Source: Clostridia bacterium (lineage in GTDB: Bacteria > Bacillota > Clostridia > Acetivibrionales > STF1-152). From it: a stretch of 64,000 bases of DNA. Below are positions 1-64,000 of the stretch, piece by piece. Where the stretch lies: assembly GCA_028280575.1 (NCBI GenBank), contig JANQLN010000010.1, positions 18,933 through 82,932 of the forward strand, written 5' to 3'. The translations under genes were made by a program, and so were the position numbers. Under the pieces are notes generated by a model. It did no database searches. It was not told the origin of the DNA and saw only the letters and a list, made by a program, of their open reading frames with translations. Positions within the stretch are counted from its first letter, which is position 1. Every line of letters starts with the position of its first letter.

Positions 1-743
1 TTTATATCCTTATAGCTTTTGTAGTCAAACCTTTGTCCGTCTATACCCGGCTTTATGTTCTTTATTTCACTGAAATCAGCCATATAAAGCCTTGCCTGTC
101 TCTGCCTGCATACTTTTTTTATAGTATTCTCAGCCAGATGTCCCTGGGGGTATAAAAGGACTCTTCCCTCTTGTTTAATTATACCGGCTTTTTCCCACGC
201 GATCCTGTCAAGCGTATCACCCAATATACGGGTATGGTCCATACTTATGGAGGTAATAACAGATAACAGCGATTTTTCGATAACATTTGTCGAATCAAGC
301 CTGCCGCCCAGACCAACCTCAAGCACTACCATATTACACTGTTCTTCATAAAAATACTTAAGCGCAATGGCAGTAATGATTTCAAATTCAGTGGGGTGCT
401 CCTCACCATTTCTGAGAATTTTATTTATTGATTTTTTAACTTCACAGGTCAAAGAGCCCAGCTTTTCTCCGGGTATATTTTTCCCGTTTATCCTGATCCG
501 TTCTTCAAACTTTTCAAGATACGGCGAAGTAAATATCCCAACCCTATAGCCTTCCTCCATAAGTATACTGCTTATGTAAGCTGCCGTTGAACCCTTACCA
601 TTGGTTCCGGCAATGTGAACAAAATCCAACTGCTTATGAGGGTCATCTAAAAGGTGCATCAGCCTTCTTATGTTTGAAAGCCCCAGTTTTTTTCCAAACT
701 TTCTTGTTCCGTGTATATAATCAATCGCTTCTTTTCTGTCCAT
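1..743 (-). CDS. folC: Folylpolyglutamate synthase / dihydrofolate synthase (Mur-ligase family); N-terminal ~247 codons only, C-terminus beyond window edge
   Basis: My own minus-strand translation from ATG at 743 gives MDRKEAIDYIHGTRKFGKKLGLSNIRRLMHLLDDPHKQLDFVHIAGTNGKGSTAAYISSILMEEGYRVGIFTSPYLEKFEERI... It has the Mur-ligase P-loop GTNGKGS and a FolC-like N-terminus. It is absent from the ORF track because it runs off the window. It starts 1 nt after the secA stop. Confidence 0.85.
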   Translation of the reverse strand, partial: MDRKEAIDYIHGTRKFGKKLGLSNIRRLMHLLDDPHKQLDFVHIAGTNGKGSTAAYISSILMEEGYRVGIFTSPYLEKFEERIRINGKNIPGEKLGSLTCEVKKSINKILRNGEEHPTEFEIITAIALKYFYEEQCNMVVLEVGLGGRLDSTNVIEKSLLSVITSISMDHTRILGDTLDRIAWEKAGIIKQEGRVLLYPQGHLAENTIKKVCRQRQARLYMADFSEIKNIKPGIDGQRFDYKSYKDI

Positions 744-744
744 C

Positions 745-3480
745 TTATTCATTTAATCCACAGCATTTTTTATACTTTTTACCGCTTCCGCACGGACAGG
801 GTGCATTTCTGCCTACTTTAATACCTTTAACAACTGTTTTTTTAACTCTTGCGTCACCATGAACCGCATTTACAGGCTCCGCAACTTTTTCTCTCTTAGG
901 AACATGCCTGCTGTCAATCCTGGATTTCAAAATAATTTTTACAGCCCCTTCACGAATGTTTTTAATCATATCTTCAAACATTTCAAATCCTTCAAATTTA
1001 TACTCTATAACAGGGTCTCTCTGGCCATAAGCCCTCATTCCTATACCATACCGGAGCTGGTCCATTGAATCTATATGGTCCATCCACTTTTCATCGACCA
1101 TCCTTAAAAGTACTACCCTCTCCAGTTCCCGCATGGCTTCCGGACTAAATTCCTTTTCCCTGTGCTCATATATCCCGGCAGCAATACGGCTGAAATCTTC
1201 CTTCAATTTATCCTTTGTAAGCCCTTCCATTTGTTCCTTTGTATATTCGAGTTCACCTTCGGGAAGAAAAATATTCTGGGCATAGCCGGTCATACCTTCC
1301 CAATCCCAGAAATCAGGGTGTGCTTCTTCTCCGGCAAACATATCTGCAATATTACCGGCAGTTTCAGTTATCATATTAATATAATGGTCACGAAGGTTTT
1401 CTCCATCCAGCACTTTCCTTCTTTGTGCATATATAACTTCCCTTTGTTTATTCATAACGTCATCATATTGCAGAACACGCTTCCTTATATCAAAGTTCTT
1501 GCTTTCAACCTTCCTCTGGGCATTTTCTATTGCATTTGAAAGCATTCTATGCTCAATTGGCTGGTCCTCTTCAAGTCCTAGTGCATTAACAACAGCAAGC
1601 ATTCTTTCACTGCTGAAAAGGCGCATTAAATCATCCTCCAGAGAAATATAAAATCTTGATGAGCCCGGATCTCCCTGCCTTCCCGAACGACCTCTCAACT
1701 GGTTGTCAATACGCCTTGATTCATGCCTTTCCGTACCTATAATATGCAGTCCTCCCACATCAACAACTGTCTTCCATTCATCCTGTATTTCTTCTTTGAA
1801 TTTTTCCTGGAGCTGTCTGAAAATTTTCCTGGCAGTAATGACTTCCTCATTTTCAGTGTCGTTGAAACCTGTTGCTTCAATTATTATTTCATTTGAATAA
1901 CCTTTTTTCCTCATTTCCTGCTTGGCAAGGAATTCTGCATTACCTCCAAGCATTATATCCGTTCCGCGGCCTGCCATATTTGTTGCTATGGTAACCGCAC
2001 CGACTTTACCTGCCTGGGCAATAATTTCAGCTTCTTTTTCATGGTATTTTGCATTAAGCACATTGTGTTTTATGCCTTTTTTCTTAAGCAGTGCACTTAG
2101 AAGTTCCGATCTTTCAATTGATATTGTACCTATTAGAACAGGCTGTCCCCTTTTATGACAATCTTCTATTTCATTTATTACAGACCTGAATTTCCCAACC
2201 TCATTCTTATATACAACATCAGGATTATCCTGCCTGATCATTGGCTTGTTTGTTGGAACAACTACAACATCAAGACTGTAAATTGTCCTGAATTCTTCTT
2301 CCTCAGTAAGCGCTGTTCCGGTCATACCCGCAAGCTTTGTATACATCCTGAAATAATTCTGGAAAGTTATTGTGGCAAGTGTTTTGCTTTCTCGCTCAAC
2401 CTTTACACCTTCCTTGGCCTCAATAGCCTGGTGAAGTCCGTCACTATATCTTCTCCCGTACATCATCCTTCCGGTAAACTCATCAACAATAATTACTTCG
2501 CCGTCCTTAACCACATAATCCTTATCCCTTTTCATCAGGCCATGCGCTTTAAGTGACTGATTGACGTGGTGGGAAATTGTCAAATTGTCTGGATCTGAAA
2601 GATTTTCTATATTAAAATATCTCTCGGCCTTCTCCACGCCCCCTGCTGTGAGAGTGGCAGTATTAGCCTTTTCATCCACAATATAATCCACATTTTCCTC
2701 TTCACTGTGTACTTTGTCGTCAACTTCGGCATAAACCTTTTTCTTCAATGCCCTTGTAAATGCATTGGCCTGTCCGTAAAGCTCCGTTGATTTATCTCCG
2801 GCACCCGATATTATAAGAGGTGTCCTTGCCTCATCAATAAGGATACTGTCAACCTCGTCAACTATTGCATAATTGAGATCTCTCTGAACCATTTCATGCT
2901 TGTAAATAACCATATTGTCCCTGAGGTAATCAAATCCATATTCATTATTTGTTCCATAGGTTATGTCACATGCATATGCCTTCCTTCTTTCTTCATTCTT
3001 CATGCCGTGGACTATAACCCCCACTGAAAGTCCAAGAAAATTGTAAATCTTGCCCATAAGCTCACCCTGGTATGATGCCAGGTAGTCGTTAACGGTTACA
3101 AGATGTGCACCTTTTCCCTCAAGGGCATTAAGGTATAGCGGAAGGGTTGCGGAAAGAGTTTTTCCCTCACCTGTTTTCATTTCTGCAATACGTCCCTGGT
3201 GGAGTACAATACCACCAATCAACTGCACCTTAAAAGCCCTTTGGCCCAGTACCCTTTTTCCTGCTTCTCTCACTACGGCAAAGGCTTCCGGCAAAATATC
3301 ATCAAGAGTTTCTCCTTCCGACAGCCTCTTTTTAAACTCCTCTGTCTTTGCCTTTAACTGCAAATCCGAAAATTTTTCATATTCAGTCTCCAGATTTTCT
3401 ATTTCTTCAACAACAGGTTCAAGTCTTTTTAGCTCCTTGTCACTGTAGTTACCAAATATTTTTTCTATAAATTTCCTCAT
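745..3480 (-). CDS. secA: Preprotein translocase ATPase SecA
   Basis: 911-aa ORF with SecA hallmarks: MKTGEGKTL Walker [30 protein letters not shown], and the C-terminal zinc motif [25 protein letters not shown] lies upstream of the ATG at 3480. Confidence 0.98.
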
Positions 3481-3515
3481 ATTAATATCCTCTTTTCATA
3501 TATATTTCTGTAAGG

Positions 3516-3581
3516 AACAATGGCTTAACGATGGTTAAACAATTGTTCAACCATTGTTTAACTATTGCTCAGCTATTGTTA
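3516..3581. repeat. Six tandem 11-bp units, degenerate copies of the palindrome AACAATTGTT
   Basis: Read directly on the + strand: AACAATGGCTT AACGATGGTTA AACAATTGTTC AACCATTGTTT AACTATTGCTC AGCTATTGTTA. The array spans the last codons and stop of the 3569..4114 gene and most of the 88-nt gap before secA. It contains a perfect 10-bp inverted repeat, GTTAAACAAT (3534..3543) / ATTGTTTAAC (3553..3562). Confidence 0.85.
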
Positions 3582-4114
3582 CCCTGCCTTAATCCTTTAC
3601 CTTTTATTATTTCAATAATAACAACGCACAATCCTATAACGATTACAATATCTCCTATGCTTACTATTTTATTAAAAAAACCAAGGAACCCAGGAGGATA
3701 TATATAATCTCCCAAAAATCCAAGGAGTGTATTTTCATCCGCAGCTATATGCCTTGCACCAATTATCATTCCCGGTTTATAGGCGCTGTTAAGAAAAACG
3801 GGCATTTTACCGTTATTCGGCAGCATAACAAGGGTATTTGACAAAAACCCGAGCCAAATTATTATTATACCTTTGAATTTTCTATTGTGCCATACTCCCA
3901 GGGAAATTAATAAAAATGTAACAATCAGTATTATAAGTGAGTAATCATTAAAAGCAGCTCTGTTTTTAGCAAGCACCGCAAATATCGATTGAATTACAAA
4001 GGCCATTAATATTATCACGGGCTTTCTTATCTCAAAACCTAATAAATTTTTGATTTTTCCACCTGTAATCAACCCAACTAAAATTCCTGCGGCAATTCCA
4101 ATCAAATAAAGCAT
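3569..4114 (-). CDS. Small polytopic membrane protein of unknown function (possibly DUF5317-like)
   Basis: 181-aa ORF made almost entirely of hydrophobic helices (MLYLIGIAAGILVGLITGG..., IIILMAFVIQSIFAVLA...). The start abuts the yerC stop and AGAGGG lies upstream. The family name is from memory only. Confidence 0.7.
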   Translation of the reverse strand: MLYLIGIAAGILVGLITGGKIKNLLGFEIRKPVIILMAFVIQSIFAVLAKNRAAFNDYSLIILIVTFLLISLGVWHNRKFKGIIIIWLGFLSNTLVMLPNNGKMPVFLNSAYKPGMIIGARHIAADENTLLGFLGDYIYPPGFLGFFNKIVSIGDIVIVIGLCVVIIEIIKGKGLRQGNNS

Positions 4115-4417
4115 TTATTTACCCTCTTTTTGTTTCTCAAGCCGTTCCAGCATGACTCTGTAACCGTCAGCACCATAATTTAAACACCTGTTAACCCTGC
4201 TTATTGTAGCCGTACTTGCTCCTGTCTTCTCACTTATTTCACCGTATTTTTCCTTATTTTTTAGCATCATTGCTACTTTAAGCCTTTGCGCCATTGCTTT
4301 TATTTCTGAAACAGTACAAATATCTTCAAAAAAATTATAACACTCTTCAATGTTGTCAAGCAACAGTACGGCTTTAAAAAGCAGGTCCACATGATGATCC
4401 TTTATTTTTTCATTCAT
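4115..4417 (-). CDS. yerC: YerC/YecD-family TrpR-like DNA-binding protein
   Basis: 100 aa. The sequence DLLFKAVLLL...EECYNFFEDICTVSEIKAMAQRLKVAMML...YGEISEKTGASTATISRVNRCLNYG is the typical YerC/YecD pattern. RBS GAGAGGAG lies upstream. Confidence 0.85.
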   Translation of the reverse strand: MNEKIKDHHVDLLFKAVLLLDNIEECYNFFEDICTVSEIKAMAQRLKVAMMLKNKEKYGEISEKTGASTATISRVNRCLNYGADGYRVMLERLEKQKEGK

Positions 4418-4470
4418 GTCCGGCAGCAGCTCCTCTCAAGGCTTTTTAACAATCATCCTTTTATAGGGCT

Positions 4471-4499
4471 ATTTTAATTTAAATCCTTTCCAAAGTCAA
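4471..4499 (-). promoter_or_regulatory. Putative sigma-A promoter of yerC operon
   Basis: The minus strand reads TTGACT (4499..4494), a 17-nt spacer, then TAAAAT (4476..4471), about 55 nt upstream of the yerC ATG. Consensus match only. Confidence 0.5.
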
Positions 4500-4515
4500 A
4501 ATATTTCTATTGCAG

Positions 4516-4681
4516 GCATTTTGCTTATGTTGTGATTTTTTAAACGGAGAATACTAAATTCAGCAGCATAAACAACAAGTATATATAACATATAAGTATT
4601 TTCACTGCCTGAAACTAAACTGCTTTATGCACATGTTCACTCAAAAGGAGTCCTATTTAAAAAAAACATAAGCAAAATGCT
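4516..4681. repeat. Perfect 16-bp inverted repeat pair flanking a ~134-bp AT-rich segment
   Basis: GCATTTTGCTTATGTT at 4516..4531 and its exact reverse complement AACATAAGCAAAATGC at 4666..4681. An inner partial inverted repeat, GCATAAA/TTTATGC, lies around 4567 and 4625. The element is intergenic, between the glycosyltransferase gene and the yerC promoter. Confidence 0.8.
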
Positions 4682-4698
4682 CGTTAAAGGACTCCTTA
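4640..4698 (-). terminator. Candidate terminator hairpin downstream of the glycosyltransferase gene
   Basis: AAGGAGTCCT (4646..4655) pairs with AGGACTCCTT (4689..4698). On the minus strand the 10-bp stem is followed by TTTTGAG. The loop is long (33 nt) and contains the right copy of the 16-bp inverted repeat, so the call is only moderate. Confidence 0.45.
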
Positions 4699-4717
4699 TA
4701 TAAATTACCTTTTACAG

Positions 4718-5887
4718 TCATTCTTCTTCAGCTATATCGGCTGCAATATCTACACCCTCTATGAATCCGCCCTTTTTAAGCTCATATCTTACTCCTCTCC
4801 ATGTAACATTCTGCTTTTTAAAGGCACAAACCAGAAAAAAGGTCCCGAACAAATCAAATATCAATGGGATAGTAAAATCTATGGGCTTTATTTTATTTAA
4901 TGTAACCACTCTTTGCATAAGACCATAAATTACTCTTAAGCAGATATAAAAAAACGACAGGTAAATAAGCCTTTCGTCCGCAGCAAGCATCGCCCAGATA
5001 AAAAGTCCCCAGTACCAGAAAAGCATAATTACAAATGCGGGAAGCTCAATGGCAATATGAGCTTTAACACCTGTGGCAATCCTTTTTGCATAGTTTATGG
5101 ACTTCTCTTTTTTAAGCTTTCCTACATGACACTCAACAAATGGACCTAATACTATTTTATAGCCCATTTTAAACAATTTGTTTCCCAGGTGTAAATCTTC
5201 CAGCAGTGAATTGCCATATGATTCCAGTCCGCCGACTTCAATAATAAGCTGCTTTCTCATTCCAAATGCAGCACCGGTCATTCCCAAATCCAGACCAAGC
5301 TTTGTAAAAAAAGCCCATATAAAATCAGTTTCACTATTTTGGACAAATGTAAAAAACCTTGTCCAAAAATTGCTTCCTCCAATATTAATCTGGCCGCAAG
5401 TAGTAACTCCAACTTTTCTATCCTTTAAAGGCCTTATCATTTTTACTACAAAATCAGATTTTACTCTAGTATCGCTATCTCCAAATAAAAGCATTTCATA
5501 TTTAGCTTTTTTTATCCCGTTAACCATATTGGAGCTTTTTCCATTTAAGCCATCCATCACAGGATTTACTATGATTTCAACATCTTTTTGGGGATATTTG
5601 TCAATCATCTTTTTTATAACCTTTATAGCAGGGTCTTTTCCGTCTTGAAAACTAAAGATATGCTGAATATCTCCACTATACTCCTGGTTAATCCAGCTCT
5701 CTACATTCTTTTCATATTCGTAATCCAGGTCCTTTACAGGATGTATTATGGTTACAGGACAATCAATATCTTCTTTACTTGTGCTTAAGAGTTTATTTGA
5801 CCACAACAGGTGCAGCTTTACAAATAAAAGCTGGGAGGTCCAAAGCAAAAAGAACATTACCCCTATCAAAATAAATATATAAAACAT
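4718..5887 (-). CDS. Membrane glycosyltransferase, GT2 superfamily (ceramide-glucosyltransferase/HpnI-like, GT21-like)
   Basis: 389 aa with an N-terminal TM helix, a cytoplasmic GT-A region carrying a DSD (DxD-type) motif (LLFGDSDTRV), C-terminal TM helices, and a WRGVRY motif near the end. RBS AAAGGGGA. Confidence 0.75.
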   Translation of the reverse strand: MFYIFILIGVMFFLLWTSQLLFVKLHLLWSNKLLSTSKEDIDCPVTIIHPVKDLDYEYEKNVESWINQEYSGDIQHIFSFQDGKDPAIKVIKKMIDKYPQKDVEIIVNPVMDGLNGKSSNMVNGIKKAKYEMLLFGDSDTRVKSDFVVKMIRPLKDRKVGVTTCGQINIGGSNFWTRFFTFVQNSETDFIWAFFTKLGLDLGMTGAAFGMRKQLIIEVGGLESYGNSLLEDLHLGNKLFKMGYKIVLGPFVECHVGKLKKEKSINYAKRIATGVKAHIAIELPAFVIMLFWYWGLFIWAMLAADERLIYLSFFYICLRVIYGLMQRVVTLNKIKPIDFTIPLIFDLFGTFFLVCAFKKQNVTWRGVRYELKKGGFIEGVDIAADIAEEE

Positions 5888-5922
5888 AAATTATCCCCTT
5901 TATGTATGCTGTTTCTATTTAT

Positions 5923-5951
5923 ATTATATATCCTTGTACAGATTTATACAA
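5923..5951 (-). promoter_or_regulatory. Putative sigma-A promoter of the glycosyltransferase gene
   Basis: The minus strand reads TTGTAT (5951..5946), a 17-nt spacer, then TATAAT (5928..5923). Consensus match only. Confidence 0.45.
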
Positions 5952-6007
5952 CTTACAATGAATAATTCTAAAAAAAATTACAGAGTTACATGCAAAAATC
6001 CAATTAA

Positions 6008-7366
6008 TTAATTCCTCAAGCTCCCAAGCGGTGCCGGAATTCTCCCTCCCCTATCAATAAACCTGCTGCTGGACGCACTATTTATCTTCATAACCGGTGA
6101 CGAACCGAGCAGTCCTCCGAATTCAACATAATCACCTTCTTTTTTTCCAGGAGCCGGTATGATTCTAACTGCAGTAGTCTTATTGTTTACGACACCAATG
6201 GCCGCTTCATCTGCAATTATTGCAGAAATGGTTTGTGCACTGGTATTTCCGGGAACTACAATCATATCCAGCCCAACCGAACACACACAAGTCATTGCTT
6301 CCAGTTTGTCCAATGTTAAAAAACCATTATTGACGGCATAAATCATACCTTCGTCCTCACTGACCGGAATAAATGAGCCGCTTAAACCGCCTACATGGGA
6401 TGATGCCATTGTGCCCCCCTTCTTGACAGCATCATTAAGTACTGCCAGTGCAGCCGTTGTACCATGTGTACCGCATACTTCAAGGCCCATCTCCTCAAGT
6501 ATCCTGGCAACACTGTCTCCAACCGCCGGGGTCGGAGCAAGGGATAAATCTACAATGCCAAAAGGTACGTTTAACCTCCTGGAAGCTTCCAGTGCAACTA
6601 ACTGCCCCATTCTTGTTATTTTAAAAGCCGTTTTCTTGATAGTCTCCGCAACAGTTCCCAAATCTGCACCTTTTACCTTTTGAAGAGCAGACTTTACGGC
6701 TCCCGGTCCGCTTACACCTACATTAATCACTGTTTCAGGTTCTCCGATACCATGGTATGCCCCTGCCATAAAAGGATTATCTTCGGGCGCATTGGCAAAA
6801 ACAACAAGCTTTGCACAAGCTATTCCATTCTGATTTTCCGTAAGCTTCGCACATTTTTTAATGACAGTCCCCATCTCTTTTACCGCATCCATATTTATGC
6901 CGGCCTTTGTAGTCCCAATATTTATGGAGGAACATACTCTGCCGGTGGTGCTTAATGCCTCCGGTACGGAATTTATTAATGCTCTGTCCCCTTTTGTAAA
7001 TCCTTTATGTACAAGGGCGGAAAATCCACCTATAAAATTCACTCCAACCACGGAAGCAGCCTTATCCATCGTTTGGGCAAACAATGTGTAATTGTCAGTA
7101 TTGCCACACTCGGCAATGATGGAAATTGGAGTTACGGAAATTCTTTTATTTATTATAGGTATTCCATACTCCTTCTGAATAGCTTCACCTGTTTTAACAA
7201 GCTTCTCAGCTTTATTAACAATTTTTTCATATATTTTCCTGCAAGCCTTGTCCGTATCAGGGTCACAGCAATCCCTGAGTGAAATACCCATGGTTATGGT
7301 TCTTATATCCAGATTTTCCTCCTGGATCATTCTAATGGTTTCAACAACCTCAAATGGTGTAATCAT
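6008..7366 (-). CDS. UPF0210 / PFL-like DUF711 family protein
   Basis: 452 aa. The N-terminus [30 protein letters not shown] is typical of the UPF0210 family, and the gene sits in the conserved pairing with the upstream ACT (UPF0237) gene. Confidence 0.85.
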
Positions 7367-7474
7367 ATAAAATCCTCCGCTCTAAAAGCAGAAAACAGAT
7401 TGTCCGAAATATGATTTTGCTTCGTACACCTTAATATCTGTTCTCTAACCTGAAGCTTGACTGCTTTCTATTTT

Positions 7475-7744
7475 CTAAATCCTATGCATTGAATTGAAAA
7501 TATCCTCATGCTGAAGTGTAACCTTCATAGCAATTTCTTCACCCTTTTTTTCCAGCTTCTTTGATAAAACTTCAAAGCTTTCCTTGTTCTTGGAAATATC
7601 AGTCAGCATGACCATAGTAAAAATATCCTGCATAATAGTTTGATTAATATCCAGGATATTTACATTAGATTCTGCCAGTATACTGCTTATGGCTGCAATT
7701 ATACCAATCCTGTCCTTTCCGATGACTGTCAAAACCGCTCTCAT
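7475..7744 (-). CDS. ACT domain protein (UPF0237 family)
   Basis: The track ORF runs 7475..7807. I place the start at the internal ATG at 7744 (MRAVLTVIGKDRIGIIAAISSILAESNVNILDINQTIM...) because CGGAGG lies 6 nt upstream. That gives the usual ~89-aa ACT protein. Confidence 0.85.
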   Translation of the reverse strand: MRAVLTVIGKDRIGIIAAISSILAESNVNILDINQTIMQDIFTMVMLTDISKNKESFEVLSKKLEKKGEEIAMKVTLQHEDIFNSMHRI

Positions 7745-7796
7745 AATAAACCTCCGTTTTACCATAACAAAATGTACCTTTATAAGCATCATCTTT

Positions 7797-7822
7797 AAAA
7801 AGGGCATTTTGAATGCCCTTTT
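7797..7822 (-). terminator. Intrinsic terminator after dapL (palindromic, could act in both directions)
   Basis: AAAAGGGCATT ttg AATGCCCTTTT forms a GC-cored 11-bp stem flanked by A-run and T-run. On the minus strand it is followed by TTTTTAAAG. Confidence 0.75.
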
Positions 7823-7897
7823 CCAAATATAACCATTTTAGTTTTACATGTTACAGACCACTAGTGGTCAGTTCTTTGGCTCTATGTTCTCAGCTTT

Positions 7898-9133
7898 TTA
7901 TTCAAGATTTAACTTTGTCCTGAATCTTTCTACGGCTTCCTCAGTATTTTCCCTGTTACCAAAAGCGGTAAGCCTGAAATATCCCTGCCCGCTTGGACCA
8001 AAACCTACACCCGGTGTCCCGACAAGGTGCGCTTCACCAAGCAGCTTATCAAAAAATTCCCATGAATCAAGGCCGTTAGGTGTTTTAAGCCATATATAAG
8101 GCGCGTTGACTCCTCCAAAAACTTTAATTCCGATATTTTCCAGACCCTGTCGTATAATTTTTGCATTGGTCATATAATAATCAATTATTTCATTTATCTG
8201 CTTTTGCCCCTGGTCTGAAAATACGGCCTCTGCAGCTCTTTGTATAACATATGCAACACCATTGAACTTTGTACTGTGTCTCCTGTTCCAGAGATTGTTA
8301 AGCGGATGGGCTTCCCCTTCAATTGTATAAGCCATTACGTCTTTGGGTATCACAGTGTATGCACACCTGGTACCGGTGAAGGCTGCGTTTTTTGAGAAGC
8401 TTCTGAATTCTATTGCAACTTTCCTTGCCCCTTCAATTTCATATATGCTGTGAGGTATGCCGTCTTCACGTATATATGCTTCATAAGCCGCATCGTACAG
8501 GATAACCGATTTTTCTTCTATTGCATAATCAACCCATTTTTTAAGCTGCTCCCTGCTAAGGGTCATGCCTGTAGGATTATTGGGATAGCAAAAATATATC
8601 ATATCCGCCCTTTCGGAAGGAAGTTCCGGTACAAAATTGTTTTCAGCGTTACAGGAAAGGTAAATAATGTTTTCGTATCTGCCGTCCTTATTTACACCAG
8701 TCCTTCCGGCCATTACATTTGTGTCAATATAAACCGGATATACAGGATCTGTCACCGCAACCCTGTTGTCTGTTCCAAATATTTCCTGAATGTTCCCGGT
8801 ATCACATTTGGAACCGTCACTTATGAATATTTCATCAGCACTTATATTTAATCCTTTTGATTTATATTCAAATTCCACTATTTTGTCTCTTAAAAAATCA
8901 TATCCCTGTTCCGGTCCATATCCCCTGAATGACTCAGCCTTTGCCATTTCATCGACTGCTTTGTGCATAGCGCCTACAGTAGCATCCGCAAGAGGCCTGG
9001 TTACATCACCAATACCCAATTTTATAATATTTGCTTCAGGCTTGCTGTTTTTAAATTTCTCTACTCTTCTTGCAATTTCTGCAAACAGGTAATTACCCTT
9101 AAGCTTTAAGTAATTTTCATTAATTTTTACCAT
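7898..9133 (-). CDS. dapL: LL-diaminopimelate aminotransferase
   Basis: 411 aa. It has the DapL-type N-terminus [24 protein letters not shown]...[12 protein letters not shown] and the PLP-lysine motif [12 protein letters not shown]. It sits directly downstream of dapF. Confidence 0.9.
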
Positions 9134-9166
9134 CTATGTATATTCTCCTTTCAAATTGTCAGCTGC

Positions 9167-10000
9167 CTATATATCAATTTCCCCTGTAAATACTTTAACG
9201 GCAGGTCCAGTCATATATACCCTGTTATTATCCTTTTTCCATTCAATAATCAGGTCACCGCCCAGGAGCTTTACCATCGCCTTCCTTTCACACTTACCGT
9301 TCAGGACAGATGCTACAAGAGCCGCACATGCACCTGTACCACAAGCCATGGTTTCACCTGTTCCACGTTCCCAGACGCGCATTTGCAGGGTTTTTTCATC
9401 AATAACCTTTACAAATTCTGCATTTATCCTTCTGGGAAACAGCCTGTGGGTTTCAATTTTAGGCCCTACGGTTTCCAGCGGAAAATTATCAACTTCATCC
9501 ACATAAGCAACCGCATGGGGATTGCCCATTGATACGCCTGTTACCAGGTATTCTGTTCCTTCAATCTCCAAAGGCTGGGACACAAATCTGTCCATACTGC
9601 TGTTTATAGGAATATTCGACGGCTCAAGCACCGGTTCTCCCATATCAACCTCTACCTGCGAAACCATATCCCCTTTAACAGCCAGCTTTAATTCCTTGAT
9701 ACCGGCCAGGGTATCAATTCTTATAACCTGCCCATCAGTCATTTTTTCGTCATAAACGTATTTTCCAACACATCTGATTGCATTTCCGCACATTTCAGAT
9801 TCCGAACCGTCCGGATTGAACATTCTCATCTTAAAATCGGCTTTATCAGAAGGTAAAATCAAAACCAGTCCGTCGGAGCCAATGCCAAAATGTCTGTCGC
9901 TGACCTTTTTGGAAACCTCAGAAGGATTCTCTACTTTTTCTAAATAGCAATTTACATATATATAATCATTGCCAATACCGTGCATCTTGGTAAATTTCAA
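9167..10000 (-). CDS. dapF: Diaminopimelate epimerase
   Basis: Has the DapF pattern (M/L)[15 protein letters not shown] and both catalytic Cys contexts ([17 protein letters not shown]). The track start at 10006 is a TTG only 2 nt after GGGAGG. The next in-frame TTG at 10000 has 8-nt spacing and gives the canonical MKFTKMHG N-terminus. Confidence 0.9.
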
Positions 10001-10070
10001 AAACAAAACCTCCCTGCCTCAGCTTTTTTCCATTATATTATAACATACCACATCAATGCTGCAAATAACG

Positions 10071-10103
10071 AAAAAAAAGGCCGGGAAGTTTCTACCCTCA
10101 GCC
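10071..10103 (-). terminator. Intrinsic terminator after gdh
   Basis: The minus strand reads GGCTGAGGG tagaaactt CCCGGCC followed by TTTTTTTT (the A-run at 10071..10078 on +). The stem is imperfect but GC-rich. Confidence 0.7.
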
Positions 10104-10170
10104 GTTTAATACTAATTTATTTTATTTAATGTAAAAACACGATTAAATGGAAAATTTAAATATTTGCAGT

Positions 10171-11433
10171 TCAAGGGAAAACCCCGCGTAATTTTTTGGC
10201 ATTTACAATTCTTTCAAGTGCAACCATATATGCTCCTGTCCTCATATTAGTGCTGCTTTTTTCACAGCAGTCCCAGACCTCATTGAATGCCCTGATCATG
10301 ATTTTTTCTAATGTCCTGTTTACTTCATCCTCATCCCAGGTAAGAGATTGTATATTCTGTACCCATTCAAAATATGATACTACAACACCTCCTGCATTGG
10401 CGAGTATGTCAGGGACTATCGTTTTTTCATTTTTAAGCAGTATTTTATCAGCATTGGAAGTAGTTGGCCCATTTGCACCTTCAACAATTATTTTTGCCTT
10501 GACGTCCGCTGCAATTTCTGATGTTATCTGATTTTCCAATGCTGCCGGTATCAGCACATCCACCCGGCAAGTCAAAAGCTCGGTATTGGATATATGTGAA
10601 ACACCCCGGGCCTCATACTCGGCAAGAGTCTTTTGTTCGTTGTTTGAAATATATTCAGTTATTTCATTAATATCCAACCCGCTTTCACAAAACAAAGCCC
10701 CGGAAACATCACTTACGGCAATTATTTTACACCCTTCTCTATATAAAAGCCGGGCAGCGGTCCCTCCCACCTTGCCCATACCCTGTATAGCTACAGTTGT
10801 ACCTATTACAGGCATCCCAAGCCTATGCAGTATTTCCCTGGTCATAAACATTACTCCACGGCCGGTTGCTTCTCTTCTTCCCAATGACCCGCCTATTTCA
10901 ATAGGCTTTCCAGTAACCACTCCGCTTACGGTATACCCCTTGAACATACTGTAGGTGTCCATTATCCAGCCCATTATTTCAGCATCGGTACCAACATCAG
11001 GCGCCGGTATGTCTCTTTCCGGTCCTATCAAAGGAAGTATCATCGCCGTATATCTTCTGGTAAGGTTCTTAAGCTCATTTTTTGACAATTTTTTCGAATT
11101 AACTTTAACCGCACCCTTTCCGCCGCCATAAGGTATATTGACCAAAGCGCTTTTAAATGACATCCATACGGCAAGAGCCTTCACTTCATCCATGTCAACA
11201 TCCTGATGATATCTTATTCCGCCCTTGCAGGGACCCCTGGAACTTGAGTGCTGAACCCTGTAGCCTTCAAATACTTGAATAGAGCCGTCATCCATCTCCA
11301 CGGGAATTGAAACTTTCAATTCCCTTTCAGGATACTTGACCACTTCATAATCCTTTTTACTGAAGGACATCTTCTTTGCTGCCTCTTCAATAATTTCCAC
11401 TACTTCCTTGTAGGGATTGTATTCTTTAGCCAT
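10171..11433 (-). CDS. gdh: Glutamate dehydrogenase (Glu/Leu/Phe/Val dehydrogenase family)
   Basis: 420 aa with the active-site region CKGGIRYH...IPYGGGKGAV and a Rossmann motif AIQGMGKVGG. RBS AAGGAGG. The start is only 13 nt after the stop of the upstream NagA-like gene. Confidence 0.93.
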   Translation of the reverse strand: MAKEYNPYKEVVEIIEEAAKKMSFSKKDYEVVKYPERELKVSIPVEMDDGSIQVFEGYRVQHSSSRGPCKGGIRYHQDVDMDEVKALAVWMSFKSALVNIPYGGGKGAVKVNSKKLSKNELKNLTRRYTAMILPLIGPERDIPAPDVGTDAEIMGWIMDTYSMFKGYTVSGVVTGKPIEIGGSLGRREATGRGVMFMTREILHRLGMPVIGTTVAIQGMGKVGGTAARLLYREGCKIIAVSDVSGALFCESGLDINEITEYISNNEQKTLAEYEARGVSHISNTELLTCRVDVLIPAALENQITSEIAADVKAKIIVEGANGPTTSNADKILLKNEKTIVPDILANAGGVVVSYFEWVQNIQSLTWDEDEVNRTLEKIMIRAFNEVWDCCEKSSTNMRTGAYMVALERIVNAKKLRGVFP

Positions 11434-11446
11434 ACGGCATACCTCC

Positions 11447-12625
11447 TTAACACCTGAATTTTATTTGTCCGTTTACAACTGCCATCTTTATGTTAATATT
11501 TTTATCAAACAATACAATATCTGCATCCTTGCCCACTTCAATACTGCCTTTATTTTCGAGCTTCATTATTTTAGCAGGTGTTGAAGTAATCATTTTCACA
11601 ACGTCCATTAAAGAAATCCCCGCTTTACGGACCATTGTCCTTACAAGCCTGTCGGCAGTTGCTACGCTTCCTGCAAATGCCGACCTGTCCGGAAGCTTGG
11701 CTACTCCATCCTCAACTATTGCTTCCTGTCCGTCGTCAAGGCTTCCAATCCTTGTTTTGCCTTCCGGCATTCCTGCCGCTCTTATGGAATCAGTAACAAG
11801 TGCTATTTTATCGGCGCTCTTTATCTTATATATGAGTTTTAACAAGCTTGCCGGAAGATGCGCCCCATCAGCAATGATTTCCACTGTCATATCATCAATA
11901 AGATATGCACTTTCAACGACACCGGCATATCTGTATGCATTTATCCTTCTGACTGATGACATGCCCGAATAAAGGTGAGTGACATGAGTATAATTATTTT
12001 CGTATCCGTCAAGTACCTGTTCATATATTGCATTGGAATGGGCAATAGATACAACTATTCCTTTAGATGAAACATATTTGCCAAATTCCATTCCACCCGG
12101 AAGCTCAGGCGCCGCACTCCATCTTATTATATCATCGGACCAGTTTAAGATATCGCTGTATTCGTCATAATCCGGATTCCTGATATACCTGGGATCCTGC
12201 GCTCCCCTTTGTTCCATGGAAAAATAAGGTCCTTCAAGGTGAAGTCCGAGCAGGCTGGCTCCATTTGTATTTAATTTTTTTGCTTTTTTGAAAACTTCAA
12301 ATGTTTTTTTCAGCTCTTTATTCGTACTTGTCAAGGTAGTAGGCACCATTGAAGTCGTACCGTGCTTGATATGCATATTTGCGGCGCCAAGATAGGCCTC
12401 CGCGGTACCGTCCATGAAATCATGACCACCCCCGCCGTGGGTATGGATATCAATAAAACCCGGAGACAAATACATATTTTCCGCATTGATTGGATAATAA
12501 TCCTCTGCCGCTATATCTCCTTTTCCTATGCTTGCAATTTTACCATTGTCAACCAGCACATAGCCGTCATTTATAATCCTGTAAGGGGTTAATACCGCTG
12601 CATTATAAAACTTCAATCTCTCCAT
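11447..12625 (-). CDS. N-acetyl-hexosamine(-6-phosphate) deacetylase, NagA-family amidohydrolase
   Basis: NagA-type motifs are present: GFIDIHTHGGGGHDF, LHLEGPYF, SIAHSNA, HLYSGMS, LVTDSIRAAG. The track start GTG at 12634 abuts the SD, so I use the ATG at 12625 (MERLKFYN...), with GGAG 8 nt upstream. Confidence 0.8.
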   Translation of the reverse strand: MERLKFYNAAVLTPYRIINDGYVLVDNGKIASIGKGDIAAEDYYPINAENMYLSPGFIDIHTHGGGGHDFMDGTAEAYLGAANMHIKHGTTSMVPTTLTSTNKELKKTFEVFKKAKKLNTNGASLLGLHLEGPYFSMEQRGAQDPRYIRNPDYDEYSDILNWSDDIIRWSAAPELPGGMEFGKYVSSKGIVVSIAHSNAIYEQVLDGYENNYTHVTHLYSGMSSVRRINAYRYAGVVESAYLIDDMTVEIIADGAHLPASLLKLIYKIKSADKIALVTDSIRAAGMPEGKTRIGSLDDGQEAIVEDGVAKLPDRSAFAGSVATADRLVRTMVRKAGISLMDVVKMITSTPAKIMKLENKGSIEVGKDADIVLFDKNINIKMAVVNGQIKFRC

Positions 12626-12666
12626 GTTCCACACTCCAATCGGTTAACAGGGTGCAAATACTAATA

Positions 12667-14070
12667 TCAATTGCTTTCAGCCGCTTCTTCTATGGCCTCT
12701 CCCAGTACTTCCAGTCCTTCCAGCAAAGCATCTTCGGTAATAACCAGCGGAGGGCACACTTTTATTGTTGCACCAGAACCTACAGGTGCAAAAAGCATAA
12801 CTCCTTTTTCTATACATTTTTTGACTATCTCATGTGCAAGATCAGTGTCAATATCCTTTGTCCCATTCTTTACAAATACCAATCCCCACACAAGTCCTCT
12901 GCCCTGCAGGCTTCCAATTATATCCGGATACTTTTTCTTTAACCGGCCAAAATATTCTTTGCATACGCCACCCAGTTTACAGGAATTCTCTATAAGCTTG
13001 TTTTCAAATATGTATTTTATATTAGCCAGAGCTGCGGCGGCACATACCGGATTCCCCGTATGTGTGCTTGTCATTTGGTTGGGTCCGTACAAATTCATAA
13101 CGTCCGGGCGGCCAATAACAGCCGATATAGGTAGTGAGCTGCTTATACCCTTTCCGCAGCAAACCAGGTCGGGCACTATACCATAATGCTGGAATGAAAA
13201 CAGTTTTCCCGATCTGCCAAAACCGGCTTGTACCTCGTCAAAAACAAGCAGTATGTCATATTGGTTACAAAATTCCCTCAGTATCCGGGCATACCCTGGA
13301 GGCATCATCTGAACCCAACCTCCCTGGAAGGTTTCAGGCATAATCCCTGCAATCTCACCAGGTTTAATATTTTGCTCATTAAGATGATCTAAAAACATGT
13401 TAAAACACTTTTCATCGGAATAATTTTCAAGCTGTTCGTCAGCCCATGAATATTTAAAAGCATTGGGAAACGGAACCTGCTGCATATCAGGGTCTAAGTT
13501 TACTATCCATTCCTTGGCTTTTTCCGAACCGCCGGCCATTTGTGCTCCCATTGTCCTTCCATGAAAATCATCTTCAAAAGTGATGATTTTTATTTTTTTG
13601 CTTCCGCCGGCTTTTTTACCATATGTCCTGCATAATTTAATAGCACATTCGACAGATTCCGCTCCTGTTGTGAGCAGAAAAACTTTTTTAAGGGGTTCGG
13701 GGCATATCTCTGACAGCTTTTTTACCAGTTCTGCCCTTATTTCACTGGGAAAACAGTAGTTGTGCAGCAACCCCCTGCTGACCTGGTTGATTATTGCTTT
13801 GCTTATAGCTTTATTTCCATGACCTGCATTGGCAACCAGCACTCCTGAACTGAAATCTATCCATTTATTTCCATGTTTGTCGGATACATTAAAGTCTTTG
13901 CCTTTGTTCCATACAACAAGAGGCTGACCGGACATTGATAAAGGCTCGTACTCTCTTAACTGTTTCACTGTCTCAAGGGATTCAAGTACAGGTATCTCTG
14001 TTTTAATCTCCCTGTTTTTTGTCTTAACCTTTTCAACCTTCCTTGATACCAAATCAAAACTTTTTGCCAT
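12667..14070 (-). CDS. Class-III (omega/GABA-type) PLP-dependent aminotransferase
   Basis: 467 aa with the pattern TGAESVECAIKL...FHGRT...LLVFDEVQAGFGRSGKLFSFQHYGIVPDLVCCGKGISSSLP, which is the class-III fold with its Schiff-base Lys. RBS GGGAGG. Confidence 0.85.
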   Translation of the reverse strand: MAKSFDLVSRKVEKVKTKNREIKTEIPVLESLETVKQLREYEPLSMSGQPLVVWNKGKDFNVSDKHGNKWIDFSSGVLVANAGHGNKAISKAIINQVSRGLLHNYCFPSEIRAELVKKLSEICPEPLKKVFLLTTGAESVECAIKLCRTYGKKAGGSKKIKIITFEDDFHGRTMGAQMAGGSEKAKEWIVNLDPDMQQVPFPNAFKYSWADEQLENYSDEKCFNMFLDHLNEQNIKPGEIAGIMPETFQGGWVQMMPPGYARILREFCNQYDILLVFDEVQAGFGRSGKLFSFQHYGIVPDLVCCGKGISSSLPISAVIGRPDVMNLYGPNQMTSTHTGNPVCAAAALANIKYIFENKLIENSCKLGGVCKEYFGRLKKKYPDIIGSLQGRGLVWGLVFVKNGTKDIDTDLAHEIVKKCIEKGVMLFAPVGSGATIKVCPPLVITEDALLEGLEVLGEAIEEAAESN

Positions 14071-14244
14071 TCAAAAAACCTCCCATCATTACAAAAATTG
14101 TCAAACAGTATCTTTTAATCAAGCCTTACGATAGCCTATAAAGAGCATTTGCTCATGCTGCATTTTTTAACATTACAGTACAAATTGCTTATAAAATCAA
14201 GGCAGGCACGACAAGATGTTACATTAACTGTGAAAGCCGGCATT

Positions 14245-15453
14245 TTATTCAAAGCCTATATTCATATCTTCATCAAATACCACAAACCTGCCGCCGCTGT
14301 CAGCACTCATTCTTACCGCATTATTTACTGCAACCCCTATAAGGGCCTGTTTAGGCAGTCCTCTTGTTTCTTCCATTTGTGCTATTATCTTTTTCCTTGT
14401 TTGAAGGGCTTCATTTTCATTCATGTGAGACGTAAGCTCTATAATACGCTTTATGTCATTTATCCCCTGCACTATACTGTCATAACCATATCCTACATTA
14501 TCAGCTTCGCCGGGGAAATCCCAACTGTCATACTGTTTGAAGAAATTAGGATTATAATCCTCATATCCATTCTGGTCCGATACAAAATGAGTATTTCTGT
14601 CCTTGTGGTCGGCCCAATACTCTCCCATTGTGCCCAGCAGCATCATTCCCTGGTTGGTCATCGTACTGTTTTTTTCATTATTGACCCATGAGGTTTGAAT
14701 AAAAAATACGGAGCCGTCCTCCCACTCTATGGTAGCTTGAACAGCATCATATGCATCCTTGCCCCTTGCAGGCAAAAACTTCTTTTGCCCAAACGCTACA
14801 AGTCTTTTGGGTTTAAGGCCCGTAATAAAGTAGTAAACGTCTGCATAATGCACTCCAATATATTCAAATGGCGAGCTCTTTTCACACCAGTCCTTGAATA
14901 CATTTAATGCCATATATTTGGGTTCTTCAATCCACGCGTGCCCATGAAGCATTTCGCCCAGATGGCCTTTCCTGTATTTGTACCTGGCAGCTCTAACAGA
15001 CCTGTCATGCCTTTTGTGATAATCTGTCAGCACATAGATGCCTTTTTCATCAGCCGCCCTGATAATTCCACGTGCTTCTTCCACCTTAAGACAGAGCGGT
15101 TTTTCCACCACCACGTGCCTGCCGGCTTCTATTGCAGCCTTTATTACCGGTGTGTGCAGATGATCAGGCGTAGCAACTATTACCAGTCCATTTTCAGGCA
15201 GGTCCTTTATGGCTTCCTTGAACATTTCAGGATATTTTTTATCGGGTTTATACTTTTCCGGGTCCGGATATCCTTTAAAAGCAGGAAACATGCTCTGAAG
15301 TTCACTTATTATGCTTCCGGTCAGTGAGCTTATGGAAATATTGCCCACTCTACCGTACTTTTGCTCCTGGAATACCGTAGGCAAAACCACTTCACGGCTA
15401 ATCATTCCTCCGCCTACAACCAGTACATCCGTTTTTTTATCAAACTTACCCAT
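14245..15453 (-). CDS. Gfo/Idh/MocA-family NAD(P)-dependent oxidoreductase
   Basis: 402 aa with the N-terminal Rossmann motif VLVVGGGMISREV and the family EKP motif (HVVVEKPLCL), plus a C-terminal alpha/beta dimerisation region. RBS GGAGG. Confidence 0.8.
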   Translation of the reverse strand: MGKFDKKTDVLVVGGGMISREVVLPTVFQEQKYGRVGNISISSLTGSIISELQSMFPAFKGYPDPEKYKPDKKYPEMFKEAIKDLPENGLVIVATPDHLHTPVIKAAIEAGRHVVVEKPLCLKVEEARGIIRAADEKGIYVLTDYHKRHDRSVRAARYKYRKGHLGEMLHGHAWIEEPKYMALNVFKDWCEKSSPFEYIGVHYADVYYFITGLKPKRLVAFGQKKFLPARGKDAYDAVQATIEWEDGSVFFIQTSWVNNEKNSTMTNQGMMLLGTMGEYWADHKDRNTHFVSDQNGYEDYNPNFFKQYDSWDFPGEADNVGYGYDSIVQGINDIKRIIELTSHMNENEALQTRKKIIAQMEETRGLPKQALIGVAVNNAVRMSADSGGRFVVFDEDMNIGFE

Positions 15454-15595
15454 TTAACCGCCTCCATTCATCAATATTTATATGAAACAACTTTAAATCC
15501 TGTATTACGGCCTTTGAAGCACACAAAGTTTTTAGTCGGATTTCAAAGGTCATGATGCTTGGAATTATGAAGTTGCATCTGCTTTCAGAGCTCCT

Positions 15596-15615
15596 TACAG
15601 CAATCGATTGCTGTA
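15596..15615. promoter_or_regulatory. Perfect 20-bp palindromic LacI-family operator (O1)
   Basis: TACAGCAATCGATTGCTGTA is a perfect palindrome centred on CG and fits the LacI/CcpA-type pattern nGnAAnCGnTTnCn. It lies between the lacI-family gene stop (15645) and the oxidoreductase start (15453). Confidence 0.75.
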
Positions 15616-15644
15616 GTGATGCAAAGTATTAACTATACCGGCAC

Positions 15645-16694
15645 TCAAATCCTCAAATTGCGTACCGAATTCCTTATGACAAGTGATGGCTCCAGGCTTA
15701 TTGAGATGTCTTCACGCCTGGTTTCGTTCATACTGTCTATAAGTATCCTGCTTGCCAGCCTCCCTGTTTCTATGGAAGGCTGGTTTATAGTGGTCAAAGG
15801 AGGATTAATCATGGAGGATAGCTCCAGGTTGTCAAATCCTACAACCGATATATCTTCAGGTACCTTAAGCCCAAGATTTATAATACGCTGGACTATCCCA
15901 AAAGCTGTCATGTCGTTAACTGCAAAAACAGCCGTAGGACATTTTTCCAGCCTTAACAGCCTGTCAACCATACATTTGCCGTTTTCAAACTCATAGGTAG
16001 TGTTTTCAAATTCCTTTTCAATATCGGATATCATTAAATACTCATCCGTAAAAGCAATATTATTGCGGTAAAGTCCAAGCTTATAGCCTTCAAAAGCTTT
16101 AGACCTTGACTTTTTTGTAAAGGGGGAAGAAATAAATGCAATGTCTCTATGGCCCATTTCTACCAGATAATCAATAGCCATCATTCCGCCTTTCACATAG
16201 TCAAAGCCTATTTTGTTGCACTTTAAATCTCCCGAATCATTATCCAGAACAACCAGCTTCACACCGGATTGCTGTATCTCCTCCAAAAAAACATAGTCTT
16301 CATTAACAGAAGAAAGTATAATTCCTCCTATCTGTTTTTGGCACAATGACTGTATGTATTTTCTTTCGGTTTCAAAATCCCTGAAAGAGTTGCACAGCAG
16401 TATATTATATCCCCTTTTTCTGGCTTCCTGCTCAATTCCCAATACCAACTGGGGGAAAAAAGGATTTGATATATTCGGGACTATAACCCCAATATCCCTG
16501 CTCTCATTCTTTTTCAGCATCCTGCCGATAATATTGGGAGAATAATTAAGCTCTTTTGCTGCCTCCAGTATTTTATTGCGCAGCTCATCTTTAACCGGAT
16601 ACCCGCTATTGCTAAGCACCCGTGAAACTGTTGCGGCGGAAGTCCCTACTTCCTTTGCTATATCATAAATTGTAGTTTTTTTCTTCTTTTCCAT
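15645..16694 (-). CDS. LacI-family transcriptional regulator
   Basis: 349 aa with the N-terminal HTH TIYDIAKEVGTSAATVSRVLSN followed by a periplasmic-binding-protein-like sugar-binding core. Confidence 0.92.
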   Translation of the reverse strand: MEKKKKTTIYDIAKEVGTSAATVSRVLSNSGYPVKDELRNKILEAAKELNYSPNIIGRMLKKNESRDIGVIVPNISNPFFPQLVLGIEQEARKRGYNILLCNSFRDFETERKYIQSLCQKQIGGIILSSVNEDYVFLEEIQQSGVKLVVLDNDSGDLKCNKIGFDYVKGGMMAIDYLVEMGHRDIAFISSPFTKKSRSKAFEGYKLGLYRNNIAFTDEYLMISDIEKEFENTTYEFENGKCMVDRLLRLEKCPTAVFAVNDMTAFGIVQRIINLGLKVPEDISVVGFDNLELSSMINPPLTTINQPSIETGRLASRILIDSMNETRREDISISLEPSLVIRNSVRNLRI

Positions 16695-16716
16695 AATAGC
16701 ATATGTCCTTAATATT

Positions 16717-16736
16717 TATAGCAATCGATTTCTATT
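16717..16736. promoter_or_regulatory. Second LacI-family operator (O2), overlapping the regulator's own -10
   Basis: TATAGCAATCGATTTCTATT shares the core AGCAATCGATT with O1, and I count 16 of 20 positions identical to O1. It overlaps the -10 hexamer of the promoter below. Confidence 0.6.
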
Positions 16737-16762
16737 ATACAACATACTTTATATTAATTCAA
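16734..16762 (-). promoter_or_regulatory. Putative sigma-A promoter of the LacI-family gene
   Basis: The minus strand reads TTGAAT (16762..16757), a 17-nt spacer, then TATAAT (16739..16734), about 40 nt upstream of the ATG at 16694. Confidence 0.6.
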
Positions 16763-16848
16763 GTACATTTTTTAAAAAGCTTACCCTTAAATTACAAATG
16801 AGAACAATAGAACTCGAAAAAATCTGCGCACTGAGGAGGTGTCTTAAG

Positions 16849-16992
16849 TCATTTATTGCCAACACCTGCAGGGGTGCTGCGGTATTCCATTGCAACATCC
16901 TTAATTTTATGGCTCCTGACCCGTTGAGTCAGCCAAAATCCGTTCCCTGCAGGATCCTCTATATCTGCAAGCTTAAATCTCCAATTCCTGAA
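16849..16992 (-). pseudogene. Possible remnant of a VOC/glyoxalase-family gene (C-terminal fragment, no start, upstream stop)
   Basis: My minus-strand translation gives FRNWRFKLADIEDPAGNGFWLTQRVRSHKIKDVAMEYRSTPAGVGNK*. The block ...KLADIEDPAGNGFWLTQ resembles the terminal DPdGN-x-hydrophobic strand of VOC proteins. The frame is closed by TGA just upstream and there is no start or RBS. Confidence 0.3.
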
Positions 16993-17055
16993 TCAAAACT
17001 TTTTCTCAATGCATTTCCCTCCTCATTGATCCTACTGCCTGTTCAATCTGCCTGG

Positions 17056-18525
17056 CTATCTGCTATCAAGGGTATGAGGCACTACATCACAGGTTTCCAT
17101 ATAGAATCTCAAAAGTCGTTCTCTCATCTCAATTAATACATCCTTTAGCGCCGGGTCCTCAATTTTGTTATGCAACTCCATAGGATCTTTTTTCAAATCG
17201 TAAAGTTCATCGGTTTCGTATAATCGCATCACATACTTATATTCTTTCGTACGCACCATTGTCGCCTTTGTGTGTTCAGGCCCTTCGCTGGTCTGCAAGC
17301 TCATACGCGGCCAATAAATCATTTCCGGGCTTCTGCTGCCCTTTGATTCTTTCTCCATACAGTGTTTTTCTTCTTGCAGCCTGCCTCCTTCGGCAAAAAC
17401 AGCATCCCTGTGTTCATCTTTTTCCCCCTTCACAATGGGCAAAACCGATCGTCCAAAATGTGTATGCTTCGGTTCAATCGAAGCCAAAGCTTCAACCGTA
17501 GCGGGAAAATCAATCAGCTCAATCAATGCATCGTTGATATGGGGTTTTACACCTACATCGCCGGGAGGCTTTACAATAAACGGTACATTTATCAAACAAT
17601 CCTCAAAAGTATTCTGTGTCTTTTCTACAAGCCCGTAATCCCCGGTAAAATCCCCATGATCACTTAATACAAAAATGGCCGTATCGTCATATAGCCCTTC
17701 TTCTTTCAGCGCATCGACCAAAAGCCCAAACTGGTAATCAATTCTCGAACACATGCCGTAATAGACCGCTCTCAATTCAGTCCACTTGTTCTCCGTCCAT
17801 GTACAGAGGTTTTGTCTTCCGTAAAGACCTCTAACCATACTGGGCTTCATATCCCAATTTTCAGGAGTAGGAATCCTGTCGGGCACTTTATCCCTTTCTA
17901 TTTGACTATACCAAGGATCTTCAACGGCGTAGTGAGGATGGGGATAAGTAAGGGACAAAAACATGCAGAAAGGCTTATCCTTTGACCCGGTATGGATAAA
18001 ATCAACGGCCTTTCTTATGATATTCCAGTCAGACCCGCCTTCAGGACCATCCCATTCATTTTCTATTTTACCTTTAAAAAATGAATAGTAATTCTCTCCG
18101 CCCATCTCCCCCCGCCAAGATTGTTCAACCTTTACATTGGTCGGCTGAAAATTTGACTGCTTCGGTATTCTGACATCACAATACAAATCCATTTTATCTT
18201 TATCTGCGACCAAATCGTTCTTACCCGCCCACCAAACGTAATAGCCTAATTCCTTCAGGCTCCTTAACAATACCGGCTCTCCTGCACGCATCAAGTGATG
18301 CATGATCCGGTGTCCTCTAACATGGGGATACCAGCCGCTCATAAAGCTGCAGCGGCTGGGTGTGCACACGGGATTCTGGCAAAATGCATTCCGAAACGAT
18401 ACACCATCTTCCTCACATATTTTATCCAAATTCGGTGTAACCGCTGCCGGGTTTCCTAAATGACCCAAGCTATCCGCCCTGAATTGATCCGGATTAAATA
18501 TGACAATATTAGGTTTTTTTTTCAT
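17056..18525 (-). CDS. Sulfatase (formylglycine-dependent, Cys-type), no signal peptide
   Basis: 489 aa. It has the N-terminal metal-site segment PNIVIFNPDQFRAD and the sulfatase signature CTPSRCSFMSG (C-x-P-x-R). There is no hydrophobic leader, so it is predicted cytoplasmic. Confidence 0.88.
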   Translation of the reverse strand: MKKKPNIVIFNPDQFRADSLGHLGNPAAVTPNLDKICEEDGVSFRNAFCQNPVCTPSRCSFMSGWYPHVRGHRIMHHLMRAGEPVLLRSLKELGYYVWWAGKNDLVADKDKMDLYCDVRIPKQSNFQPTNVKVEQSWRGEMGGENYYSFFKGKIENEWDGPEGGSDWNIIRKAVDFIHTGSKDKPFCMFLSLTYPHPHYAVEDPWYSQIERDKVPDRIPTPENWDMKPSMVRGLYGRQNLCTWTENKWTELRAVYYGMCSRIDYQFGLLVDALKEEGLYDDTAIFVLSDHGDFTGDYGLVEKTQNTFEDCLINVPFIVKPPGDVGVKPHINDALIELIDFPATVEALASIEPKHTHFGRSVLPIVKGEKDEHRDAVFAEGGRLQEEKHCMEKESKGSRSPEMIYWPRMSLQTSEGPEHTKATMVRTKEYKYVMRLYETDELYDLKKDPMELHNKIEDPALKDVLIEMRERLLRFYMETCDVVPHTLDSR

Positions 18526-18775
18526 TCTACAATCATCCTTTAATCATAATAATTTTGTACTTATCTATTGCAGACGATACACCGTAACTTTTCAATCCTT
18601 AAACAGGAATGTTTCAAAAAACATTTCGTCTAGTACCTTGAGTCAATGATATCATAAATTCTATTTCTTTGAAACTGCTTTTGATCGAAGCAATTTGCAT
18701 CTTAATCAGTTTCAATTAAGGAGCATACTAATGATACGGAAACAAAAATATTCCAGCATGAAAAAAACCAATCGG

Positions 18776-20344
18776 TCAGTTTAATTTTCTCCATTCCTGG
18801 TTAACCTGCTCTGTTATTTTATCTCCGCCGTTTTTCAGCCATCTTTTCTGCATGTCGTCTAGCGCTTCCAGAGGCAGCTGCCCTACAATAACTTTTATGG
18901 TCGTTTCTTCCACCAATTTCAACAACTCTGCATATTCACCCATTGTGGGCACCATACCGTAAAATTCGTTTAGAGCTGTATATTTTTCGGTCATAGAAAT
19001 CGCTTCAAGTATTTCGCTTTCCACCCACCTTCTGTCCGTTACGCTGATAATTCTTGCAGTCCCTTTCACTGATTGAATCTGACCGTCATACAGTAAATTA
19101 ATCCTATTATTTTCTTGATCATAGGTATAATCTTCCCCCTCAAATCCGAATTGAACCAAAATTGCTCCTTCTTCAGACATCAGATAGTCCAAAAGCATTA
19201 TCACCACCTCGGGCTCCGGTGCTTTAGAGGATATTAAAGCGGATCCGCCGCCGCCGGGCTGTCTTCTTTCAAAACCCCTATGCCCTTTCGGCCCTTTAGG
19301 CGGCATAATCATTTTAAGTTCTGCATCTGGGAATGAAGAAACAAGGGATTGGTTCACAGCATTCTTTTTTGAAACATACCACATATGATGTCCCGATGTT
19401 CCGATGATCCCCCTTGAATATTTTTCTTTGTGATCCTTACCTTTTGTAATGATAAATTCAGGGTCGATTACTCCCTCCTTATACCAGTCGCTAAGCAGTT
19501 CTAAAGCCTGCCTATACTCTCCGGCCATATGGGTAGCTACAACTTGGTCCCCTCTTTTGACCCACCCGTAGGTACCGTGTTTATGAACAGGCAAGCCAAA
19601 GGCTCCCATAATATGACCGAAATTCCAGTCAATTCTGTCTCCCAATCCGTAAGTATTATTCTCGCCGTCACCGTCAGGGTCATCAAAGGTCATGGCTCTA
19701 ATTAAGTCATGGTATTGATCCAAGTCGAAATCTTCACTCATCGCTTTTTCGGCAAAGCCCAGTTTTTCCACCCAGTCCCATCTGGCCAGCACTCCATTTA
19801 CATCGCCGCCGTTGCCGGGCTCAGGTCTTCGCCCTTTTGGTATCGCATATATTTCCCCTTCGGATTTAACATATTTCCAAGCCTCAGGCAAAACCATTTT
19901 TTTTATGTTGGGACCGTATTGGTCAATCAAATCTCCTAACGGTATAATAGCGTCTTGTTCTTTCCAGAACTCAAAATTTTCTTTCTTAAAAATATCCGGC
20001 GGAGTCCCTGCCGCCATGTACAGGTTCAACTTGGTATCATAGTCTCCGACAGGTACGAACTCAACCTCAAACTCTATTCCCGAACGTTTCATGACTTCTC
20101 TTGGAATCGGCATCTCGTTATAGGGCATCGCAGGTTGTTCAAAAGCCTGGGGCATCAAAACCGTAATGGGCCTTGTCTGCTTGATTTTTTTTTCTTCTGT
20201 GCCGATGTCTTGCTGTTCCTTCTTATCCTCTTCGGCTCCAATCGGTCCCCGTTGGTCTGCTTCCCTTTGTCCGCACGCTGTCAACACCAATGCATATACC
20301 AATACAAACACCAAACCTAATGCTATAATACTTGATTTCCTCAT
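18776..20344 (-). CDS. Extracellular solute-binding lipoprotein of a CUT1/Lpl-type carbohydrate ABC importer
   Basis: 522 aa with a signal peptide and lipobox (LVLTAC), then a Glu/Lys-rich linker and a large family-1 SBP body. RBS GGAGGAGG. It follows two permease genes. Confidence 0.88.
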   Translation of the reverse strand: MRKSSIIALGLVFVLVYALVLTACGQREADQRGPIGAEEDKKEQQDIGTEEKKIKQTRPITVLMPQAFEQPAMPYNEMPIPREVMKRSGIEFEVEFVPVGDYDTKLNLYMAAGTPPDIFKKENFEFWKEQDAIIPLGDLIDQYGPNIKKMVLPEAWKYVKSEGEIYAIPKGRRPEPGNGGDVNGVLARWDWVEKLGFAEKAMSEDFDLDQYHDLIRAMTFDDPDGDGENNTYGLGDRIDWNFGHIMGAFGLPVHKHGTYGWVKRGDQVVATHMAGEYRQALELLSDWYKEGVIDPEFIITKGKDHKEKYSRGIIGTSGHHMWYVSKKNAVNQSLVSSFPDAELKMIMPPKGPKGHRGFERRQPGGGGSALISSKAPEPEVVIMLLDYLMSEEGAILVQFGFEGEDYTYDQENNRINLLYDGQIQSVKGTARIISVTDRRWVESEILEAISMTEKYTALNEFYGMVPTMGEYAELLKLVEETTIKVIVGQLPLEALDDMQKRWLKNGGDKITEQVNQEWRKLN

Positions 20345-20414
20345 TATTAACCTCCTCCATTTCTAAAGACATCTTAAAACACTAATCCAACTCAGGGTTT
20401 ATAGATATCACGCT

Positions 20415-21290
20415 TTACCCTTTTAAAGATCCCACCATCACCCCTTTCACAAAATACTTTTGAATAAACGGATAGACAAACAGAATCGGTACGGTTACAA
20501 CAATGATGGTTGTGGCTTTAACTGCTTCCGGCACATCTAGAGTATCCTCTTCCGCTCCGGCTAAAAATTCGGTAACTTGAGAAAGCATTACAATCTCTCT
20601 TAATAATAATTGTAAGACAATTTTACCGCGTTCCTGAATATAGATAAGGCAGAGAAAGAAATCATTCCAATACATGACTGCATACCATAAAGAAATGGTA
20701 GCTATCACGGGCAGGGACAAAGGAAATACGATCTGGAAAAATATCCTATATGTCCCCGCCCCATCTATGGTTGCAGCTTCTTCCAAGTCATCTGGCATAT
20801 TTTGAAAAAAGTTTCTGGTAATGATAAGATTAAAAGGCATAATAATTGTCGGCAGTATAAGCGCCAACCTGGAATTAATTAACCCAAGGTTCTTAACCAC
20901 AAGATAAGTGGGAATGATGCCTCCGCTAAACAACATTGTAAAAACAACCATCAGTGTAAATACGGTTTTACCCGGTAAAAACTTTTTAGATAAAGAATAG
21001 GCCATTATTGCTGTTAAAAACACACTTGATATTGTTCCTAAAACGGTCACCAATATTGAATTCTTAAAAGCATTCCATATGGAAATAGAACTCAATACCC
21101 TTTCATAGGCTGCTGTCGAAAAACCGTTGGGAGTGAGAAAGAAACCTCCTTTCAATGCTCCCTCGGGGCTGCTTAACGACAGGTTAATCAAATACACAAA
21201 AGGATACAACATGGTTATGGCCAATAAAATCATAAAAATAACGTTTCCTGAATCAAAAATTCTCTCTCCCCAGCTTTTTTTGTTTATCAT
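20415..21290 (-). CDS. Carbohydrate ABC transporter permease (LplC/MalG-like)
   Basis: Six TM segments and the EAA loop DDLEEAATIDGAGTYRIFFQIVFP. I use the ATG at 21290 (MINKKSWGERIF...) with GGAGGAAG upstream rather than the track start at 21338, which would overlap the upstream gene. Confidence 0.9.
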   Translation of the reverse strand: MINKKSWGERIFDSGNVIFMILLAITMLYPFVYLINLSLSSPEGALKGGFFLTPNGFSTAAYERVLSSISIWNAFKNSILVTVLGTISSVFLTAIMAYSLSKKFLPGKTVFTLMVVFTMLFSGGIIPTYLVVKNLGLINSRLALILPTIIMPFNLIITRNFFQNMPDDLEEAATIDGAGTYRIFFQIVFPLSLPVIATISLWYAVMYWNDFFLCLIYIQERGKIVLQLLLREIVMLSQVTEFLAGAEEDTLDVPEAVKATTIIVVTVPILFVYPFIQKYFVKGVMVGSLKG

Positions 21291-21303
21291 AAATGCTTCC
21301 TCC

Positions 21304-22272
21304 TTACCAAATACCCGATTGACCAAACCATTTGGCAATTTTATTTGTCACAATGACCATTATAAGTCCCACAACGCCCTTAAAGAGTCCCACCGCAGTG
21401 GCAAAACTATACTGGGATTGTGTCAGTCCGACCCTATATACGAAAGTGCCGAAGACATCGGCAATATCATACACCGCTGGATTGTATAAAACCAATATCT
21501 GTTGAAAACCTACGTCCAAAATACGGCCTACTCTCAAGATCAACAGCACGACTATCACGCTTCCTATGGAGGGCAGAGTAATATGCAAAGCTTGCTGCCA
21601 GCGGTTGGCGCCGTCCACAATTGCTGATTCATATATCTCAGGATTTATACTTGTTATTGCAGATAAATATACAATTGTACCCCAGCCGCTATTTTTCCAA
21701 ATTTCCGTGATAACCAGAACGGAACGGAACCATCTGCGATCTGCCAGGAAAAAGACCGGTTTTCCTCCAAACAGCTCAATTAAATAATTTACTACACCGG
21801 TACTGGGAGATAATATGACATAAGCAATACTGCCTACGATAACCCATGAAATAAAATGGGGAAGATATACGATGGTCTGTATTGTTCGTTTAAACACCAG
21901 CTTTCTCAATTCATTCAGTAAAAGCGCTAAAATAATAGGGGCAGGAAAACCAAAAATCAACTTGTACAAACTAATGATCAACGTATTGCGAAATACATTC
22001 CAGAACTCGGGCGAATCGAACAATCTTACAAAGTGTTTGATCCCAACCCACTCACTGCCATGTATACCTCTAAAAGGGCTAAAATCCTTAAAGGCAATTG
22101 AAATTCCATACATGGGAGCATATTTGAACACTATAAAATAGATGAGTCCCGGAAGCAACAATACATAAAAGGCTCTATACTTCCAAACAAGTTTCATCAT
22201 ATGATCCATAGAGGATACAAACTTTTCAACATAACCATATTTTGTCTCTATACCAGCCTTTTCTAAAGACAC
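21304..22272 (-). CDS. Carbohydrate ABC transporter permease (LplB/MalF-like)
   Basis: 322 aa, polytopic, with the EAA-like loop EIYESAIVDGANRWQQALHITLP. The GTG start at 22272 is preceded by AGAGAGGTG. Confidence 0.88.
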   Translation of the reverse strand: MSLEKAGIETKYGYVEKFVSSMDHMMKLVWKYRAFYVLLLPGLIYFIVFKYAPMYGISIAFKDFSPFRGIHGSEWVGIKHFVRLFDSPEFWNVFRNTLIISLYKLIFGFPAPIILALLLNELRKLVFKRTIQTIVYLPHFISWVIVGSIAYVILSPSTGVVNYLIELFGGKPVFFLADRRWFRSVLVITEIWKNSGWGTIVYLSAITSINPEIYESAIVDGANRWQQALHITLPSIGSVIVVLLILRVGRILDVGFQQILVLYNPAVYDIADVFGTFVYRVGLTQSQYSFATAVGLFKGVVGLIMVIVTNKIAKWFGQSGIW

Positions 22273-22296
22273 CGCTTACACCTCTCTTTGATTTAG

Positions 22297-22327
22297 CCGT
22301 TGAACCCGACGCCGCCGGGTTCAACGG
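22297..22327 (-). other. Intercistronic GC-rich stem-loop between the GH2-like gene and the transporter genes
   Basis: CCGTTGAACCCG (22297..22308) and CGGGTTCAACGG (22316..22327) form a perfect 12-bp stem with a 7-nt loop. On the transcribed (minus) strand no U-tract follows, so it is not a canonical terminator. Confidence 0.6.
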
Positions 22328-22356
22328 TTTGTTTACGAACAGCTTAATACATCAAT

Positions 22357-25300
22357 TCAGGGCTGCGGTCCGGTATCCTCGGTTAACATATACCGCAGCA
22401 GCTGATCAAACATATAGGCGCTTTCCGGTCTGTCCAGATTATAATACAGACTGGAAACCATAAGCGTTCCTTGCCCTTTTTGCGCTTCAAACAAATAGGA
22501 TAAGGGGCGATTTCCCTTCTTTTCAGCTACAGCGCCATCCTCACTGCCCTCTATAGTCCGCCAGTAATCAATAACCCGTATAATAGGCGTTACGTTATAA
22601 GTATCCCATTTGGCGGCGTCCAGATAGACAGCCGTACAGCCCTCCGGTTTGTCACTGGTATGAACATTGTGTATCAAATCAACCAGACCGAAATCCATAT
22701 AACCCTCATGGGGAATATTTTTCATAGCAGGATGGGTGCCGTCAATCACTTCACCCCAAGTTACTCTCTCCGCATAAAATCCGCTGGTTGTCATATAGGT
22801 AGCCCATTTCCTGGGCACTCTGCGTGGATTTTGTGCAAATCCCCAATCCTTCTCCTTTTCTTCGTATACGCCTCTTGCAAATATGAACGCTTTACCTCCG
22901 TTATTGATATGCTTATCCAGAACCTCAGATTGATGATCCGTAATAAAAATATCCGCCGCCGATGGCGGGTTCGTCGTTACAAAAGGATATTTGCTTTTGA
23001 TCTGCCCTGACAGACCGATATCCTTAATATCCACGACTATCTTTTTATCAGTATGACTCATATACGTATCCGGATAAACCCAGTACAGCCATTCATTATC
23101 TATATTTACCGATGTACTCGTGAACTGCCCCACTAATTTGTATCGTTTTCCCACCATAACTTCCGGCAATACCAAACTGACCTTTGCCAGCTCTGTCAAG
23201 TCTCCGTTTTTCAGGGAAATATTCTCTGCAGCCCCTCTACTGATTACCTCACCGGTATCCTCCTCTTTAAACGACCATTCAAGCCGTCCTCCGCTGATAT
23301 CCTGTAATCCCGTATGATGTATATGGATGCTTTCGTTAAAGGCTCCTTTACTGAAAAACTGCCTTTCTTGGTACTTCGAAACCGGAAGCAGCACTGTTTC
23401 ACCATTGGATTTTAAAAATTCCTCCGCCGTCGTATTGGTTGGGGCATAGAAATCATCCAATACCCCCATCCTAAGTAATCCGGTATCCTGTGCAAGCCAC
23501 ATGATATAACCATCCATAGTTTCATAGGCTGTCCTGTACCACTCTATACCATATTTTCTGGTCATTTTCTGAAGCTCTCCGGATTTTTCCGCAAATATCG
23601 GCAGCAAATCGGTTAACCCGCTCTTTGCCGCAGATGCTTTCGTATAGTTTATCTGCCAGGGTGTCAGCGGAGAGTTCCAATATTTCTCTTCCAGCCTAAT
23701 ATCCGGATATGCCGACCAATGACCATATTCGTGCCTGAAACAAGGAATATTCTTAACGTCACTATTATGGGTAATCACATCGCACCATTTCCTTACGGCC
23801 GGGCTGTCCGGTCCCCCGGAAGACGACATAACAAATCTTGTGTCGTCAAAAGCCTTAGCCGTATCATAGGCATATTTCATGATGGGATGCACATTAGTGC
23901 CTGTCTGTTCATTACCCATAGACGTAACCATTTTGGAAGGACTATTCAAATCCCGGCGGATGATATGATCCCACATATCCCTTCTAACTATTTCGCTATA
24001 GGGATTTTTCTTGTAATAGGTGCCAATAATCCCGGCTTCTTGTTGTATGAACAAACCCAGTTCGTCGGCCACATCAAGAAATTCCGGCGCCGGAATGCTG
24101 CTGTGGAGCCTGATATAATTAAAACCATAATTTTTCAGCTGCTGAAGATTGCTTCTAATCACATTCCTGTCAGTCTCGGGGGACAAACTGTTTGGGTAAA
24201 CGTTTAAAAAGCCCGTGCCCCTAACATAAAAGAGTTCATTGTTAACGTATAGTTTACCGTGCGATGTGCTTAATTTTCGCATGCCAAAATAGTCTCTCAA
24301 CCCATCCTTTCCCCCTTGGCTTTCAATCAAAATTTCTGCCTCGTATAACTTGGGATGCTCCGGGTGCCACAGCTCCGCACCGGACATATCCACCTCAAAT
24401 GCCACCTCAGCTACCGAACTCGCAGGAACAAAAGCGTTAGCATCCGCACTCTTAAAATCTCTCCCGTTGTCTTTAATCTTTGCCTGGAGCCTGATCTCTC
24501 TGTCCGCAGTATCAAGGTTTTCTACCCACACTTTGACGGCTGCTTTTTGATTGTCAATATCAGGTTTCATGAAAAAGCGCTGTATCCTGACTTTAACTGT
24601 CTGCTCCACTTCCACGCTTCTGAACAGACCGGAAAAGAAATTCATCCTGTTATAACCGCTGCCCATTATCCTTGCAAAAAAATCTTCATCAATCTTAACA
24701 ACCAGTGTATTTTTCTGACCTATCCGGGCAATATCGGTTATATCATATGCAAAAGGCACAAAAGCACCCTTATGATAACCGACATATTGACCATTAAGCC
24801 ATATTTTTGCTGCCGGCAGCACTCCTCCGAACTTTATAAATATAGGATGGTCGACCTTCCAGTCGGCCGGGATGTCAAAGGCTTTCTTATACCACGAAGG
24901 CGGGTAAGCTGCCGCCTTGATTTTCTTGAACCTCAGACTAGCTGCCGGTATATGGGATAAATCATCTCTATAACCGGCTGCCATAAGGTTGCCGGGAACA
25001 GCAATCTTTTCGGAAAATGCAGTAGTTCCCTCATACCATTTTTCTTGTTCGCCTTGGTCCCAAGGGTCGTCTTTAAATTCAAAAATGCCGTCAAGTTTGA
25101 GGTTTTTTCTGACGTCGTGCACCGGTAGTTCCGGATTAACAATTGCAGGCATATACTTAGGGTAATTGCTGGGGTCCCACTCCCAAGCGATTTCATTTAT
25201 TCTTTTCTCCCCTAATGCATAGTTATAAATAGACAACTCGTCAATACTGCCCAGCCATGCACTTCTATCAAGGCTGTTCCCCACTGTAAACGCTCCTGAA

Positions 25301-26496
25301 AAAGCTGTCGGGACTGCTGTACTCTCTCCTGCCAATTCACCGTCAATATACATCCCTATTTTTCGACCGTCATATCTTAGTACAACATGATGCCACATCT
25401 TGTCCGTAACCGCCGTATTTGATTTTAAAGCTGCTTCCCCCACCAAATCACTCACAATATATCCGCCGGCATCCCTATAAAACCAGTCCAATCCCTTTTG
25501 GCTGAGAATACTGCCTTCCCTATTGTCTTCCGGATATATCCATGTTGCGATTGTAAAGCCTTTGCTGTCCGGGCCAAACACATCGGGCAGTGAAATATAA
25601 TCATCTTGTCCGTCAAAACGGAAGCAGCCGTTTTTAATACCTGCTTTTTGCCATGAAGCACCATGGACTGTCCCGTGATGGCCCTGATTACTTGAATCCG
25701 CGATCTTTCCCAGAGTATCTTGATCTACACTCATTTCCCAATATCCTGCCAGTTGTCCTGTTTGAATGATTTCATACTCCAGCCCTGAATTTTTAACGAT
25801 ATTTCCAATCTCTTCCGGACTCAATACCCCATTGTATATACGTACATCATCGATATACCCGGACCATTTGTTCCCTTTGTCCGGCGTTCTGGTACCTACA
25901 TACATTATATTTCCCCAGGTCCTCTTAGATGCTCCGGCCAGAGACGCCTCATCGTCAAGCACACCATTGACATACAGCTTCAATTTTTTAGCCTTACCAT
26001 CATTTACCACCGCTATATGATACCATTTACGATCTTCCATTTTATAATCTGTTGACTTCACTTCTGCTTTGTTATAGATGGGAACCTTTATATTTCCCTC
26101 AGCAGCTTTTACAATCCATCCTGCAGCCGTACCGGCGTTTCCGCTGCCCATTATATTCCTGAATGCCGTCGCATTGATGGGCTTGACCCAAAGCATATAC
26201 GTAAAATCATCCGATAACTCCGTTTCAGGATTGAGCGGCAACTGAACATAACCATTATTAAACCCATAACATTGCCCGCCAACTCCGTCGTCGTTTATAA
26301 CCGTTACACCGGCATCAGATACAATCCCATTCCGCCCGTTGCCGCTTGAATCTCCGGCGCTGCCGTTAAATTTCCAGTGCCCCAGCAACGCTGTTTGTGC
26401 TGAAACAGGCTGTTTTACGGCCGGTAATAGAGACAGCACAAACACAAGCATCAACATAGCCGATAAGCCTTTTTTCATTATTTCCCTTAAATACAT
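22357..26496 (-). CDS. Secreted multidomain glycoside hydrolase: signal peptide, two LamG/concanavalin-like lectin domains, GH2-like catalytic module
   Basis: The start is moved to the ATG at 26496 (MYLREIMKKGLSAMLMLVFVLSLLPAVKQPVSAQ), which has GGAGGGG 5 nt upstream. Two repeats of the LamG_3-type pattern are present (...SGNGRNG...WVKP...LKLYVNGVLD...IDDVRIYN and ...SNQGHHG...TWIYP...IGMYIDGELA...IDELSIYN). A GH2 sugar-binding-like segment follows (WYKKAFDIPADW...IKFGGVLPAAKIWLNGQYVGYHKGAFVPFAYDITD). The TIM-barrel segment (NYIRLHSSIPAPEFLDVADELGLFIQQE) has a candidate acid/base in SMGNEQ and a candidate nucleophile in RHEYGHW. Confidence 0.8.
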   Translation of the reverse strand: MYLREIMKKGLSAMLMLVFVLSLLPAVKQPVSAQTALLGHWKFNGSAGDSSGNGRNGIVSDAGVTVINDDGVGGQCYGFNNGYVQLPLNPETELSDDFTYMLWVKPINATAFRNIMGSGNAGTAAGWIVKAAEGNIKVPIYNKAEVKSTDYKMEDRKWYHIAVVNDGKAKKLKLYVNGVLDDEASLAGASKRTWGNIMYVGTRTPDKGNKWSGYIDDVRIYNGVLSPEEIGNIVKNSGLEYEIIQTGQLAGYWEMSVDQDTLGKIADSSNQGHHGTVHGASWQKAGIKNGCFRFDGQDDYISLPDVFGPDSKGFTIATWIYPEDNREGSILSQKGLDWFYRDAGGYIVSDLVGEAALKSNTAVTDKMWHHVVLRYDGRKIGMYIDGELAGESTAVPTAFSGAFTVGNSLDRSAWLGSIDELSIYNYALGEKRINEIAWEWDPSNYPKYMPAIVNPELPVHDVRKNLKLDGIFEFKDDPWDQGEQEKWYEGTTAFSEKIAVPGNLMAAGYRDDLSHIPAASLRFKKIKAAAYPPSWYKKAFDIPADWKVDHPIFIKFGGVLPAAKIWLNGQYVGYHKGAFVPFAYDITDIARIGQKNTLVVKIDEDFFARIMGSGYNRMNFFSGLFRSVEVEQTVKVRIQRFFMKPDIDNQKAAVKVWVENLDTADREIRLQAKIKDNGRDFKSADANAFVPASSVAEVAFEVDMSGAELWHPEHPKLYEAEILIESQGGKDGLRDYFGMRKLSTSHGKLYVNNELFYVRGTGFLNVYPNSLSPETDRNVIRSNLQQLKNYGFNYIRLHSSIPAPEFLDVADELGLFIQQEAGIIGTYYKKNPYSEIVRRDMWDHIIRRDLNSPSKMVTSMGNEQTGTNVHPIMKYAYDTAKAFDDTRFVMSSSGGPDSPAVRKWCDVITHNSDVKNIPCFRHEYGHWSAYPDIRLEEKYWNSPLTPWQINYTKASAAKSGLTDLLPIFAEKSGELQKMTRKYGIEWYRTAYETMDGYIMWLAQDTGLLRMGVLDDFYAPTNTTAEEFLKSNGETVLLPVSKYQERQFFSKGAFNESIHIHHTGLQDISGGRLEWSFKEEDTGEVISRGAAENISLKNGDLTELAKVSLVLPEVMVGKRYKLVGQFTSTSVNIDNEWLYWVYPDTYMSHTDKKIVVDIKDIGLSGQIKSKYPFVTTNPPSAADIFITDHQSEVLDKHINNGGKAFIFARGVYEEKEKDWGFAQNPRRVPRKWATYMTTSGFYAERVTWGEVIDGTHPAMKNIPHEGYMDFGLVDLIHNVHTSDKPEGCTAVYLDAAKWDTYNVTPIIRVIDYWRTIEGSEDGAVAEKKGNRPLSYLFEAQKGQGTLMVSSLYYNLDRPESAYMFDQLLRYMLTEDTGPQP

Positions 26497-26517
26497 TTTT
26501 ACCCCTCCATCTTGACA

Positions 26518-26557
26518 GATTTTTTGTTCTAATCCTATAGCTTTAGAACAAAAAATC
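26518..26557. promoter_or_regulatory. Perfect 15-bp-arm inverted repeat in the 5' UTR of the GH2-like gene
   Basis: GATTTTTTGTTCTAA (26518..26532), a 10-nt spacer, then TTAGAACAAAAAATC (26543..26557), an exact reverse complement. It lies 22-61 nt upstream of the start codon at 26496 and downstream of the predicted promoter. Confidence 0.8.
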
Positions 26558-26645
26558 TCGGAACATAAACATTTCTTTGCTGCAATAATATTTGATAATT
26601 TCATATTAATATGTATGTCATTTTTTTAAAAGCCAAAATTTTTGT

Positions 26646-26674
26646 ATTATATGTTTAAAAAATTATACTTTCAA
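26646..26674 (-). promoter_or_regulatory. Putative sigma-A promoter of the GH2-like/ABC operon
   Basis: The minus strand reads TTGAAA (26674..26669), a 17-nt spacer, then TATAAT (26651..26646). This implies a 5' UTR of about 140 nt. Confidence 0.55.
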
Positions 26675-26783
26675 TGTATAGTTTTTGTGGTTAATGTACA
26701 AAAATTATGCTTTCGCTCGTCCTATGTGTCTCCTTCTGTGCATTTCCGACACGAATATAGTAAGTGCCAATAATTGCTGCAGG

Positions 26784-26808
26784 CAAAAAAAAAGAGGAAA
26801 GCTCCTCT
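26784..26808 (-). terminator. Intrinsic terminator after the membrane AraC regulator gene
   Basis: The minus strand reads AGAGGA gctt TCCTCT followed by T9 (the A-run at 26784..26792 on +). The stem overlaps the TAG stop at 26807..26809. Confidence 0.7.
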
Positions 26809-29131
26809 ATTTTTGACTGCATTCCCGATATTGTCCCGGTGTTATTCCTTCAAACATCTTAAAATATCGAATGAAACCATGTTCGTTATTATATCCTACC
26901 TTTTCGGAAATTTCCCGTATCGATAAATTCGAATCCGTCAGCATTGTTTTACTCTGTTCGATTCTAATGCGGTTAATATATTTGACAAGAGTAGTCCCTT
27001 CACAGTCTTTAAACATTCTGCTGACATAGGTCCGGCTCAAATCCACTTTAGCGGCAACCATATCCAGCGCAATATCTTGGCTGTAATTACTCTGAATATA
27101 TGCTTTGATTATTTCAATATATTTGTTTTTATGACAATTGTGCTTGTTATCTAAATACCCTATAATCTTTTTACAGATATCCAATACCCATGCTTTGATA
27201 TCATCAATGGTTTCATTCTTAGCAAACCTGGTATATATATTGGTTTTACTCCCTAATACTTCCTGCATGGTCCCGCCGTATTCCAAAACAATATTTACCG
27301 CCGAGCTCAACATTCTTTTAAATATCTGCAAAACACATTCTACAGATAAACCAGGTTTTTTCTTGATTTCCAATACCAGTTCTTCAATCAGTTTTTCCAA
27401 AAGTTCATACTCTCTGCTTTCCAGCAGGTTGATAAATATTTTTTCTTTTTTAACCGGATAATAATACAGCACTTCCGTATCCATTTTTCTAATATCCTGT
27501 ATATGAATAACGGTATTGTTGCCAACGAGCAACCGATACTTTAAAGCCCTCAGGGCTCCCAGATATGAGGTTGAAACATCCATAAGATCATGACATATAT
27601 TCCCTATCCCTATTGAAACACTCATGTCAAAATTCTCAAGCACCTGCTGCTTAAACTGCTGTGCAAGTGAGACAATATCGTTTTTGTGCATGTTCACCTT
27701 CATATTGCATAAGGCTGCAATATTTTGCTCCGTATCTATCACCGTAACTAAATTCATTTTATCGGCCAATATTTTTTCTTCCATTTGCCTAATTCTATTC
27801 AAAAATACTTGTCTTTTCCCTTTATCCAGCATGACATTCCCAAATTTATCATTACAGTCCATATCCATAACCATTACAAAAATGCCACTGCCTGTCAAGG
27901 TTATTTCCAGTTCATGTATCTGTTCCATTAAATAGACTCTTGAATCTATCCTGTTTCTCAGTAAATCATTGATGATTTTCTCTTCAATAAGAGTCTTGTT
28001 TTTGTTGTAAAATCCTTTTAATTTTTCCTCGCTGACAGTCACATCATCAAAGAGAGCTGTCAAATACTTGAATTCATCTAAAATTTTCTTCTTGCCGGCA
28101 AATATGCTGGCATTTGAATCCGCTTTATTGACTTTCGTTAAAAACTTTTCAATGGGATTATAGATTTTTCGGGATACGGGATAACTGATAATAATGGCTG
28201 CAATGCTCATCATTGCAATGATAATGACCGTACTGTCCCGGATATTATTTAATACTTTAAGTTCTTCTTTCAGATCGGTTACAGCTAAATATATCCGTCC
28301 ATTGGGTGAAGACCGGATAAAGGAAACAATATTTTTATTTTTTTCTCCGTCAAAAAAATATCCCTCTTTATCCTGTGCCACCTTTTGCATGAAATGCAAG
28401 GGCATATGCTGGTCTGTTACCGGTTGATTTGAAGAGATAATTGATCCGTTTTCATACAGCATGTAGAGCTGCGTTTGCCCATTCAACACAATTTCACTTA
28501 AGCTTTCCCACAATCTCTTTTCATCTAAAACAAAAATGATATATCCCTTGCTCTTTTTTCCAAGCAGAGGTACTTTTTGCAAATACACGATGTTTCCGCC
28601 CGTACTTTCCACAAAAATAGGCTCTTTAAAACTTGTCCGTGTTAACTTTTCACCAATTTCACCTGCATGCATCTTTTGCATCCAATGATAGTCAATCACT
28701 TTTTTATCCTTTTCAAAACCGTTTTTGACAGAAAATACACCACGATTGTTAAAGCTGTAAATATAAATATCTTTTATGGCATCTTCATTATAAACAATCC
28801 AGCTCATTTCTTCACTTAATTTGTATAAAGAATAAAAAATTTCGCTGTTCTCATTGATAAAACTCAAAGTGCTTTGGTTTTTCAATAAATTGATTGCCGT
28901 ATTTTCTACATTCTTAAAAGTCTGCTCATAGGTTTTATTAATCTGTCGCAGTACTTGTATATTATGCTTTGTGATTTCATGTTCAATGCTTTTGCCGGAT
29001 AAATTATAGGAAATATATCCAAGCAAAGTCATGAGTGCAATGATAATTAGAACAAAGGATACATAAAGTTTTACAAAAGTTTTGCCAAACGGGAAATTAA
29101 ACCGCAATATAACCACCCCAAAGAATAACAT
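26807..29131 (-). CDS. Membrane-anchored one-component AraC-family regulator (TM, extracytoplasmic sensor domain, TM, cytoplasmic linker, AraC HTH)
   Basis: 774 aa. Two hydrophobic helices (VSFVLIIIALMTLLGYISY and TVIIIAMMSIAAIIISYPV) bracket a domain of about 270 aa. The C-terminus is a classic AraC double HTH (...LDMVAAKVDLSRTYVSRMFKD...LSIREISEKVGYNNEHGFIRYFKMFEGITPGQYR). There is no receiver, HisKA or HATPase motif. The ATG at 29131 lacks an SD. The TTG at 29107 has GGGGTGG 5 nt upstream and may be the true start. Confidence 0.85.
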   Translation of the reverse strand: MLFFGVVILRFNFPFGKTFVKLYVSFVLIIIALMTLLGYISYNLSGKSIEHEITKHNIQVLRQINKTYEQTFKNVENTAINLLKNQSTLSFINENSEIFYSLYKLSEEMSWIVYNEDAIKDIYIYSFNNRGVFSVKNGFEKDKKVIDYHWMQKMHAGEIGEKLTRTSFKEPIFVESTGGNIVYLQKVPLLGKKSKGYIIFVLDEKRLWESLSEIVLNGQTQLYMLYENGSIISSNQPVTDQHMPLHFMQKVAQDKEGYFFDGEKNKNIVSFIRSSPNGRIYLAVTDLKEELKVLNNIRDSTVIIIAMMSIAAIIISYPVSRKIYNPIEKFLTKVNKADSNASIFAGKKKILDEFKYLTALFDDVTVSEEKLKGFYNKNKTLIEEKIINDLLRNRIDSRVYLMEQIHELEITLTGSGIFVMVMDMDCNDKFGNVMLDKGKRQVFLNRIRQMEEKILADKMNLVTVIDTEQNIAALCNMKVNMHKNDIVSLAQQFKQQVLENFDMSVSIGIGNICHDLMDVSTSYLGALRALKYRLLVGNNTVIHIQDIRKMDTEVLYYYPVKKEKIFINLLESREYELLEKLIEELVLEIKKKPGLSVECVLQIFKRMLSSAVNIVLEYGGTMQEVLGSKTNIYTRFAKNETIDDIKAWVLDICKKIIGYLDNKHNCHKNKYIEIIKAYIQSNYSQDIALDMVAAKVDLSRTYVSRMFKDCEGTTLVKYINRIRIEQSKTMLTDSNLSIREISEKVGYNNEHGFIRYFKMFEGITPGQYRECSQK

Positions 29132-29169
29132 AGATATGCAATAACCGATATTTTACTTTTCACTACTAA

Positions 29170-29199
29170 AGTTTACCACATTAGATAATTTTCTGTCAA
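29170..29199 (-). promoter_or_regulatory. Putative promoter of the membrane AraC regulator gene
   Basis: The minus strand reads TTGACA (29199..29194), an 18-nt spacer ending in TGG (the TG sits 2 nt upstream of the hexamer, not the canonical TGn), then TAAACT (29175..29170). Confidence 0.4.
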
Positions 29200-29269
29200 C
29201 TTAAACCTGTTTTGAGTTTCCCCATTTTTTAAAATAGGTATATATTTATGAGTACAATGAACCATCGGT

Positions 29270-29310
29270 AAAAAAAACAGCAGGGTTCATTGCTAAGATA
29301 GCCCTGCTGT
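29270..29310 (-). terminator. Intrinsic terminator after the 515-aa sulfatase gene
   Basis: ACAGCAGGG (29277..29285) pairs with CCCTGCTGT (29302..29310). On the minus strand the 9-bp GC-rich stem is followed by TTTTTTTT. Confidence 0.75.
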
Positions 29311-29323
29311 TTTTCATTTCCTA

Positions 29324-30871
29324 TTACCGCCCAAATCTTCCTTTGCGGCCGTAAAATGCAAAATGCATCTGTGGTGTGCCGTTTATAAGATTGCCGTCGC
29401 ATTCCTTGATCAGTTTCTGCCTTAGTTCATCTACCTTTTCCGGATACTTTTCCGCTACGTTTTTTTCCTCACGATAGTCTTCCCGGATATTAAAAAGCTG
29501 GTATTCCACCATCTCCTGCATATCGTCAAGGAACGCACCAAGACGCTCATATCGGTATTGCTCCATATCGATTACAGCCCTTATCTTCCAGCCGTCTCTG
29601 GTGACAAGCGCAGGTCCCATGTAGCTGGCATATACAACATATTCGTGAGCTTGAAGATTATGCCAGGCACCGGTCAAAAGAGGTGCAAAGGAAATACCGT
29701 CCTTGTTCTCAGGTATTTCTATCTCCAGCAGTTCTGCTAAGGTAGGCATAAGGTCATAATTAGCAACCATGTGGTCGGTTATCCTGCCCGGCTTTATTAT
29801 GCCCGGCCAGCGCATGATATATGGAATCCTCACTCCGCCTTCCCAACTGGTGAATTTCAGCCCTGCCATCCCGTCATTACCGTCAAACACATCTCCACAG
29901 GTATTGGAATAAAATTTGGTATTAATGTTATCTATTTTCTCTCCGCTGCTCGTCATTTCACGCAGGACTCTGCCTTCCTGTCGGTATTGCAGTGCGTGTC
30001 CATTGTCTGAGCTAAAAATGACCAGAGTATTTTCACTTAGGTTGAGCCTTTCAAGCTCGTCCAGGATCAGTCCCACCGTTTTATCCAGCCTCAATATCAT
30101 GGAGGCAAATTCCTTTTCAAGATCGTTGAGAACAGGATTATCTGCAACACCCGGATGGATCTCAGGGAAAAATATGGAGCCATGGGGAAGCTGTGACGGA
30201 TGATATAAGAAAAAGGGTTTGTCCCTATGTTCCCTTATGAATTCAATGATTTTTTCATCGAACAAATCCTGTGAGTATACCTTTCTGCCTGTCATGTCAA
30301 TTTGCTCGCCCTGTTCAAAGGCACTGCGTTTGGCTCCGCAGTTCACAAAGGTATTTCCTTCAATCTCAAATTTTTTTCCGTTTTTAAACAAAAAGGTGGG
30401 ATAATAGCCATGACATCTCAAATGATCATAATAACCATAATGGTAGTCCCAGCCATGGCGTTCTACTTCGTCTCCAGTGGTTGCAAAACCCCACTCAAGC
30501 TTGCCGATCTGTCCGGTTACATAGCCGGCTTTTTGAGCAATCTGAGGGAGAAAAACATCCTCGGATCCGTCCTGTATGCCTGTATTATGGATTAATTCAT
30601 ACACTTCTTCCATTGTCAGGGCTCCTTTATCAATTTCCTTATAAATACCAGCTTTTGTAAAAGTCCATCTTCCTGCATGTGCATCATGCAGCCCGCACAG
30701 TACACTGGCTCTTGCCGGTGCACAGAAGGCACATCCGTATGCTTGGTTGAACATTATCCCTTCCCCGGATAAACGATCAATATTCGGAGTCTGAAAATGT
30801 TTTTGCCCGTAGCAGCTAAGCATTCCTCTTCCAAGATCATCGGCATAGATATATATAATATTTGGTTTCAT
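29324..30871 (-). CDS. Sulfatase (formylglycine-dependent, Cys-type, arylsulfatase A-like), no signal peptide
   Basis: 515 aa with the segment PNIIYIYADDLGRG and the signature CAPARASVLCG (C-x-P-x-R). There is no hydrophobic leader. RBS AAGGAGG. Confidence 0.88.
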   Translation of the reverse strand: MKPNIIYIYADDLGRGMLSCYGQKHFQTPNIDRLSGEGIMFNQAYGCAFCAPARASVLCGLHDAHAGRWTFTKAGIYKEIDKGALTMEEVYELIHNTGIQDGSEDVFLPQIAQKAGYVTGQIGKLEWGFATTGDEVERHGWDYHYGYYDHLRCHGYYPTFLFKNGKKFEIEGNTFVNCGAKRSAFEQGEQIDMTGRKVYSQDLFDEKIIEFIREHRDKPFFLYHPSQLPHGSIFFPEIHPGVADNPVLNDLEKEFASMILRLDKTVGLILDELERLNLSENTLVIFSSDNGHALQYRQEGRVLREMTSSGEKIDNINTKFYSNTCGDVFDGNDGMAGLKFTSWEGGVRIPYIMRWPGIIKPGRITDHMVANYDLMPTLAELLEIEIPENKDGISFAPLLTGAWHNLQAHEYVVYASYMGPALVTRDGWKIRAVIDMEQYRYERLGAFLDDMQEMVEYQLFNIREDYREEKNVAEKYPEKVDELRQKLIKECDGNLINGTPQMHFAFYGRKGRFGR

Positions 30872-31190
30872 ATTTATAACCTCCTTTTCCGGAATACAAA
30901 CGGAACTTTTGTGTCAGGAGCGTTTATATTCTCAACGCAGTAGTGCGAAAAAATATGCGATAAGATGACCATCAATTTTATGTGTTACATACCACTAGTA
31001 TAAACTATGAAAGTAATATCGCCAAGTCCTAACTTCTCCAATTCATTCCATATCCTTCACAAATTGTTGTCAAGACTCCAGCAAAAAAACTTTCAAAGCT
31101 GAGTTTTAAACCAATTAGCTAGGAAATCAGGATGACACCCAGCTGTTGATTTAATACATTTAAAATAAAATTTTTCGCTGTAGTATAATA

Positions 31191-31937
31191 TTATTTAAGA
31201 ATAATAATTTTCTTAAGGGGTGCATAAACCAAAAGTGCAATAATCATGCCTGTTGTAAACTGTAATATATTAAACGGTATATTAACTACAGGGACCACAT
31301 AGCTTCCGTAAATCACATATTCAGCGATATAGTAACCTATTGCCATCCACAGGCCTGCAGCAATAATACCCATAATAAATGTCAAATTTATATTATGTCC
31401 TTTCCTGTACATATAAGCACCCAGTCCGGCCGCAATTACAACAACCAGTAATGTTGATACCAGCAAAACCGTCTGTACGTAATTGTTAAGGCTTATAAGC
31501 TCCGGTACGCTGTTTACCGTCTCAATTTCATCTACCAGTTGAGGCGATATGGTATCTACAGCTTTATTTAATAAAGATTTTGCAGTAATTACAAATACCG
31601 TCCAAATTGCTATTACTGATGAGGAAAAATATATTTTGCTTTTTTTCTTTTTAAGAGAAAATGCTATTCCCACCAATACGGCCATCAATACTTTTATTAT
31701 AAGCGTAAACGGTGCCCACTGCATATATCCTCCCATTATATCTGCAAGCATGGAACCCAGGCCGGCCGCTGCGGCACCATACTTCCATCCAAGCAGAATT
31801 GCCGACAGGAAAACCATACAGTCTCCCAGGTGAACATACCCCCCGCTCACAATGGGCATTGGTAATTTAAGCGATGTGGCAGCTGTGACCAATGCTACCA
31901 TAATACCTGTATATGCCACCCTTCTTACATTCACCAT
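31191..31937 (-). CDS. ECF-transporter substrate-specific (S) component-like membrane protein, substrate unknown
   Basis: 248 aa and all-helical, with an N-terminal pattern typical of ECF S components (RRVAYTGIMVALVTAATSL...GGYVHLGDCMVFLSAILLGWKYGAAAAGLGSMLADIMGG). An extra hydrophobic insert of about 70 aa sits mid-protein. There are no ECF A/T genes in the window. RBS GGGGAGGGAG. Confidence 0.65.
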   Translation of the reverse strand: MVNVRRVAYTGIMVALVTAATSLKLPMPIVSGGYVHLGDCMVFLSAILLGWKYGAAAAGLGSMLADIMGGYMQWAPFTLIIKVLMAVLVGIAFSLKKKKSKIYFSSSVIAIWTVFVITAKSLLNKAVDTISPQLVDEIETVNSVPELISLNNYVQTVLLVSTLLVVVIAAGLGAYMYRKGHNINLTFIMGIIAAGLWMAIGYYIAEYVIYGSYVVPVVNIPFNILQFTTGMIIALLVYAPLKKIIILK

Positions 31938-32042
31938 ATTTTCTCCCTCCCCTATATTGATTTTGTTTCTATTATATTGTACTATAACATTAAACTGTAC
32001 ATTAAAAAAGTGTCAGTTTTATAAATTTATAAGGGGTCAGTT

Positions 32043-33401
32043 ATGCTGGAATTAATATTGAACTTCAAAAGTAGTAAAGTGAAGCCTAAATATGTAAGGC
32101 TTTACAAATATATAAGGGATGAAATTGAATCAAAAAGAATAGGGCCTAATGAAAAAATCCCTTCAATCAGGCTGGTTGCAAAGCAGCTTGGCATAAGCAG
32201 GACAACGGTGGAAAATGCATACTACCAGTTAACACTTGAGGGCTATATTTACAGCCGCAGCAAAAGTGGTTATTATGCTTGTGACATAGGAACAATACCG
32301 TCAAACAAAAATATGGATATAAAAACGGTAAATGAGGATTTTCAGGTATTTGATAAAAACACCGGAGAATATTTGGATGAGGGCTGTTTTAGCTTTGCTG
32401 CATGGAAAAAAAGCTACAACAGGGTGTTATTATACCAGAGCAAAAAACTTATTCAGCACGGCAGCCCCCAGGGTGAAATTGAGCTGAGACAGGAATTGTC
32501 AAAATATGTATACAGATCCCGGGGAGTAAAATGCACCTTTGACCAGATAATTATAGGTGCGGGAGTACAAGTATTATTAGGCATATTGTGTACCCTGCTT
32601 AAAACGCTGAACATATCCGGAATAGCTTTTGAAGACCCTGGCTTTACCGATGTCTGGCATGTATTTGAAGATTACGGCTTCAATCTCTTGCCTGTAAGTG
32701 TATCTGAAAGAGGGTTAAACGTAAAGGAGCTGGCAGAAAGCAGTGCTCAAATATGCTACGTAAGCCCGTCTCATCAATTCCCCACCGGTACTATAATGCC
32801 TGTGGGAAACAGGCTGGACCTTCTTAAATGGTCAAAAGACAATAATTCATATATAATTGAGGACGATTATGACAGTGAGCTAAGGTATTCGGGTAATCCT
32901 ATACCAAGTCTGCAAAGCCTTGACATGTATGGCAGAGTCGTATATCTTGGTTCATTTTCAACAGTATTTTTACCATCTGTCAGGATCAGTTATATGATAC
33001 TGCCCGGCATTTTGCTCAAGCAATATAAAAAATTTGGCATAAGATATAATCAGACCTCCTCAAAAATCGAACAATTGACATTGGCAAGCTATATTAATGA
33101 AGGTGAATTTGAAAGACATTTAAGGCGTATCCGCAAAAAATTTGCAGTCAAGTATGCCCTGTTGAAAAATTCAATTGAAAAACTGTGCGCACAAAGGATC
33201 AAAATACTTCCTTCAGATTCAGGTACAAATATGATTATGCTGTTAAAAGATACAAAAAATGTGTCTGCCGCAGCCAAAAGCATGTGCTCCAAAGGTCTTA
33301 CAGTTAAACATATAAGCGACAGCATGCTGCTTTTGAAATTTACAACTATTCCGGAAAAAAAAATTGCTGCAGCCGCTCAAATCATAAACGGTTGTATTTA
33401 A
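32043..33401 (+). CDS. MocR/GabR-subfamily GntR regulator (wHTH + fold-type-I aminotransferase-like domain) lacking the PLP lysine
   Basis: 452 aa with the GntR HTH KIPSIRLVAKQLGISRTTVENAYYQL and an AAT-like domain (IEDDYDSELRY...). The motif expected to read SFSK-x-L-x-P-x-x-R-I-S/G-Y reads GSFSTVFLPSVRISY, with Thr307 (codon ACA at 32961..32963) where the Schiff-base Lys sits in GabR as I recall it. Confidence 0.85.
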   Translation: MLELILNFKSSKVKPKYVRLYKYIRDEIESKRIGPNEKIPSIRLVAKQLGISRTTVENAYYQLTLEGYIYSRSKSGYYACDIGTIPSNKNMDIKTVNEDFQVFDKNTGEYLDEGCFSFAAWKKSYNRVLLYQSKKLIQHGSPQGEIELRQELSKYVYRSRGVKCTFDQIIIGAGVQVLLGILCTLLKTLNISGIAFEDPGFTDVWHVFEDYGFNLLPVSVSERGLNVKELAESSAQICYVSPSHQFPTGTIMPVGNRLDLLKWSKDNNSYIIEDDYDSELRYSGNPIPSLQSLDMYGRVVYLGSFSTVFLPSVRISYMILPGILLKQYKKFGIRYNQTSSKIEQLTLASYINEGEFERHLRRIRKKFAVKYALLKNSIEKLCAQRIKILPSDSGTNMIMLLKDTKNVSAAAKSMCSKGLTVKHISDSMLLLKFTTIPEKKIAAAAQIINGCI

Positions 33402-33423
33402 TTATTATATTTATCCTTTTAAC

Positions 33424-34092
33424 TTAACAATTCATGGGTGCCATACCCGTAAAAAGCGGCAGCCTGCCTGCTATTGCCAGCTTTAAACGTCTTTCCACTT
33501 CAAACCAGTTAACAATATTCCACCAGTTTTCCACATATTCCTTCCTTTTGTATAAATAATTCAAATAATATGCGTGTTCCCACACATCAACTACAAGAAT
33601 GGGAATTACACCCCATTGGGTAAGATCCTGGTGTTTTTCAGCCGTAAGTATTTCCAGCCGGTTCCACATAGGCTGCCAGACCATTAGTGCCCACCCGCTT
33701 GCCATTACTTTTGCTGCAGCCTGTGTAAACTGATCTTTGAAGGCTTCAAAGCTTCCGAAATAACTATTAATATATTGCATAGTCAAAGGACCGGGTTGTC
33801 CTCCGGTTCCTAAAGGAGACATAATTGTCCAGTATATACTGTGAAGAATGTCGCCCGAACCATTGTATGCAAGCTCTCTTTCAAGCTGCTGTATATTTTC
33901 AAAATCATTTTGCCTGCGGGCCTTTACAAGGGACAGTTCCGTTTTGTTAAGAGCATCAACATAATTTTTATGAAGTACATCATGGTGCACCCGTAAAGAC
34001 AGACTTCCTATTACAGGCTCCAGAGCACTATAAGGATACGGAAGGGGCGGCAGCCTGTGGGCCCCTGCCGGAACCATTTGCTTATATGCCAT
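33424..34092 (-). CDS. Fe/Mn superoxide dismutase
   Basis: 222 aa with LPPLPYPYSALEP, HHDVLHKNYV and DVWEHAYYLNY (metal ligands), plus a C-terminal tail of about 20 aa. RBS AAAGGTGA. Confidence 0.9.
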   Translation of the reverse strand: MAYKQMVPAGAHRLPPLPYPYSALEPVIGSLSLRVHHDVLHKNYVDALNKTELSLVKARRQNDFENIQQLERELAYNGSGDILHSIYWTIMSPLGTGGQPGPLTMQYINSYFGSFEAFKDQFTQAAAKVMASGWALMVWQPMWNRLEILTAEKHQDLTQWGVIPILVVDVWEHAYYLNYLYKRKEYVENWWNIVNWFEVERRLKLAIAGRLPLFTGMAPMNC

Positions 34093-34165
34093 AATATCAC
34101 CTTTTGCTACTGACGTATATATTACAACATATTAAACTATCTTTACTTTTGATACTCCGTTACCG

Positions 34166-34495
34166 TTATTCGACAAATTTTATTTTTACACCGTCACACA
34201 GCTTTCTTAACGATTTATCCCCATCCGCATATTCAGTTAAAATAAGGGTATAATTCTCAAACAGCAGGCCTTCCCAATAATGCATTACTTCCTTTTTGTC
34301 GGCTTTTACCTTCTTAACGAATTTTTTTAATTCCTTTAACTTGCTTACCTTATTAATTGCTCCTGCAAGCAGGCTTTTATAAAATCCCATATCCCCTCCC
34401 GGAAGATATACGGAACCTTCATCAATCTCTCTCAAAAGCTCATCATAATTTTTTACAGCTAAAACGTATTGATTTTCAGTATTATTTTTACCCAT
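34166..34495 (-). CDS. Hypothetical soluble protein (109 aa)
   Basis: I use the ATG at 34495 (MGKNNTENQYVLAVKNYDELL...), which has AGAGGAG upstream. The longer track ORF (to 34561) adds an implausible hydrophobic/Cys N-terminus. I recognise no family. Confidence 0.55.
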   Translation of the reverse strand: MGKNNTENQYVLAVKNYDELLREIDEGSVYLPGGDMGFYKSLLAGAINKVSKLKELKKFVKKVKADKKEVMHYWEGLLFENYTLILTEYADGDKSLRKLCDGVKIKFVE

Positions 34496-34681
34496 TACAC
34501 AGTCTCCTCTACATGTAAGTTGAATTAAATTTATAATATAATACCACAAAAAAATGAACAATTTGTTAACTTTAAAGCATACAGCAGCATACCCGCTGTA
34601 AAAGAGATGTTTAAAGACTTTGTTACTGCGGATTGTTAGTTATACGTTTTTTTAAAACAGGGAAACTCAAAAAAAATGCTA

Positions 34682-34710
34682 TTGATTTTTGTACTTTTAC
34701 ATGTTATAGT
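34682..34710 (+). promoter_or_regulatory. Putative sigma-A promoter of the purK-purE-permease operon
   Basis: TTGATT (34682..34687), a 17-nt spacer, then TATAGT (34705..34710). It lies about 205 nt upstream of purK. Confidence 0.55.
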
Positions 34711-34716
34711 AGCTGT

Positions 34717-34802
34717 GTAAGTATCGAGTGTTAATTGATTTGACAAATCAGGATGTATAGAGTTGGAAGACCGGGCGGAAGGTTAAAAACCAGGCGCAGT
34801 GT
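34717..34802 (+). promoter_or_regulatory. Structured 5' leader (candidate riboswitch aptamer or attenuator sensor), class not recognised
   Basis: It lies between the predicted promoter and a strong terminator, with no upstream + strand gene to terminate. Small hairpins: TGATT-tgaca-AATCA (34737..34751), and GCG-gaa-GGTT-aaa-AACC-agg-CGC (34775..34797). The G-rich block GACCGGGCGGAAGG is at 34769..34782. Confidence 0.5.
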
Positions 34803-34859
34803 AATCCAATATCCCGTTGGCTTATAAAAAGCCGGCGGGATATTGGATTTTTTTATTTT
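34803..34859 (+). terminator. Leader (attenuator) terminator upstream of purK
   Basis: AATCCAATATCCCGTTGGC (34803..34821) pairs with GCCGGCGGGATATTGGATT (34831..34849), giving 19 bp including 2 G-U pairs and a 9-nt loop. It is followed by TTTTTATTTT. It sits 55 nt before the purK start. Confidence 0.8.
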
Positions 34860-34914
34860 GAATGATTATTGTGTTTAGGAAAAACGGCGAAGTTTCAAAG
34901 GGGAAAAAAGAGCA

Positions 34915-36090
34915 GTGAAAATGACAGGGGAAAAATATAAAGTATTGCAGCCTCCTGCAAGAATTGGAATTATAGGGGGGGGACAGCTTGGCAAGATGAT
35001 AACGGTTGAAGCCAAACGAATGGGCTATCATGTAACAGTACTTGACCCCACCCCGTCCTCTCCTGCCGCACAGGTCGCCGACAAGCAGATAACCGCTTCA
35101 TTTATGGACAAAAGTGCAACTAAAAAGCTTGCCGGGGCTTGTGATGTCATAACCTATGAATTCGAGCATATTGATGCAGATATTTTAATTGAGCTGGAGA
35201 AGGAAGGATACAATATACTTCCATCAGGCAAATCCTTAAAAACCATACAGGATAAATATGTCCAGAAAACCATGCTTAAAAAGGCGGGGATTTTGGTACC
35301 GGATTATATCCTTGTAAAGGATATGCAGGATATGTCAAAGTGTATTGATACCCTAGGCTTGCCATTTATACTAAAGACCCGCTGGGGAGGATATGACGGA
35401 AAAGGTAATTGTGTTGTAAAATCCGAAGAGCAGATGGATAAGGTGATGGAAAAATTTGCAGGACATAGCTTGATGGCAGAGAGATTTATTAAATTTGAAC
35501 GTGAGCTGTCCATTATTGCTGCACGGAATTTAAAAAATGATTATGCCTTTTATCCTGTAGTTGAAAATATACATGAAAACAGCATACTTCGCTTAAACAG
35601 GGCACCGTCAGACATAAATAGCCCAGTTGAAAAAAAGGTGCGAAAGATTGCGGAAAAGGTAATAGAAATTCTTGACGACTATGGTGTATTCTGTATAGAA
35701 ATGTTCCTTACTCCAAATGAAGAGGTTTATGTTAATGAAATAGCCCCCCGGCCGCATAATTCAGGGCATTATACAATTGAAGGCTGTGCCGCTTCACAAT
35801 TTGAGCAGCTGGTAAGGGTGATTACGGGAATGCCTTTAGGTTCTACAGAGCTTCGCAGCCCTTGTGTTATGGTTAATATACTCGGAAATGATACCGTTGA
35901 AGGGGAACATAGATTTGAGGGGATTGAAAATGTTATTGGTGAAGATGGTATATATCTTCATTTGTACGGTAAGAAAAACACAAAGAAATTGAAAAAAATC
36001 GGACATATAACTGCTTTAGATAAATCCATTAAAGCTGCTGAGGAAAAAGCGCTGAGATCATTAAAAAATATTGTAATTAAACCATTGTAA
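34915..36090 (+). CDS. purK: N5-carboxyaminoimidazole ribonucleotide synthase
   Basis: 391 aa with an ATP-grasp pattern: RIGIIGGGQLGKM...ITYEFEHID...LPFILKTRWGGYDGKGN...FERELSIIAAR...NEIAPRPHNSGH. The track start is a GTG at 34915. An ATG at 34921 is also possible. Confidence 0.93.
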   Translation: MKMTGEKYKVLQPPARIGIIGGGQLGKMITVEAKRMGYHVTVLDPTPSSPAAQVADKQITASFMDKSATKKLAGACDVITYEFEHIDADILIELEKEGYNILPSGKSLKTIQDKYVQKTMLKKAGILVPDYILVKDMQDMSKCIDTLGLPFILKTRWGGYDGKGNCVVKSEEQMDKVMEKFAGHSLMAERFIKFERELSIIAARNLKNDYAFYPVVENIHENSILRLNRAPSDINSPVEKKVRKIAEKVIEILDDYGVFCIEMFLTPNEEVYVNEIAPRPHNSGHYTIEGCAASQFEQLVRVITGMPLGSTELRSPCVMVNILGNDTVEGEHRFEGIENVIGEDGIYLHLYGKKNTKKLKKIGHITALDKSIKAAEEKALRSLKNIVIKPL

Positions 36091-36102
36091 GGAGATGAGG
36101 AT

Positions 36103-36537
36103 ATGCCCGAATTAAAGGTGGGAATAATTATGGGAAGCGATTCGGACCTGCATGTGATGAACAAGGTTGCCGGGATACTTAAAGAACTGGGTATTGAATT
36201 TGAAATGAATATAGTATCGGCCCACAGGACACCTGAGAATATGTACAATTATGCCAAGACAGCAGAGCAAAGGGGTATCGCTGTCATAATAGCAGGAGCC
36301 GGAGGCTCTGCCCATCTTCCCGGAATGGTTGCATCTTTGACATGCATTCCGGTTATAGGCGTACCCATCAAATCAAAAAGTTTAGACGGGATGGATTCCC
36401 TTCTTTCAATAGTGCAAATGCCTGCCGGCGTTCCTGTGGCAACAGTTCCAGTCGACGGAGGTGCTGTAGCCGGCAGGCTTGCTGCCAGGATGCTTGGAGT
36501 AGGCGATATGAAAATAAGGCAAAAACTGGCTACATAA
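36103..36537 (+). CDS. purE: N5-CAIR mutase (class I PurE)
   Basis: 144 aa with [14 protein letters not shown]...VSAHRTPE...[17 protein letters not shown]...PVIGVP. It is paired with purK, which implies class I. Confidence 0.93.
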
Positions 36538-36592
36538 AGGATAAAAATTGTAACGCGCAGCAAACTAAGTTTAATATGAAGGAGGTACATGC

Positions 36593-37975
36593 TTGAGTAA
36601 AAGTAATCCACGCCAGGAACTGTTAAATAAAGACTTACTTTCATATAATCCAAGACAATGGCGGATTAATATGCCTTTTAAGGACTACAATCTGAGACTT
36701 GAAGACATTGTTCCTGCACTATCGGGCACCATAGGCAAAATTTCCCTGGTTGCTGCATTTGTTATGGCGTGGTCTTCAGGTTTTAATATAACAGATCCTT
36801 CATTCGTAACTGAAAATGTAAGGCTTGAAATTGTTTTTGCCAGCATCGTCACAATATTATTCTGTGCTGTTCTGAATCCGTATGCAGGCCCCCCCGGAAC
36901 TCTTGCCCCCTTAATTCCGTTAGTTCCGGTGATGGTATCGTCAGGAGTGCATCCATTGCCTTTAAGCATTCTTATTGGATTTATAGGACTTATAATATCT
37001 TCCTTTAAATACTTTACTAAAGTGGTAAAAATTAATGGTACGGGAACAAAAGGAGGAATTATTCTTTTATTTGGTTTTCTCGGAATAAGCAGTTCTTTCG
37101 AAAACTTAAGAAATTGGACTGACAATAGTGAAAAATCCGGGCTGTTTATTCTGCTTTTATTAGTGGGCCTTGTTTTGTATATTTTACTCAATAAATTCAA
37201 AGCAAGGTGGATGATAATACCCGCATGCGCTGTAGCTTCCATAGCTATAGCTTCATTCTTCAGCTTATACCCCACATTAGAAACCGGCATAGGCCTCCCA
37301 ATAATAAACCCTAATGTTTGGTGGAATGAAAAATGGGGTATAGGCTGGGGATTAAATATTCAAAATTTTATTAAAGCATTTCCCTTTGCACTGCTTGCAG
37401 TTGTTATGTGGCCGATAGATGCACTGGCGATTAAGACAATACAGGAAGCAAACTATCCTGAGAAAGCTAAAAAAGCCATTTTTTATATGAATCCTACATA
37501 TATTATCGTATCTATAAGGAACATTGTAGGTGCATTGCTTGGCGGTGCTCAAATATCGGCAATATGGAGAAGCTTTATGATTCCTCTGGGGATAGTGAAA
37601 AGACCTATAGCAGCAAGTGCTTTAATATTAGGGTTACTTGGAATATGCTTCGGCATTTCCGGATTTTTAATAGATATTGCGGTTTTTCCTCCTTTATTAT
37701 GGCTGGTTTTGATATTTGGTGTATATATACCCCTTATAGAAGTCGGATTAAACACCATAAAAAGTGTTGCATCGGCTCAAATAGCCGCAATCTGCATCAT
37801 TACAGGTATTGCGGTAAATCCGGTACTGGGATGGATTGCTTCTGTCTTTGTTGAAAACTTTAAAATAATCAAGGATTCCGACAGTGATATAAATCAATCC
37901 ACAAAGGACCGTTATATAACGGTAGGCTTGATAACCATAACTATCGTCACGTTTTTATCAACATATACTTTGTAG
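36593..37975 (+). CDS. Polytopic membrane protein, probable transporter of unknown family and substrate
   Basis: 460 aa with about 11-12 hydrophobic segments. The TTG start at 36593 has GGAGG 7 nt upstream. It lies 55 nt after purE with no intervening terminator. I recognise no diagnostic family motif. Confidence 0.7.
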   Translation: MSKSNPRQELLNKDLLSYNPRQWRINMPFKDYNLRLEDIVPALSGTIGKISLVAAFVMAWSSGFNITDPSFVTENVRLEIVFASIVTILFCAVLNPYAGPPGTLAPLIPLVPVMVSSGVHPLPLSILIGFIGLIISSFKYFTKVVKINGTGTKGGIILLFGFLGISSSFENLRNWTDNSEKSGLFILLLLVGLVLYILLNKFKARWMIIPACAVASIAIASFFSLYPTLETGIGLPIINPNVWWNEKWGIGWGLNIQNFIKAFPFALLAVVMWPIDALAIKTIQEANYPEKAKKAIFYMNPTYIIVSIRNIVGALLGGAQISAIWRSFMIPLGIVKRPIAASALILGLLGICFGISGFLIDIAVFPPLLWLVLIFGVYIPLIEVGLNTIKSVASAQIAAICIITGIAVNPVLGWIASVFVENFKIIKDSDSDINQSTKDRYITVGLITITIVTFLSTYTL

Positions 37976-38010
37976 AGCAAGCTATGCAATATGTTGTGAA
38001 TAATTTACAA

Positions 38011-38106
38011 TTAGAGGGAGTAACGGTCTGTCTTTATGGCAGGAATAAAGTCGTCATTACGGCATAAAAGCCCGGCTTTATTGCATTAATGTTCGTGAGA
38101 CTCTAC
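38011..38106 (+). promoter_or_regulatory. yybP-ykoY (Mn2+) riboswitch aptamer
   Basis: The sequence is TTAGAGGGAGTAACGGTCTGTCTTTATGGCAGGAATAAAGTCGTCATTACGGCATAAAAGCCCGGCTTTATTGCATTAATGTTCGTGAGACTCTAC. It contains the conserved blocks I associate with this family (GGGAGUA, AAAGUCGUCA, CCGGCUUU-UUG, AGAC) in the right order. The 5' AGAG and 3' CUCU close P1. It lies directly upstream of a P-type ATPase, a known genomic context for this class. Confidence 0.8.
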
Positions 38107-38145
38107 ACTTAAACTGCTTTTGGTTTGGGTGTAGAGTATTTTTAT
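38101..38145 (+). terminator. Riboswitch expression-platform terminator
   Basis: CTCTACACTTAAAC (38101..38114) pairs with GTTTGGGTGTAGAG (38123..38136), giving 14 bp including 2 G-U pairs and an 8-nt loop, then TATTTTTAT. The 5' arm shares CUCU with the 3' strand of aptamer P1, so the two structures are mutually exclusive (ON-switch logic). Confidence 0.75.
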
Positions 38146-38191
38146 GCAGGTGCTTAAAAAAAATCTATTTGGAACGGTGGAGCTTTAAAAG

Positions 38192-40813
38192 ATGAATAGT
38201 ATATACAACAAAACAGAAGAAGAAATAATGGACAAGGTACAGGCAGGTTTTGACGGCCTGACAGAAGAAGAGGCAGATATAAGGAGACTGCGGGACGGAT
38301 ATAATGAACTTAAGGAAATAAAGAAAAAAAGTATAGTTAAAGTGTTTTTAAGCCAGTTTACCGACTTTCTCATAATAATTCTCTTATGTGCCGCAACTAT
38401 TTCGTTGTTCTTGAAAGATATTAAAAGTGCATTAGTAATAGTTTCCGTTACGGTTTTGAACGCAGTTCTTGGAGCAGTCCAGCATGTAAAAGCAGAGAAA
38501 TCTCTGGAAAGCTTAAGGTCGCTTTCTTCACCTACGGCACGTGTCCTGAGAAATGGAAACAAGATAGAAATACCGTCAAGAGAAGTAGTTGTGGGAGATA
38601 TTTTGTTTTTAGAAGCAGGAGACTATATTAGTGCGGATGGAAGAATTATCGAGAACTTTAGCTTTCAAACCAATGAAAGCTCATTAACCGGGGAATCGGT
38701 AAGTGTAGTTAAGAGCGCAGACAAAATTGCAAAAAGTAATGTGGCAATTAACGATAGGAATAATATGGTGTTTACCGGAACCCTGGGCACGTACGGACGT
38801 GCCGTAGTTGTAGTAACCAGTATTGGAATGGACACTGAGCTGGGAAAAATTGCATCCCTGCTGGAAGCAGCCAAGGTAAAAAAGACACCCCTCCAGGTTA
38901 CTCTCGATAAATTTGGTAAAAAGCTTGCTGCTGCCATAGCGGCTCTTTGCGCACTGATATTCTTACTCAATGTTGTAAGAGGATATGATATGATAGAATC
39001 TTTCATGTTTGCAGTTGCGCTGGCTGTTGCAGCTATACCGGAAGCTTTAAGCTCCATTGTGACTATAGTGCTTGCAATTGGCACCCAGAAAATGGCAAAA
39101 GAAAACGCCATTGTAAGGAAGCTCCAGGCAGTTGAAAGCCTGGGGAGTGTTTCTGTTATATGTTCGGACAAGACCGGTACCCTAACCCAGAACAAAATGG
39201 TAGTTGAAAAGATATATTTAGACTCAATGCTGATTGATATAGAAAACCTGGAAATGAAGGATACGCTCCAAAGAAAAATATTGGAAATGAGTCTATTGTG
39301 TAATGACGCCGTAACAACGGAGGCACAAGCTATTGGTGATCCTACGGAGTTAGCGCTGGTTCATATGGGGGAATATCACAAAGTAGATGAAGATGATATC
39401 CGGAAAATGCACCCTCGCCTTTCAGAAGTGCCTTTTGATTCTGAAAGAAAAATGATGAGTACTCTGAATAATATTAATGGTGAATTTGTTATGATTACCA
39501 AGGGAGCAGTTGATGTTATAATAAAAAGAGTCAGCAGGATAGCCACAAAAGACGGAGTAAAGCCGATTCTTAAAAATGATTTAAAGGATATTGAATATAC
39601 CAACAGGGAATTGTCTAAAGAGGGATTAAGAGTTTTAGCCTTTTGCTATAAAATATTGCCCGGTAATAAAGTATTGAGTATTGAAGATGAATCCGACCTT
39701 GTATTTATAGGGCTGGGCGCTATGGTTGACCCTCCGAGGAAAGAGTCTAAACAGGCGGTGGAAGATTGCATAAATGCAGGGATCAAGCCGGTCATGATTA
39801 CAGGTGACCACAAAATAACTGCCGCAGCAATAGCAAAGCATATTAAAATAGTCAGGGATGATAGTGAAGTAATTGAAGGGTGTGAGCTGGAGAGGCTTAC
39901 GGACGAACAACTCAAAAAGAGGGTAGGAAGGATTTCCGTATATGCCCGGGTTTCTCCTGAACACAAAATAAGGATTGTAAAGGCATGGCAGGACCTGGGT
40001 AATGTTGTAGCGATGACGGGTGACGGGGTAAATGATGCACCGGCACTTAAACAAGCAGATATTGGAATTGCAATGGGCAAGGTAGGCACTGAAGTTGCAA
40101 AGGATGCCTCCTCCATGATATTGACCGATGATAATTTTGCAACTATTGTTAAAGCAATCTCTAACGGAAGGAGTATTTATACAAATATAAAGAATGCAAT
40201 AAAATTTCTTCTATCCGGTAATACTGCCGGCATACTTACAGTCTTGTATACATCACTTGTACACCTTCCGCTGCCCTTTACGGCAGTGCATCTTCTGTTT
40301 ATTAACCTGTTGACAGACTCATTGCCTGCTATCGCTTTAGGATTGGAGCCCCATAGCAAGGATGTGATGAGGGAAAAACCCAGGGATATAAAGAAGCCGA
40401 TGCTTACAAAATCTTTTATATTCAACATTCTGACAGAAGGTTCAATCATTGCGGCAAGTACCATCACTGCTTTCTATTATGGTATGAATAAGGGTGGGGC
40501 CGGGCTTGGAAGTACCATGGCATTTTCAGTACTTGCACTTGCCAGGCTGATACATGGATTTAACTGCCGTTCCAGGCTTCCGATATACAAGATCGGGGTG
40601 TTTTCAAACAGGTACCAATGGCTGGCACTGACTGCAGGCAGTATTTTACTTGCTCTTGTTCTTGCCGTAAGGCCTTTGCAGAAAATTTTTGACGTTGAAC
40701 ATATGGTAATTAATGAACTGGAAGTTATAATAGCCCTGGCCTGTTGTCCGTTATTAATAATACAAATGATCAAGATAATTGCTTTCAGAATTAAAAACTC
40801 TGCAAGGTCATAA
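38192..40813 (+). CDS. P2-type cation-transporting P-type ATPase (Ca2+/Mn2+ exporter type)
   Basis: 873 aa with CSDKTGTLTQN (phospho-Asp), KGAVDV, MITGDHKITA and MTGDGVNDAPALKQADIGIAMG. TM4 reads AIPEALSSIV (canonical PEGLP). TM6 reads NLLTDSLPAIALG. RBS GGTGGAG. Confidence 0.92.
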   Translation: MNSIYNKTEEEIMDKVQAGFDGLTEEEADIRRLRDGYNELKEIKKKSIVKVFLSQFTDFLIIILLCAATISLFLKDIKSALVIVSVTVLNAVLGAVQHVKAEKSLESLRSLSSPTARVLRNGNKIEIPSREVVVGDILFLEAGDYISADGRIIENFSFQTNESSLTGESVSVVKSADKIAKSNVAINDRNNMVFTGTLGTYGRAVVVVTSIGMDTELGKIASLLEAAKVKKTPLQVTLDKFGKKLAAAIAALCALIFLLNVVRGYDMIESFMFAVALAVAAIPEALSSIVTIVLAIGTQKMAKENAIVRKLQAVESLGSVSVICSDKTGTLTQNKMVVEKIYLDSMLIDIENLEMKDTLQRKILEMSLLCNDAVTTEAQAIGDPTELALVHMGEYHKVDEDDIRKMHPRLSEVPFDSERKMMSTLNNINGEFVMITKGAVDVIIKRVSRIATKDGVKPILKNDLKDIEYTNRELSKEGLRVLAFCYKILPGNKVLSIEDESDLVFIGLGAMVDPPRKESKQAVEDCINAGIKPVMITGDHKITAAAIAKHIKIVRDDSEVIEGCELERLTDEQLKKRVGRISVYARVSPEHKIRIVKAWQDLGNVVAMTGDGVNDAPALKQADIGIAMGKVGTEVAKDASSMILTDDNFATIVKAISNGRSIYTNIKNAIKFLLSGNTAGILTVLYTSLVHLPLPFTAVHLLFINLLTDSLPAIALGLEPHSKDVMREKPRDIKKPMLTKSFIFNILTEGSIIAASTITAFYYGMNKGGAGLGSTMAFSVLALARLIHGFNCRSRLPIYKIGVFSNRYQWLALTAGSILLALVLAVRPLQKIFDVEHMVINELEVIIALACCPLLIIQMIKIIAFRIKNSARS

Positions 40814-40828
40814 ATAAAAAGCTCGACT

Positions 40829-42637
40829 TTATTTAATGATGGGGAGAATCAGTTCAACGTTCGTGCCTACTCCATAAGTACTGTAAAGCCTGACGCCGTA
40901 TTTTTCACCAAAGGATATACGAATACGTTCGTTGACGTTTACAAGAGCAATGCTCCCCTTATCCCTTTGCTCGTCATTATCAAAGGTATATTTGATTTTG
41001 CTGGAAAGACTGCAGTTGATTCTCTCCAATTGATCACACTTGATTCCCACACCATTGTCTTCAATGTTGATAACCATTCTCTTATCTGTTGTGCAAATAT
41101 TTATATTGATAGTACCTTCACCGGGCTTGCTTTCAAGCCCATGAATTACAGCATTTTCCACCAAAGGCTGTATTAGTAGCTTTAGCAGCTTAAAGTCCAT
41201 TATTTTTGGATCATTATCAATAATATCAATTACCAGTTTAAACCTATTGCCAAAACGAAATTCCTGGATCATCATATAATTTTCAACATTTTTAAGCTCC
41301 TCTTTTAAAGTTACAAAATTGTCCGCATTGCTTATGCTGTAACGGAAAACGGAAGATAATATCTTAGCCATATTAGCGCTTTTAACTGCCCCCTCACACA
41401 AAGCCTGCCCTCTTATAGAATCAATTGTATTATAGAGGAAATGCGGGTTGATCTGGGTTTGGAGAGCGTTGAGCTCAGCACGTTTTTTTAGTATTTTAGT
41501 GTAGTATTCATTGTTTATCAGATTCCTTATGGTCAAAGCTATATTGTTCAAGTCAGAGGCTAAAGGATAAAATCGTTTATTCTGGCTAATGCCTATGTTG
41601 AAATCAAAGTCACCTGAAACCATACTGTGTATAGCTTTATCAATTTTAGTAACAGGGGAATATATACTGAAAACAAATAACAATAGAATTACCAGAGTTA
41701 TTAAAATGAGTGCGATGGTTAAATTAAAGAAATTTTTAAATAAATAGCTAAAGTGCATGTCTATATATTGACTTTTAAAAATACCCATCAAAACAAAATC
41801 GTATTTATCTGAGGCACAATGAAAAACATAGTTGGAAGCAGAAGTTATTTTGCCTTGGCCTTTGACTGGAAAATAATTGCCATTGCTGTTTTGGTACTGC
41901 TTGAAAAATTGAATTGTATCAATATAAATTTCCGGTTTATTATTCTTATAATAAAGTACTTGGCCTCTGCCATTAAACAATATCGGATTCCCATTATTAA
42001 TTATGGAGTTTGCATATATTATCCTGCTGAGGAAGGATATATCCAATTCCAGTACAATTATAAAGTACCGGTCCAAATATCTATACACTCTGGATAATTG
42101 TAAGCAAGTAGAATTTTTATATTTTAACGTGCCCAAATATACTTTATCCCGAATCCCGTTTTCAAAGTCCTTCCCCAACTGTGAATTAACCGGATACTCA
42201 GGAGCAGAATAATTGTCATTGATGCAATGTTTTGCTATCGGCATACCATCTGGTCCATACACAGAAATTGCATATAAGTTATTATTATACTTCAAAACAT
42301 TTTTAATCTCACGGATAATCGATGAGTTATCATTAAGCGGAAATTGTGAAGAGTAATAAGAGCGAAAATCCATAGCCAGCGCGTCCGAAATTTTTATAAG
42401 TGAATCAAATAAAAAATCAAATGTAGAGACTGTATCTTTCAGCGAGCCGCTAACAGATGCAATATTGGTATCAACCTGGTAATCCGTGGCATTCTTGTGA
42501 ATGGTGTAGCCATAATAGTAAATACTTAAAACAAGAATACTCAGTATTAGAACAATGGTTAATATCAAACTAACCTTAATACCAAAAAATCTTTTGAATT
42601 GAGTTAAAAATTTTATCTTTTCTACACTATTTCTCAT
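40829..42637 (-). CDS. Sensor histidine kinase, YesM/LytS-like (TM, extracytoplasmic domain, TM, HAMP, His_kinase, HATPase)
   Basis: 602 aa with two TM helices, a HAMP-like segment (PVTKIDKAIHSMVSGDFDF), the phospho-His box QINPHFLYNTIDSI, and the HATPase motifs LVENAVIHG and IEDNGVGI. The start overlaps the response-regulator stop by 4 nt. Confidence 0.92.
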   Translation of the reverse strand: MRNSVEKIKFLTQFKRFFGIKVSLILTIVLILSILVLSIYYYGYTIHKNATDYQVDTNIASVSGSLKDTVSTFDFLFDSLIKISDALAMDFRSYYSSQFPLNDNSSIIREIKNVLKYNNNLYAISVYGPDGMPIAKHCINDNYSAPEYPVNSQLGKDFENGIRDKVYLGTLKYKNSTCLQLSRVYRYLDRYFIIVLELDISFLSRIIYANSIINNGNPILFNGRGQVLYYKNNKPEIYIDTIQFFKQYQNSNGNYFPVKGQGKITSASNYVFHCASDKYDFVLMGIFKSQYIDMHFSYLFKNFFNLTIALILITLVILLLFVFSIYSPVTKIDKAIHSMVSGDFDFNIGISQNKRFYPLASDLNNIALTIRNLINNEYYTKILKKRAELNALQTQINPHFLYNTIDSIRGQALCEGAVKSANMAKILSSVFRYSISNADNFVTLKEELKNVENYMMIQEFRFGNRFKLVIDIIDNDPKIMDFKLLKLLIQPLVENAVIHGLESKPGEGTININICTTDKRMVINIEDNGVGIKCDQLERINCSLSSKIKYTFDNDEQRDKGSIALVNVNERIRISFGEKYGVRLYSTYGVGTNVELILPIIK

Positions 42638-44250
42638 ATTCCATTCTTAGATTTCAGATGCACCTTTCTATAATGTCCGGGATTCAAACCTATATATTTT
42701 TTAAAAAGCTTGCTGAAGTATTTTACATCCTTATATCCAACCATTTCAGCTACATTGTATATCCTGTAGCGTATATCCATAAGCAAATTTTTAGCAACTT
42801 CCATACGATAGTTTGCCAGGTAATCTGTAAAATTTGTGCCGGTATTTTTTTTGAATAATACACTGAAATAAGTGGGATTTAAAAATACATGATCTGCAAT
42901 ATCCGTCAGCTTGATATTTTTTGAGTAATTCTTGCTGATATACATTTTAGCTATTGCTATTACGCCCGGATTGTTAATATTCATTTCATCGCAGTATTTC
43001 TCTAATATATCACATATGAAATCGGATACATGTACTATCATTTGATTCAGTGATTTACAGTTATCAATTTCAAAATAGATTTGTTCTTTTGGCATAAAAT
43101 TCTTTTCTACTGAATAACCCATTCTGCCCATGCTTTTATAGAAAAGCTCGACAATCTGATATAAAAGCTTAAATAATATACAAGGATTTGAATTATTATC
43201 TGCAAACTGTTCAACGGTGTTTCTAATCCAACTACAAATTTCATCTGATTTGAATGCTTCAACCAATGCAATGAACTCCCGTTCCTTTTCAACTGTAATT
43301 AACTCAAATGTATAAGTACCATAAAAATAAAGCTTTGATATGTCTAAAACACGGTCGGTTCCTATAAAAATTCTGCATTTTAAGGAATCAAGCGCACTAT
43401 TATATGATCTGTAAAGTGAGTATATATTTGTTTCTTTGCTCCCAATACCTACGGTGACGTGAATGGGCAGCTTGTATTTGGCAGTTAGTATTCTGGTAAG
43501 TGCATCTTTAACGCCTTTGTCAACATGCTCTTTATTAACTGTAGGGTAATTAAGTATACAAACCAGGCTGTCGTTTTGAATTATGGAGAAAAAACTAAAG
43601 CAGCTTACTTTTATTGCATCTGAAATTATTGAAGCATAATAGTCAAAATCCGAAGACTTTATATTAATATTATCACTCTCAAATTTATATATAACTACGT
43701 CAAAAATACCTACCTCAAAAGCCATGCTATACTTTTCATTAATCTCAGTTATGGTCATATCGCTGTCAGCAGTATGTGTCAATAAGCTGAGAATAAAAGA
43801 TTCCTGAAGCTGTGCTAAATTGCTTAATGCTTCACAGCGCAAACTTTCAAGCTTATTGCAAGTTTGCATTTTACTATCAATGGAAAATTTTATTTTTTTG
43901 AGAGCATCATAAAGCTCATTTTCATCAATGGGTTTAAGTAAATAACCTTCTACACCAAGTTTCAACGCAGTTTGTGCATATTTGAAATAGTCATATCCGC
44001 TGATTATAATAAAATGGGTATTCAAAGCAGCAAGACGCACACGTTCTATAAGAGAAATGCCGTCTATAATAGGCATTTTTATATCAACGATTACTATATC
44101 CGGGTTTAAAGAGGTAATCATTTGATAAGTCTGATACCCGTCTTTTGCCGTACCAGCTACTTTCATATCAAGCTTTTCCCATGGAACAGATTTTTTAATT
44201 AATTCACAAATCCAGATTTCATCATCGGCAATCAATACCTTAATCATCAT
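42634..44250 (-). CDS. Response regulator with AraC-type output (YesN-like)
   Basis: 538 aa with the receiver domain MMIKVLIADDE...PDIVIVDIKMP...IIISGY, a long middle region, and a C-terminal AraC double HTH (LTDIADHVFLNPTYFSVLFKK...YNVAEMVGYKDVKYFSKLFKKYIGLNPGHYR). Confidence 0.92.
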   Translation of the reverse strand: MMIKVLIADDEIWICELIKKSVPWEKLDMKVAGTAKDGYQTYQMITSLNPDIVIVDIKMPIIDGISLIERVRLAALNTHFIIISGYDYFKYAQTALKLGVEGYLLKPIDENELYDALKKIKFSIDSKMQTCNKLESLRCEALSNLAQLQESFILSLLTHTADSDMTITEINEKYSMAFEVGIFDVVIYKFESDNINIKSSDFDYYASIISDAIKVSCFSFFSIIQNDSLVCILNYPTVNKEHVDKGVKDALTRILTAKYKLPIHVTVGIGSKETNIYSLYRSYNSALDSLKCRIFIGTDRVLDISKLYFYGTYTFELITVEKEREFIALVEAFKSDEICSWIRNTVEQFADNNSNPCILFKLLYQIVELFYKSMGRMGYSVEKNFMPKEQIYFEIDNCKSLNQMIVHVSDFICDILEKYCDEMNINNPGVIAIAKMYISKNYSKNIKLTDIADHVFLNPTYFSVLFKKNTGTNFTDYLANYRMEVAKNLLMDIRYRIYNVAEMVGYKDVKYFSKLFKKYIGLNPGHYRKVHLKSKNGI

Positions 44251-44273
44251 AGCATCCCCATAACTGACATTTA

Positions 44274-45005
44274 TTAATTTACAATTATTTTAAGTAATTT
44301 TTCAATTGAATAATCACTTCTTGCAACAGTCCTAATTGTTTTTCCATCTCTAATAATTGTAGTTCTGTCTGTAAAATCGATAATGTTATCAATTCTGTTG
44401 GTAATATAAATTACGGATACTGCCTTATATTTCAAATGCCTGATCATTCTTTTAAAAATAACTATCTCAGTGTCGCTGAATAACGGCATCAAGTCATCGA
44501 ATATAATCAGCTTAGCATTTGAAATGTATGCACTGATAACTGAAACCATACACTTTTCAATGTGAGAAAGCTCATTCACCTGTCTGCTTGGCTCTATTAT
44601 ATTGACTCCTAGAATATCAAAACACTGTCTTGTCAAATCATATATTTCACCTTTTTTATACCTCCATCCAAACCTCAATTTGGAATTGACAAATATATTC
44701 TCAATAACATTGAGATTAGGGAAAAGGCTAAAGTTTTCATAAATGCAAAATATGCCCTTTTGTTTTGCCTCTAAAGGAGTAAGATTATTTACTTCTTCAT
44801 CTTCATAGTATATTTTGCCGCTGCTCTTTTTTTTCAAGCCTGACAGAAGTTTCAACAAAGTTATGCGACCTGCTCCAAATTCACCGAGAATACCTAGTAT
44901 TTCACCTTTATAGACATTAAGATTAATATCGCTTAAAACTTTGCGGCCATATTGTTTGTTTGTTACATGATCCAGCCTGATTATTTCAACCATGTTATCA
45001 CACAT
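44274..45005 (-). CDS. Half-size ABC nucleotide-binding-domain paralog with degenerate catalytic motifs (predicted non-catalytic)
   Basis: 243 aa and colinear with NBD1 of the neighbouring CUT2 ATPase (45260..46813), but the motifs differ. Walker A is GEFGAGRIT (neighbour GENGAGKTT). The Q-loop is CIYEN (IVHQE). The signature is LSHIEKC (LSTAQKQ). Walker B is LIIFDDLM (VLILDEPT). The H-loop is ITNRI (ISHKL). It is the first gene of the operon with the YesN/YesM pair, 23 nt upstream of the RR start. The start is uncertain (ATG at 45005 or 44993, weak SD). Confidence 0.8.
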   Translation of the reverse strand: MCDNMVEIIRLDHVTNKQYGRKVLSDINLNVYKGEILGILGEFGAGRITLLKLLSGLKKKSSGKIYYEDEEVNNLTPLEAKQKGIFCIYENFSLFPNLNVIENIFVNSKLRFGWRYKKGEIYDLTRQCFDILGVNIIEPSRQVNELSHIEKCMVSVISAYISNAKLIIFDDLMPLFSDTEIVIFKRMIRHLKYKAVSVIYITNRIDNIIDFTDRTTIIRDGKTIRTVARSDYSIEKLLKIIVN

Positions 45006-45126
45006 CCATAAAGCACTTTTTTGGAACTGTAGACAAGTTATATAATTATTATACCTTTAAAAAGATATCTTGTAAATACGAAAATAAAACCCAAAGAATA
45101 TTACACCTTATATAAAAATCATCTAC

Positions 45127-45155
45127 TTGTTGAAGTAATTTGAGGGTATTATAAT
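45127..45155 (+). promoter_or_regulatory. Putative sigma-A promoter of the CUT2 ABC operon
   Basis: TTGTTG (45127..45132), a 17-nt spacer, then TATAAT (45150..45155), about 105 nt upstream of the ATG at 45260. Confidence 0.5.
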
Positions 45156-45259
45156 AAAAAAACAAAGGCAAAACAAGTAAGGCCTTTCATCTTTACAAGT
45201 ATAAAATAAATAAATCTAGCAGTAAAAATATATACTAAAGAAAATTTGGAAGTGATTAC

Positions 45260-46813
45260 ATGGTTGCAGGGAAAAAGGTTGAAACGGCAGACGGCAATAT
45301 AGTGGAAATGTATAGTATTCACAAGAGATTTGGCGGTGTTGTTGCATTAAACGGCGTATCTTTCAAACTGGCAAAGAGTGAAGTACATGGTCTTATTGGT
45401 GAAAACGGTGCCGGAAAAACTACCTTGATGAAGATACTCTCCGGTGCTACTGAGCAGGATAGCGGTAATATATCTATAAATGGCAAAATTGTAAAAAATC
45501 CTAATCCATACTATTTGAGAACCCTAGGGGTACAGATAGTCCATCAGGAATTATCTTTACTTCCTCATATGACAGTTGCTGAAAATATGTTTTTGGGAAA
45601 GGAATTGAGAACAAAAAGCGGCTTGATCGATAAGGAAAGAATGTATATAGAGAGTAAGCATGTGCTTGATGAAATTGAGGTAAGCATTTCCCCCAACACT
45701 ATGGTTGAAATATTAAGTACAGCACAAAAGCAATTGGTTGAAATTGCAAAAAGCATGATTGGAGACCTTAAAGTTCTAATACTTGACGAGCCCACTTCAT
45801 CTCTTACAGATAAAGAAATATTTCATTTAAAAAAGATATTGGATATGTTTAAAATAAAAGGCGTATCAGTAGTTCTTATCTCCCATAAGCTCAATGAAGT
45901 AAAAGACATGTGCGATAAGGTAACTGTTATGCGGGATGGAAAAGTTGTGCATACTTGCTGCATTGACGCAATTGATATTCAGGATATGGTCAACTACATG
46001 GTAGGCCGTAATGTTAATGATACATATGTTCCCCCGGTTTTAGACGAATGCAGCAAAAAAATAGTTTTTGAGCTCAAAGGCATTAATAGTTATGTGTTCG
46101 GCGAAGTTGAGCTTAAAGACATTAATATCAATGTACGGGCAGGAGAAATTGTCGGTATGTTTGGTTTGATAGGTTCCGGACGGACAGAAATAATAAAGAC
46201 TATTTATGGTTTGCGCAGAAAACAAAGCGGTACCGTTATTATTGATGGAGTCAAAGTCAAAAAATTACTGCCGTCTAAAATAATCGAACAAGGTGTAAGC
46301 TGGGTACCGGAGGACAGGCGTAAAGATGGTCTTTGCCTTGAAATGTCAATAAAGAATAATATAGGACTGGCAGTATTTGGAGAAATATCTAAATGTGGCT
46401 TTGTAAATATGGCTAAACATAAAGGTATAGTAAATGATTATATGAATAGGCTGGCTATTAAAGCTCCCAACAGTAAAATGAATGTAGGAAGCCTAAGTGG
46501 CGGCAATCAGCAAAAGGTTGTATTGGCAAAGTGGCTGGCTGTCAGGCCTAAAGTATTGATCCTTGATGAACCAACAAGAGGCATAGATGTAGGTTCAAAA
46601 GCTGAGATCCACTCTCTCATAAGAAAGCTGAGGGATGAAGGCATGGCTATACTGGTTATATCTTCTGAATTACCTGAACTTTTTGTATTGTCAGACAGGG
46701 TAATAGTAATGAAGGATGGTGTGATAACGGGCAGGGTCATGAGGGACGGCACAGGCATGTTAACTGAGGAAAATATTATGCGTATTGCTACAATAGGAGT
46801 GAACAAAGTATGA
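45260..46813 (+). CDS. CUT2-family sugar ABC transporter ATPase (fused double NBD, RbsA/MglA/XylG-like)
   Basis: 517 aa. NBD1 has GENGAGKTT, LSTAQKQ, ILDEPT and SHKL. NBD2 has GLIGSGRTE, LSGGNQQK, ILDEPTRGIDVG and SSELPE. Confidence 0.93.
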   Translation: MVAGKKVETADGNIVEMYSIHKRFGGVVALNGVSFKLAKSEVHGLIGENGAGKTTLMKILSGATEQDSGNISINGKIVKNPNPYYLRTLGVQIVHQELSLLPHMTVAENMFLGKELRTKSGLIDKERMYIESKHVLDEIEVSISPNTMVEILSTAQKQLVEIAKSMIGDLKVLILDEPTSSLTDKEIFHLKKILDMFKIKGVSVVLISHKLNEVKDMCDKVTVMRDGKVVHTCCIDAIDIQDMVNYMVGRNVNDTYVPPVLDECSKKIVFELKGINSYVFGEVELKDININVRAGEIVGMFGLIGSGRTEIIKTIYGLRRKQSGTVIIDGVKVKKLLPSKIIEQGVSWVPEDRRKDGLCLEMSIKNNIGLAVFGEISKCGFVNMAKHKGIVNDYMNRLAIKAPNSKMNVGSLSGGNQQKVVLAKWLAVRPKVLILDEPTRGIDVGSKAEIHSLIRKLRDEGMAILVISSELPELFVLSDRVIVMKDGVITGRVMRDGTGMLTEENIMRIATIGVNKV

Positions 46814-47811
46814 GTAAAGCTAAAAAAGACAAATTAAGTAAGGCATTCACAATTGAAACCGCTGATAAAGAAAAAGCACACTTCTCTTTAAGTAAACATC
46901 TGCTTAATTTCGGAATATTATATCTGCTGCTGTTATTATGCTTAATTACTTCACTTTTAACAGACAAATTTTTAACAACAACCAATATCATTAATATTAT
47001 CAGGCAGGGAAGCACAGTCATAATACTTTCACTTGGCATGGGAATTGTCATAATTACCGGTGGTATTGACCTTTCCGTTGGTGCATTATCTGCACTCTCG
47101 GCAATAATTGTATCCGGTGCATTAGCAAACTGGAAATTCAGCATCCCTTTAGCAATAGGTTGTTCACTGCTGGTTGGCTTACTGTTTGGACTCTTTAATG
47201 GGATAATCGTTGCAAGATTCAGGATATCGCCAATGATTGTTACCCTCGCCAGCTTAAACGCTGCCAGAGGTATCGCATTATTGTATAACGACGGAGCTCA
47301 AATTGTCGGCCTGCCTGACGCATTTACGCAAATAGGAAGAGGTTATATAGCCTTTATACCTGTTCCGGTTATTATCATGCTGGTACTCGTAGCAATAGTA
47401 TATTTTGTAATGACCTATACCGTATTCGGAAAATATCTTTATGCTATAGGCGGCAATGAAGAAGTCGCAAGACTTGCAGGAATAAGTGTCAAAAAAATAA
47501 AAGCTGCTGCTTATTCCATATGCGGCATAGGTGCTGCTTTAGTAGGCGTCATATATGCAGCAAGGTTAAATATGGGTGATCCGACTATGGGCAGTGGTTT
47601 GGAACTTGATGCTATTTCGTCTGCCGTTCTTGGCGGTATCAATCTATACGGCGGCCAGGGCAAAATTTTAGGAGCAGTTATCGGTGCTTTGCTTATATCT
47701 GTTCTGAGTAATTCACTCAACCTTATAGGAATCAGCTCGTTCTGGCAATTGGTTGTTAAAGCAGCAGTGCTTGTGGGAGCAGCTTTAATTTATACCAGGA
47801 AAAACGTCTGA
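46810..47811 (+). CDS. CUT2-family sugar ABC transporter permease (RbsC-like)
   Basis: 333 aa and polytopic, with typical RbsC-family segments (ITGGIDLSVGA, TLASLNAARGIALLY, LYAIGGNEEVARLAGI). The ATG overlaps the ATPase stop (ATGA). Confidence 0.92.
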   Translation: MSKAKKDKLSKAFTIETADKEKAHFSLSKHLLNFGILYLLLLLCLITSLLTDKFLTTTNIINIIRQGSTVIILSLGMGIVIITGGIDLSVGALSALSAIIVSGALANWKFSIPLAIGCSLLVGLLFGLFNGIIVARFRISPMIVTLASLNAARGIALLYNDGAQIVGLPDAFTQIGRGYIAFIPVPVIIMLVLVAIVYFVMTYTVFGKYLYAIGGNEEVARLAGISVKKIKAAAYSICGIGAALVGVIYAARLNMGDPTMGSGLELDAISSAVLGGINLYGGQGKILGAVIGALLISVLSNSLNLIGISSFWQLVVKAAVLVGAALIYTRKNV

Positions 47812-47860
47812 TTTTAAATAATTTAACAAATACCAAATCTTAAAAGAGGAGAGAATTAAC

Positions 47861-49903
47861 ATGAAATACGACAGGAAAAAAGTATTTGATGTAATTGGCA
47901 AGACAAATGTCCACGTTGATTTTCATACACCGCCATATCAAAGAGAGGTTGGAAAGGATTTCAACGGTGACAGGTTCGGCAAAATGTTAAAGAGTGCGAA
48001 CATTGACAGTATCAGCTTTTTTGGAAAAGACTATCATGGCATGTCATTCTATAATACAAAGTATGGCACAAAGCACCCTAACATGGAAAATGACATGCTA
48101 AAGGAAGCTATTGAAGGATGTCACAAGCACGAGGTCAAGGTGATTGTATATTACGCTTTAGGTCTGGACGCTGAGATTGTCAAACAGCATCCTGAATGGA
48201 CACAAGTGGATATGGAGGGTATAAAGCACGGCAGCTGTGAAAATAACAATGTTGGCTGGGTATGCTTTAACAGCCCTTATACCGAAGAAATATTTATACC
48301 GCAGATAACGGAAGTTATGGAGAGCTACAATATAGACGGATTCTTTTTCGACGAACTGTTCTATTATGAGAAAGCATGTGTATGCCCTTTCTGCAAGTCC
48401 AACATGAAGAAGCTTGGATTAGATTACACCAATGCTGAAGACGTTACCTTTTATAGGGCCAAATCCTGTGATATATTTGCAGAACGTATAACTAAAATCG
48501 TTAATGATTATAATGAAGACCTTGTTGTTCTCTATAACCCTACAACAAATATAGTTGGTATAATGGATAATCTGGTACCACATGAAAACGTGATTAACGT
48601 TGGTGGACACGAAACCGGTTGGGGATATATCAATATGCCTATGGAAGCCAGGCATGTAAGAAACTATGATCTTCCCATACTTGGAATGACCGGTATATTC
48701 CATAGGAGATGGGGGGATTTCGGAACAGTCAAGCACGAAGCGCAGTTGAGATATGAGCTGGCGGAAATGCTTTCTCATCATTTTGTTGTCAGTATAGGGG
48801 ACCACATGAGACCACGGGGGGTTTTGGAGCAGGCTAAATATGATGTTATAGGAGAAGCATTCAAATATGCAAAAAGTTTAAATCTGCCTGTTGAAGCAAA
48901 GCCGGCAAAAGATATTGCTATCGTAACTCCGGGAGTATATGATTCTGCCATGTATATAGAAGGCAGGAGTGATTCACACACCTTTGAATGGCCTATTGCT
49001 GACGGGCTTTCCGGCTCTGCCAAAATTCTATTAGACACTCATCAGCAGTTTGACATAATAACAGAACGGCAAGCACTAGATGTCATAAATGAGTTCAACC
49101 TTCTAATAATTCCTGAAGCCGGAGCACTTCAATCCCAAACAGCAGAAGCAATTAAGAAATTTGTTGCTGAGGGCGGCTCACTGCTTGTAACAGGTAATTC
49201 CTCTTTTGATAAAGGAGAATTTTCACTGGGTGAAGTTCTTGGAATAAGATATCTTAGCGAAGGTCCTTATGACAAAAGCTCAAGTGTATATCTAAGACTT
49301 AATGATTACAATGAGGGATTGGCTGATGGGATTGACTTTAAAGCATACAGTGGCTATATCCAGGTAATAGTCCGGGATAATGCAGAGGTAAAAGCCGGAA
49401 TAGTCGGACCAAGTGCAGGCGGCAGGCATTATGCTTCTTTATACAAAGGCGGTCCTGCAGAAAGATTGCTTGAGTCTCCCGGCATTGTATACAACAGGTA
49501 CGGTAAGGGTCAGGCAGTATATATTGCGTGTGATTTATTTACAGCTTATTATGAGTATGCCTACTATGGACATAAGCGCCTGTTAAATAACATTATCACC
49601 AGCTTACAGGAAAAGAGGCTTTTAGACTGTGATGGTTCTGCAAATGTCAGAGTCAATGCCATGATTGCAAATGAAGGTATGTTTGTACATATTGTAAACT
49701 ATTATCCTGAGGATGGAGGCTCAACTATTCCCAGGATAAATTGTTGGCCGCCGGCAATAGATGTAACCCTAAAGGTGTTTGAACCTAAAGCAACTGAAGT
49801 CACAGCCGTAACTAACGCAAAATATAAAGCGTTATTTAAAGATGGCTATGTTGAAGTCAAGCTTTATGGAATCAGCCTTTATGAAGTACTTATAATTAAA
49901 TAA
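47861..49903 (+). CDS. Cytoplasmic GHL6-like putative glycoside hydrolase with beta-galactosidase-trimerisation-like C-terminal region
   Basis: 680 aa with no signal peptide. The N-terminal pattern HVDFHTPP...FGKMLKSANIDSISFFGKDYHGMSFYNTKYGTKHPNM..DMLKEAIEGCHKHEVKVIVYYALGLD...HPEW matches my memory of the hypothetical glycosyl hydrolase 6 family. A class-I glutamine-amidotransferase-like/trimerisation-type region follows. The family assignment is unverified. Confidence 0.55.
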   Translation: MKYDRKKVFDVIGKTNVHVDFHTPPYQREVGKDFNGDRFGKMLKSANIDSISFFGKDYHGMSFYNTKYGTKHPNMENDMLKEAIEGCHKHEVKVIVYYALGLDAEIVKQHPEWTQVDMEGIKHGSCENNNVGWVCFNSPYTEEIFIPQITEVMESYNIDGFFFDELFYYEKACVCPFCKSNMKKLGLDYTNAEDVTFYRAKSCDIFAERITKIVNDYNEDLVVLYNPTTNIVGIMDNLVPHENVINVGGHETGWGYINMPMEARHVRNYDLPILGMTGIFHRRWGDFGTVKHEAQLRYELAEMLSHHFVVSIGDHMRPRGVLEQAKYDVIGEAFKYAKSLNLPVEAKPAKDIAIVTPGVYDSAMYIEGRSDSHTFEWPIADGLSGSAKILLDTHQQFDIITERQALDVINEFNLLIIPEAGALQSQTAEAIKKFVAEGGSLLVTGNSSFDKGEFSLGEVLGIRYLSEGPYDKSSSVYLRLNDYNEGLADGIDFKAYSGYIQVIVRDNAEVKAGIVGPSAGGRHYASLYKGGPAERLLESPGIVYNRYGKGQAVYIACDLFTAYYEYAYYGHKRLLNNIITSLQEKRLLDCDGSANVRVNAMIANEGMFVHIVNYYPEDGGSTIPRINCWPPAIDVTLKVFEPKATEVTAVTNAKYKALFKDGYVEVKLYGISLYEVLIIK

Positions 49904-49935
49904 GCAGTAACTAATTAAATTGTGGGGTGAACATA

Positions 49936-51012
49936 ATGAAAAAAAATGTTAAAAAACTTAGTGTCACAGTAATGGCTATGGCTGTATTATTGGTATTTCT
50001 ACTTAGCGCTTGCACAAATACATCAAAAGGTTCTTCTGAGACTCAAGATTCAAAGCCTTCTAAACAGTCCTCAGAATCTGCCGAACCGGATACTTCAACC
50101 GATCCTGTTAAGCCCGTAGTTGGTTTTTCCAACTATGCCTCAATCCCCTACTTCCTTGACATGGAAGCATCTGCTAAGATGGAAACAGTTACAAACGGCG
50201 GAGATTTCTATGCTTTAAGGTGTGAAGGCGATGCCGCTAAGCAGCTTGCTCAGATGGAAGACTTAATTGCAAAAGGTGTAAATGTCCTATTAGCAGAAGT
50301 TGCTGACCCTGGCAGTGCAGAAAAATATTTTGCTGATTTGAAAAAGAAAGGTATAACCATTGTATGTCTTGACCTTAATACTCCAGGTTCTGATTATTGG
50401 ATAGCGTCTGATGACTTTGAAATTGGCAGGATATGTGCAGAAGAAGCTGTTAATTACCTTAAAGAAAAGAATGGCTCTCCAAAAGGTAAAATTGTAATGC
50501 TGGCACATAAAACTGCCACAAACATGCAGAACAGGTGCAGCGGTTTCAGAGAATACTTGAGCCAATTTCCGGATATTAATATCATTGATGAAAGATTTCC
50601 GGCCAAGTTTGATGTCCCAACAATGATGACTCTTACCGAAGATATTCTGCAGCTTTATCAAAAAGGCGATATTGATATGATCTTCGCTTCCAACCAGACT
50701 CAGCTTGAAGGCGCTAATGCTGCTGTAATGTCTGCAAAAAGAGATGATATTATATTGGTCGGTGTTGACGATTCTCCAACAATCAGAGAAGCACTGTTGG
50801 ACCCAAACTCACCAACCCGCTGTACGGTTGTACAGGACCCGATAACCATGGGTAAACAAGCTGCTAAGGTCGGTATGGAAATACTCAAAGGCAACAGGCC
50901 TGCAGAAACTACATACAGGCCTCCGTTAATCCTCGTAACAAAAGAGACGGTTAAAGATTATATTGCTGAAACCGAGGCAACATATAAAGAGCTTGAACCA
51001 TACTATAAATAA
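49936..51012 (+). CDS. CUT2-type (RbsB-like, PBP type I) sugar-binding lipoprotein
   Basis: I use the ATG at 49936 (MKKNVKKLSVTVMAMAVLLVFLLSAC...) with GGGGTGA 5 nt upstream. It has the lipobox LSAC, a Ser/Thr/Pro/Glu-rich linker of about 35 aa, and then a periplasmic-binding-protein fold I body. Confidence 0.9.
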   Translation: MKKNVKKLSVTVMAMAVLLVFLLSACTNTSKGSSETQDSKPSKQSSESAEPDTSTDPVKPVVGFSNYASIPYFLDMEASAKMETVTNGGDFYALRCEGDAAKQLAQMEDLIAKGVNVLLAEVADPGSAEKYFADLKKKGITIVCLDLNTPGSDYWIASDDFEIGRICAEEAVNYLKEKNGSPKGKIVMLAHKTATNMQNRCSGFREYLSQFPDINIIDERFPAKFDVPTMMTLTEDILQLYQKGDIDMIFASNQTQLEGANAAVMSAKRDDIILVGVDDSPTIREALLDPNSPTRCTVVQDPITMGKQAAKVGMEILKGNRPAETTYRPPLILVTKETVKDYIAETEATYKELEPYYK

Positions 51013-51082
51013 ACAATTTGTAACTTTATTAATTTTACTAAAATGCTATGCTAAATTTAGTATGCTCCATTAAAAAGCATAC

Positions 51083-51113
51083 AAGGGTGGCAAGGCGGCT
51101 GCCACCTTTTATA
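51083..51113 (+). terminator. Intrinsic terminator after the CUT2 operon
   Basis: AAGGGTGGCA (51083..51092) pairs with TGCCACCTTT (51100..51109) across a 7-nt loop. The sequence continues TTTTATAACATTTTTT. Confidence 0.75.
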
Positions 51114-51198
51114 ACATTTTTTATAAATACTAAAAGTATGTCCTGGATAAAGCAAGACAAAGTTATATTATAAAATAAATCATTGGAGGTTAAATATT

Positions 51199-51699
51199 AT
51201 GAGCTACCCGAAAACTTTTTCCCATATAGGATTGTCTGTCCCCAATTTGGAGACAGCAGTAAAGTTTTATACAGAGGTAATGGGATGGTATCTTATTATG
51301 GAGCCAACTCTTATTGAAAAAGATGATTCTGATATAGGAGTCATGTGTAATGATGTATTTGGTAATAGCTGGACTAAGTTTAAGATTGCGCATATGTCTA
51401 CTAGCGACAAGATTGGTATTGAGTTATTTGAATTTCCTAACAATGAACCTGTAGAAAAGGATTTCAAATACTGGAAAACAGGTCTCTTCCATTTTTGTGT
51501 TCAAGATCCGGATATTGAGGGACTGGTTGAGAAAATTGTGCAGCATGGCGGAAAGCAAAGAATGCCGGTCAGGTATTACTATAAAGGTGAAAAACCTTAC
51601 AGAATGTGTTATGTGGAAGATCCGTTCGGGATTATATTTGAGGTATACAGCCACAGTTACGAGCTGACTTATTCATCTGGTGCATACACGAGGGAATAA
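51199..51699 (+). CDS. VOC (glyoxalase/bleomycin-resistance/dioxygenase) family protein
   Basis: 166 aa with the N-terminal strand FSHIGLSVPNLETAVKFYTEVMGW and the C-terminal YVEDPFGIIFEVYS, both typical of VOC modules. RBS GGAGG. Confidence 0.8.
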   Translation: MSYPKTFSHIGLSVPNLETAVKFYTEVMGWYLIMEPTLIEKDDSDIGVMCNDVFGNSWTKFKIAHMSTSDKIGIELFEFPNNEPVEKDFKYWKTGLFHFCVQDPDIEGLVEKIVQHGGKQRMPVRYYYKGEKPYRMCYVEDPFGIIFEVYSHSYELTYSSGAYTRE

Positions 51700-51751
51700 G
51701 ATTGCTTTTATCCCAAGCATTAAAACTATAATTGTAAAAAAGGTGGTAATA

Positions 51752-52429
51752 ATGGCAAAGCTAATTAAAGAACATGCAAAAGTAAACCAACAGATTATAG
51801 ACAAATTTCTAGCTATGAAGGATGTGTACAGCCTGTCAGCTATTGTGAGCGACGCACAGGAAAGAGACAATGTTATGAGGCATAACATCATTCAAAGGAC
51901 GGTAAATAAAAGAATAATAGGGCCTGCATTAACAGTTAAGCTCACATGTGGCGATATAGTAGATTGCCTTGAAATTTTTGAGATTACAAAACCGGGAGAT
52001 ATTGTGGTAATAGATGCCTTTTCTGAATCTGAAACCTCCATATGGGGCGGTCTCATGTCCGGTCTTGGTAAAGCAGCCGGTATTATAGGTGCTGTAATAG
52101 ACGGAAGCGCAAGGGACACAGACGAAGCAAAAATGCTGGACTTTCCTATATACTCGGCATACGTTAGTCCCAGAGCGTCCCATACTGCTTATTCCGGCAG
52201 AAATGAGCCTATCAAAATCAATGTACCTGTTGTTTGCGGAGGTGTTATTGTAAGGCCCGGAGATTTAATTGTTGCCGATGAAATAGGTATAACCGTAGCT
52301 CCTTTTGAGGATTTGGAAAATATTTATATAAAATCAAAGGAGCAGGCGGAAAAAGAGGAAGCAACAAGGGCAGAGATATTAAAAGGGGCAACTGTGCAGG
52401 AGCTTTTAAATAAGTTTGGCAGAATATAG
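51752..52429 (+). CDS. RraA-like / 4-hydroxy-4-methyl-2-oxoglutarate aldolase-family protein
   Basis: I use the ATG at 51752 (MAKLIKEHAKV...) with AAGGTGG upstream. The pattern GPALTVKL...PGDIVVIDAF...SIWGGLMS...GAVIDGSARD...PGDLIVADEIGI fits the RraA/HMG-aldolase fold. Confidence 0.75.
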   Translation: MAKLIKEHAKVNQQIIDKFLAMKDVYSLSAIVSDAQERDNVMRHNIIQRTVNKRIIGPALTVKLTCGDIVDCLEIFEITKPGDIVVIDAFSESETSIWGGLMSGLGKAAGIIGAVIDGSARDTDEAKMLDFPIYSAYVSPRASHTAYSGRNEPIKINVPVVCGGVIVRPGDLIVADEIGITVAPFEDLENIYIKSKEQAEKEEATRAEILKGATVQELLNKFGRI

Positions 52430-52458
52430 TTCACAAAAGCCCAAAGGAGTGCTTAGCT

Positions 52459-53094
52459 ATGAAAATATATGATTTGTCATTACCCATTTCAAAGGACTCT
52501 CCGGTTTTTCCGGGAACACCAAAGATGGATTATACTCTTTCACATACTATCAAAAAAAATAGCTTTAACCTAGGTGTTGCAAGCATAAACACTCATGCTG
52601 GAACTCATACCGATGCACCCTTACACTTTTTAGACGGGGCGCCATCCTTGTCGGACGTGGAAATCAGTAAATATATCGGCAAAGCCTTTGTTATAGATTG
52701 TTTAAATAAAAAAGCATTTGACCCAATCTGCGTTGAAGATTTATTGCCATACAAAGATAAAATCGGAGAGCTTAAACGTGTGATTATAAAAACAGGATGG
52801 TCTAAATATTATAATGAAGATAAATTTTTCACCGACTATCCCTTTATCACGGTTAAACTTGCAAAGTGGCTTGCAGACAAGGACATTGTAATGCTTGGTG
52901 TCGAAGCGCCTTCATTAAATCCCTCAGATTATATAGAGGTACATAAAATATTATTAAGCAGCGGCGCAGCAGTAGTGGAAGGGCTTGCCAACCTGGAATC
53001 TTTTGCGGGCAGTGAGATTTTCTTTGTGGGGGTGCCTATTGCTTTCAAAGGCGCGGACGGATTCCCTATAAGGGCTGTAGCAATAGAATTCTAG
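52459..53094 (+). CDS. Cyclase-family protein (kynurenine-formamidase-like metal hydrolase fold)
   Basis: 211 aa with the family motif HAGTHTDAPLHF and typical length. Confidence 0.8.
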   Translation: MKIYDLSLPISKDSPVFPGTPKMDYTLSHTIKKNSFNLGVASINTHAGTHTDAPLHFLDGAPSLSDVEISKYIGKAFVIDCLNKKAFDPICVEDLLPYKDKIGELKRVIIKTGWSKYYNEDKFFTDYPFITVKLAKWLADKDIVMLGVEAPSLNPSDYIEVHKILLSSGAAVVEGLANLESFAGSEIFFVGVPIAFKGADGFPIRAVAIEF

Positions 53095-53196
53095 TAAATA
53101 TAACAATTTCATTTTAAACATAAAGATAAGATTTTCTAAAGCTTTGAGTCTTGATAATTGTTATTTTTCACAATCTATTAAGGAAGTATGAATTTT

Positions 53197-54186
53197 ATGC
53201 CAATATTTAAAGTTTATATAAGCGATTATGATTATCCGGATAATTTAATAGAGAAATCCGTTTTAGAGCCAATTGGCGCCGAGGTGATCGGACTAAAATG
53301 TAAAACAGGGGAAGGGCTTGGAGACCTTGCAGGAGACGCTGATGCAATAATTCAACAATATGCAAAAATAACGCGTCCTACAATAGAAAAGCTGGTAAAG
53401 TGCAAGGTAATTGCCAGGTATGGAATAGGTGTTGACATTCTCGACATCAAAGCCTGCTATGATCATGGAATAAAAGTAACAAACGTTCCTGACTACTGTA
53501 TAGACGAAGTAGCCGACCATGCTATTACTCTTTCATTTATGCTGATAAGAAGCATACCAAGATATAATCAAAAAATTCACGAGGGCAGCTATAGATGGCA
53601 AGATTGGACTGCACCTATACAGCGTTTCAGGGGAGGAATATATGGCTTGGTGGGCTTTGGAAGAATTGCCCAAAATCTCACGCGAAAACTTATCGCTTTT
53701 GGATTTAAAGTAATTGCATATGATCCATATATATCAGAGAGTTATATGAGTTCTTTCAGTGTTAAAAAGGTATCATTGGATATACTGCTTAAAACCAGCA
53801 ACATTGTGAACATTTTAACACCGTATACAAAAGAGACCCACCATATAATTAATGGTAAATCCTTAAAACTAATGAAACAGGATGCCTATCTAGTAGGAGT
53901 ATCCAGGGGAAAATGTATTGATAACAAAGCACTGTATAATGCTTTGAAAAGCGGTCAAATCTCAGGAGCAGCACTGGATGACCCGGAAGAGGAGCCCATG
54001 AAAACGGATAATTGGAGTCCTAAGCATAACAAGCTGTTTACTTTAGACAACTGCTTTTTTACACCGCATACTGCGTATGTCAGCAAACAATCTTTAGAAG
54101 AATGCAGGTTTGCTGCGTCAAATAATGTTAAAGCAGTTTTGTTGGGCAAGGAGCCCCCTAATTTGGTTAAACTAAAAAATAGTTGA
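53197..54186 (+). CDS. D-isomer-specific 2-hydroxyacid dehydrogenase (CtBP-like), NAD-binding
   Basis: Has the Rossmann motif GLVGFGRIAQNL and a catalytic R/E/H context (GVSRGKCID, DDPEEEP, FTPHTAY). The track start at 53188 sits 1 nt after AAGGAAG, so I prefer the ATG at 53197. Confidence 0.82.
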   Translation: MPIFKVYISDYDYPDNLIEKSVLEPIGAEVIGLKCKTGEGLGDLAGDADAIIQQYAKITRPTIEKLVKCKVIARYGIGVDILDIKACYDHGIKVTNVPDYCIDEVADHAITLSFMLIRSIPRYNQKIHEGSYRWQDWTAPIQRFRGGIYGLVGFGRIAQNLTRKLIAFGFKVIAYDPYISESYMSSFSVKKVSLDILLKTSNIVNILTPYTKETHHIINGKSLKLMKQDAYLVGVSRGKCIDNKALYNALKSGQISGAALDDPEEEPMKTDNWSPKHNKLFTLDNCFFTPHTAYVSKQSLEECRFAASNNVKAVLLGKEPPNLVKLKNS

Positions 54187-54328
54187 GTCTATCTATTCAT
54201 ACTCTCAAATTCAGCATCTCCATTTAAAAAAACTGGCATAAACAATTTGCTTCTATTTTTCAAAAAAAGTTTAAAAGTAAAAACAATTGGAGTATAATTT
54301 AAGGAAAAGGGAGTTTAAAGGAGTTTTT

Positions 54329-56215
54329 ATGGCATTTTTGCCTACAACAAAAAAGGAAATGGATGAACGCAAATGGGATGCACTTGATTTCCTTTTTATA
54401 AATGGAGACGCATATATTGATCATCCCAGCTTTGGCCATGCCGTCATAACCAGACTGCTGGAAAATGAAGGGTTTCGTGTTGGAATAATATCGCAGCCCG
54501 ACTGGAAAAGTATTAATGATTTTGTAGTAATGGGACGTCCAAAGTATGCAGTTTTGATTTCTTCAGGGGTTATTGACTCCATGGTCAACCATTACACCGT
54601 AAATAAGAAGAAAAGGAACAAAGATGTATATACTCCCGGCGGGAAAAGCGGAAAACGTCCGGACAGGGCAGTTACTGTCTATTCTAACCGTGTCAGGGAA
54701 GCATTTAAGGGAATAACCGTAATAATAGGAGGTATTGAAGCAAGCCTGAGAAGATTTGCCCACTATGATTACTGGGAAAACAGGATAAGACGCTCTATAC
54801 TGGCAGATTCAGGAGCCGACCTTCTAATATACGGCATGGGAGAAAAACCTCTCCTGGACATGTGCCGTCTGATTAAACAAGGTGCACCCATTGAAAGCTT
54901 AAAGCACTTAAAAGGTACTGCATATGCATCGTCCACAATACCCGAAAACACAAAAGGCAGCCAGATAATAATGCCTTCACACAAACAGGTATCAAAAGAC
55001 AAAAAAAGCTATGCCAAAGCATTTAAAATACAATATGAAAATCAGGCAATGGAATGCAAAAATATGCTTGTACAATCCAACGGAAGCATATATGTAGTTC
55101 AAAATCCTCAGGCTGAGCCTTTGACAACATCAGAAATGGACAGAATATATGCCCTGCCTTTTGAGAGAAATTACCACCCAAAATATATAAAAACCGGTGG
55201 AGTGCCGGCGCTAAAAGAAGTCAAATTCAGCATAACAAGTCACAGGGGATGTCCCGGAGCTTGTGCCTTCTGTGCCCTTACATTCCACCAGGGCAGAATC
55301 ACACAGAAAAGAAGCCAGGAATCCATACTTGCAGAAGCGCAAAAGCTTGCAAAGCTCCAGGACTTCAAGGGCTATATCCACGACATTGGCGGACCTACCG
55401 CAAATTTCAGAAATGTCTCATGTGCAGTAAATAAAGACAAAAACAGCTGCGGCAAAAGGTATTGCCTTCACCCTGATGCCTGCGGCAGCCTTATAGTCGA
55501 CCATAGTGAATATTTAGAGCTTCTCAGGAAGGTAAGAGCACTCCCCGGAATCAAAAAGGTATTTATACGTTCAGGAATAAGATATGATTATATTATGCTG
55601 GATAAAAATGACGAATTTTTTAATGAATTGTGTGAATATCATATCAGCGGACAGCTAAAAGTTGCTCCTGAACATGTTGCAGACAGGGTATTAAAAATGA
55701 TGAACAAGCCTTCCAAAAAAATTTATGACCGTTTTGTAAAAAAATTTTATGAAATAAACCAAAGATTGGGTAAAGAGCAGTACCTTGTTCCCTATCTAAT
55801 ATCCAGCCATCCGGGAAGTGACCTAAAAGCGGCCGTTGAAATGGCAGAATATTTAAGGGATATACATCATACTCCTGAGCAGGTACAGGATTTTTACCCT
55901 ACTCCCGGTACATTGTCAACATGCATGTTTTATACAGGTCTCGACCCGTTAACAATGAGGGGGGTCCATGTTCCAAAAAACCGTGAGGAAAAGGCTATGC
56001 AAAGAGCACTTTTACAGTATAGAAAGAGGGAAAACCGCAAACTGGTCATAAAAGCACTGAAAAAGGCCGGAAGGGAAGACCTCATAGGCTTTGGCAGCAA
56101 ATGTCTTGTAAAATCCCAGGGAAGCAATCCAAAACGTCAAAGCATAAAAAAAAGCGTGGGGAGAATCAAAAATGGAAATAAAAGGAATGCACGAAATAGA
56201 CCTGATAGGCAGTGA
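54329..56215 (+). CDS. ygiQ: YgiQ-family (UPF0313) radical SAM protein
   Basis: The N-terminus [36 protein letters not shown] is typical of YgiQ. The radical SAM cluster motif is CPGACAFC, and there is a basic C-terminal tail. The ATG at 54329 has AAAGGAG upstream. The track TTG at 54287 is less likely. Confidence 0.88.
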
Positions 56216-57014
56216 TACTTTTTATAATGTCTTGTTCAACAGTACATATGATTTTGAATATCCTGCGCACTGGCATTGTGCAATTGAGGTTGTATATGTA
56301 AAAAAGGGATGCTGGAGGATTGATGCTGGTTCAAGAGCCTATGCCTTAGGAGAAAAGGACATAATTATCATACCTCCGGGGACAATTCATTCCTTTCCCC
56401 TCCAAAAACAGGACGGATTAAGGCTTTTTCTCCATTTTGACTTGATAAAGCTTAACATGGTTAAATCCTGTTTAAAAACCATGGCTCCCCACTCCACACA
56501 GGTAATAATACCTGATAACAAAATTCATAAATCTTTAGAAAAGATAATAGAAAACATTTTTGATGAACTCACCCAAAAAAATGAATTCTATGAGCTGGCA
56601 ATACAGTCAAAACTTCTTGACTTCCTGGTGGTTCTTTCACGAACTGCCTGCAATGCCAAAAATCAAAATTCTCCCTTTGAGAGAAAAGGTTCTCTTAATA
56701 AAATAAACAAGGCTATTGAATATATCCAAATAAATTTCAAAAATAAAATCTCTCTTGAAGATACGGCAAAATGGACCGGATTCAGTAAGTACCATCTTTC
56801 TAAAATGTTTAAGGAAACTACGGGCAGCACATTTCATACATTTTTATCAGATTACAGGGTAAATAAAGCTATAAGTGCCATTAGCAGTTCAAACATTACC
56901 ATAACACAGGCCGCACTGGACTCAGGCTTCAACAGCATAACCACATTCAACAGGGTATTCAAAAAGCTTAAAGGCTGCTCTCCAAAGGAATTTATGATAA
57001 AAAAGGGAATATAG
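56172..57014 (+). CDS. AraC-family transcriptional regulator (cupin-like N-domain + HTH)
   Basis: 280 aa with a cupin-type N-terminus ([11 protein letters not shown]...PPGTIHSF) and a C-terminal AraC HTH ([21 protein letters not shown]...[22 protein letters not shown]). It overlaps the ygiQ 3' end by 44 nt. Confidence 0.88.
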
Positions 57015-57111
57015 CTGATATTTCATCCCCGTTTATATAAAATCATTTATTTGTGCATGCTAAAATAATCTGTTAAAATGATATTAACTAGATTCTTAGA
57101 GGTGCTGTAGA

Positions 57112-58455
57112 ATGCCGTTTAAGGATAAAATTAAAGAACTGTTTAAAATAAAGATGAGTAAAGGGAAGATTTTATATGCTTTTTTGATGCTCTTATGCAG
57201 TTGTGTATTTTTATTTTCTGCATATAAAATCGTAGACAAACTATACGGATACTATAATGATAATAAGCAATATGAAGAAATTAGAGCACAGCTTACTTCT
57301 TCGGATAAAGAAGACAGGTTTGAAAAAGCTTTCAAAAATATAGACGTGCTTCCCCGGCAAACCGCACCTAAAACTCTTACAATAGACCCACTCCAGGAGG
57401 AAGCCGCCTTTATTGCATCTCCTCCTGCTCTTCCCTATAGGCTTATTATGGGTAATCCAAATGAGCTTGACTTAAACGGAATACTACACGACTATACCAA
57501 TCTTGTATCTATAAACAGCGATATGGTCGGGTGGATTAATATGCCGGGTTACAATAAAAAAATTGATTATCCCGTAATGCGGACAGACGATAATTTTTTC
57601 TATCTTGATAAGGATTTTTATAAAAATTACTCCTATGCAGGCTCAATTTACATGGACACGAGGAATAATCCGAAAGCCCCGGACAGGCATCTGATAATAT
57701 ACGGACACGCAATGAACGACAATTCAATGCTGGGCAACCTTAAGGACTTCCCTGACAAACCGGAAGAACACACGAAAAATACTAAAATCTATGTTGACCT
57801 TTTAAATACCAGGCTGGAATACGAGGTATTTTCAATATATTATGAAAATGCAAATATAAACTACCGTCAAACCTCCTTTTCCAAAGATGAGGAGTATATG
57901 GGCTTTTTAAACAGGATACAGAATAAATCTGTCCATGACTACAAAATAACACTGACACCAAATGACAAAATATTAACGCTTTCCACCTGCAACAATACTC
58001 TTGGCCGTGATATACGCTCGGTAATCCATGCCAGACTGGTAAAACAGATAACTTATGACAAAGATGCTGCAGGCGGGGAAGGCAAAATTATTAAAAAAGA
58101 AGCTAAAAAAGCAGTGCTTGCAAATGTATACTTGCTGGAGCTGTCAATAAGTTATATTTCAGATGATGAAGAAGTAAAACCTTTACTTAATCCTTCATTC
58201 AATACGGTTTTTAAAACATTTACAAGCATGGTACCCAATAATGTTGAAACAATATCCTTGAATTTGGAAACTGCGGACCCTGAAGCCGTAACGGAAATAA
58301 CGTTGAATGATCAAAAAGCAGACCCGTCTTCACTGGAATTATTGGAAGGGGAAAACACAGTTAACATAAAGGTTTATTCCAGGGATTGGCTATATGCCCG
58401 TACTTATACATTGACTGTGGAAAGGGAAAAAACTGTTCAACCCACCGAAGGATAA
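57112..58455 (+). CDS. srtB: Class B sortase with N-terminal membrane anchor and C-terminal cadherin-like beta-sandwich extension
   Basis: 447 aa with the TM anchor ILYAFLMLLCSCVFLFSAY and a SrtB core (MVGWINMPG..IDYPVM, IIYGHAMNDNSMLG, LTLSTCNN, IHARL), which supplies the catalytic H/C/R. About 125 extra C-terminal residues (LELSISYIS...ITLNDQKADPSSLELLEGENTVNIKVYSRDWLYARTYTLTVER) follow the cadherin-like beta-sandwich pattern. Confidence 0.85.
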   Translation: MPFKDKIKELFKIKMSKGKILYAFLMLLCSCVFLFSAYKIVDKLYGYYNDNKQYEEIRAQLTSSDKEDRFEKAFKNIDVLPRQTAPKTLTIDPLQEEAAFIASPPALPYRLIMGNPNELDLNGILHDYTNLVSINSDMVGWINMPGYNKKIDYPVMRTDDNFFYLDKDFYKNYSYAGSIYMDTRNNPKAPDRHLIIYGHAMNDNSMLGNLKDFPDKPEEHTKNTKIYVDLLNTRLEYEVFSIYYENANINYRQTSFSKDEEYMGFLNRIQNKSVHDYKITLTPNDKILTLSTCNNTLGRDIRSVIHARLVKQITYDKDAAGGEGKIIKKEAKKAVLANVYLLELSISYISDDEEVKPLLNPSFNTVFKTFTSMVPNNVETISLNLETADPEAVTEITLNDQKADPSSLELLEGENTVNIKVYSRDWLYARTYTLTVEREKTVQPTEG

Positions 58456-58490
58456 TATGCTGAATGACTTTGGAGCCCATCTTTTATAGG

Positions 58491-58545
58491 AAAAAATAAA
58501 AAAGCCGGAGAGACTGTTGTATTGACAACAGCCATCACCTCTGAC
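58491..58545 (-). terminator. Candidate terminator for the convergent minus-strand ABC operon
   Basis: The core stem is CTGTTGT (58514..58520) / ACAACAG (58525..58531), with partial outer pairing (AGAG/CUCU). On the minus strand it is followed, after CCGGC, by TTTTTTATTTTTT. It lies about 125 nt beyond the SBP stop, so the assignment is tentative. Confidence 0.4.
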
Positions 58546-58669
58546 TTTGTAGTTCTAAAAAACGTATTTTTAGCTCTATACTTTTTTTCTATGATTTGTT
58601 CATATCCTGTGTTTTCTTAGAAAAAAGACATGGCTTCTTCACTTTTTTTATTCACGGCGGATATTTTCC

Positions 58670-60307
58670 TTATTCTTTCGGAGGCTTTATCCCCAGTTCC
58701 TTTGCCTTTTCGTTTACCTCGGCAAGGGCCTGGTTACCGCCTTTTTCCTCAAGAGCCTTTTCTACAAAAGCATAAAATATTTCATGGATATCAACATCTT
58801 CCATAATCGCCTTTGCACGCATTTCATTGAACAGCTCGTCAAGGAATAAGGCATTCTTGGCAGGTGTGGACATGTATTTGATCCTCGGATCAAATTGACT
58901 CAAATAGGGTTGGTTCTGTCGAATAACCTTTTTTTCCAAGTCCACACATTCCCGAGGCATGGAGGATTCATACCATCTTCCGTCCACATCCCATGTAGCC
59001 AGGGTTTTGATAGCTGCCGTTGGATATAATAGGCTTAATTGCTGGGGCAATCCGGTTGTATCATCGATCGGAAGCAGACTTACATATTTCTCTCCTTCTT
59101 TTTTGAAGTGTTCCCCTTCGATCCCAAAGCGGCCTAATTCAAGCCCTTCTTCCGAGAGAAGATAATCAAACAGCTCCAGCATTCTATCCATTTTGCCGTC
59201 GTCCACTTGAGCACCAAATAAGGTCCCGGACCAATGGTTGTAATTGTTCCCTATAACAGGGTCTCCATAGGGACCCGCCGGAAGGGGAAGCACATCGATG
59301 ACCTTCATACCGCCCAGTTCCGGGTACATCGATTGCATCTTGTCAACGATCTGTTCCTTGAAATGATAAGCCTCTCCCTGCATTGCTATAGCCCCGGCTT
59401 TGCTTGAAATGAATTTATCTACCATAGCCTCTCCACTTGCCGTAAAAATGTCTTGATCCAGTATCTTCTCCTTGTAAAGCTTCCTCAAATATTCCAAGGC
59501 TTCCGGAATTCTCTTGGATATATGGGCCGGAATCCATTGTCCGTCCTCATATACCCACTCCTCCAAATCCCGCTGGAATGCCGAATATACCATGATTTCA
59601 ATACCCCAGGAAGTAATGCCGAAGGTGTCGTCCTGACCATTTAAATCAGGATCATTATAGGTGAAGGCCTTTAACAAGTCATAGAGGCTCTCCAGGTCCC
59701 CGGGATACTCGGTCACTCCAACATTCTCCATCCAGTCCTTCCTGACCCACATTGCCGTTGATTTCATTCTGTTTTCGGGTCTCCAAGCCGTTCTGGGAAT
59801 AAAGTAGTGCTTTCCGTCCAACTGGAAAAAGTCGTAGTCCTTCATGATATACGCAAGGCTCGGATACTTCTCATAATCCTCAGGTAGAGCCCTAAGGACC
59901 CCCTCCTTCACCCATTTGTGGAATGTGGCGCGTGTGTCGGTCTGACTATAGCCAGGATGGGCAAACATATCCGGAAGCTCTCCCGTGGCTGCTCCAACAT
60001 TCAGCTTCTCAATGTAATCCCCCCAGCTTAAATTTACAGGAACAATTGTAATATTAAATTTCTCATGCAATATCTCGGCAATTGCATCTTCACCGGCTTC
60101 CTCTCTCCAATCCCATAAACCGATTTTAATTTCATAGTGCTCAGAATCATCCTCCCGGAGAGTTTCATCGTTGTTTTCCCCGCTGCTCTTGCCATTCTCC
60201 TTATCATTCAAATTTGTATTATCCTTTCGAGGACTACAGCCTTTCCCCACAAGCATAAAACTGCTTACCAGCAAAAAACATATTACCAAGTTAATCCATT
60301 TTTTCAT
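58670..60307 (-). CDS. Extracellular solute-binding (lipo)protein of a second Lpl-type CUT1 ABC importer
   Basis: 545 aa with a signal peptide ending in the lipobox-like VGKGC, then an Asn/Asp/Glu-rich linker and a large family-1 SBP body. It has the same architecture as 18776..20344. Confidence 0.88.
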   Translation of the reverse strand: MKKWINLVICFLLVSSFMLVGKGCSPRKDNTNLNDKENGKSSGENNDETLREDDSEHYEIKIGLWDWREEAGEDAIAEILHEKFNITIVPVNLSWGDYIEKLNVGAATGELPDMFAHPGYSQTDTRATFHKWVKEGVLRALPEDYEKYPSLAYIMKDYDFFQLDGKHYFIPRTAWRPENRMKSTAMWVRKDWMENVGVTEYPGDLESLYDLLKAFTYNDPDLNGQDDTFGITSWGIEIMVYSAFQRDLEEWVYEDGQWIPAHISKRIPEALEYLRKLYKEKILDQDIFTASGEAMVDKFISSKAGAIAMQGEAYHFKEQIVDKMQSMYPELGGMKVIDVLPLPAGPYGDPVIGNNYNHWSGTLFGAQVDDGKMDRMLELFDYLLSEEGLELGRFGIEGEHFKKEGEKYVSLLPIDDTTGLPQQLSLLYPTAAIKTLATWDVDGRWYESSMPRECVDLEKKVIRQNQPYLSQFDPRIKYMSTPAKNALFLDELFNEMRAKAIMEDVDIHEIFYAFVEKALEEKGGNQALAEVNEKAKELGIKPPKE

Positions 60308-60403
60308 AATGCATTATTCTCCCCTCTTTATTCAATAATAGCTCTCCACTTCCAGCCATATATTTCTATCTTCCCTCCTTTATCTATATTGATTAAAATC
60401 CAA

Positions 60404-61288
60404 CTACCCCTTCACGGATCCTGAGGTAACTCCTTGTACAAAGTATTTCTGCAGGAAGGGATACACCATCACAATCGGTACAACCGTCACAACCGCTACC
60501 GCCATCTTCACCGCTATACTGCGTACATGGGAGCCCGTCATTTTCCTGTAATTAGCCGCCATATCTCCGGCTGCGAAATTATAGATAATATCTCGCAGCA
60601 GCTTCTGCATGGGAATCTTATCCGGATCATTGATAAAGAGCATGGCAAAAAACCATTCGTTCCACCTCTCCACCCCATAAAAGAGCAAAAACGTTGCAAT
60701 CATGGCTTTCGAAATCGGCAAAATAATTTTAACCAATACGACGATATCGTTGGCACCGTCAATTTTAGCCGCCTCTCTTAGGCTATTGGAAGTAGCGCCG
60801 AAATAGTTCTTGACAATAATGAGATACCAGCCATTGATGCCCAAGGGTATGATCAATGCTGCCAGTGTATCGGTCAGCCCCAAATTTTTAATATTCATGT
60901 ACATGGGGATAAGACCACCGGTAAAGAAAAATGGTATCAACACAAAAGTAATAAAGCCCTTTCTCCCGGGTAAATTTTTAATGGAAAGGGCATACCCCAT
61001 CGATATGGTCAACAGCATATTATAACATGCCCCTAAGATGGTGATGAAGACACTAATTTTTAAGGAATTTATAATCTGGCTTGTGGAAAAGATAAATCGG
61101 TACGCGCCAAGGTCCAGTTTCGAAGGAAACAATACCAGGCTGTTCTCTACATAGACCTTATGGTCTACGATTGATATCATCAATACATTCCAGAATGGAA
61201 ATATCATAATCAAGGTGACCAGTACAAAAAATGCTATATTCAGCATATCAAAAACCGCCATCTTTTTCATTCCCGACTTTCCGATCAT
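60404..61288 (-). CDS. Carbohydrate ABC transporter permease (LplC-like)
   Basis: 294 aa with six TM segments and the EAA loop NSLREAAKIDGANDIVVLVKIILP. RBS AAGGGAGGA. Confidence 0.9.
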   Translation of the reverse strand: MIGKSGMKKMAVFDMLNIAFFVLVTLIMIFPFWNVLMISIVDHKVYVENSLVLFPSKLDLGAYRFIFSTSQIINSLKISVFITILGACYNMLLTISMGYALSIKNLPGRKGFITFVLIPFFFTGGLIPMYMNIKNLGLTDTLAALIIPLGINGWYLIIVKNYFGATSNSLREAAKIDGANDIVVLVKIILPISKAMIATFLLFYGVERWNEWFFAMLFINDPDKIPMQKLLRDIIYNFAAGDMAANYRKMTGSHVRSIAVKMAVAVVTVVPIVMVYPFLQKYFVQGVTSGSVKG

Positions 61289-61320
61289 ATTTATGAAATC
61301 CTCCCTTGTAACCCTGTTGG

Positions 61321-62328
61321 TTAATAGATGCCGGTTCCGCTAATCCTCCTGGAAACATTGTCAACAATGAGCAGAAGGATAAGGTTGATTCCCGACTTGA
61401 ACAAACCTACGGCAGTCGTCCTTCCGAATAAAGCCTTGCCGATGCCTTCCCGGTATACGTATGTATCAATAATATCCCCTACATCATATACCAGTTCATT
61501 ATATAAATTAAAAATCTGGTTGAATCCACCGTTCATCATATTTCCTATCGAAAGAATAAAGATGGTCAGAGCAATGACCTGAATTCCAGGCAGGGTGACA
61601 TGGATCATCCGTTGAAATCTATTTGCACCGCTTACTAAAGCTGCTTCATATAATTCAGGATTTATATTGGATATTGCCGCTAAATAAAGAATAGTAGAGT
61701 ATCCGGCCATCTTCCATATGTTTGAGGTGTATACCAGGGGTCTGAAAAACCAGGATGAAACCAGGAAGTTGACTTTTTCAAACCCCAAATTATGAAGAAT
61801 AATATTGATCACACCCGTATCCAGGGAAAAAATATTCAATAAAAGCGAATAGATGATAATCCAGGAAATAAAGTATGGAAAGTACATGCAGGACTGGACA
61901 AACCGCTTGAATCCTTTCAACGGCAATTCATTTAATAGGATGGCTATAAGAATAGGAGCAGGGAACTCAAAAACAAGTCTCCCCAGCTGTATCTGTAATG
62001 TATTTATAACAACATCCCAGAATTTGCTGTCCGAAAAAATATCCTCAAAGTGTTGAAATCCTACCCAGGGACTTCCTCCAATGCCTTTGTTGAACATAAA
62101 ATCCTTAAAGGCCAGGGTAATGCCATACATGGGCATATAGTTGAAAATAAAATAAAAGGCCAGTCCCGGAAGCAACAACAGATAAATATATTTATTTCCT
62201 GAAATCCGCCTTTGAAGCTCCTTATAACTACACTTATCCTGTCGCATGAGTCCATTTATCAAGGACACGGCCCTCCCACCCTTCGTTTTCCAAGCTATTT
62301 CCCATTGTGTCTTGTAAAACAGCTTCAT
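61321..62328 (-). CDS. Carbohydrate ABC transporter permease (LplB-like); true start probably downstream of the track start
   Basis: Polytopic with the EAA-like loop ELYEAALVSGANRFQRMIHVTLP. The ATG at 62328 has no SD and lies about 10 nt from the predicted transcription start. GGGTGGGAGGG at about 62272..62282 favours GTG 62268, TTG 62262 or ATG 62247. Confidence 0.85.
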   Translation of the reverse strand: MKLFYKTQWEIAWKTKGGRAVSLINGLMRQDKCSYKELQRRISGNKYIYLLLLPGLAFYFIFNYMPMYGITLAFKDFMFNKGIGGSPWVGFQHFEDIFSDSKFWDVVINTLQIQLGRLVFEFPAPILIAILLNELPLKGFKRFVQSCMYFPYFISWIIIYSLLLNIFSLDTGVINIILHNLGFEKVNFLVSSWFFRPLVYTSNIWKMAGYSTILYLAAISNINPELYEAALVSGANRFQRMIHVTLPGIQVIALTIFILSIGNMMNGGFNQIFNLYNELVYDVGDIIDTYVYREGIGKALFGRTTAVGLFKSGINLILLLIVDNVSRRISGTGIY

Positions 62329-62344
62329 TTGCTATAATAATTCC

Positions 62345-62374
62345 ATTATAGAACGAAGAGCCGCCAACCGGCAA
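62345..62374 (-). promoter_or_regulatory. Putative sigma-A promoter of the second Lpl-type ABC operon
   Basis: The minus strand reads TTGCCG (62374..62369), an 18-nt spacer, then TATAAT (62350..62345), in the 94-nt gap after the kinase gene. Confidence 0.4.
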
Positions 62375-62422
62375 TATATTATATTCAGATATATTTACAT
62401 TATCTTCGGAAATAGCTTGCCC

Positions 62423-64000
62423 CTATGCCGGAAGACAAATTTCAACTGTAGTTCCCACATTCTGGCTGCTGGTAATACAAATTATACTGCTTTCTCCAAA
62501 CATCAAACGCAATCTTCTGGCAATATTTAAAAGGCCTATGCTCCTTCTGTCTTCCATGGGATTTGGGCCAGATTTTTTCTTCATCAAATCATTGAATCGT
62601 CTCACATCGGACTCCTCCATCCCCTTTCCATTATCTTTTATCCTGATAATGATACGTCCTGCTTCATCCTTATATCCACGTACCTCTACAACTCCTTTTT
62701 GCTTTCTGTTCTCCAATCCATGATATACGGCATTCTCCACAATAGGCTGCAGCACCATTTTGATGATGTTTTCCTTCATCAAGCCTTCATCAATCGATAT
62801 ACCCAGCTTAAATCTCCCGTCGTAGCGTATGGCTATGATATCGAAATAATTCTTAACACATTCCATTTCATCCCTTATGGTAACAATATTATTTCCCTTG
62901 ATAGAATAGCGGAAAATTCTGGCCATGGCCGTTGAAATTTTCACAATCTCCGGTATTCCATGCTCCAGGGCAATACTCCTCATGCATTCCAACGTGTTAT
63001 ACAAAAAATGGGGATTGATCTGGCTTTGTAGTGTTGACAATTCGGCCTTGGTCTTTGCAAGCTCGGCCTGCAGGATTTTGTCTCGGTCCCTGAGAGTTCT
63101 TTGGGTGATAATCTCAATTCTCTCCAGCATTCTATTGATATTCCTGGCAAGTTTCCCAATCTCATTGTTGCTTTGTCTCTTCAGCCGGTATTTTGTATCA
63201 TTTTGGCCCAATTTATCCACTTCCCGGATCAAATTCGAAATAGGGGAAAAGATGCTGCCAATCAAAATCACCCCCAAAGCACATAAAATCAAGATAGAGA
63301 CACCGGCAATTAAGATACCCAGGTTTCTGATGGGGAGCATATCCCTGATCAGGATATCATGGGGAATCAGACAGATGATGTTCCAGCCAACCTTTTCGAT
63401 CGAAACGCTTTTCAGCCAGTATTCATGATTATTGTACAAAATTTTATCCTTTTCCCTGATCCGGCTTTTAGTCAATTCGGAAATAGCATTGAGGTGATTC
63501 ATCATAGCCCTGTCACCCGATATCACATATCCGTCTTTATCTATAATAAGAAGCAGGCTGTCCTCTGGAAGGATATTTTTATCGGCTAGATTCAAAGCAC
63601 TAACATTACACAGGATGATAATCTCCCCCAGCCTGGTCTTATAGGAATCATCGGGCTGAACCGATATGATGGGCATGATATAGGCATAATAAGATTTTCC
63701 TTTAAACTCATCTCGATAGGTGGTGGTATAAAACGCTCCTTGATAGACCTGCCGCCCTAAATCATAGTCTGTAATGATATCTTTGTATATCCTATAATAC
63801 TCGGTATCGGAACTGGATAAAAGCACTTCTCCCCCCAAACCTGTTATCTTTACGCCCGTAACATTGCTATTGGCAGAAGCAATGCTGATAAGTTTCTCTA
63901 CAATAAATGGCCTTAATTGAATCTGTGTAATTGAATTCTTTTCCAAGAGGTACTTTTGTACAATTTGGCTGTAAGATGTTTTGGTAGCTATGTTCTCAAT
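62423..64000 (-). CDS. Sensor histidine kinase, YesM-like; N-terminus beyond the window edge
   Basis: It has a HAMP-like segment, the phospho-His box QINPHFLYNTLECM, and the HATPase motifs IVENAVYHG and IKDNGKGM. The track start at 63946 is a TTG. The frame stays open to position 64000 (upstream residues ...IENIATKTSYSQIVQKYL), and the usual first TM helix is missing, so the gene is truncated by the window. Confidence 0.9.
   Translation of the reverse strand: MENIATKTSYSQIVQKYLLEKNSITQIQLRPFIVEKLISIASANSNVTGVKITGLGGEVLLSSSDTEYYRIYKDIITDYDLGRQVYQGAFYTTTYRDEFKGKSYYAYIMPIISVQPDDSYKTRLGEIIILCNVSALNLADKNILPEDSLLLIIDKDGYVISGDRAMMNHLNAISELTKSRIREKDKILYNNHEYWLKSVSIEKVGWNIICLIPHDILIRDMLPIRNLGILIAGVSILILCALGVILIGSIFSPISNLIREVDKLGQNDTKYRLKRQSNNEIGKLARNINRMLERIEIITQRTLRDRDKILQAELAKTKAELSTLQSQINPHFLYNTLECMRSIALEHGIPEIVKISTAMARIFRYSIKGNNIVTIRDEMECVKNYFDIIAIRYDGRFKLGISIDEGLMKENIIKMVLQPIVENAVYHGLENRKQKGVVEVRGYKDEAGRIIIRIKDNGKGMEESDVRRFNDLMKKKSGPNPMEDRRSIGLLNIARRLRLMFGESSIICITSSQNVGTTVEICLPA

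What the first reader, a model, noticed from the sequence alone, without database searches (positions are those of the whole stretch)
34682..34914. Unclassified terminator-containing leader (possible novel riboswitch or attenuator) controlling purK-purE-permease
A good promoter (TTGATT-17-TATAGT) is followed by about 85 nt of structured leader and then a very strong intrinsic terminator (19-bp stem at 34803..34849 plus a U-tract), 55 nt before purK. No upstream + strand gene exists for it to terminate, so it must be a conditional terminator. I compared the leader by eye with the purine-pathway riboswitch classes I know and found none of their signature blocks. Those classes are guanine/adenine (UAUAAU, GAUAUGG, CCGUAAA), ZTP/pfl (GACUGGCG, CCGCCUGGGC) and PRPP/ykkC-type (CUAGGGUUCCG, ACGGCGGG, CCCGGGAGA). 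The leader has two small hairpins (34737..34751, 34775..34797) and a G-rich block, GACCGGGCGGAAGG, whose CGGG can pair with the CCCG (34813..34816) of the terminator 5' arm. GGATGT (34751..34756) can also pair with ATATCC (34809..34814). Both are possible antiterminator contacts.
Basis: partly seen in the sequence, partly recalled or inferred. Interest (0 to 1): 0.6.

Follow-up and report, generated by a model that had tools for sequence, protein, structure and literature searches.

The report
Undescribed antiterminator RNA before purK operon
The leader in front of purK-purE-permease carries a 47-base RNA element, conserved in many anaerobic Firmicutes and absent from Rfam, that overlaps a strong terminator. 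It almost always sits next to a small protein of unknown function (MpsC/DUF2294), so it is probably a new on/off switch for genes that use bicarbonate or CO2.

Summary
A 20-bp terminator with a U-tract (34803-34856) lies between a promoter-like site and purK, and no Rfam 15 family matches the leader.

The leader is not idiosyncratic. A ~47-nt core (34763-34809) recurs in 36 copies across 26 sequence sources. It forms four short nested helices: P2 and P1a covary, and P1 and P3 are invariant in sequence. The P1 3' strand (UCCAA, 34805-34809) is the base of the terminator's 5' arm, so a stabilised P1 should prevent termination (ON type).

The real competitor is UUGGA (34763-34767).

The element precedes purK-purE-DUF3360, DUF4914, MFS transporters, PEP carboxylase and pyruvate:ferredoxin oxidoreductase genes. 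Biotin carboxylase and a carbonic-anhydrase-like gene lie further down two of these operons. This is an inorganic-carbon theme.

In 21 of 24 loci an MpsC/DUF2294 gene lies directly upstream, and all four MpsC-anchored look-ups found the element after the stop codon. This window has no MpsC.

Best reading (about 0.5): MpsC-dependent antitermination. Main rival (about 0.3): a stand-alone riboswitch. Either would be a new RNA class. Ligand and protein binding are untested.

The parts
34682..34710 (+). Sigma-70-type promoter: -35 TTGATT (34682-87), 17-nt spacer, extended -10 TGtTATAGT (34702-10). The transcription start is inferred near 34717.
   Evidence: Consensus scan, 9 of 12 matches with TG. 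The same hexamers and spacing are conserved in L007/L008. The start site is inferred, not measured.
34717..34759 (+).
   Evidence: No conservation beyond L007 in alignments A1 and A5. A tblastn test for a remnant of an mpsC 3' end found no protein-level signal.
34760..34813 (+). Conserved RNA element (covariance-model match). Its core, 34763-34809, is an irregular hairpin of four short helices separated by highly conserved internal loops.
   Evidence: 66.9 bits, E about 1e-16, and the only hit in 64 kb. Alignments A2 and A7, pair counts and RNAalifold support the fold.
34763..34767 (+). P1 5' strand, UUGGA. It pairs with 34805-34809. Its sequence matches the UUGGA in the terminator's 3' arm (34843-34847).
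   Evidence: UUGG/CCAA is paired in 96-97% of cells but is invariant in sequence, so there is no compensatory change. It forms in the minimum-energy fold of the nascent RNA 34760-34828.
34770..34771 (+). P1a 5' strand, AC. It pairs with G34801-U34802.
   Evidence: C-G changes to U-A in 4 sequences from at least two lineages, and the pair is kept in 100% of cells.
34775..34797 (+). P2 (34775-77 with 34795-97) enclosing P3 (34781-84 GGUU with 34788-91 AACC; loop 34785-87).
   Evidence: All three P2 pairs show changes on both sides (for example CG, UA, AU, GC at the middle pair). P3 is nearly invariant and 98-99% paired.
34801..34809 (+). 3' strands of P1a (34801-02) and P1 (34805-09). Positions 34803-34809 are also the first 7 nt of the terminator's 5' arm, so this is the switching sequence.
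   Evidence: Read directly from the sequence. The segment GUAAKCCAAUAU is conserved in nearly all copies, although terminator stems normally drift in sequence.
34803..34856 (+). Intrinsic terminator: a 20-21-bp stem-loop (34803-34849) and a U-tract (34850-34856).
   Evidence: The terminator state of 34760-34860 is -42.2 kcal/mol. With the element's helices enforced it is -36.8 kcal/mol.
34915..36090 (+). purK (N5-carboxyaminoimidazole ribonucleotide synthetase, bicarbonate- and ATP-dependent). The start is GTG 34915 or ATG 34921.
   Evidence: NCBIfam equivalog NF004679 at 431 bits and TIGR01161 at 424 bits. P0001 is 100% identical from the ATG.
36103..36537 (+). purE (N5-CAIR mutase by its best family match).
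   Evidence: TIGR01162 at 202 bits and PF00731.
36593..37975 (+). DUF3360 membrane protein: a predicted 7+7-TM elevator-type transporter of the NAT/SLC26/SLC4 fold.
   Evidence: PF11840 with E 3e-109. The AF2 model has pLDDT 90. Foldseek hits: NAT transporter 7tak (E 4e-10, TM 0.64), then SLC26A3 (including a bicarbonate-bound entry), SLC26Dg, UraA, UapA and Band 3.
38100..38137 (+). Terminator-like hairpin that closes the three-gene operon.
   Evidence: 17-pair stem reported by the scan. Not examined further.

Best explanation
The leader holds a member of an undescribed class of cis-acting antiterminator RNA.

Proposed mechanism. Transcription starts near 34717. As the RNA emerges, 34762-34810 folds into an irregular hairpin (P1, P1a, P2, P3). 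The 3' strand of P1/P1a (34801-34809) is also the base of the 5' arm of a very stable terminator. If nothing holds P1 shut, the terminator's 3' arm displaces UUGGA 34763-67, the full 20-bp stem forms against the U-tract, and transcription stops before purK. If the hairpin is clamped, only the upper 13 bp of the terminator can form. That shorter stem ends 8 nt from the U-tract, so the polymerase reads into purK-purE-DUF3360.

The clamp. It is most likely the small protein MpsC/DUF2294 acting as a signal-dependent RNA-binding antiterminator. The layout resembles hutP-terminator-hutH or bglG/RAT. In this genome MpsC would be supplied in trans, because none is encoded in the window.

The signal. 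The genes under control suggest the signal reports inorganic-carbon (bicarbonate/CO2) supply. The operon would then provide ATP-driven AIR carboxylation and an anion or nucleobase-type transporter when needed.

Shown here: the terminator, the conserved fold with covariation, the overlap, the gene associations, and the MpsC synteny.

Inferred: the ON polarity, MpsC binding, and the nature of the signal.
For: Element and fold.
- There are 36 model matches (35 distinct sequences) in 26 sources, scoring 42-77 bits.
- 94-95% of cells are paired. Covariation exceeds 500 of 500 shuffles and all slid controls.
- RNAalifold finds the same four helices independently.
- The nascent-RNA minimum-energy fold equals the comparative fold.

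Switch.
- Almost every copy is followed by a terminator whose 5' arm begins with the conserved GCCAAUAU or UCCAAUAU.
- The energy gap between the two states in the window is only 5.4 kcal/mol.

MpsC link.
- 21 of 24 distinct loci carry mpsC. It is usually on the same strand and ends 2-130 nt before the first copy.
- A 54%-identical MpsC has a correspondingly diverged element (19 bits), a terminator and an MFS gene in the same layout.
- This MpsC subfamily is at least 78% identical (mostly 82% or more) across source labels ranging from Oscillospiraceae to Thermoanaerobacteraceae, whereas PurK falls to 52-76%.
- Loci with two elements keep one intact mpsC, and L010 keeps an mpsC pseudogene before its purK element.

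Regulon.
- First downstream genes: purK-purE-DUF3360, a 160-aa protein plus DUF4914, MFS transporters, DUF6671, and POR.
- Further down single operons: PEP carboxylase (between purK and purE), biotin carboxylase with an amidohydrolase, a weakly carbonic-anhydrase-like protein, and a PGK-like protein.
- Sources.
Against: - No MpsC gene exists in this 64-kb window. L025 and L052 also lack one in the DNA held.
- The window, L007a and the DUF4914-type copies seem to have their own promoter, so co-transcription with mpsC is not required.
- MpsC has no recognised RNA-binding domain.
- Its AF2 model (pLDDT 92) has no significant PDB neighbour. The best Foldseek E-value is 0.04, and the hits are small-molecule-binding-like Bet3/YslB folds.
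- P1 and P3 never show compensatory changes, so the key competing helix rests on pairing potential and conservation only.
- Tandem copies and a compact, highly conserved core are also typical of true riboswitches.
- Nothing here measures binding or termination.
Confidence: 0.5

Rival explanations
1. Stand-alone riboswitch of a new class. The 47-nt element binds a small molecule or ion directly. Candidates are bicarbonate, or a metabolite that accumulates when carboxylation is limiting, such as AIR. Binding locks P1 and turns the operon ON. MpsC would then be just another inorganic-carbon gene that often shares the operon.
For: - About 25 near-invariant unpaired nucleotides sit in internal loops around short covarying helices, and the P1/terminator overlap is classic.
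- Tandem copies, most with their own terminator (the second copy in L034 lacks one), occur in L003, L014, L028 and L034.
- The element is intact and high-scoring in this window with its own promoter and no MpsC within 64 kb.
- The coherent bicarbonate-using regulon suits a single metabolite signal.
- ON-type switches that respond to pathway intermediates are established for purine genes (ZTP, PRPP; established knowledge).
Against: - The near-obligatory upstream mpsC (21 of 24 loci; 4 of 4 when anchored on the protein) always lies outside the controlled part of the transcript. That is the signature of a regulator gene and is unusual for riboswitches.
- In L066 many 'core' nucleotides change together with a 54%-identical MpsC, whereas riboswitch cores normally stay fixed across such distances.
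- A single irregular hairpin offers little evident pocket architecture.
- No pseudoknot or junction was detected.
Confidence: 0.3
2. Unregulated element. The conserved sequence plus hairpin is simply the 3' end or terminator (or a stabilising 3' UTR) of mpsC, or an independent small RNA. Downstream genes would then use other promoters. In this window it would be a leftover.
For: - The element starts within a few nt of the mpsC stop codon in many loci.
- L010 shows that mpsC can decay while the element stays.
- Promoter plus terminator in the window would give a transcript of about 140 nt.
Against: - A plain terminator needs no 45-nt conserved, covarying upstream structure.
- The element is kept at full score where mpsC is absent, and there a conserved promoter fires into it.
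- It is always in sense orientation 50-300 nt upstream of a recurring set of genes, without a consistently recognisable promoter in between.
- Tandem copies make no sense for a 3' end.
Confidence: 0.08
3. Leader-peptide (ribosome-mediated) attenuation. A 24-codon ORF (ATG 34753 to TAA 34827) spans the element, and its translation would decide between the alternative hairpins.
For: The ORF exists in the window sequence. It ends inside the terminator's loop.
Against: - The ATG is not conserved.
- The P3 loop varies from 3 to 7 nt among copies, so no reading frame is kept.
- P2 changes are compensatory at the RNA level.
- No runs of regulatory codons are present.
Confidence: 0.02

Closest known systems
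RAT/BglG-LicT-SacY antitermination
   Same: A short irregular RNA hairpin has a 3' part that overlaps the 5' arm of an intrinsic terminator. Binding of a protein encoded next to the target prevents termination. Some loci (L006, L007) even place the protein gene behind a first target, as in the E. coli bgl operon.
   Different: MpsC is PF10057, not a CAT-PRD protein. The RNA has no RAT sequence and no Rfam match. No PTS link exists. RNA binding by MpsC is unproven.
HutP / hut operon (also PyrR / pyr operon) of Bacillus
   Same: The layout is regulator gene, then target RNA plus terminator, then structural genes. A small, highly conserved protein would act with a small-molecule signal.
   Different: HutP binds spaced UAG triplets and PyrR binds a specific stem-loop. 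Neither protein family nor RNA is related to what is here.
ON-type transcriptional riboswitches of purine genes (ZTP/pfl RF01750, PRPP/ykkC subtype 2b, adenine)
   Same: Leader of purine-biosynthesis genes, aptamer P1 competing with a terminator, and expected activation when a precursor or substrate signals need.
   Different: There is no sequence or structure match to any of them at E<=10. The fold is a single irregular hairpin. The regulon extends far beyond purine genes. A protein gene is genetically coupled to it.
Fluoride riboswitch (crcB motif), as a precedent for a small RNA sensing a small anion
   Same: About 50 nt, very short helices, a highly conserved core and ON-type terminator control. 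This is the precedent if bicarbonate were the direct ligand.
   Different: No similarity in sequence or fold. The fluoride aptamer relies on a pseudoknot, and none is evident here.
MpsABC / DabAB inorganic-carbon uptake systems (S. aureus, B. subtilis ybc genes)
   Same: MpsC is the family's name-giver and is encoded with a bicarbonate/CO2-concentrating transporter (my own knowledge of that literature, not checked here). The genes controlled here also use bicarbonate or CO2.
   Different: No mpsA or mpsB is present in these loci. No role, regulatory or otherwise, is known for MpsC. The full-text search found nothing on DUF2294.

Membership tests
Purine (guanine/adenine) riboswitch RF00167 | Three-way junction with conserved J1/2, J2/3, J3/1 and loop-loop nucleotides, scored by the Rfam covariance model. 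| tested here: not met
   No match at gathering score or at E<=10 over 34600-34960.
ZTP (pfl) riboswitch RF01750 | Two sub-domains joined by a pseudoknot, with conserved GGGUCGUGA and CCGCCUGGG-type blocks, scored by the Rfam model. | tested here: not met
   No match.
ykkC family (guanidine-I, PRPP, ppGpp) RF00442 and relatives | Two coaxial helical stacks with the conserved ykkC core, scored by the Rfam models. | tested here: not met
   No match.
Any Rfam 15 family (4227 models, including T-box, HMP-PP/thiS and NMT1/xanthine) | Covariance-model score at or near the family threshold. | tested here: not met
   Window leader and the tandem copies in L003 700-1120: only microRNA and hairpin-type noise far below threshold.
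Intrinsic (Rho-independent) terminator | G+C-rich stem-loop immediately followed by a U-tract. | tested here: met
   20 pairs, 9 G-C, seven U; -33 kcal/mol.
Riboswitch (generic definition) | Conserved structured aptamer supported by covariation. | tested here: met
   P2 and P1a covary; 0 of 500 shuffles reach the observed score.
Riboswitch (generic definition) | Expression platform that shares nucleotides with the aptamer. | tested here: met
   34803-34809 belongs both to P1 and to the terminator.
Riboswitch (generic definition) | Direct, protein-independent binding of a metabolite or ion. | not testable with these tools
   Needs in-line probing, ITC or transcription assays. The MpsC synteny argues against independence but does not test it.
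Protein-dependent antitermination (RAT/BglG, HutP, PyrR type) | RNA target overlapping a terminator. | tested here: met
Protein-dependent antitermination (RAT/BglG, HutP, PyrR type) | Regulator gene genetically linked to its target. | tested here: inconclusive
   Met in 21 of 24 loci and in 4 of 4 protein-anchored loci. Not met in this window, which has no mpsC in 64 kb.
Protein-dependent antitermination (RAT/BglG, HutP, PyrR type) | The protein belongs to a known RNA-binding antiterminator family (CAT-PRD, HutP, PyrR, ANTAR, TRAP). | tested here: not met
   MpsC matches only PF10057. There is no PDB sequence hit and no significant fold hit.
Protein-dependent antitermination (RAT/BglG, HutP, PyrR type) | Demonstrated binding of the protein to the RNA. 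| not testable with these tools
   Needs EMSA, ITC or a co-structure.

The most novel reading that the evidence does not exclude
The 47-nt RNA is itself the sensor of inorganic carbon: a riboswitch that binds bicarbonate (or a CO2 adduct) directly. It would switch on a 'carboxylation kit' (PurK/PurE, PEP carboxylase, biotin carboxylase, transporters) in anaerobic Firmicutes. That would be the first RNA known to sense inorganic carbon. A slightly less radical version, which I rate more likely (about 0.35), is that MpsC/DUF2294 founds a new family of RNA-binding antiterminators that sense CO2 or bicarbonate. This would also give a function to the unexplained third gene of the mpsABC carbon-concentrating operon.
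Probability: 0.12. Interest if true: 0.95.

Novelty: new variant of a known kind. Interest (0 to 1): 0.78.

Why it matters
How non-photosynthetic bacteria sense CO2 or bicarbonate is largely unknown. Yet growth at low CO2 depends on exactly the functions found here: PurK, carbonic anhydrase, PEP carboxylase, and MpsAB/Dab-type uptake.

This element defines a compact, widespread regulon. There are roughly a thousand 90%-identity clusters of the linked MpsC subfamily in public data. The regulon ties together bicarbonate-using enzymes, three families of transporters and several large proteins of unknown function (DUF4914, DUF6671, a 160-aa protein).

It offers a directly testable sensor, either RNA alone or RNA plus MpsC.

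It would also assign a first function to DUF2294/MpsC. It points to DUF3360 and DUF4914 as candidate inorganic-carbon transport and carboxylation proteins. Finally, it adds an RNA class that the usual riboswitch catalogues have missed.

Tried and rejected
2. An exact look-up of the window's 391-aa PurK found nothing, because the database protein starts at the ATG two codons later.
3. Rfam at permissive thresholds, on the window and on tandem copies, gave only hairpin noise.
4. Literature searches for DUF3360, DUF4914, DUF2294, bicarbonate/CO2/AIR riboswitch, and purK plus riboswitch candidate, together with the 50-genome ncRNA survey, turned up nothing relevant.
5. I tested whether the window's 34700-34755 is a relic of the mpsC 3' end. 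There is nucleotide resemblance only (GATTTGACAAAT) and no protein-level signal. Alignment A5 shows instead a promoter and leader shared with L007, while L010 does carry a true mpsC pseudogene. I do not claim the relic for the window.
6. A search of the window for mpsC, DUF4914, the 160-aa protein, biotin carboxylase, DUF6671, the CA-like protein and PGK found none.
7. PDB sequence searches for MpsC, DUF4914 and DUF3360 found nothing usable.
9. A weak-hit Pfam scan of the DUF4914 P-loop region (GASGGGKSE, reminiscent of HPr-kinase/PEPCK P-loops from memory) gave no cross-family hit, so that resemblance stays a lead.
10. The leader-peptide reading was rejected because the P3 loop length is variable.

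Full report
**What is in the window**

A sigma-70-like promoter lies at TTGATT 34682-87, 17 nt, TGtTATAGT 34702-10. A very stable hairpin follows at 34803-34849 (20 pairs, 9 G-C), then seven U's.

purK begins 55-65 nt after the U-tract, at GTG 34915 or ATG 34921. The database protein P0001 uses the ATG. The operon is:
- purK, NF004679 at 431 bits;
- purE, TIGR01162 at 202 bits;
- a DUF3360 membrane protein, 36593-37975;
- a terminator-like hairpin at 38100-38137 that closes the operon.

The nearest upstream + strand gene ends at 33401, with two - strand ORFs in between. The hairpin therefore has nothing upstream to terminate.

Rfam 15 gives no match at gathering score in the whole window. At E<=10 over 34600-34960 it gives only microRNA-like hairpin noise.

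**The leader is conserved**

PurK relatives with 63-76% identity were located on public contigs. Relatives named by their sources include Petroclostridium and Pseudobacteroides; the others are MAGs. Their upstream regions align with the window over a block that ends in the terminator.

An nhmmer profile built from three leaders found the block repeatedly in these loci. It lies upstream of purK, and also upstream of a '160-aa protein plus DUF4914' gene pair, sometimes in tandem.

One degenerate-pattern scan of the metagenome collection returned 45 stretches. About 18 of them are true copies with the same flanks and a terminator.

**Fold of the element**

Twenty-eight distinct copies align almost without gaps (A2). 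The consensus is:

UUGGAAGAC-C-NNN-NCG-AAG-GGUU-(loop of 3-7)-AACC-AGU-CGN-AGUGUAAG-CCAAUAU

I read four nested helices from it:
- P1, UUGG/CCAA;
- P1a, AC/GU;
- P2, 3 bp;
- P3, GGUU/AACC.

RNAalifold predicts the same helices independently. Pair counts give 95.3% standard pairs and a covariation score of 0.231, against 0.125 +/- 0.011 in shuffles (0 of 500 reach it). All slid registers score far lower.

Support differs by helix:
- The three P2 pairs all change on both sides (CG, UA, AU, GC and others).
- The C-G pair of P1a becomes U-A in four sequences from at least two lineages.
- P1 and P3 are invariant in sequence. They are supported by pairing potential only, not by compensation.

A covariance model (R1) finds 36 matches at 42-77 bits in 26 sources. 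Some of these copies were not selected by my search pattern. It finds exactly one copy in the window, at 34760-34813 (66.9 bits). The enlarged alignment gives the same statistics.

**Anatomy in the window**

- P1: 34763-66 with 34806-09, plus A34767-U34805. G34762-U34810 is added in the energy model.
- P1a: 34770-71 with 34801-02.
- P2: 34775-77 with 34795-97.
- P3: 34781-84 with 34788-91.

Positions 34803-34809 belong both to P1 and to the terminator's 5' arm. The terminator's 3' arm repeats the UUGGA of the P1 5' strand.

The minimum-energy fold of the nascent RNA 34760-34828 is exactly the comparative structure, at -15.1 kcal/mol. For 34760-34860 the terminator state is -42.2 kcal/mol. With the element enforced it is -36.8 kcal/mol, and the remaining 13-bp hairpin then ends 8 nt from the U-tract.

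From these numbers I infer an ON-type switch. Whatever stabilises the element by a few kcal/mol blocks completion of the terminator.

The same arrangement follows almost every copy: a conserved GCCAAUAU or UCCAAUAU forms the base of an otherwise variable terminator.

**What it controls**

The first genes downstream of distinct copies are:
- purK-purE-DUF3360;
- purK-purE-MFS;
- purK, archaeal-type PEP carboxylase (PF14010, E 6e-128), purE;
- a 160-aa protein plus DUF4914, continuing in L003 into purK-purE-DUF3360, biotin carboxylase and an amidohydrolase;
- the same pair continuing in L014 into a weakly carbonic-anhydrase-like protein (PF00484, E 7e-4, below cut-off), purK-purE, DUF6671, a PGK-like protein and DUF3360;
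- MFS transporters alone;
- DUF6671;
- DUF3360-DUF4914;
- a 2-oxoacid:ferredoxin oxidoreductase.

A DUF3360 model (pLDDT 90) has the 7+7-TM elevator fold. Its best PDB neighbours are a NAT transporter (7tak, E 4e-10, TM 0.64), then SLC26 anion/bicarbonate exchangers, UraA/UapA and Band 3. The fold does not decide the substrate.

The common denominator I see is use or movement of bicarbonate/CO2: PurK, PEPC, biotin carboxylase, POR and the CA-like protein. This is an inference from annotations, not a measurement.

**The MpsC link**

The DNA just upstream of most copies is the 3' end of a gene for MpsC (PF10057, formerly DUF2294, about 120 aa) on the same strand.
- tblastn finds mpsC in 21 of 24 distinct loci. 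It ends 2-130 nt before the first copy.
- The exceptions are this window (none in 64 kb) and two short contigs.
- As an unbiased test I looked up three MpsC proteins from different lineages. All have the element starting 0-5 nt after the stop codon (67.9, 67.6 and 43.7 bits), followed by DUF4914 or POR.
- A 54%-identical MpsC (L066) has a clearly diverged element at the same place (19.2 bits), then a terminator and an MFS gene.
- The linked MpsC subfamily is at least 78% identical (mostly 82% or more) across source labels from Oscillospiraceae to Thermoanaerobacteraceae and Tepidanaerobacteraceae. At 50% clustering it collapses to one or two clusters. PurK in the listed relatives is 52-76% identical.
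- Loci with two elements keep a single mpsC (L006, L007, L010, L021, L063). L010 has an mpsC pseudogene in front of its purK element.

The MpsC model (pLDDT 92; helix-strand-strand repeated twice, then a final helix) has no significant PDB neighbour. It has no PDB sequence relative either.

**Weighing the mechanisms**

A regulator-like gene that always sits just outside the controlled segment, that is unusually conserved, and whose divergence is mirrored by the RNA is what known protein-operated antiterminators look like (hutP, bglG/licT with RAT, pyrR; established knowledge). It is unusual for riboswitches. I therefore rank 'MpsC-dependent antiterminator RNA' first, at about 0.5.

A stand-alone riboswitch remains a serious rival, at about 0.3, for four reasons:
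- The window keeps a full-scoring element with its own conserved promoter and no mpsC.
- The core is compact and loop-rich.
- Tandem copies occur.
- MpsC shows no known RNA-binding fold.

A plain mpsC terminator or sRNA (about 0.08) does not explain the conserved covarying structure, the tandem copies, or the promoter firing into it. Leader-peptide attenuation (about 0.02) is excluded by the variable P3 loop length.

**Comparison with what is known**

By function it works like a terminator/antiterminator leader. By membership it belongs to none of the tested families: purine, ZTP, ykkC/PRPP, T-box or any other Rfam 15 model. MpsC is not a CAT-PRD, HutP, PyrR, ANTAR or TRAP protein.

Full-text searches found no paper on DUF2294, DUF3360, DUF4914, or a bicarbonate, CO2 or AIR riboswitch. 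The 2024 survey of 50 genomes lists no purK or purE motif. Subscription-only literature was not searchable, so prior description cannot be fully excluded.

**Verdict**

The feature is a member of a previously uncatalogued, widespread RNA class that gates a strong terminator. It is genetically coupled to MpsC/DUF2294 and to a bicarbonate-related gene set. I rate it a new variant of a known kind (conditional terminator control), with interest 0.78.

Noticed in passing
L003:383-8170; L014:1-8164; L060:5001-7555: A recurring gene neighbourhood of unknown function: MpsC, a 160-aa protein with no Pfam match, DUF4914 (about 625 aa, with a GASGGGKSE P-loop), purK, purE, DUF3360. Some loci add a biotin carboxylase with an amidohydrolase, a CA-like protein, DUF6671, a PGK-like protein or asparaginase II. 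It looks like an uncharacterised carboxylation or inorganic-carbon pathway.
   Followed up: partly
L010:3255-3323: An mpsC pseudogene (65% identity over residues 89-111, with an in-frame stop) sits directly before the purK-type copy of the element. An intact mpsC lies 2 kb downstream.
   Followed up: yes
L057:1-116: A second, inverted copy of the element at the very end of the contig shares the same terminator hairpin with the normal copy. It is most likely a palindromic assembly artefact rather than biology.
   Followed up: no
L034:276-330: The second copy of a tandem pair is not followed by a terminator (downstream fold only -7.9 kcal/mol). It lies about 100 nt before the start of a 168-aa ORF. 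This is possibly a translational rather than transcriptional platform.
   Followed up: no
L003:986-1018: A third, degenerate partial copy (3' half only) follows the two full tandem copies.
   Followed up: no
L066:561-640: A diverged version of the element (19 bits) lies after a 54%-identical MpsC. Its terminator overlaps the element by only about 3 nt. It may define a second subclass.
   Followed up: partly
L049 (- strand), 3.7-6.5 kb downstream of the element: Downstream of purK, PEP carboxylase and purE lie ORFs that, by my reading of the translations, look like purA, carA and carB (carbamoyl-phosphate synthase also uses bicarbonate). They were not scanned against any family library. Whether they share the transcript is unknown, since a 300-nt gap precedes them.
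   Followed up: no
window 31191-33401: An ECF-transporter S component (PF07155) lies divergent from a MocR/PdxR-type regulator (NF052282, 437 bits). This is probably a vitamin B6-related transporter and regulator pair.
   Followed up: no
window 34753-34827: A 24-codon ORF (MYRVGRPGGRLKTRRSVIQYPVGL) spans the element. It is not conserved in relatives.
   Followed up: yes
window 22357-31000 and 40829-50000: The surrounding genes suggest a polysaccharide-degrading Clostridia-type organism: a GH2 protein of 1415 aa, a sulfatase, AraC-type two-component regulators, and GHL6/GH42-like enzymes.
   Followed up: no

Follow-up and report, generated by a model that had tools for sequence, protein, structure and literature searches.

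In the XylFII-LytS-YesN system of Clostridium beijerinckii and the CuaD-type systems of Ruminiclostridium cellulolyticum, a two-component system (TCS) is joined by a third protein derived from a transporter (PMC8050422, PMC10384115). There, as in the locus studied here, a LytS/YesM kinase and an AraC-type YesN regulator are encoded beside a sugar ABC transporter. In those systems the transporter is under their control, and the accessory protein is an extracellular binding-protein paralogue that acts on the external domain of the kinase. In the BceAB-BceRS system of Bacillus subtilis, the input of a minimal-loop intramembrane-sensing kinase is given by an ABC system (PMC7828314); since the kinase depends on this system, regulation follows transporter activity. 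The ABC system in question is a complete, active exporter (BceA ATPase and FtsX-type BceB permease), and it is paired with an OmpR-type regulator and a kinase of a different family. Catalytically degenerate nucleotide-binding domains (NBDs) have been described as well: BmrCD-type heterodimers keep a degenerate site with a structural or regulatory role (PMC7828314). Such sites lie within a working transporter that has one consensus site.

Escherichia coli provides further examples of importers that report to regulators. The PstB face of the PstSCAB importer signals via PhoU to the kinase PhoR, which has no sensor domain in the periplasm, and the MalK ATPase conveys the state of its transporter to the transcription factor MalT. 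In both cases it is the working ATPase itself that signals (with PhoU as adaptor in the former); there is no dedicated paralogue, and neither ATPase is dead. Conversely, UhpC is a paralogue of a transporter component turned into a signalling receptor for the histidine kinase UhpB, but it is paralogous to the membrane permease of an MFS transporter and is not a soluble NBD.

Here we analyse a locus of a Clostridia bacterium at which a gene just upstream of a YesN/YesM pair encodes an NBD. Throughout, the window means the whole 64,000-nucleotide stretch of DNA that was analysed, and we refer to the product of this gene as the half-NBD.

Results

The half-NBD gene, an open reading frame of 243 codons for a putatively non-catalytic protein resembling the first NBD (NBD1) of ABC ATPases, occupies positions 44274..45005 on the minus strand. 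Its stop codon is separated by 23 nt from the start of a YesN-type regulator gene on the same strand (42634..44250; 538 aa, REC plus AraC-type HTH by Pfam and NCBIfam), which in turn overlaps by 4 nt the gene of a YesM/LytS-type histidine kinase (40829..42637, minus strand; 602 aa, PF06580 His_kinase plus HATPase_c). Beyond a divergent intergenic control region of 254 nt (45006..45259), a CUT2 transporter operon runs on the plus strand. It comprises an ATPase with two NBDs and canonical motifs (45260..46813; 517 aa), an RbsC-like permease that is our candidate docking partner (46810..47811; 333 aa, BPD_transp_2), a GHL6/GH42M-like putative glycosidase (47861..49903; 680 aa) and a Peripla_BP_4 substrate-binding protein (49927..51012; 361 aa) whose N-terminus carries a putative lipoprotein signal, LLSAC, judged by eye. 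This map reproduces the gene order, gap, overlap and divergent CUT2 operon given in an earlier note on this DNA. The transporter's own binding-protein gene is the only Peripla_BP_4 gene at the locus. Two further loci, L001 and L002, match the window at 100% identity and thus show no variation at the population level.

A promoter-like site, TTTACA-17-TATAAT, lies upstream of the half-NBD gene (45048..45076, minus strand); it is a consensus match only (11 of 12 positions), and the AT-rich region has many sites of this kind, 33 found against 25 expected. No terminator-like site was found between the half-NBD, regulator and kinase genes. These two features fit co-transcription of the three genes but do not prove it. 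The 254-nt intergenic region yielded no convincing repeats for regulator binding and no structured RNA with an Rfam match. The GC content across 42-46 kb is 32-33%, below that of the flanks.

The half-NBD matches the Pfam family ABC_tran (PF00005) over residues 24-171 with 70.3 bits, against a cut-off of 25. It also matches the N-terminal halves of AraG, XylG, MglA and RbsA in NCBIfam, the best of these being AraG (142 bits against a cut-off of 689, model positions 4-227 of 504). It is not itself a CUT2 transporter ATPase: such proteins consist of two fused NBDs (~500 aa), whereas the half-NBD holds NBD1 only, and its gene lies on the strand opposite to the permease operon, which has its own ATPase. 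In BLASTP the half-NBD aligns colinearly with both domains of that neighbouring ATPase, and the identity is 30% for NBD1 (E 8e-35) and 25% for NBD2 (E 5e-15). The public gene call P0001 and the conserved N-terminus of the family described below agree on a start at ATG 44993 (MVEIIRL...), so the protein probably has 239 residues; the reading frame of 243 codons that the earlier note had reported is there, with its start probably placed too far upstream.

The alignment bears out the colinearity with NBD1 and every motif substitution that had been listed. Comparing the half-NBD with the neighbouring ATPase, Walker A reads GEFGAGRIT instead of GENGAGKTT, the Q-loop IYENFSL instead of VHQELSL, the signature LSHIEKC instead of LSTAQKQ, Walker B IIFDDLM instead of LILDEPT, and the H-loop ITNRI instead of ISHKL. 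Of the five catalytic residues of NBD1 the half-NBD thus retains one, the Walker B Asp; the Lys of Walker A, the Gln of the Q-loop, the Glu of Walker B and the His of the H-loop have been exchanged. By comparison, 49 of 51 permease-linked ATPases have all five. As judged from these aligned residues, the loss is far beyond chance. The change in the signature is less telling than the other four, because the NBD1 signature is non-canonical (LSxxxxQ) in all working CUT2 ATPases. The asymmetry known for CUT2 ATPases is seen in 51/51 transporter ATPases, whose NBD2 has mostly GxGRTE as Walker A and a Ser in the H-loop in addition to the non-canonical signature of NBD1. An AF2 model of the half-NBD (pLDDT 91.2, pTM 0.89) has a canonical NBD fold, made up of a RecA-like core and a helical subdomain, with Foldseek TM values of 0.80-0.85 to LptB, MalK, PotA and MJ1267.

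An orthologue of the half-NBD at a second locus, L004, allows us to ask what selection has maintained. It has 238 aa (34% identity, 63% similar, E 3e-52), the same gene position and the same truncation point, and shares the motifs FGW-Y-K and DYS. The two are not one recent lineage, since the transporter genes of the two loci encode proteins that are 50-70% identical (permease 70%). Nucleotide identity between the two half-NBD genes at codon positions 1, 2 and 3 is 0.52, 0.67 and 0.32, against 0.28, 0.29 and 0.29 by chance; the corresponding values for the regulator gene are 0.48, 0.62 and 0.36. Thus, in the half-NBD gene as in the regulator gene, position 3 is saturated and positions 1 and 2 are conserved, a pattern that shows purifying selection and agrees with the earlier view of the gene as maintained. 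In the L004 protein the P-loop pattern is wholly gone (GDYGISHSE), so nucleotide binding is no conserved requirement. We conclude that the half-NBD is a real, selected, single NBD, non-catalytic as read from its motifs.

The half-NBD has relatives. We define a group of TCS-linked CUT2-ATPase paralogues, for which no curated model exists, by the N-terminal signature M-x-x-E-[ILV]-[LF]-R, in which Glu stands at window position 7 and Arg at position 10. Glu 7 is present in 29/29 of the TCS-linked ATPase-like proteins that were aligned, against 0/51 for transporter ATPases (p 1.9e-22), and Arg 10 in 26/29 and 0/51, respectively. The window protein carries the signature (MVEIIRLD), and a YesN/YesM pair follows its gene directly on that strand; a complete CUT2 transporter is nearby. 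The protein scores 186.5 bits against an HMM of pseudo-ATPase NBD1 domains and 174.9 bits against a transporter HMM; for the L004 protein the scores are 174.8 and 118.3. Its identity to six TCS-linked orphan ATPases is 31-34%, compared with 26-29% to transporter ATPases. This higher identity, together with the shared signature, suggests that the half-NBD probably did not arise as a copy of the transporter ATPase next to it. A neighbour-joining tree of NBD1 regions has long branches and bootstrap support of 4-28%, and the case for a single origin of the group therefore rests on the signature residues and the HMM scores.

The 29 aligned proteins comprise two dead halves, 24 full-length forms that are dead in both domains and three full-length intact forms, and three more intact orphan ATPases were found beyond these. 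By similarity of the TCS, the nearest relatives of the half-NBD are catalytically intact orphan ATPases, so catalysis was lost secondarily, and its loss is not the defining feature. The earlier picture of an orphan degenerate NBD is right about the dead half; it does not hold for a lone protein, nor for degeneracy as a hallmark. Only two half-size lineages were found, the window and L004, which makes this form rare; in the sequences compared, all other members of the family are full length.

An initial appearance of the half-NBD as a singleton was overturned by locus context reached through the kinase. It was an artefact, because the best 150 matches were all filled by two-domain ATPases with higher summed scores, and because a word index misses a fast-evolving family. 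Several candidates for further halves from a profile search were rejected: P0277, P0279 and P0280 break off at contig ends and have adapter-like tails, and P0284 sits in a frameshifted assembly; P0278 (235 aa, on a 1.4-kb contig) is probably truncated too. A metagenome scan with both halves returned the L004 protein again (as L090) and ordinary ATPases, and no further half.

Association with the TCS was assessed on loci from an alignment-based scan for kinase contigs, a query with a single kinase having found nothing. An orphan ATPase-like gene flanks the regulator-kinase pair at 19/21 loci with short kinases and at 4/44 with long kinases (p 1.3e-10), where genes were called with our own ORF caller and ad hoc HMMs and the loci are not phylogenetically independent. 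Loci with such a gene nearly always stand beside a complete CUT2 transporter and have no second binding-protein gene. The TM1-TM2 loops of the short kinases are about 10-16 residues long, so short that these kinases need an external input; at 20/44 loci the long kinases are followed by binding-protein paralogues. In the sub-clade of the window's TCS the flanking orphan ATPase is present at 6/6 loci. It lies upstream of the regulator, as in the window, at L007, L008, L109 and L110, and the window regulator is closest to those of the orphan-ATPase loci L003, L008, L007 and L004 (37-39%). Both the conservation and the co-occurrence proposed as checks of the earlier note are thus observed, in an orthologue at the same position and in recurrent ATPase-like companions of a YesN/YesM clade beside CUT2 transporters, and no homologue was found in an ordinary transporter operon, the setting that had been named as evidence to the contrary.

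The window kinase differs from the short kinases. Its transmembrane helices lie at about 22-40 and 307-325 and enclose an extracytoplasmic domain of about 265 aa, which the L004 kinase lacks. With such a domain the window kinase could sense alone, and the half-NBD may therefore be less central here.

Discussion

It seems fairly probable, though far from assured, that the half-NBD is an accessory subunit dedicated to the TCS that links kinase and transporter and probably docks onto the permease. The protein would be produced together with regulator and kinase as the third component of the sensor. Its transporter-facing surface, if retained, would engage the coupling helices on the cytoplasmic side of the RbsC-like permease dimer, or else it might dock at the membrane or juxtamembrane region of the kinase. 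Kinase output would then track the state of the transporter, either binding-protein docking or the transport cycle. The divergent transporter operon would be switched on by the regulator. ATP hydrolysis would be dispensable for this role, given that it appears intact in the closest relatives and lost in the two halves and in all 24 full-length forms that occur with kinases lacking an external sensor domain. In a mirror-tree comparison, the partial correlation of pseudo-ATPase with permease given kinase is 0.55, against 0.17 for pseudo-ATPase with kinase given permease; this signal is exploratory and confounded by shared history and near-saturated distances, and it leans only weakly towards the permease as docking partner.

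Other readings must be weighed against this one. The half-NBD could be a cytoplasmic modulator (an inhibitor, a scaffold, or a sensor of nucleotide or metabolite level) that binds the cytoplasmic region of the kinase or the long REC-HTH linker of YesN and leaves the permease untouched. Its tight operon linkage with regulator and kinase, and not with the permease, fits such a role. From general knowledge of the NBD fold we presume that Glu 7 and Arg 10 would lie away from the canonical transporter-facing groove, where they could form an interface with kinase or regulator; the GxxGxG-R-x-T pattern and an upstream aromatic residue are also kept, so that weak nucleotide binding may be possible. 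We nevertheless find this reading rather unlikely, in view of the missing P-loop pattern in L004, the CUT2 transporter that is almost always alongside with no second binding-protein gene, and the divergence of the pseudo-ATPases, which follows the permease better than the kinase, if weakly. A dead NBD might also compete with the real ATPase for docking on the permease and throttle uptake, as an output or feedback inhibitor of the TCS. An NBD fold and overall architecture kept while the motifs for catalysis are lost, co-encoding with a regulator that presumably controls the transporter, and divergence that covaries with permease (r 0.74) and transporter ATPase (r 0.70) would all suit a brake on transport. 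Such a brake is unlikely in our estimation, as its more natural home would be the transporter operon, and it leaves unexplained both the coupling to sensor-less kinases (19/21 versus 4/44) and the intact orphans at the same operon position as nearest relatives.

Two simpler explanations fare far worse. That the gene is a transporter ATPase copy, cut short and decaying without a function, is suggested by the lost motifs, the missing second NBD, the very few close relatives in large databases and the lower GC content (32-33%) across 42-46 kb, but it is contradicted, and to us very improbable: the reading frame is intact in two lineages with saturated synonymous sites, codon conservation falls from position 2 to position 1 and steeply to position 3 just as in the regulator gene, both lineages have length, truncation point and the FGW-Y-K and DYS motifs in common, and the predicted fold is confident and the family signature kept. 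Scarcely credible is a working ATPase subunit that energises a transporter as a homodimer or with another NBD. The match to ABC_tran above the Pfam threshold and the retained Walker B Asp are in its favour, yet the Walker A Lys has become Arg and the Mg-coordinating Thr/Ser an Ile, other residues stand in place of the Q-loop Gln, the catalytic Glu and the H-loop His, the LSGGQ signature is absent, and the adjacent transporter owns a complete canonical two-NBD ATPase.

Returning to the dedicated accessory subunit, its contrast with the described systems is clear. Unlike the XylFII and CuaD accessories, the protein here is a cytoplasmic ATPase paralogue, usually found with a kinase without an external domain. 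The short TM1-TM2 loops of YesM kinases recall Bce-type kinases; unlike in Bce systems, however, a separate and often dead ATPase paralogue stands beside a complete CUT2 importer and a YesM/AraC-type TCS. The window locus itself is not of Bce type, having a PF06580 kinase with a 265-aa external domain, an AraC-type regulator and a BPD_transp_2 permease. Unlike the degenerate sites of BmrCD or of CUT2 NBD2, which sit in transporters that work, the half-NBD is a polypeptide of its own that lacks any consensus site and is encoded with a TCS. The earlier note had been aware of no system of this kind, and we likewise found no description of an ATPase-like third component in curated families or in the literature searched, mostly outside subscription journals.

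More tentatively still, and with some doubt on our part, a dedicated ATPase paralogue that plugs into the cognate CUT2 permease as input to a YesM-type kinase may define a widespread, undescribed class of three-component systems. This proposed class would span Clostridia, Lachnospiraceae, Oscillospiraceae, Tepidanaerobacter and some Treponema, the paralogue being intact, dead in both domains, or halved. TCS-linked genes of this kind at present carry only the annotation of a generic ABC ATP-binding protein, which the finding would revise. Cultivable carriers exist (Muricomes intestini DSM 29489, Caproiciproducens sp. R1 and Petroclostridium sp. X23), the Glu7/Arg10 patch and the FGW-Y-K loop are testable features, and the natural series of active, dead and halved forms lets the need for ATP turnover in signalling be asked.

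Sugar uptake is under YesM/YesN control in many gut and cellulolytic Firmicutes, and the perception of sugar by those kinases that lack a sensor domain has so far been unexplained. If the proposal is true, external sugar would be sensed via the occupancy or flux of the transporter and not by a sensor domain of the kinase. It would constitute a counterpart of Bce-type flux sensing for nutrient importers, and another option than duplicating the binding protein. A dedicated ATPase paralogue as the input would also add a third way of coupling an importer to a TCS, beside binding-protein paralogues and whole-transporter flux sensing.

Gene layout of the window locus

The ORF map reproduces the gene layout that the earlier note had described. 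The half-NBD, an NBD1-like protein, is encoded by a 243-aa ORF on the minus strand (45005..44274) and contains a single ABC_tran domain, which matches the N-terminal half of AraG/XylG/MglA/RbsA (Pfam, NCBIfam). Its start is likely to be the ATG at 44993, giving 239 aa, in agreement with the public gene call and with the conserved N-terminus of the family. On the same strand and 23 nt further on lies the gene for a 538-aa YesN-type regulator with REC and AraC HTH domains (44250..42634; Pfam, NCBIfam), and this gene overlaps by 4 nt that of a 602-aa kinase of the YesM/LytS type, with PF06580 and HATPase_c (42637..40829, minus strand). There is a promoter-like site, by sequence match, at 45076..45048 on the minus strand, and no terminator-like site was found between the three genes; from these features and the short gap we infer that the half-NBD is co-transcribed with the regulator and the kinase, which together form a two-component system (TCS).

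Past a 254-nt spacer, the CUT2 transporter genes run on the plus strand, encoding an ATPase (517 aa), a permease (333 aa), a GHL6-like protein (680 aa) and a binding protein (361 aa). The 680-aa product (47861..49903) is a putative glycosidase of the GHL6/GHL10/GH42M-like kind, with no match in NCBIfam. The presence of such a gene inside the operon, between the permease and binding-protein genes, suggests that the transporter takes up a glycoside or an oligosaccharide, not a simple pentose or hexose.

Across 42001..46000, covering the half-NBD, the regulator and the start of the kinase, GC content is 32-33%, versus 39-40% on either side. The sign of the GC skew switches twice, near 32 kb and near 56 kb, probably tracking gene orientation. 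Elsewhere in the window, ad hoc HMMs pick out more signalling and transport genes: on the plus strand a regulator of 280 aa at 56172, and on the minus strand an ORF resembling a binding protein (15645), one resembling a regulator (774 aa, 26807) and a YesM-like kinase of 507 aa (62423). The source genome appears to be rich in this YesM/YesN type of TCS.

Fold and loss of catalytic residues

Compared with the neighbouring ATPase by BLASTP, the half-NBD is 30% identical to NBD1 (E 8e-35) and 25% identical to NBD2. All of the motif substitutions listed in the earlier note are present (BLASTP, motif table): one of the five NBD1 catalytic residues is kept, as against all five in 49/51 permease-linked ATPases of the comparison set. 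AF2 gives a confident model (pLDDT 91.2, pTM 0.89) in the form of a canonical NBD, with TM 0.80-0.85 to LptB, MalK and PotA.

The 51 permease-linked CUT2 ATPases (L010-L089) are all asymmetric themselves. The Walker A of NBD2 is mostly GxGRTE, with Arg for Lys, the NBD2 H-loop has Ser, and the NBD1 signature is non-canonical (LSxxxxQ). At its Walker A position the half-NBD has Arg, as the NBD2s do, yet it is NBD1-like overall.

An orthologous half-size gene and its conservation

Searches of a word index of 5.8 billion proteins and, exhaustively with phmmer, of 1.84 billion representatives listed the half-NBD itself and then full-length CUT2 ATPases at 26-37% identity. To read the half-NBD as a lone protein would be wrong, because two-domain proteins outscore half-size relatives in such match lists; a half-size counterpart exists in L004, a metagenome locus that we reached via the kinase search and fetched gene contexts. 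L004 has the same architecture: genes for a 238-aa ABC_tran-only protein, a regulator and a kinase come in this order, and a CUT2 transporter runs divergently from them. Between the window and L004 the transporter proteins are 50-70% identical, and the two loci are therefore orthologous. Aligned over their full length, the two half-NBDs share 34% identity and 63% similarity (E 3e-52); they end at a common point, and both have FGW-Y-K, DYS and, at the H-loop position, Asn. That of L004 is the more degenerate, having GDYGISHSE at Walker A. At the equivalent operon end, L004 carries a 707-aa ORF without a Pfam match.

Between the window and L004, identity of the half-NBD genes at codon positions 1, 2 and 3 is 0.52, 0.67 and 0.32, where chance would give 0.28, 0.29 and 0.29; that is, position 3 is at chance. 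The neighbouring regulator gene has the same pattern (0.48/0.62/0.36). Since positions 1 and 2 are conserved, position 3 is at chance and neither half-NBD ORF contains a stop codon, a decaying pseudogene is ruled out, and the earlier description of the gene as maintained is borne out. The half-size gene has been retained as protein-coding over a long divergence.

Three database proteins, P0277, P0279 and P0280, were rejected as half-size family members. They have contig-end adapter-like or chimeric tails (GRASCRERV, SVSYTHLTLPTT) and are truncated gene calls, which could mislead censuses based on length.

ATPase-like genes beside short kinases

Species-representative genomes were scanned with a kinase-core alignment, yielding 80 named loci, in which ORFs were called and then annotated with ad hoc HMMs. 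Kinases of ~330-360 aa almost always have an extra ATPase-like gene of ~470-500 aa directly after them, with a complete CUT2 transporter after it or just before it; after ~600-aa kinases binding-protein paralogues come next instead, the XylFII-type order that is already known (PMC8050422). Carriers of the extra gene include Muricomes intestini, Tepidanaerobacter, Caproiciproducens, Proteocatella, Herbinix and Lacrimispora, together with many Lachnospiraceae MAGs and two Treponema MAGs. Co-occurrence statistics with YesMN next to CUT2 operons had been proposed as a check: an orphan ATPase-like gene, separate from the transporter's own ATPase, flanks 19/21 short versus 4/44 long kinases (Fisher p 1.3e-10), and a binding-protein gene flanks 3/21 short versus 20/44 long kinases.

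The TM1-TM2 loops of the short kinases are only about 10-16 residues long, and these kinases therefore have no external sensor domain. The 24 ATPase-like proteins beside them, here called pseudo-ATPases, keep 0-3 of the five NBD1 catalytic residues, the H-loop His in none, and the NBD2 LSGG signature is gone in all but one. Pfam assigns them a weak ABC_tran domain only, and no NCBIfam model matches at cut-off.

In Paenibacillus sp. 1P07SE, a short kinase of 339 aa, different from those above, and a regulator of 232 aa precede the gene for a 254-aa protein with a single NBD (L066:11679-13542). These genes probably form a Bce-like module, or another one coupled to an ABC system, with no relation to the TCS-linked ATPase family, and they were left out of the counts. 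At another locus an IS element (rve integrase and HTH_Tnp_1; L009:11121-12277) sits directly downstream of a pseudo-ATPase of 476 aa that is fully degenerate, and separates it from a split FGGY kinase gene, which indicates local rearrangement there.

Placement of the half-NBD

By regulator and kinase similarity, the window TCS groups with those of L004, L003, L007 and L008, its regulator being 37-39% identical to that group versus 28-32% to the pseudo-ATPase loci. At L003, L007 and L008, and at three loci fetched afterwards (L108, L109 and L110), a full-length orphan ATPase directly flanks the TCS and a separate, complete transporter is present as well; at L007, L008, L109 and L110 the orphan precedes the regulator, the order also seen in the window for the half-NBD. 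Catalytic residues are intact in six of the six orphans. The half-NBD is 31-34% identical to them versus 26-29% to transporter ATPases, and among HMMs it scores highest with the pseudo-ATPase NBD1 model. A distance phylogeny gave no resolved branching. An N-terminus M-x-x-E-[ILV]-[LF]-R is common to all three kinds of TCS-linked protein (halves, pseudo-ATPases and intact orphans) and absent in transporter ATPases: the Glu is found in 29/29 versus 0/51 (p 1.9e-22), and the Arg in 26/29 versus 0/51.

Because this signature, the HMM scores, the identities and the TCS grouping link the TCS-linked proteins, the most economical history would be a single recruitment of a CUT2 ATPase paralogue to this YesM/YesN clade. 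In some lineages the paralogue would have remained active; in the one with sensor-less kinases both of its domains would have lost catalysis, and in that of the window and L004 it would have been reduced to a dead NBD1.

At L109:11415-14665 and L110:13482-16807, genes for a PFL-like glycyl-radical enzyme and its radical-SAM activase come after the regulated CUT2 transporter, a hint that this TCS type controls an unusual pathway for the catabolism of a sugar or deoxy-sugar.

Kinase sensor domains

The window kinase (40829..42637) has an extracytoplasmic domain of ~265 aa, with TM helices at 22-40 and 307-325, and this domain has no match in Pfam. The L004 kinase (L004:8001-9083), 56% identical to it in the core, has a loop of about 16 residues only; the external domains measure about 240 aa at L003 and about 130 aa at L007. 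On this comparison, a sensor domain was repeatedly gained or lost within one TCS sub-clade. Given this external domain, which L004's kinase lacks, the window system may sense directly as well as through the ATPase-like input, or direct sensing may have taken over part of that input's role.

Proposed mechanism and alternatives

We infer that the half-NBD is an accessory signalling component. Comparative genomics supports the earlier note's reading of it as a third component, and the mechanism itself is a proposal. In the mechanism we favour, the half-NBD would still dock, as an NBD does, onto the coupling helices on the cytoplasmic side of the RbsC-like permease dimer and would also contact the kinase, whose activity would then track the docking of the binding protein or the transport cycle. 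Such docking would explain why the partner lies beside kinases without a sensor domain, why a second binding-protein gene is absent at these loci, and why ATP hydrolysis is dispensable. A mirror-tree analysis of 19 loci leans towards the permease as partner: pseudo-ATPase versus permease gives r 0.74, or partial r 0.55 given the kinase, and pseudo-ATPase versus kinase gives partial r 0.17 given the permease, all of these values being exploratory and confounded by the history that the genes share and by distances close to saturation. MalK residues K106, V114 and V117 contact the MalF/MalG coupling helices. Judged by these contacts, the FGW-Y-K motif of the halves would presumably lie in the transporter-facing helical subdomain, which we treat as a lead.

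The half-NBD might instead modulate the kinase or the regulator from the cytoplasm, independently of the transporter, an explanation we consider unlikely although worth some weight; that it acts as a brake on transport seems somewhat less probable again. Very little credence attaches to a decaying duplicate, which the codon-position conservation between the window and L004 contradicts, and least of all to a working ATPase, given that only 1/5 of the catalytic residues is kept.

Under the favoured mechanism of docking onto the permease, the system is like the XylFII/CuaD three-component sensors in its TCS type and its target, but the co-opted transporter part is here an ATPase and there a binding protein. 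It is also like Bce-type flux sensing, in that an ABC-derived input reaches a sensor-less kinase, although every Bce membership feature is absent in the window system. PstB-PhoU-PhoR, MalK-MalT and UhpC-UhpB offer analogies in function. We found an ATPase-like third component described neither in curated Pfam or NCBIfam nor in the searched literature, whose coverage is incomplete, so that its silence is absence of evidence only. The half-NBD is apparently a rare half-size member of a broader, seemingly undescribed family.
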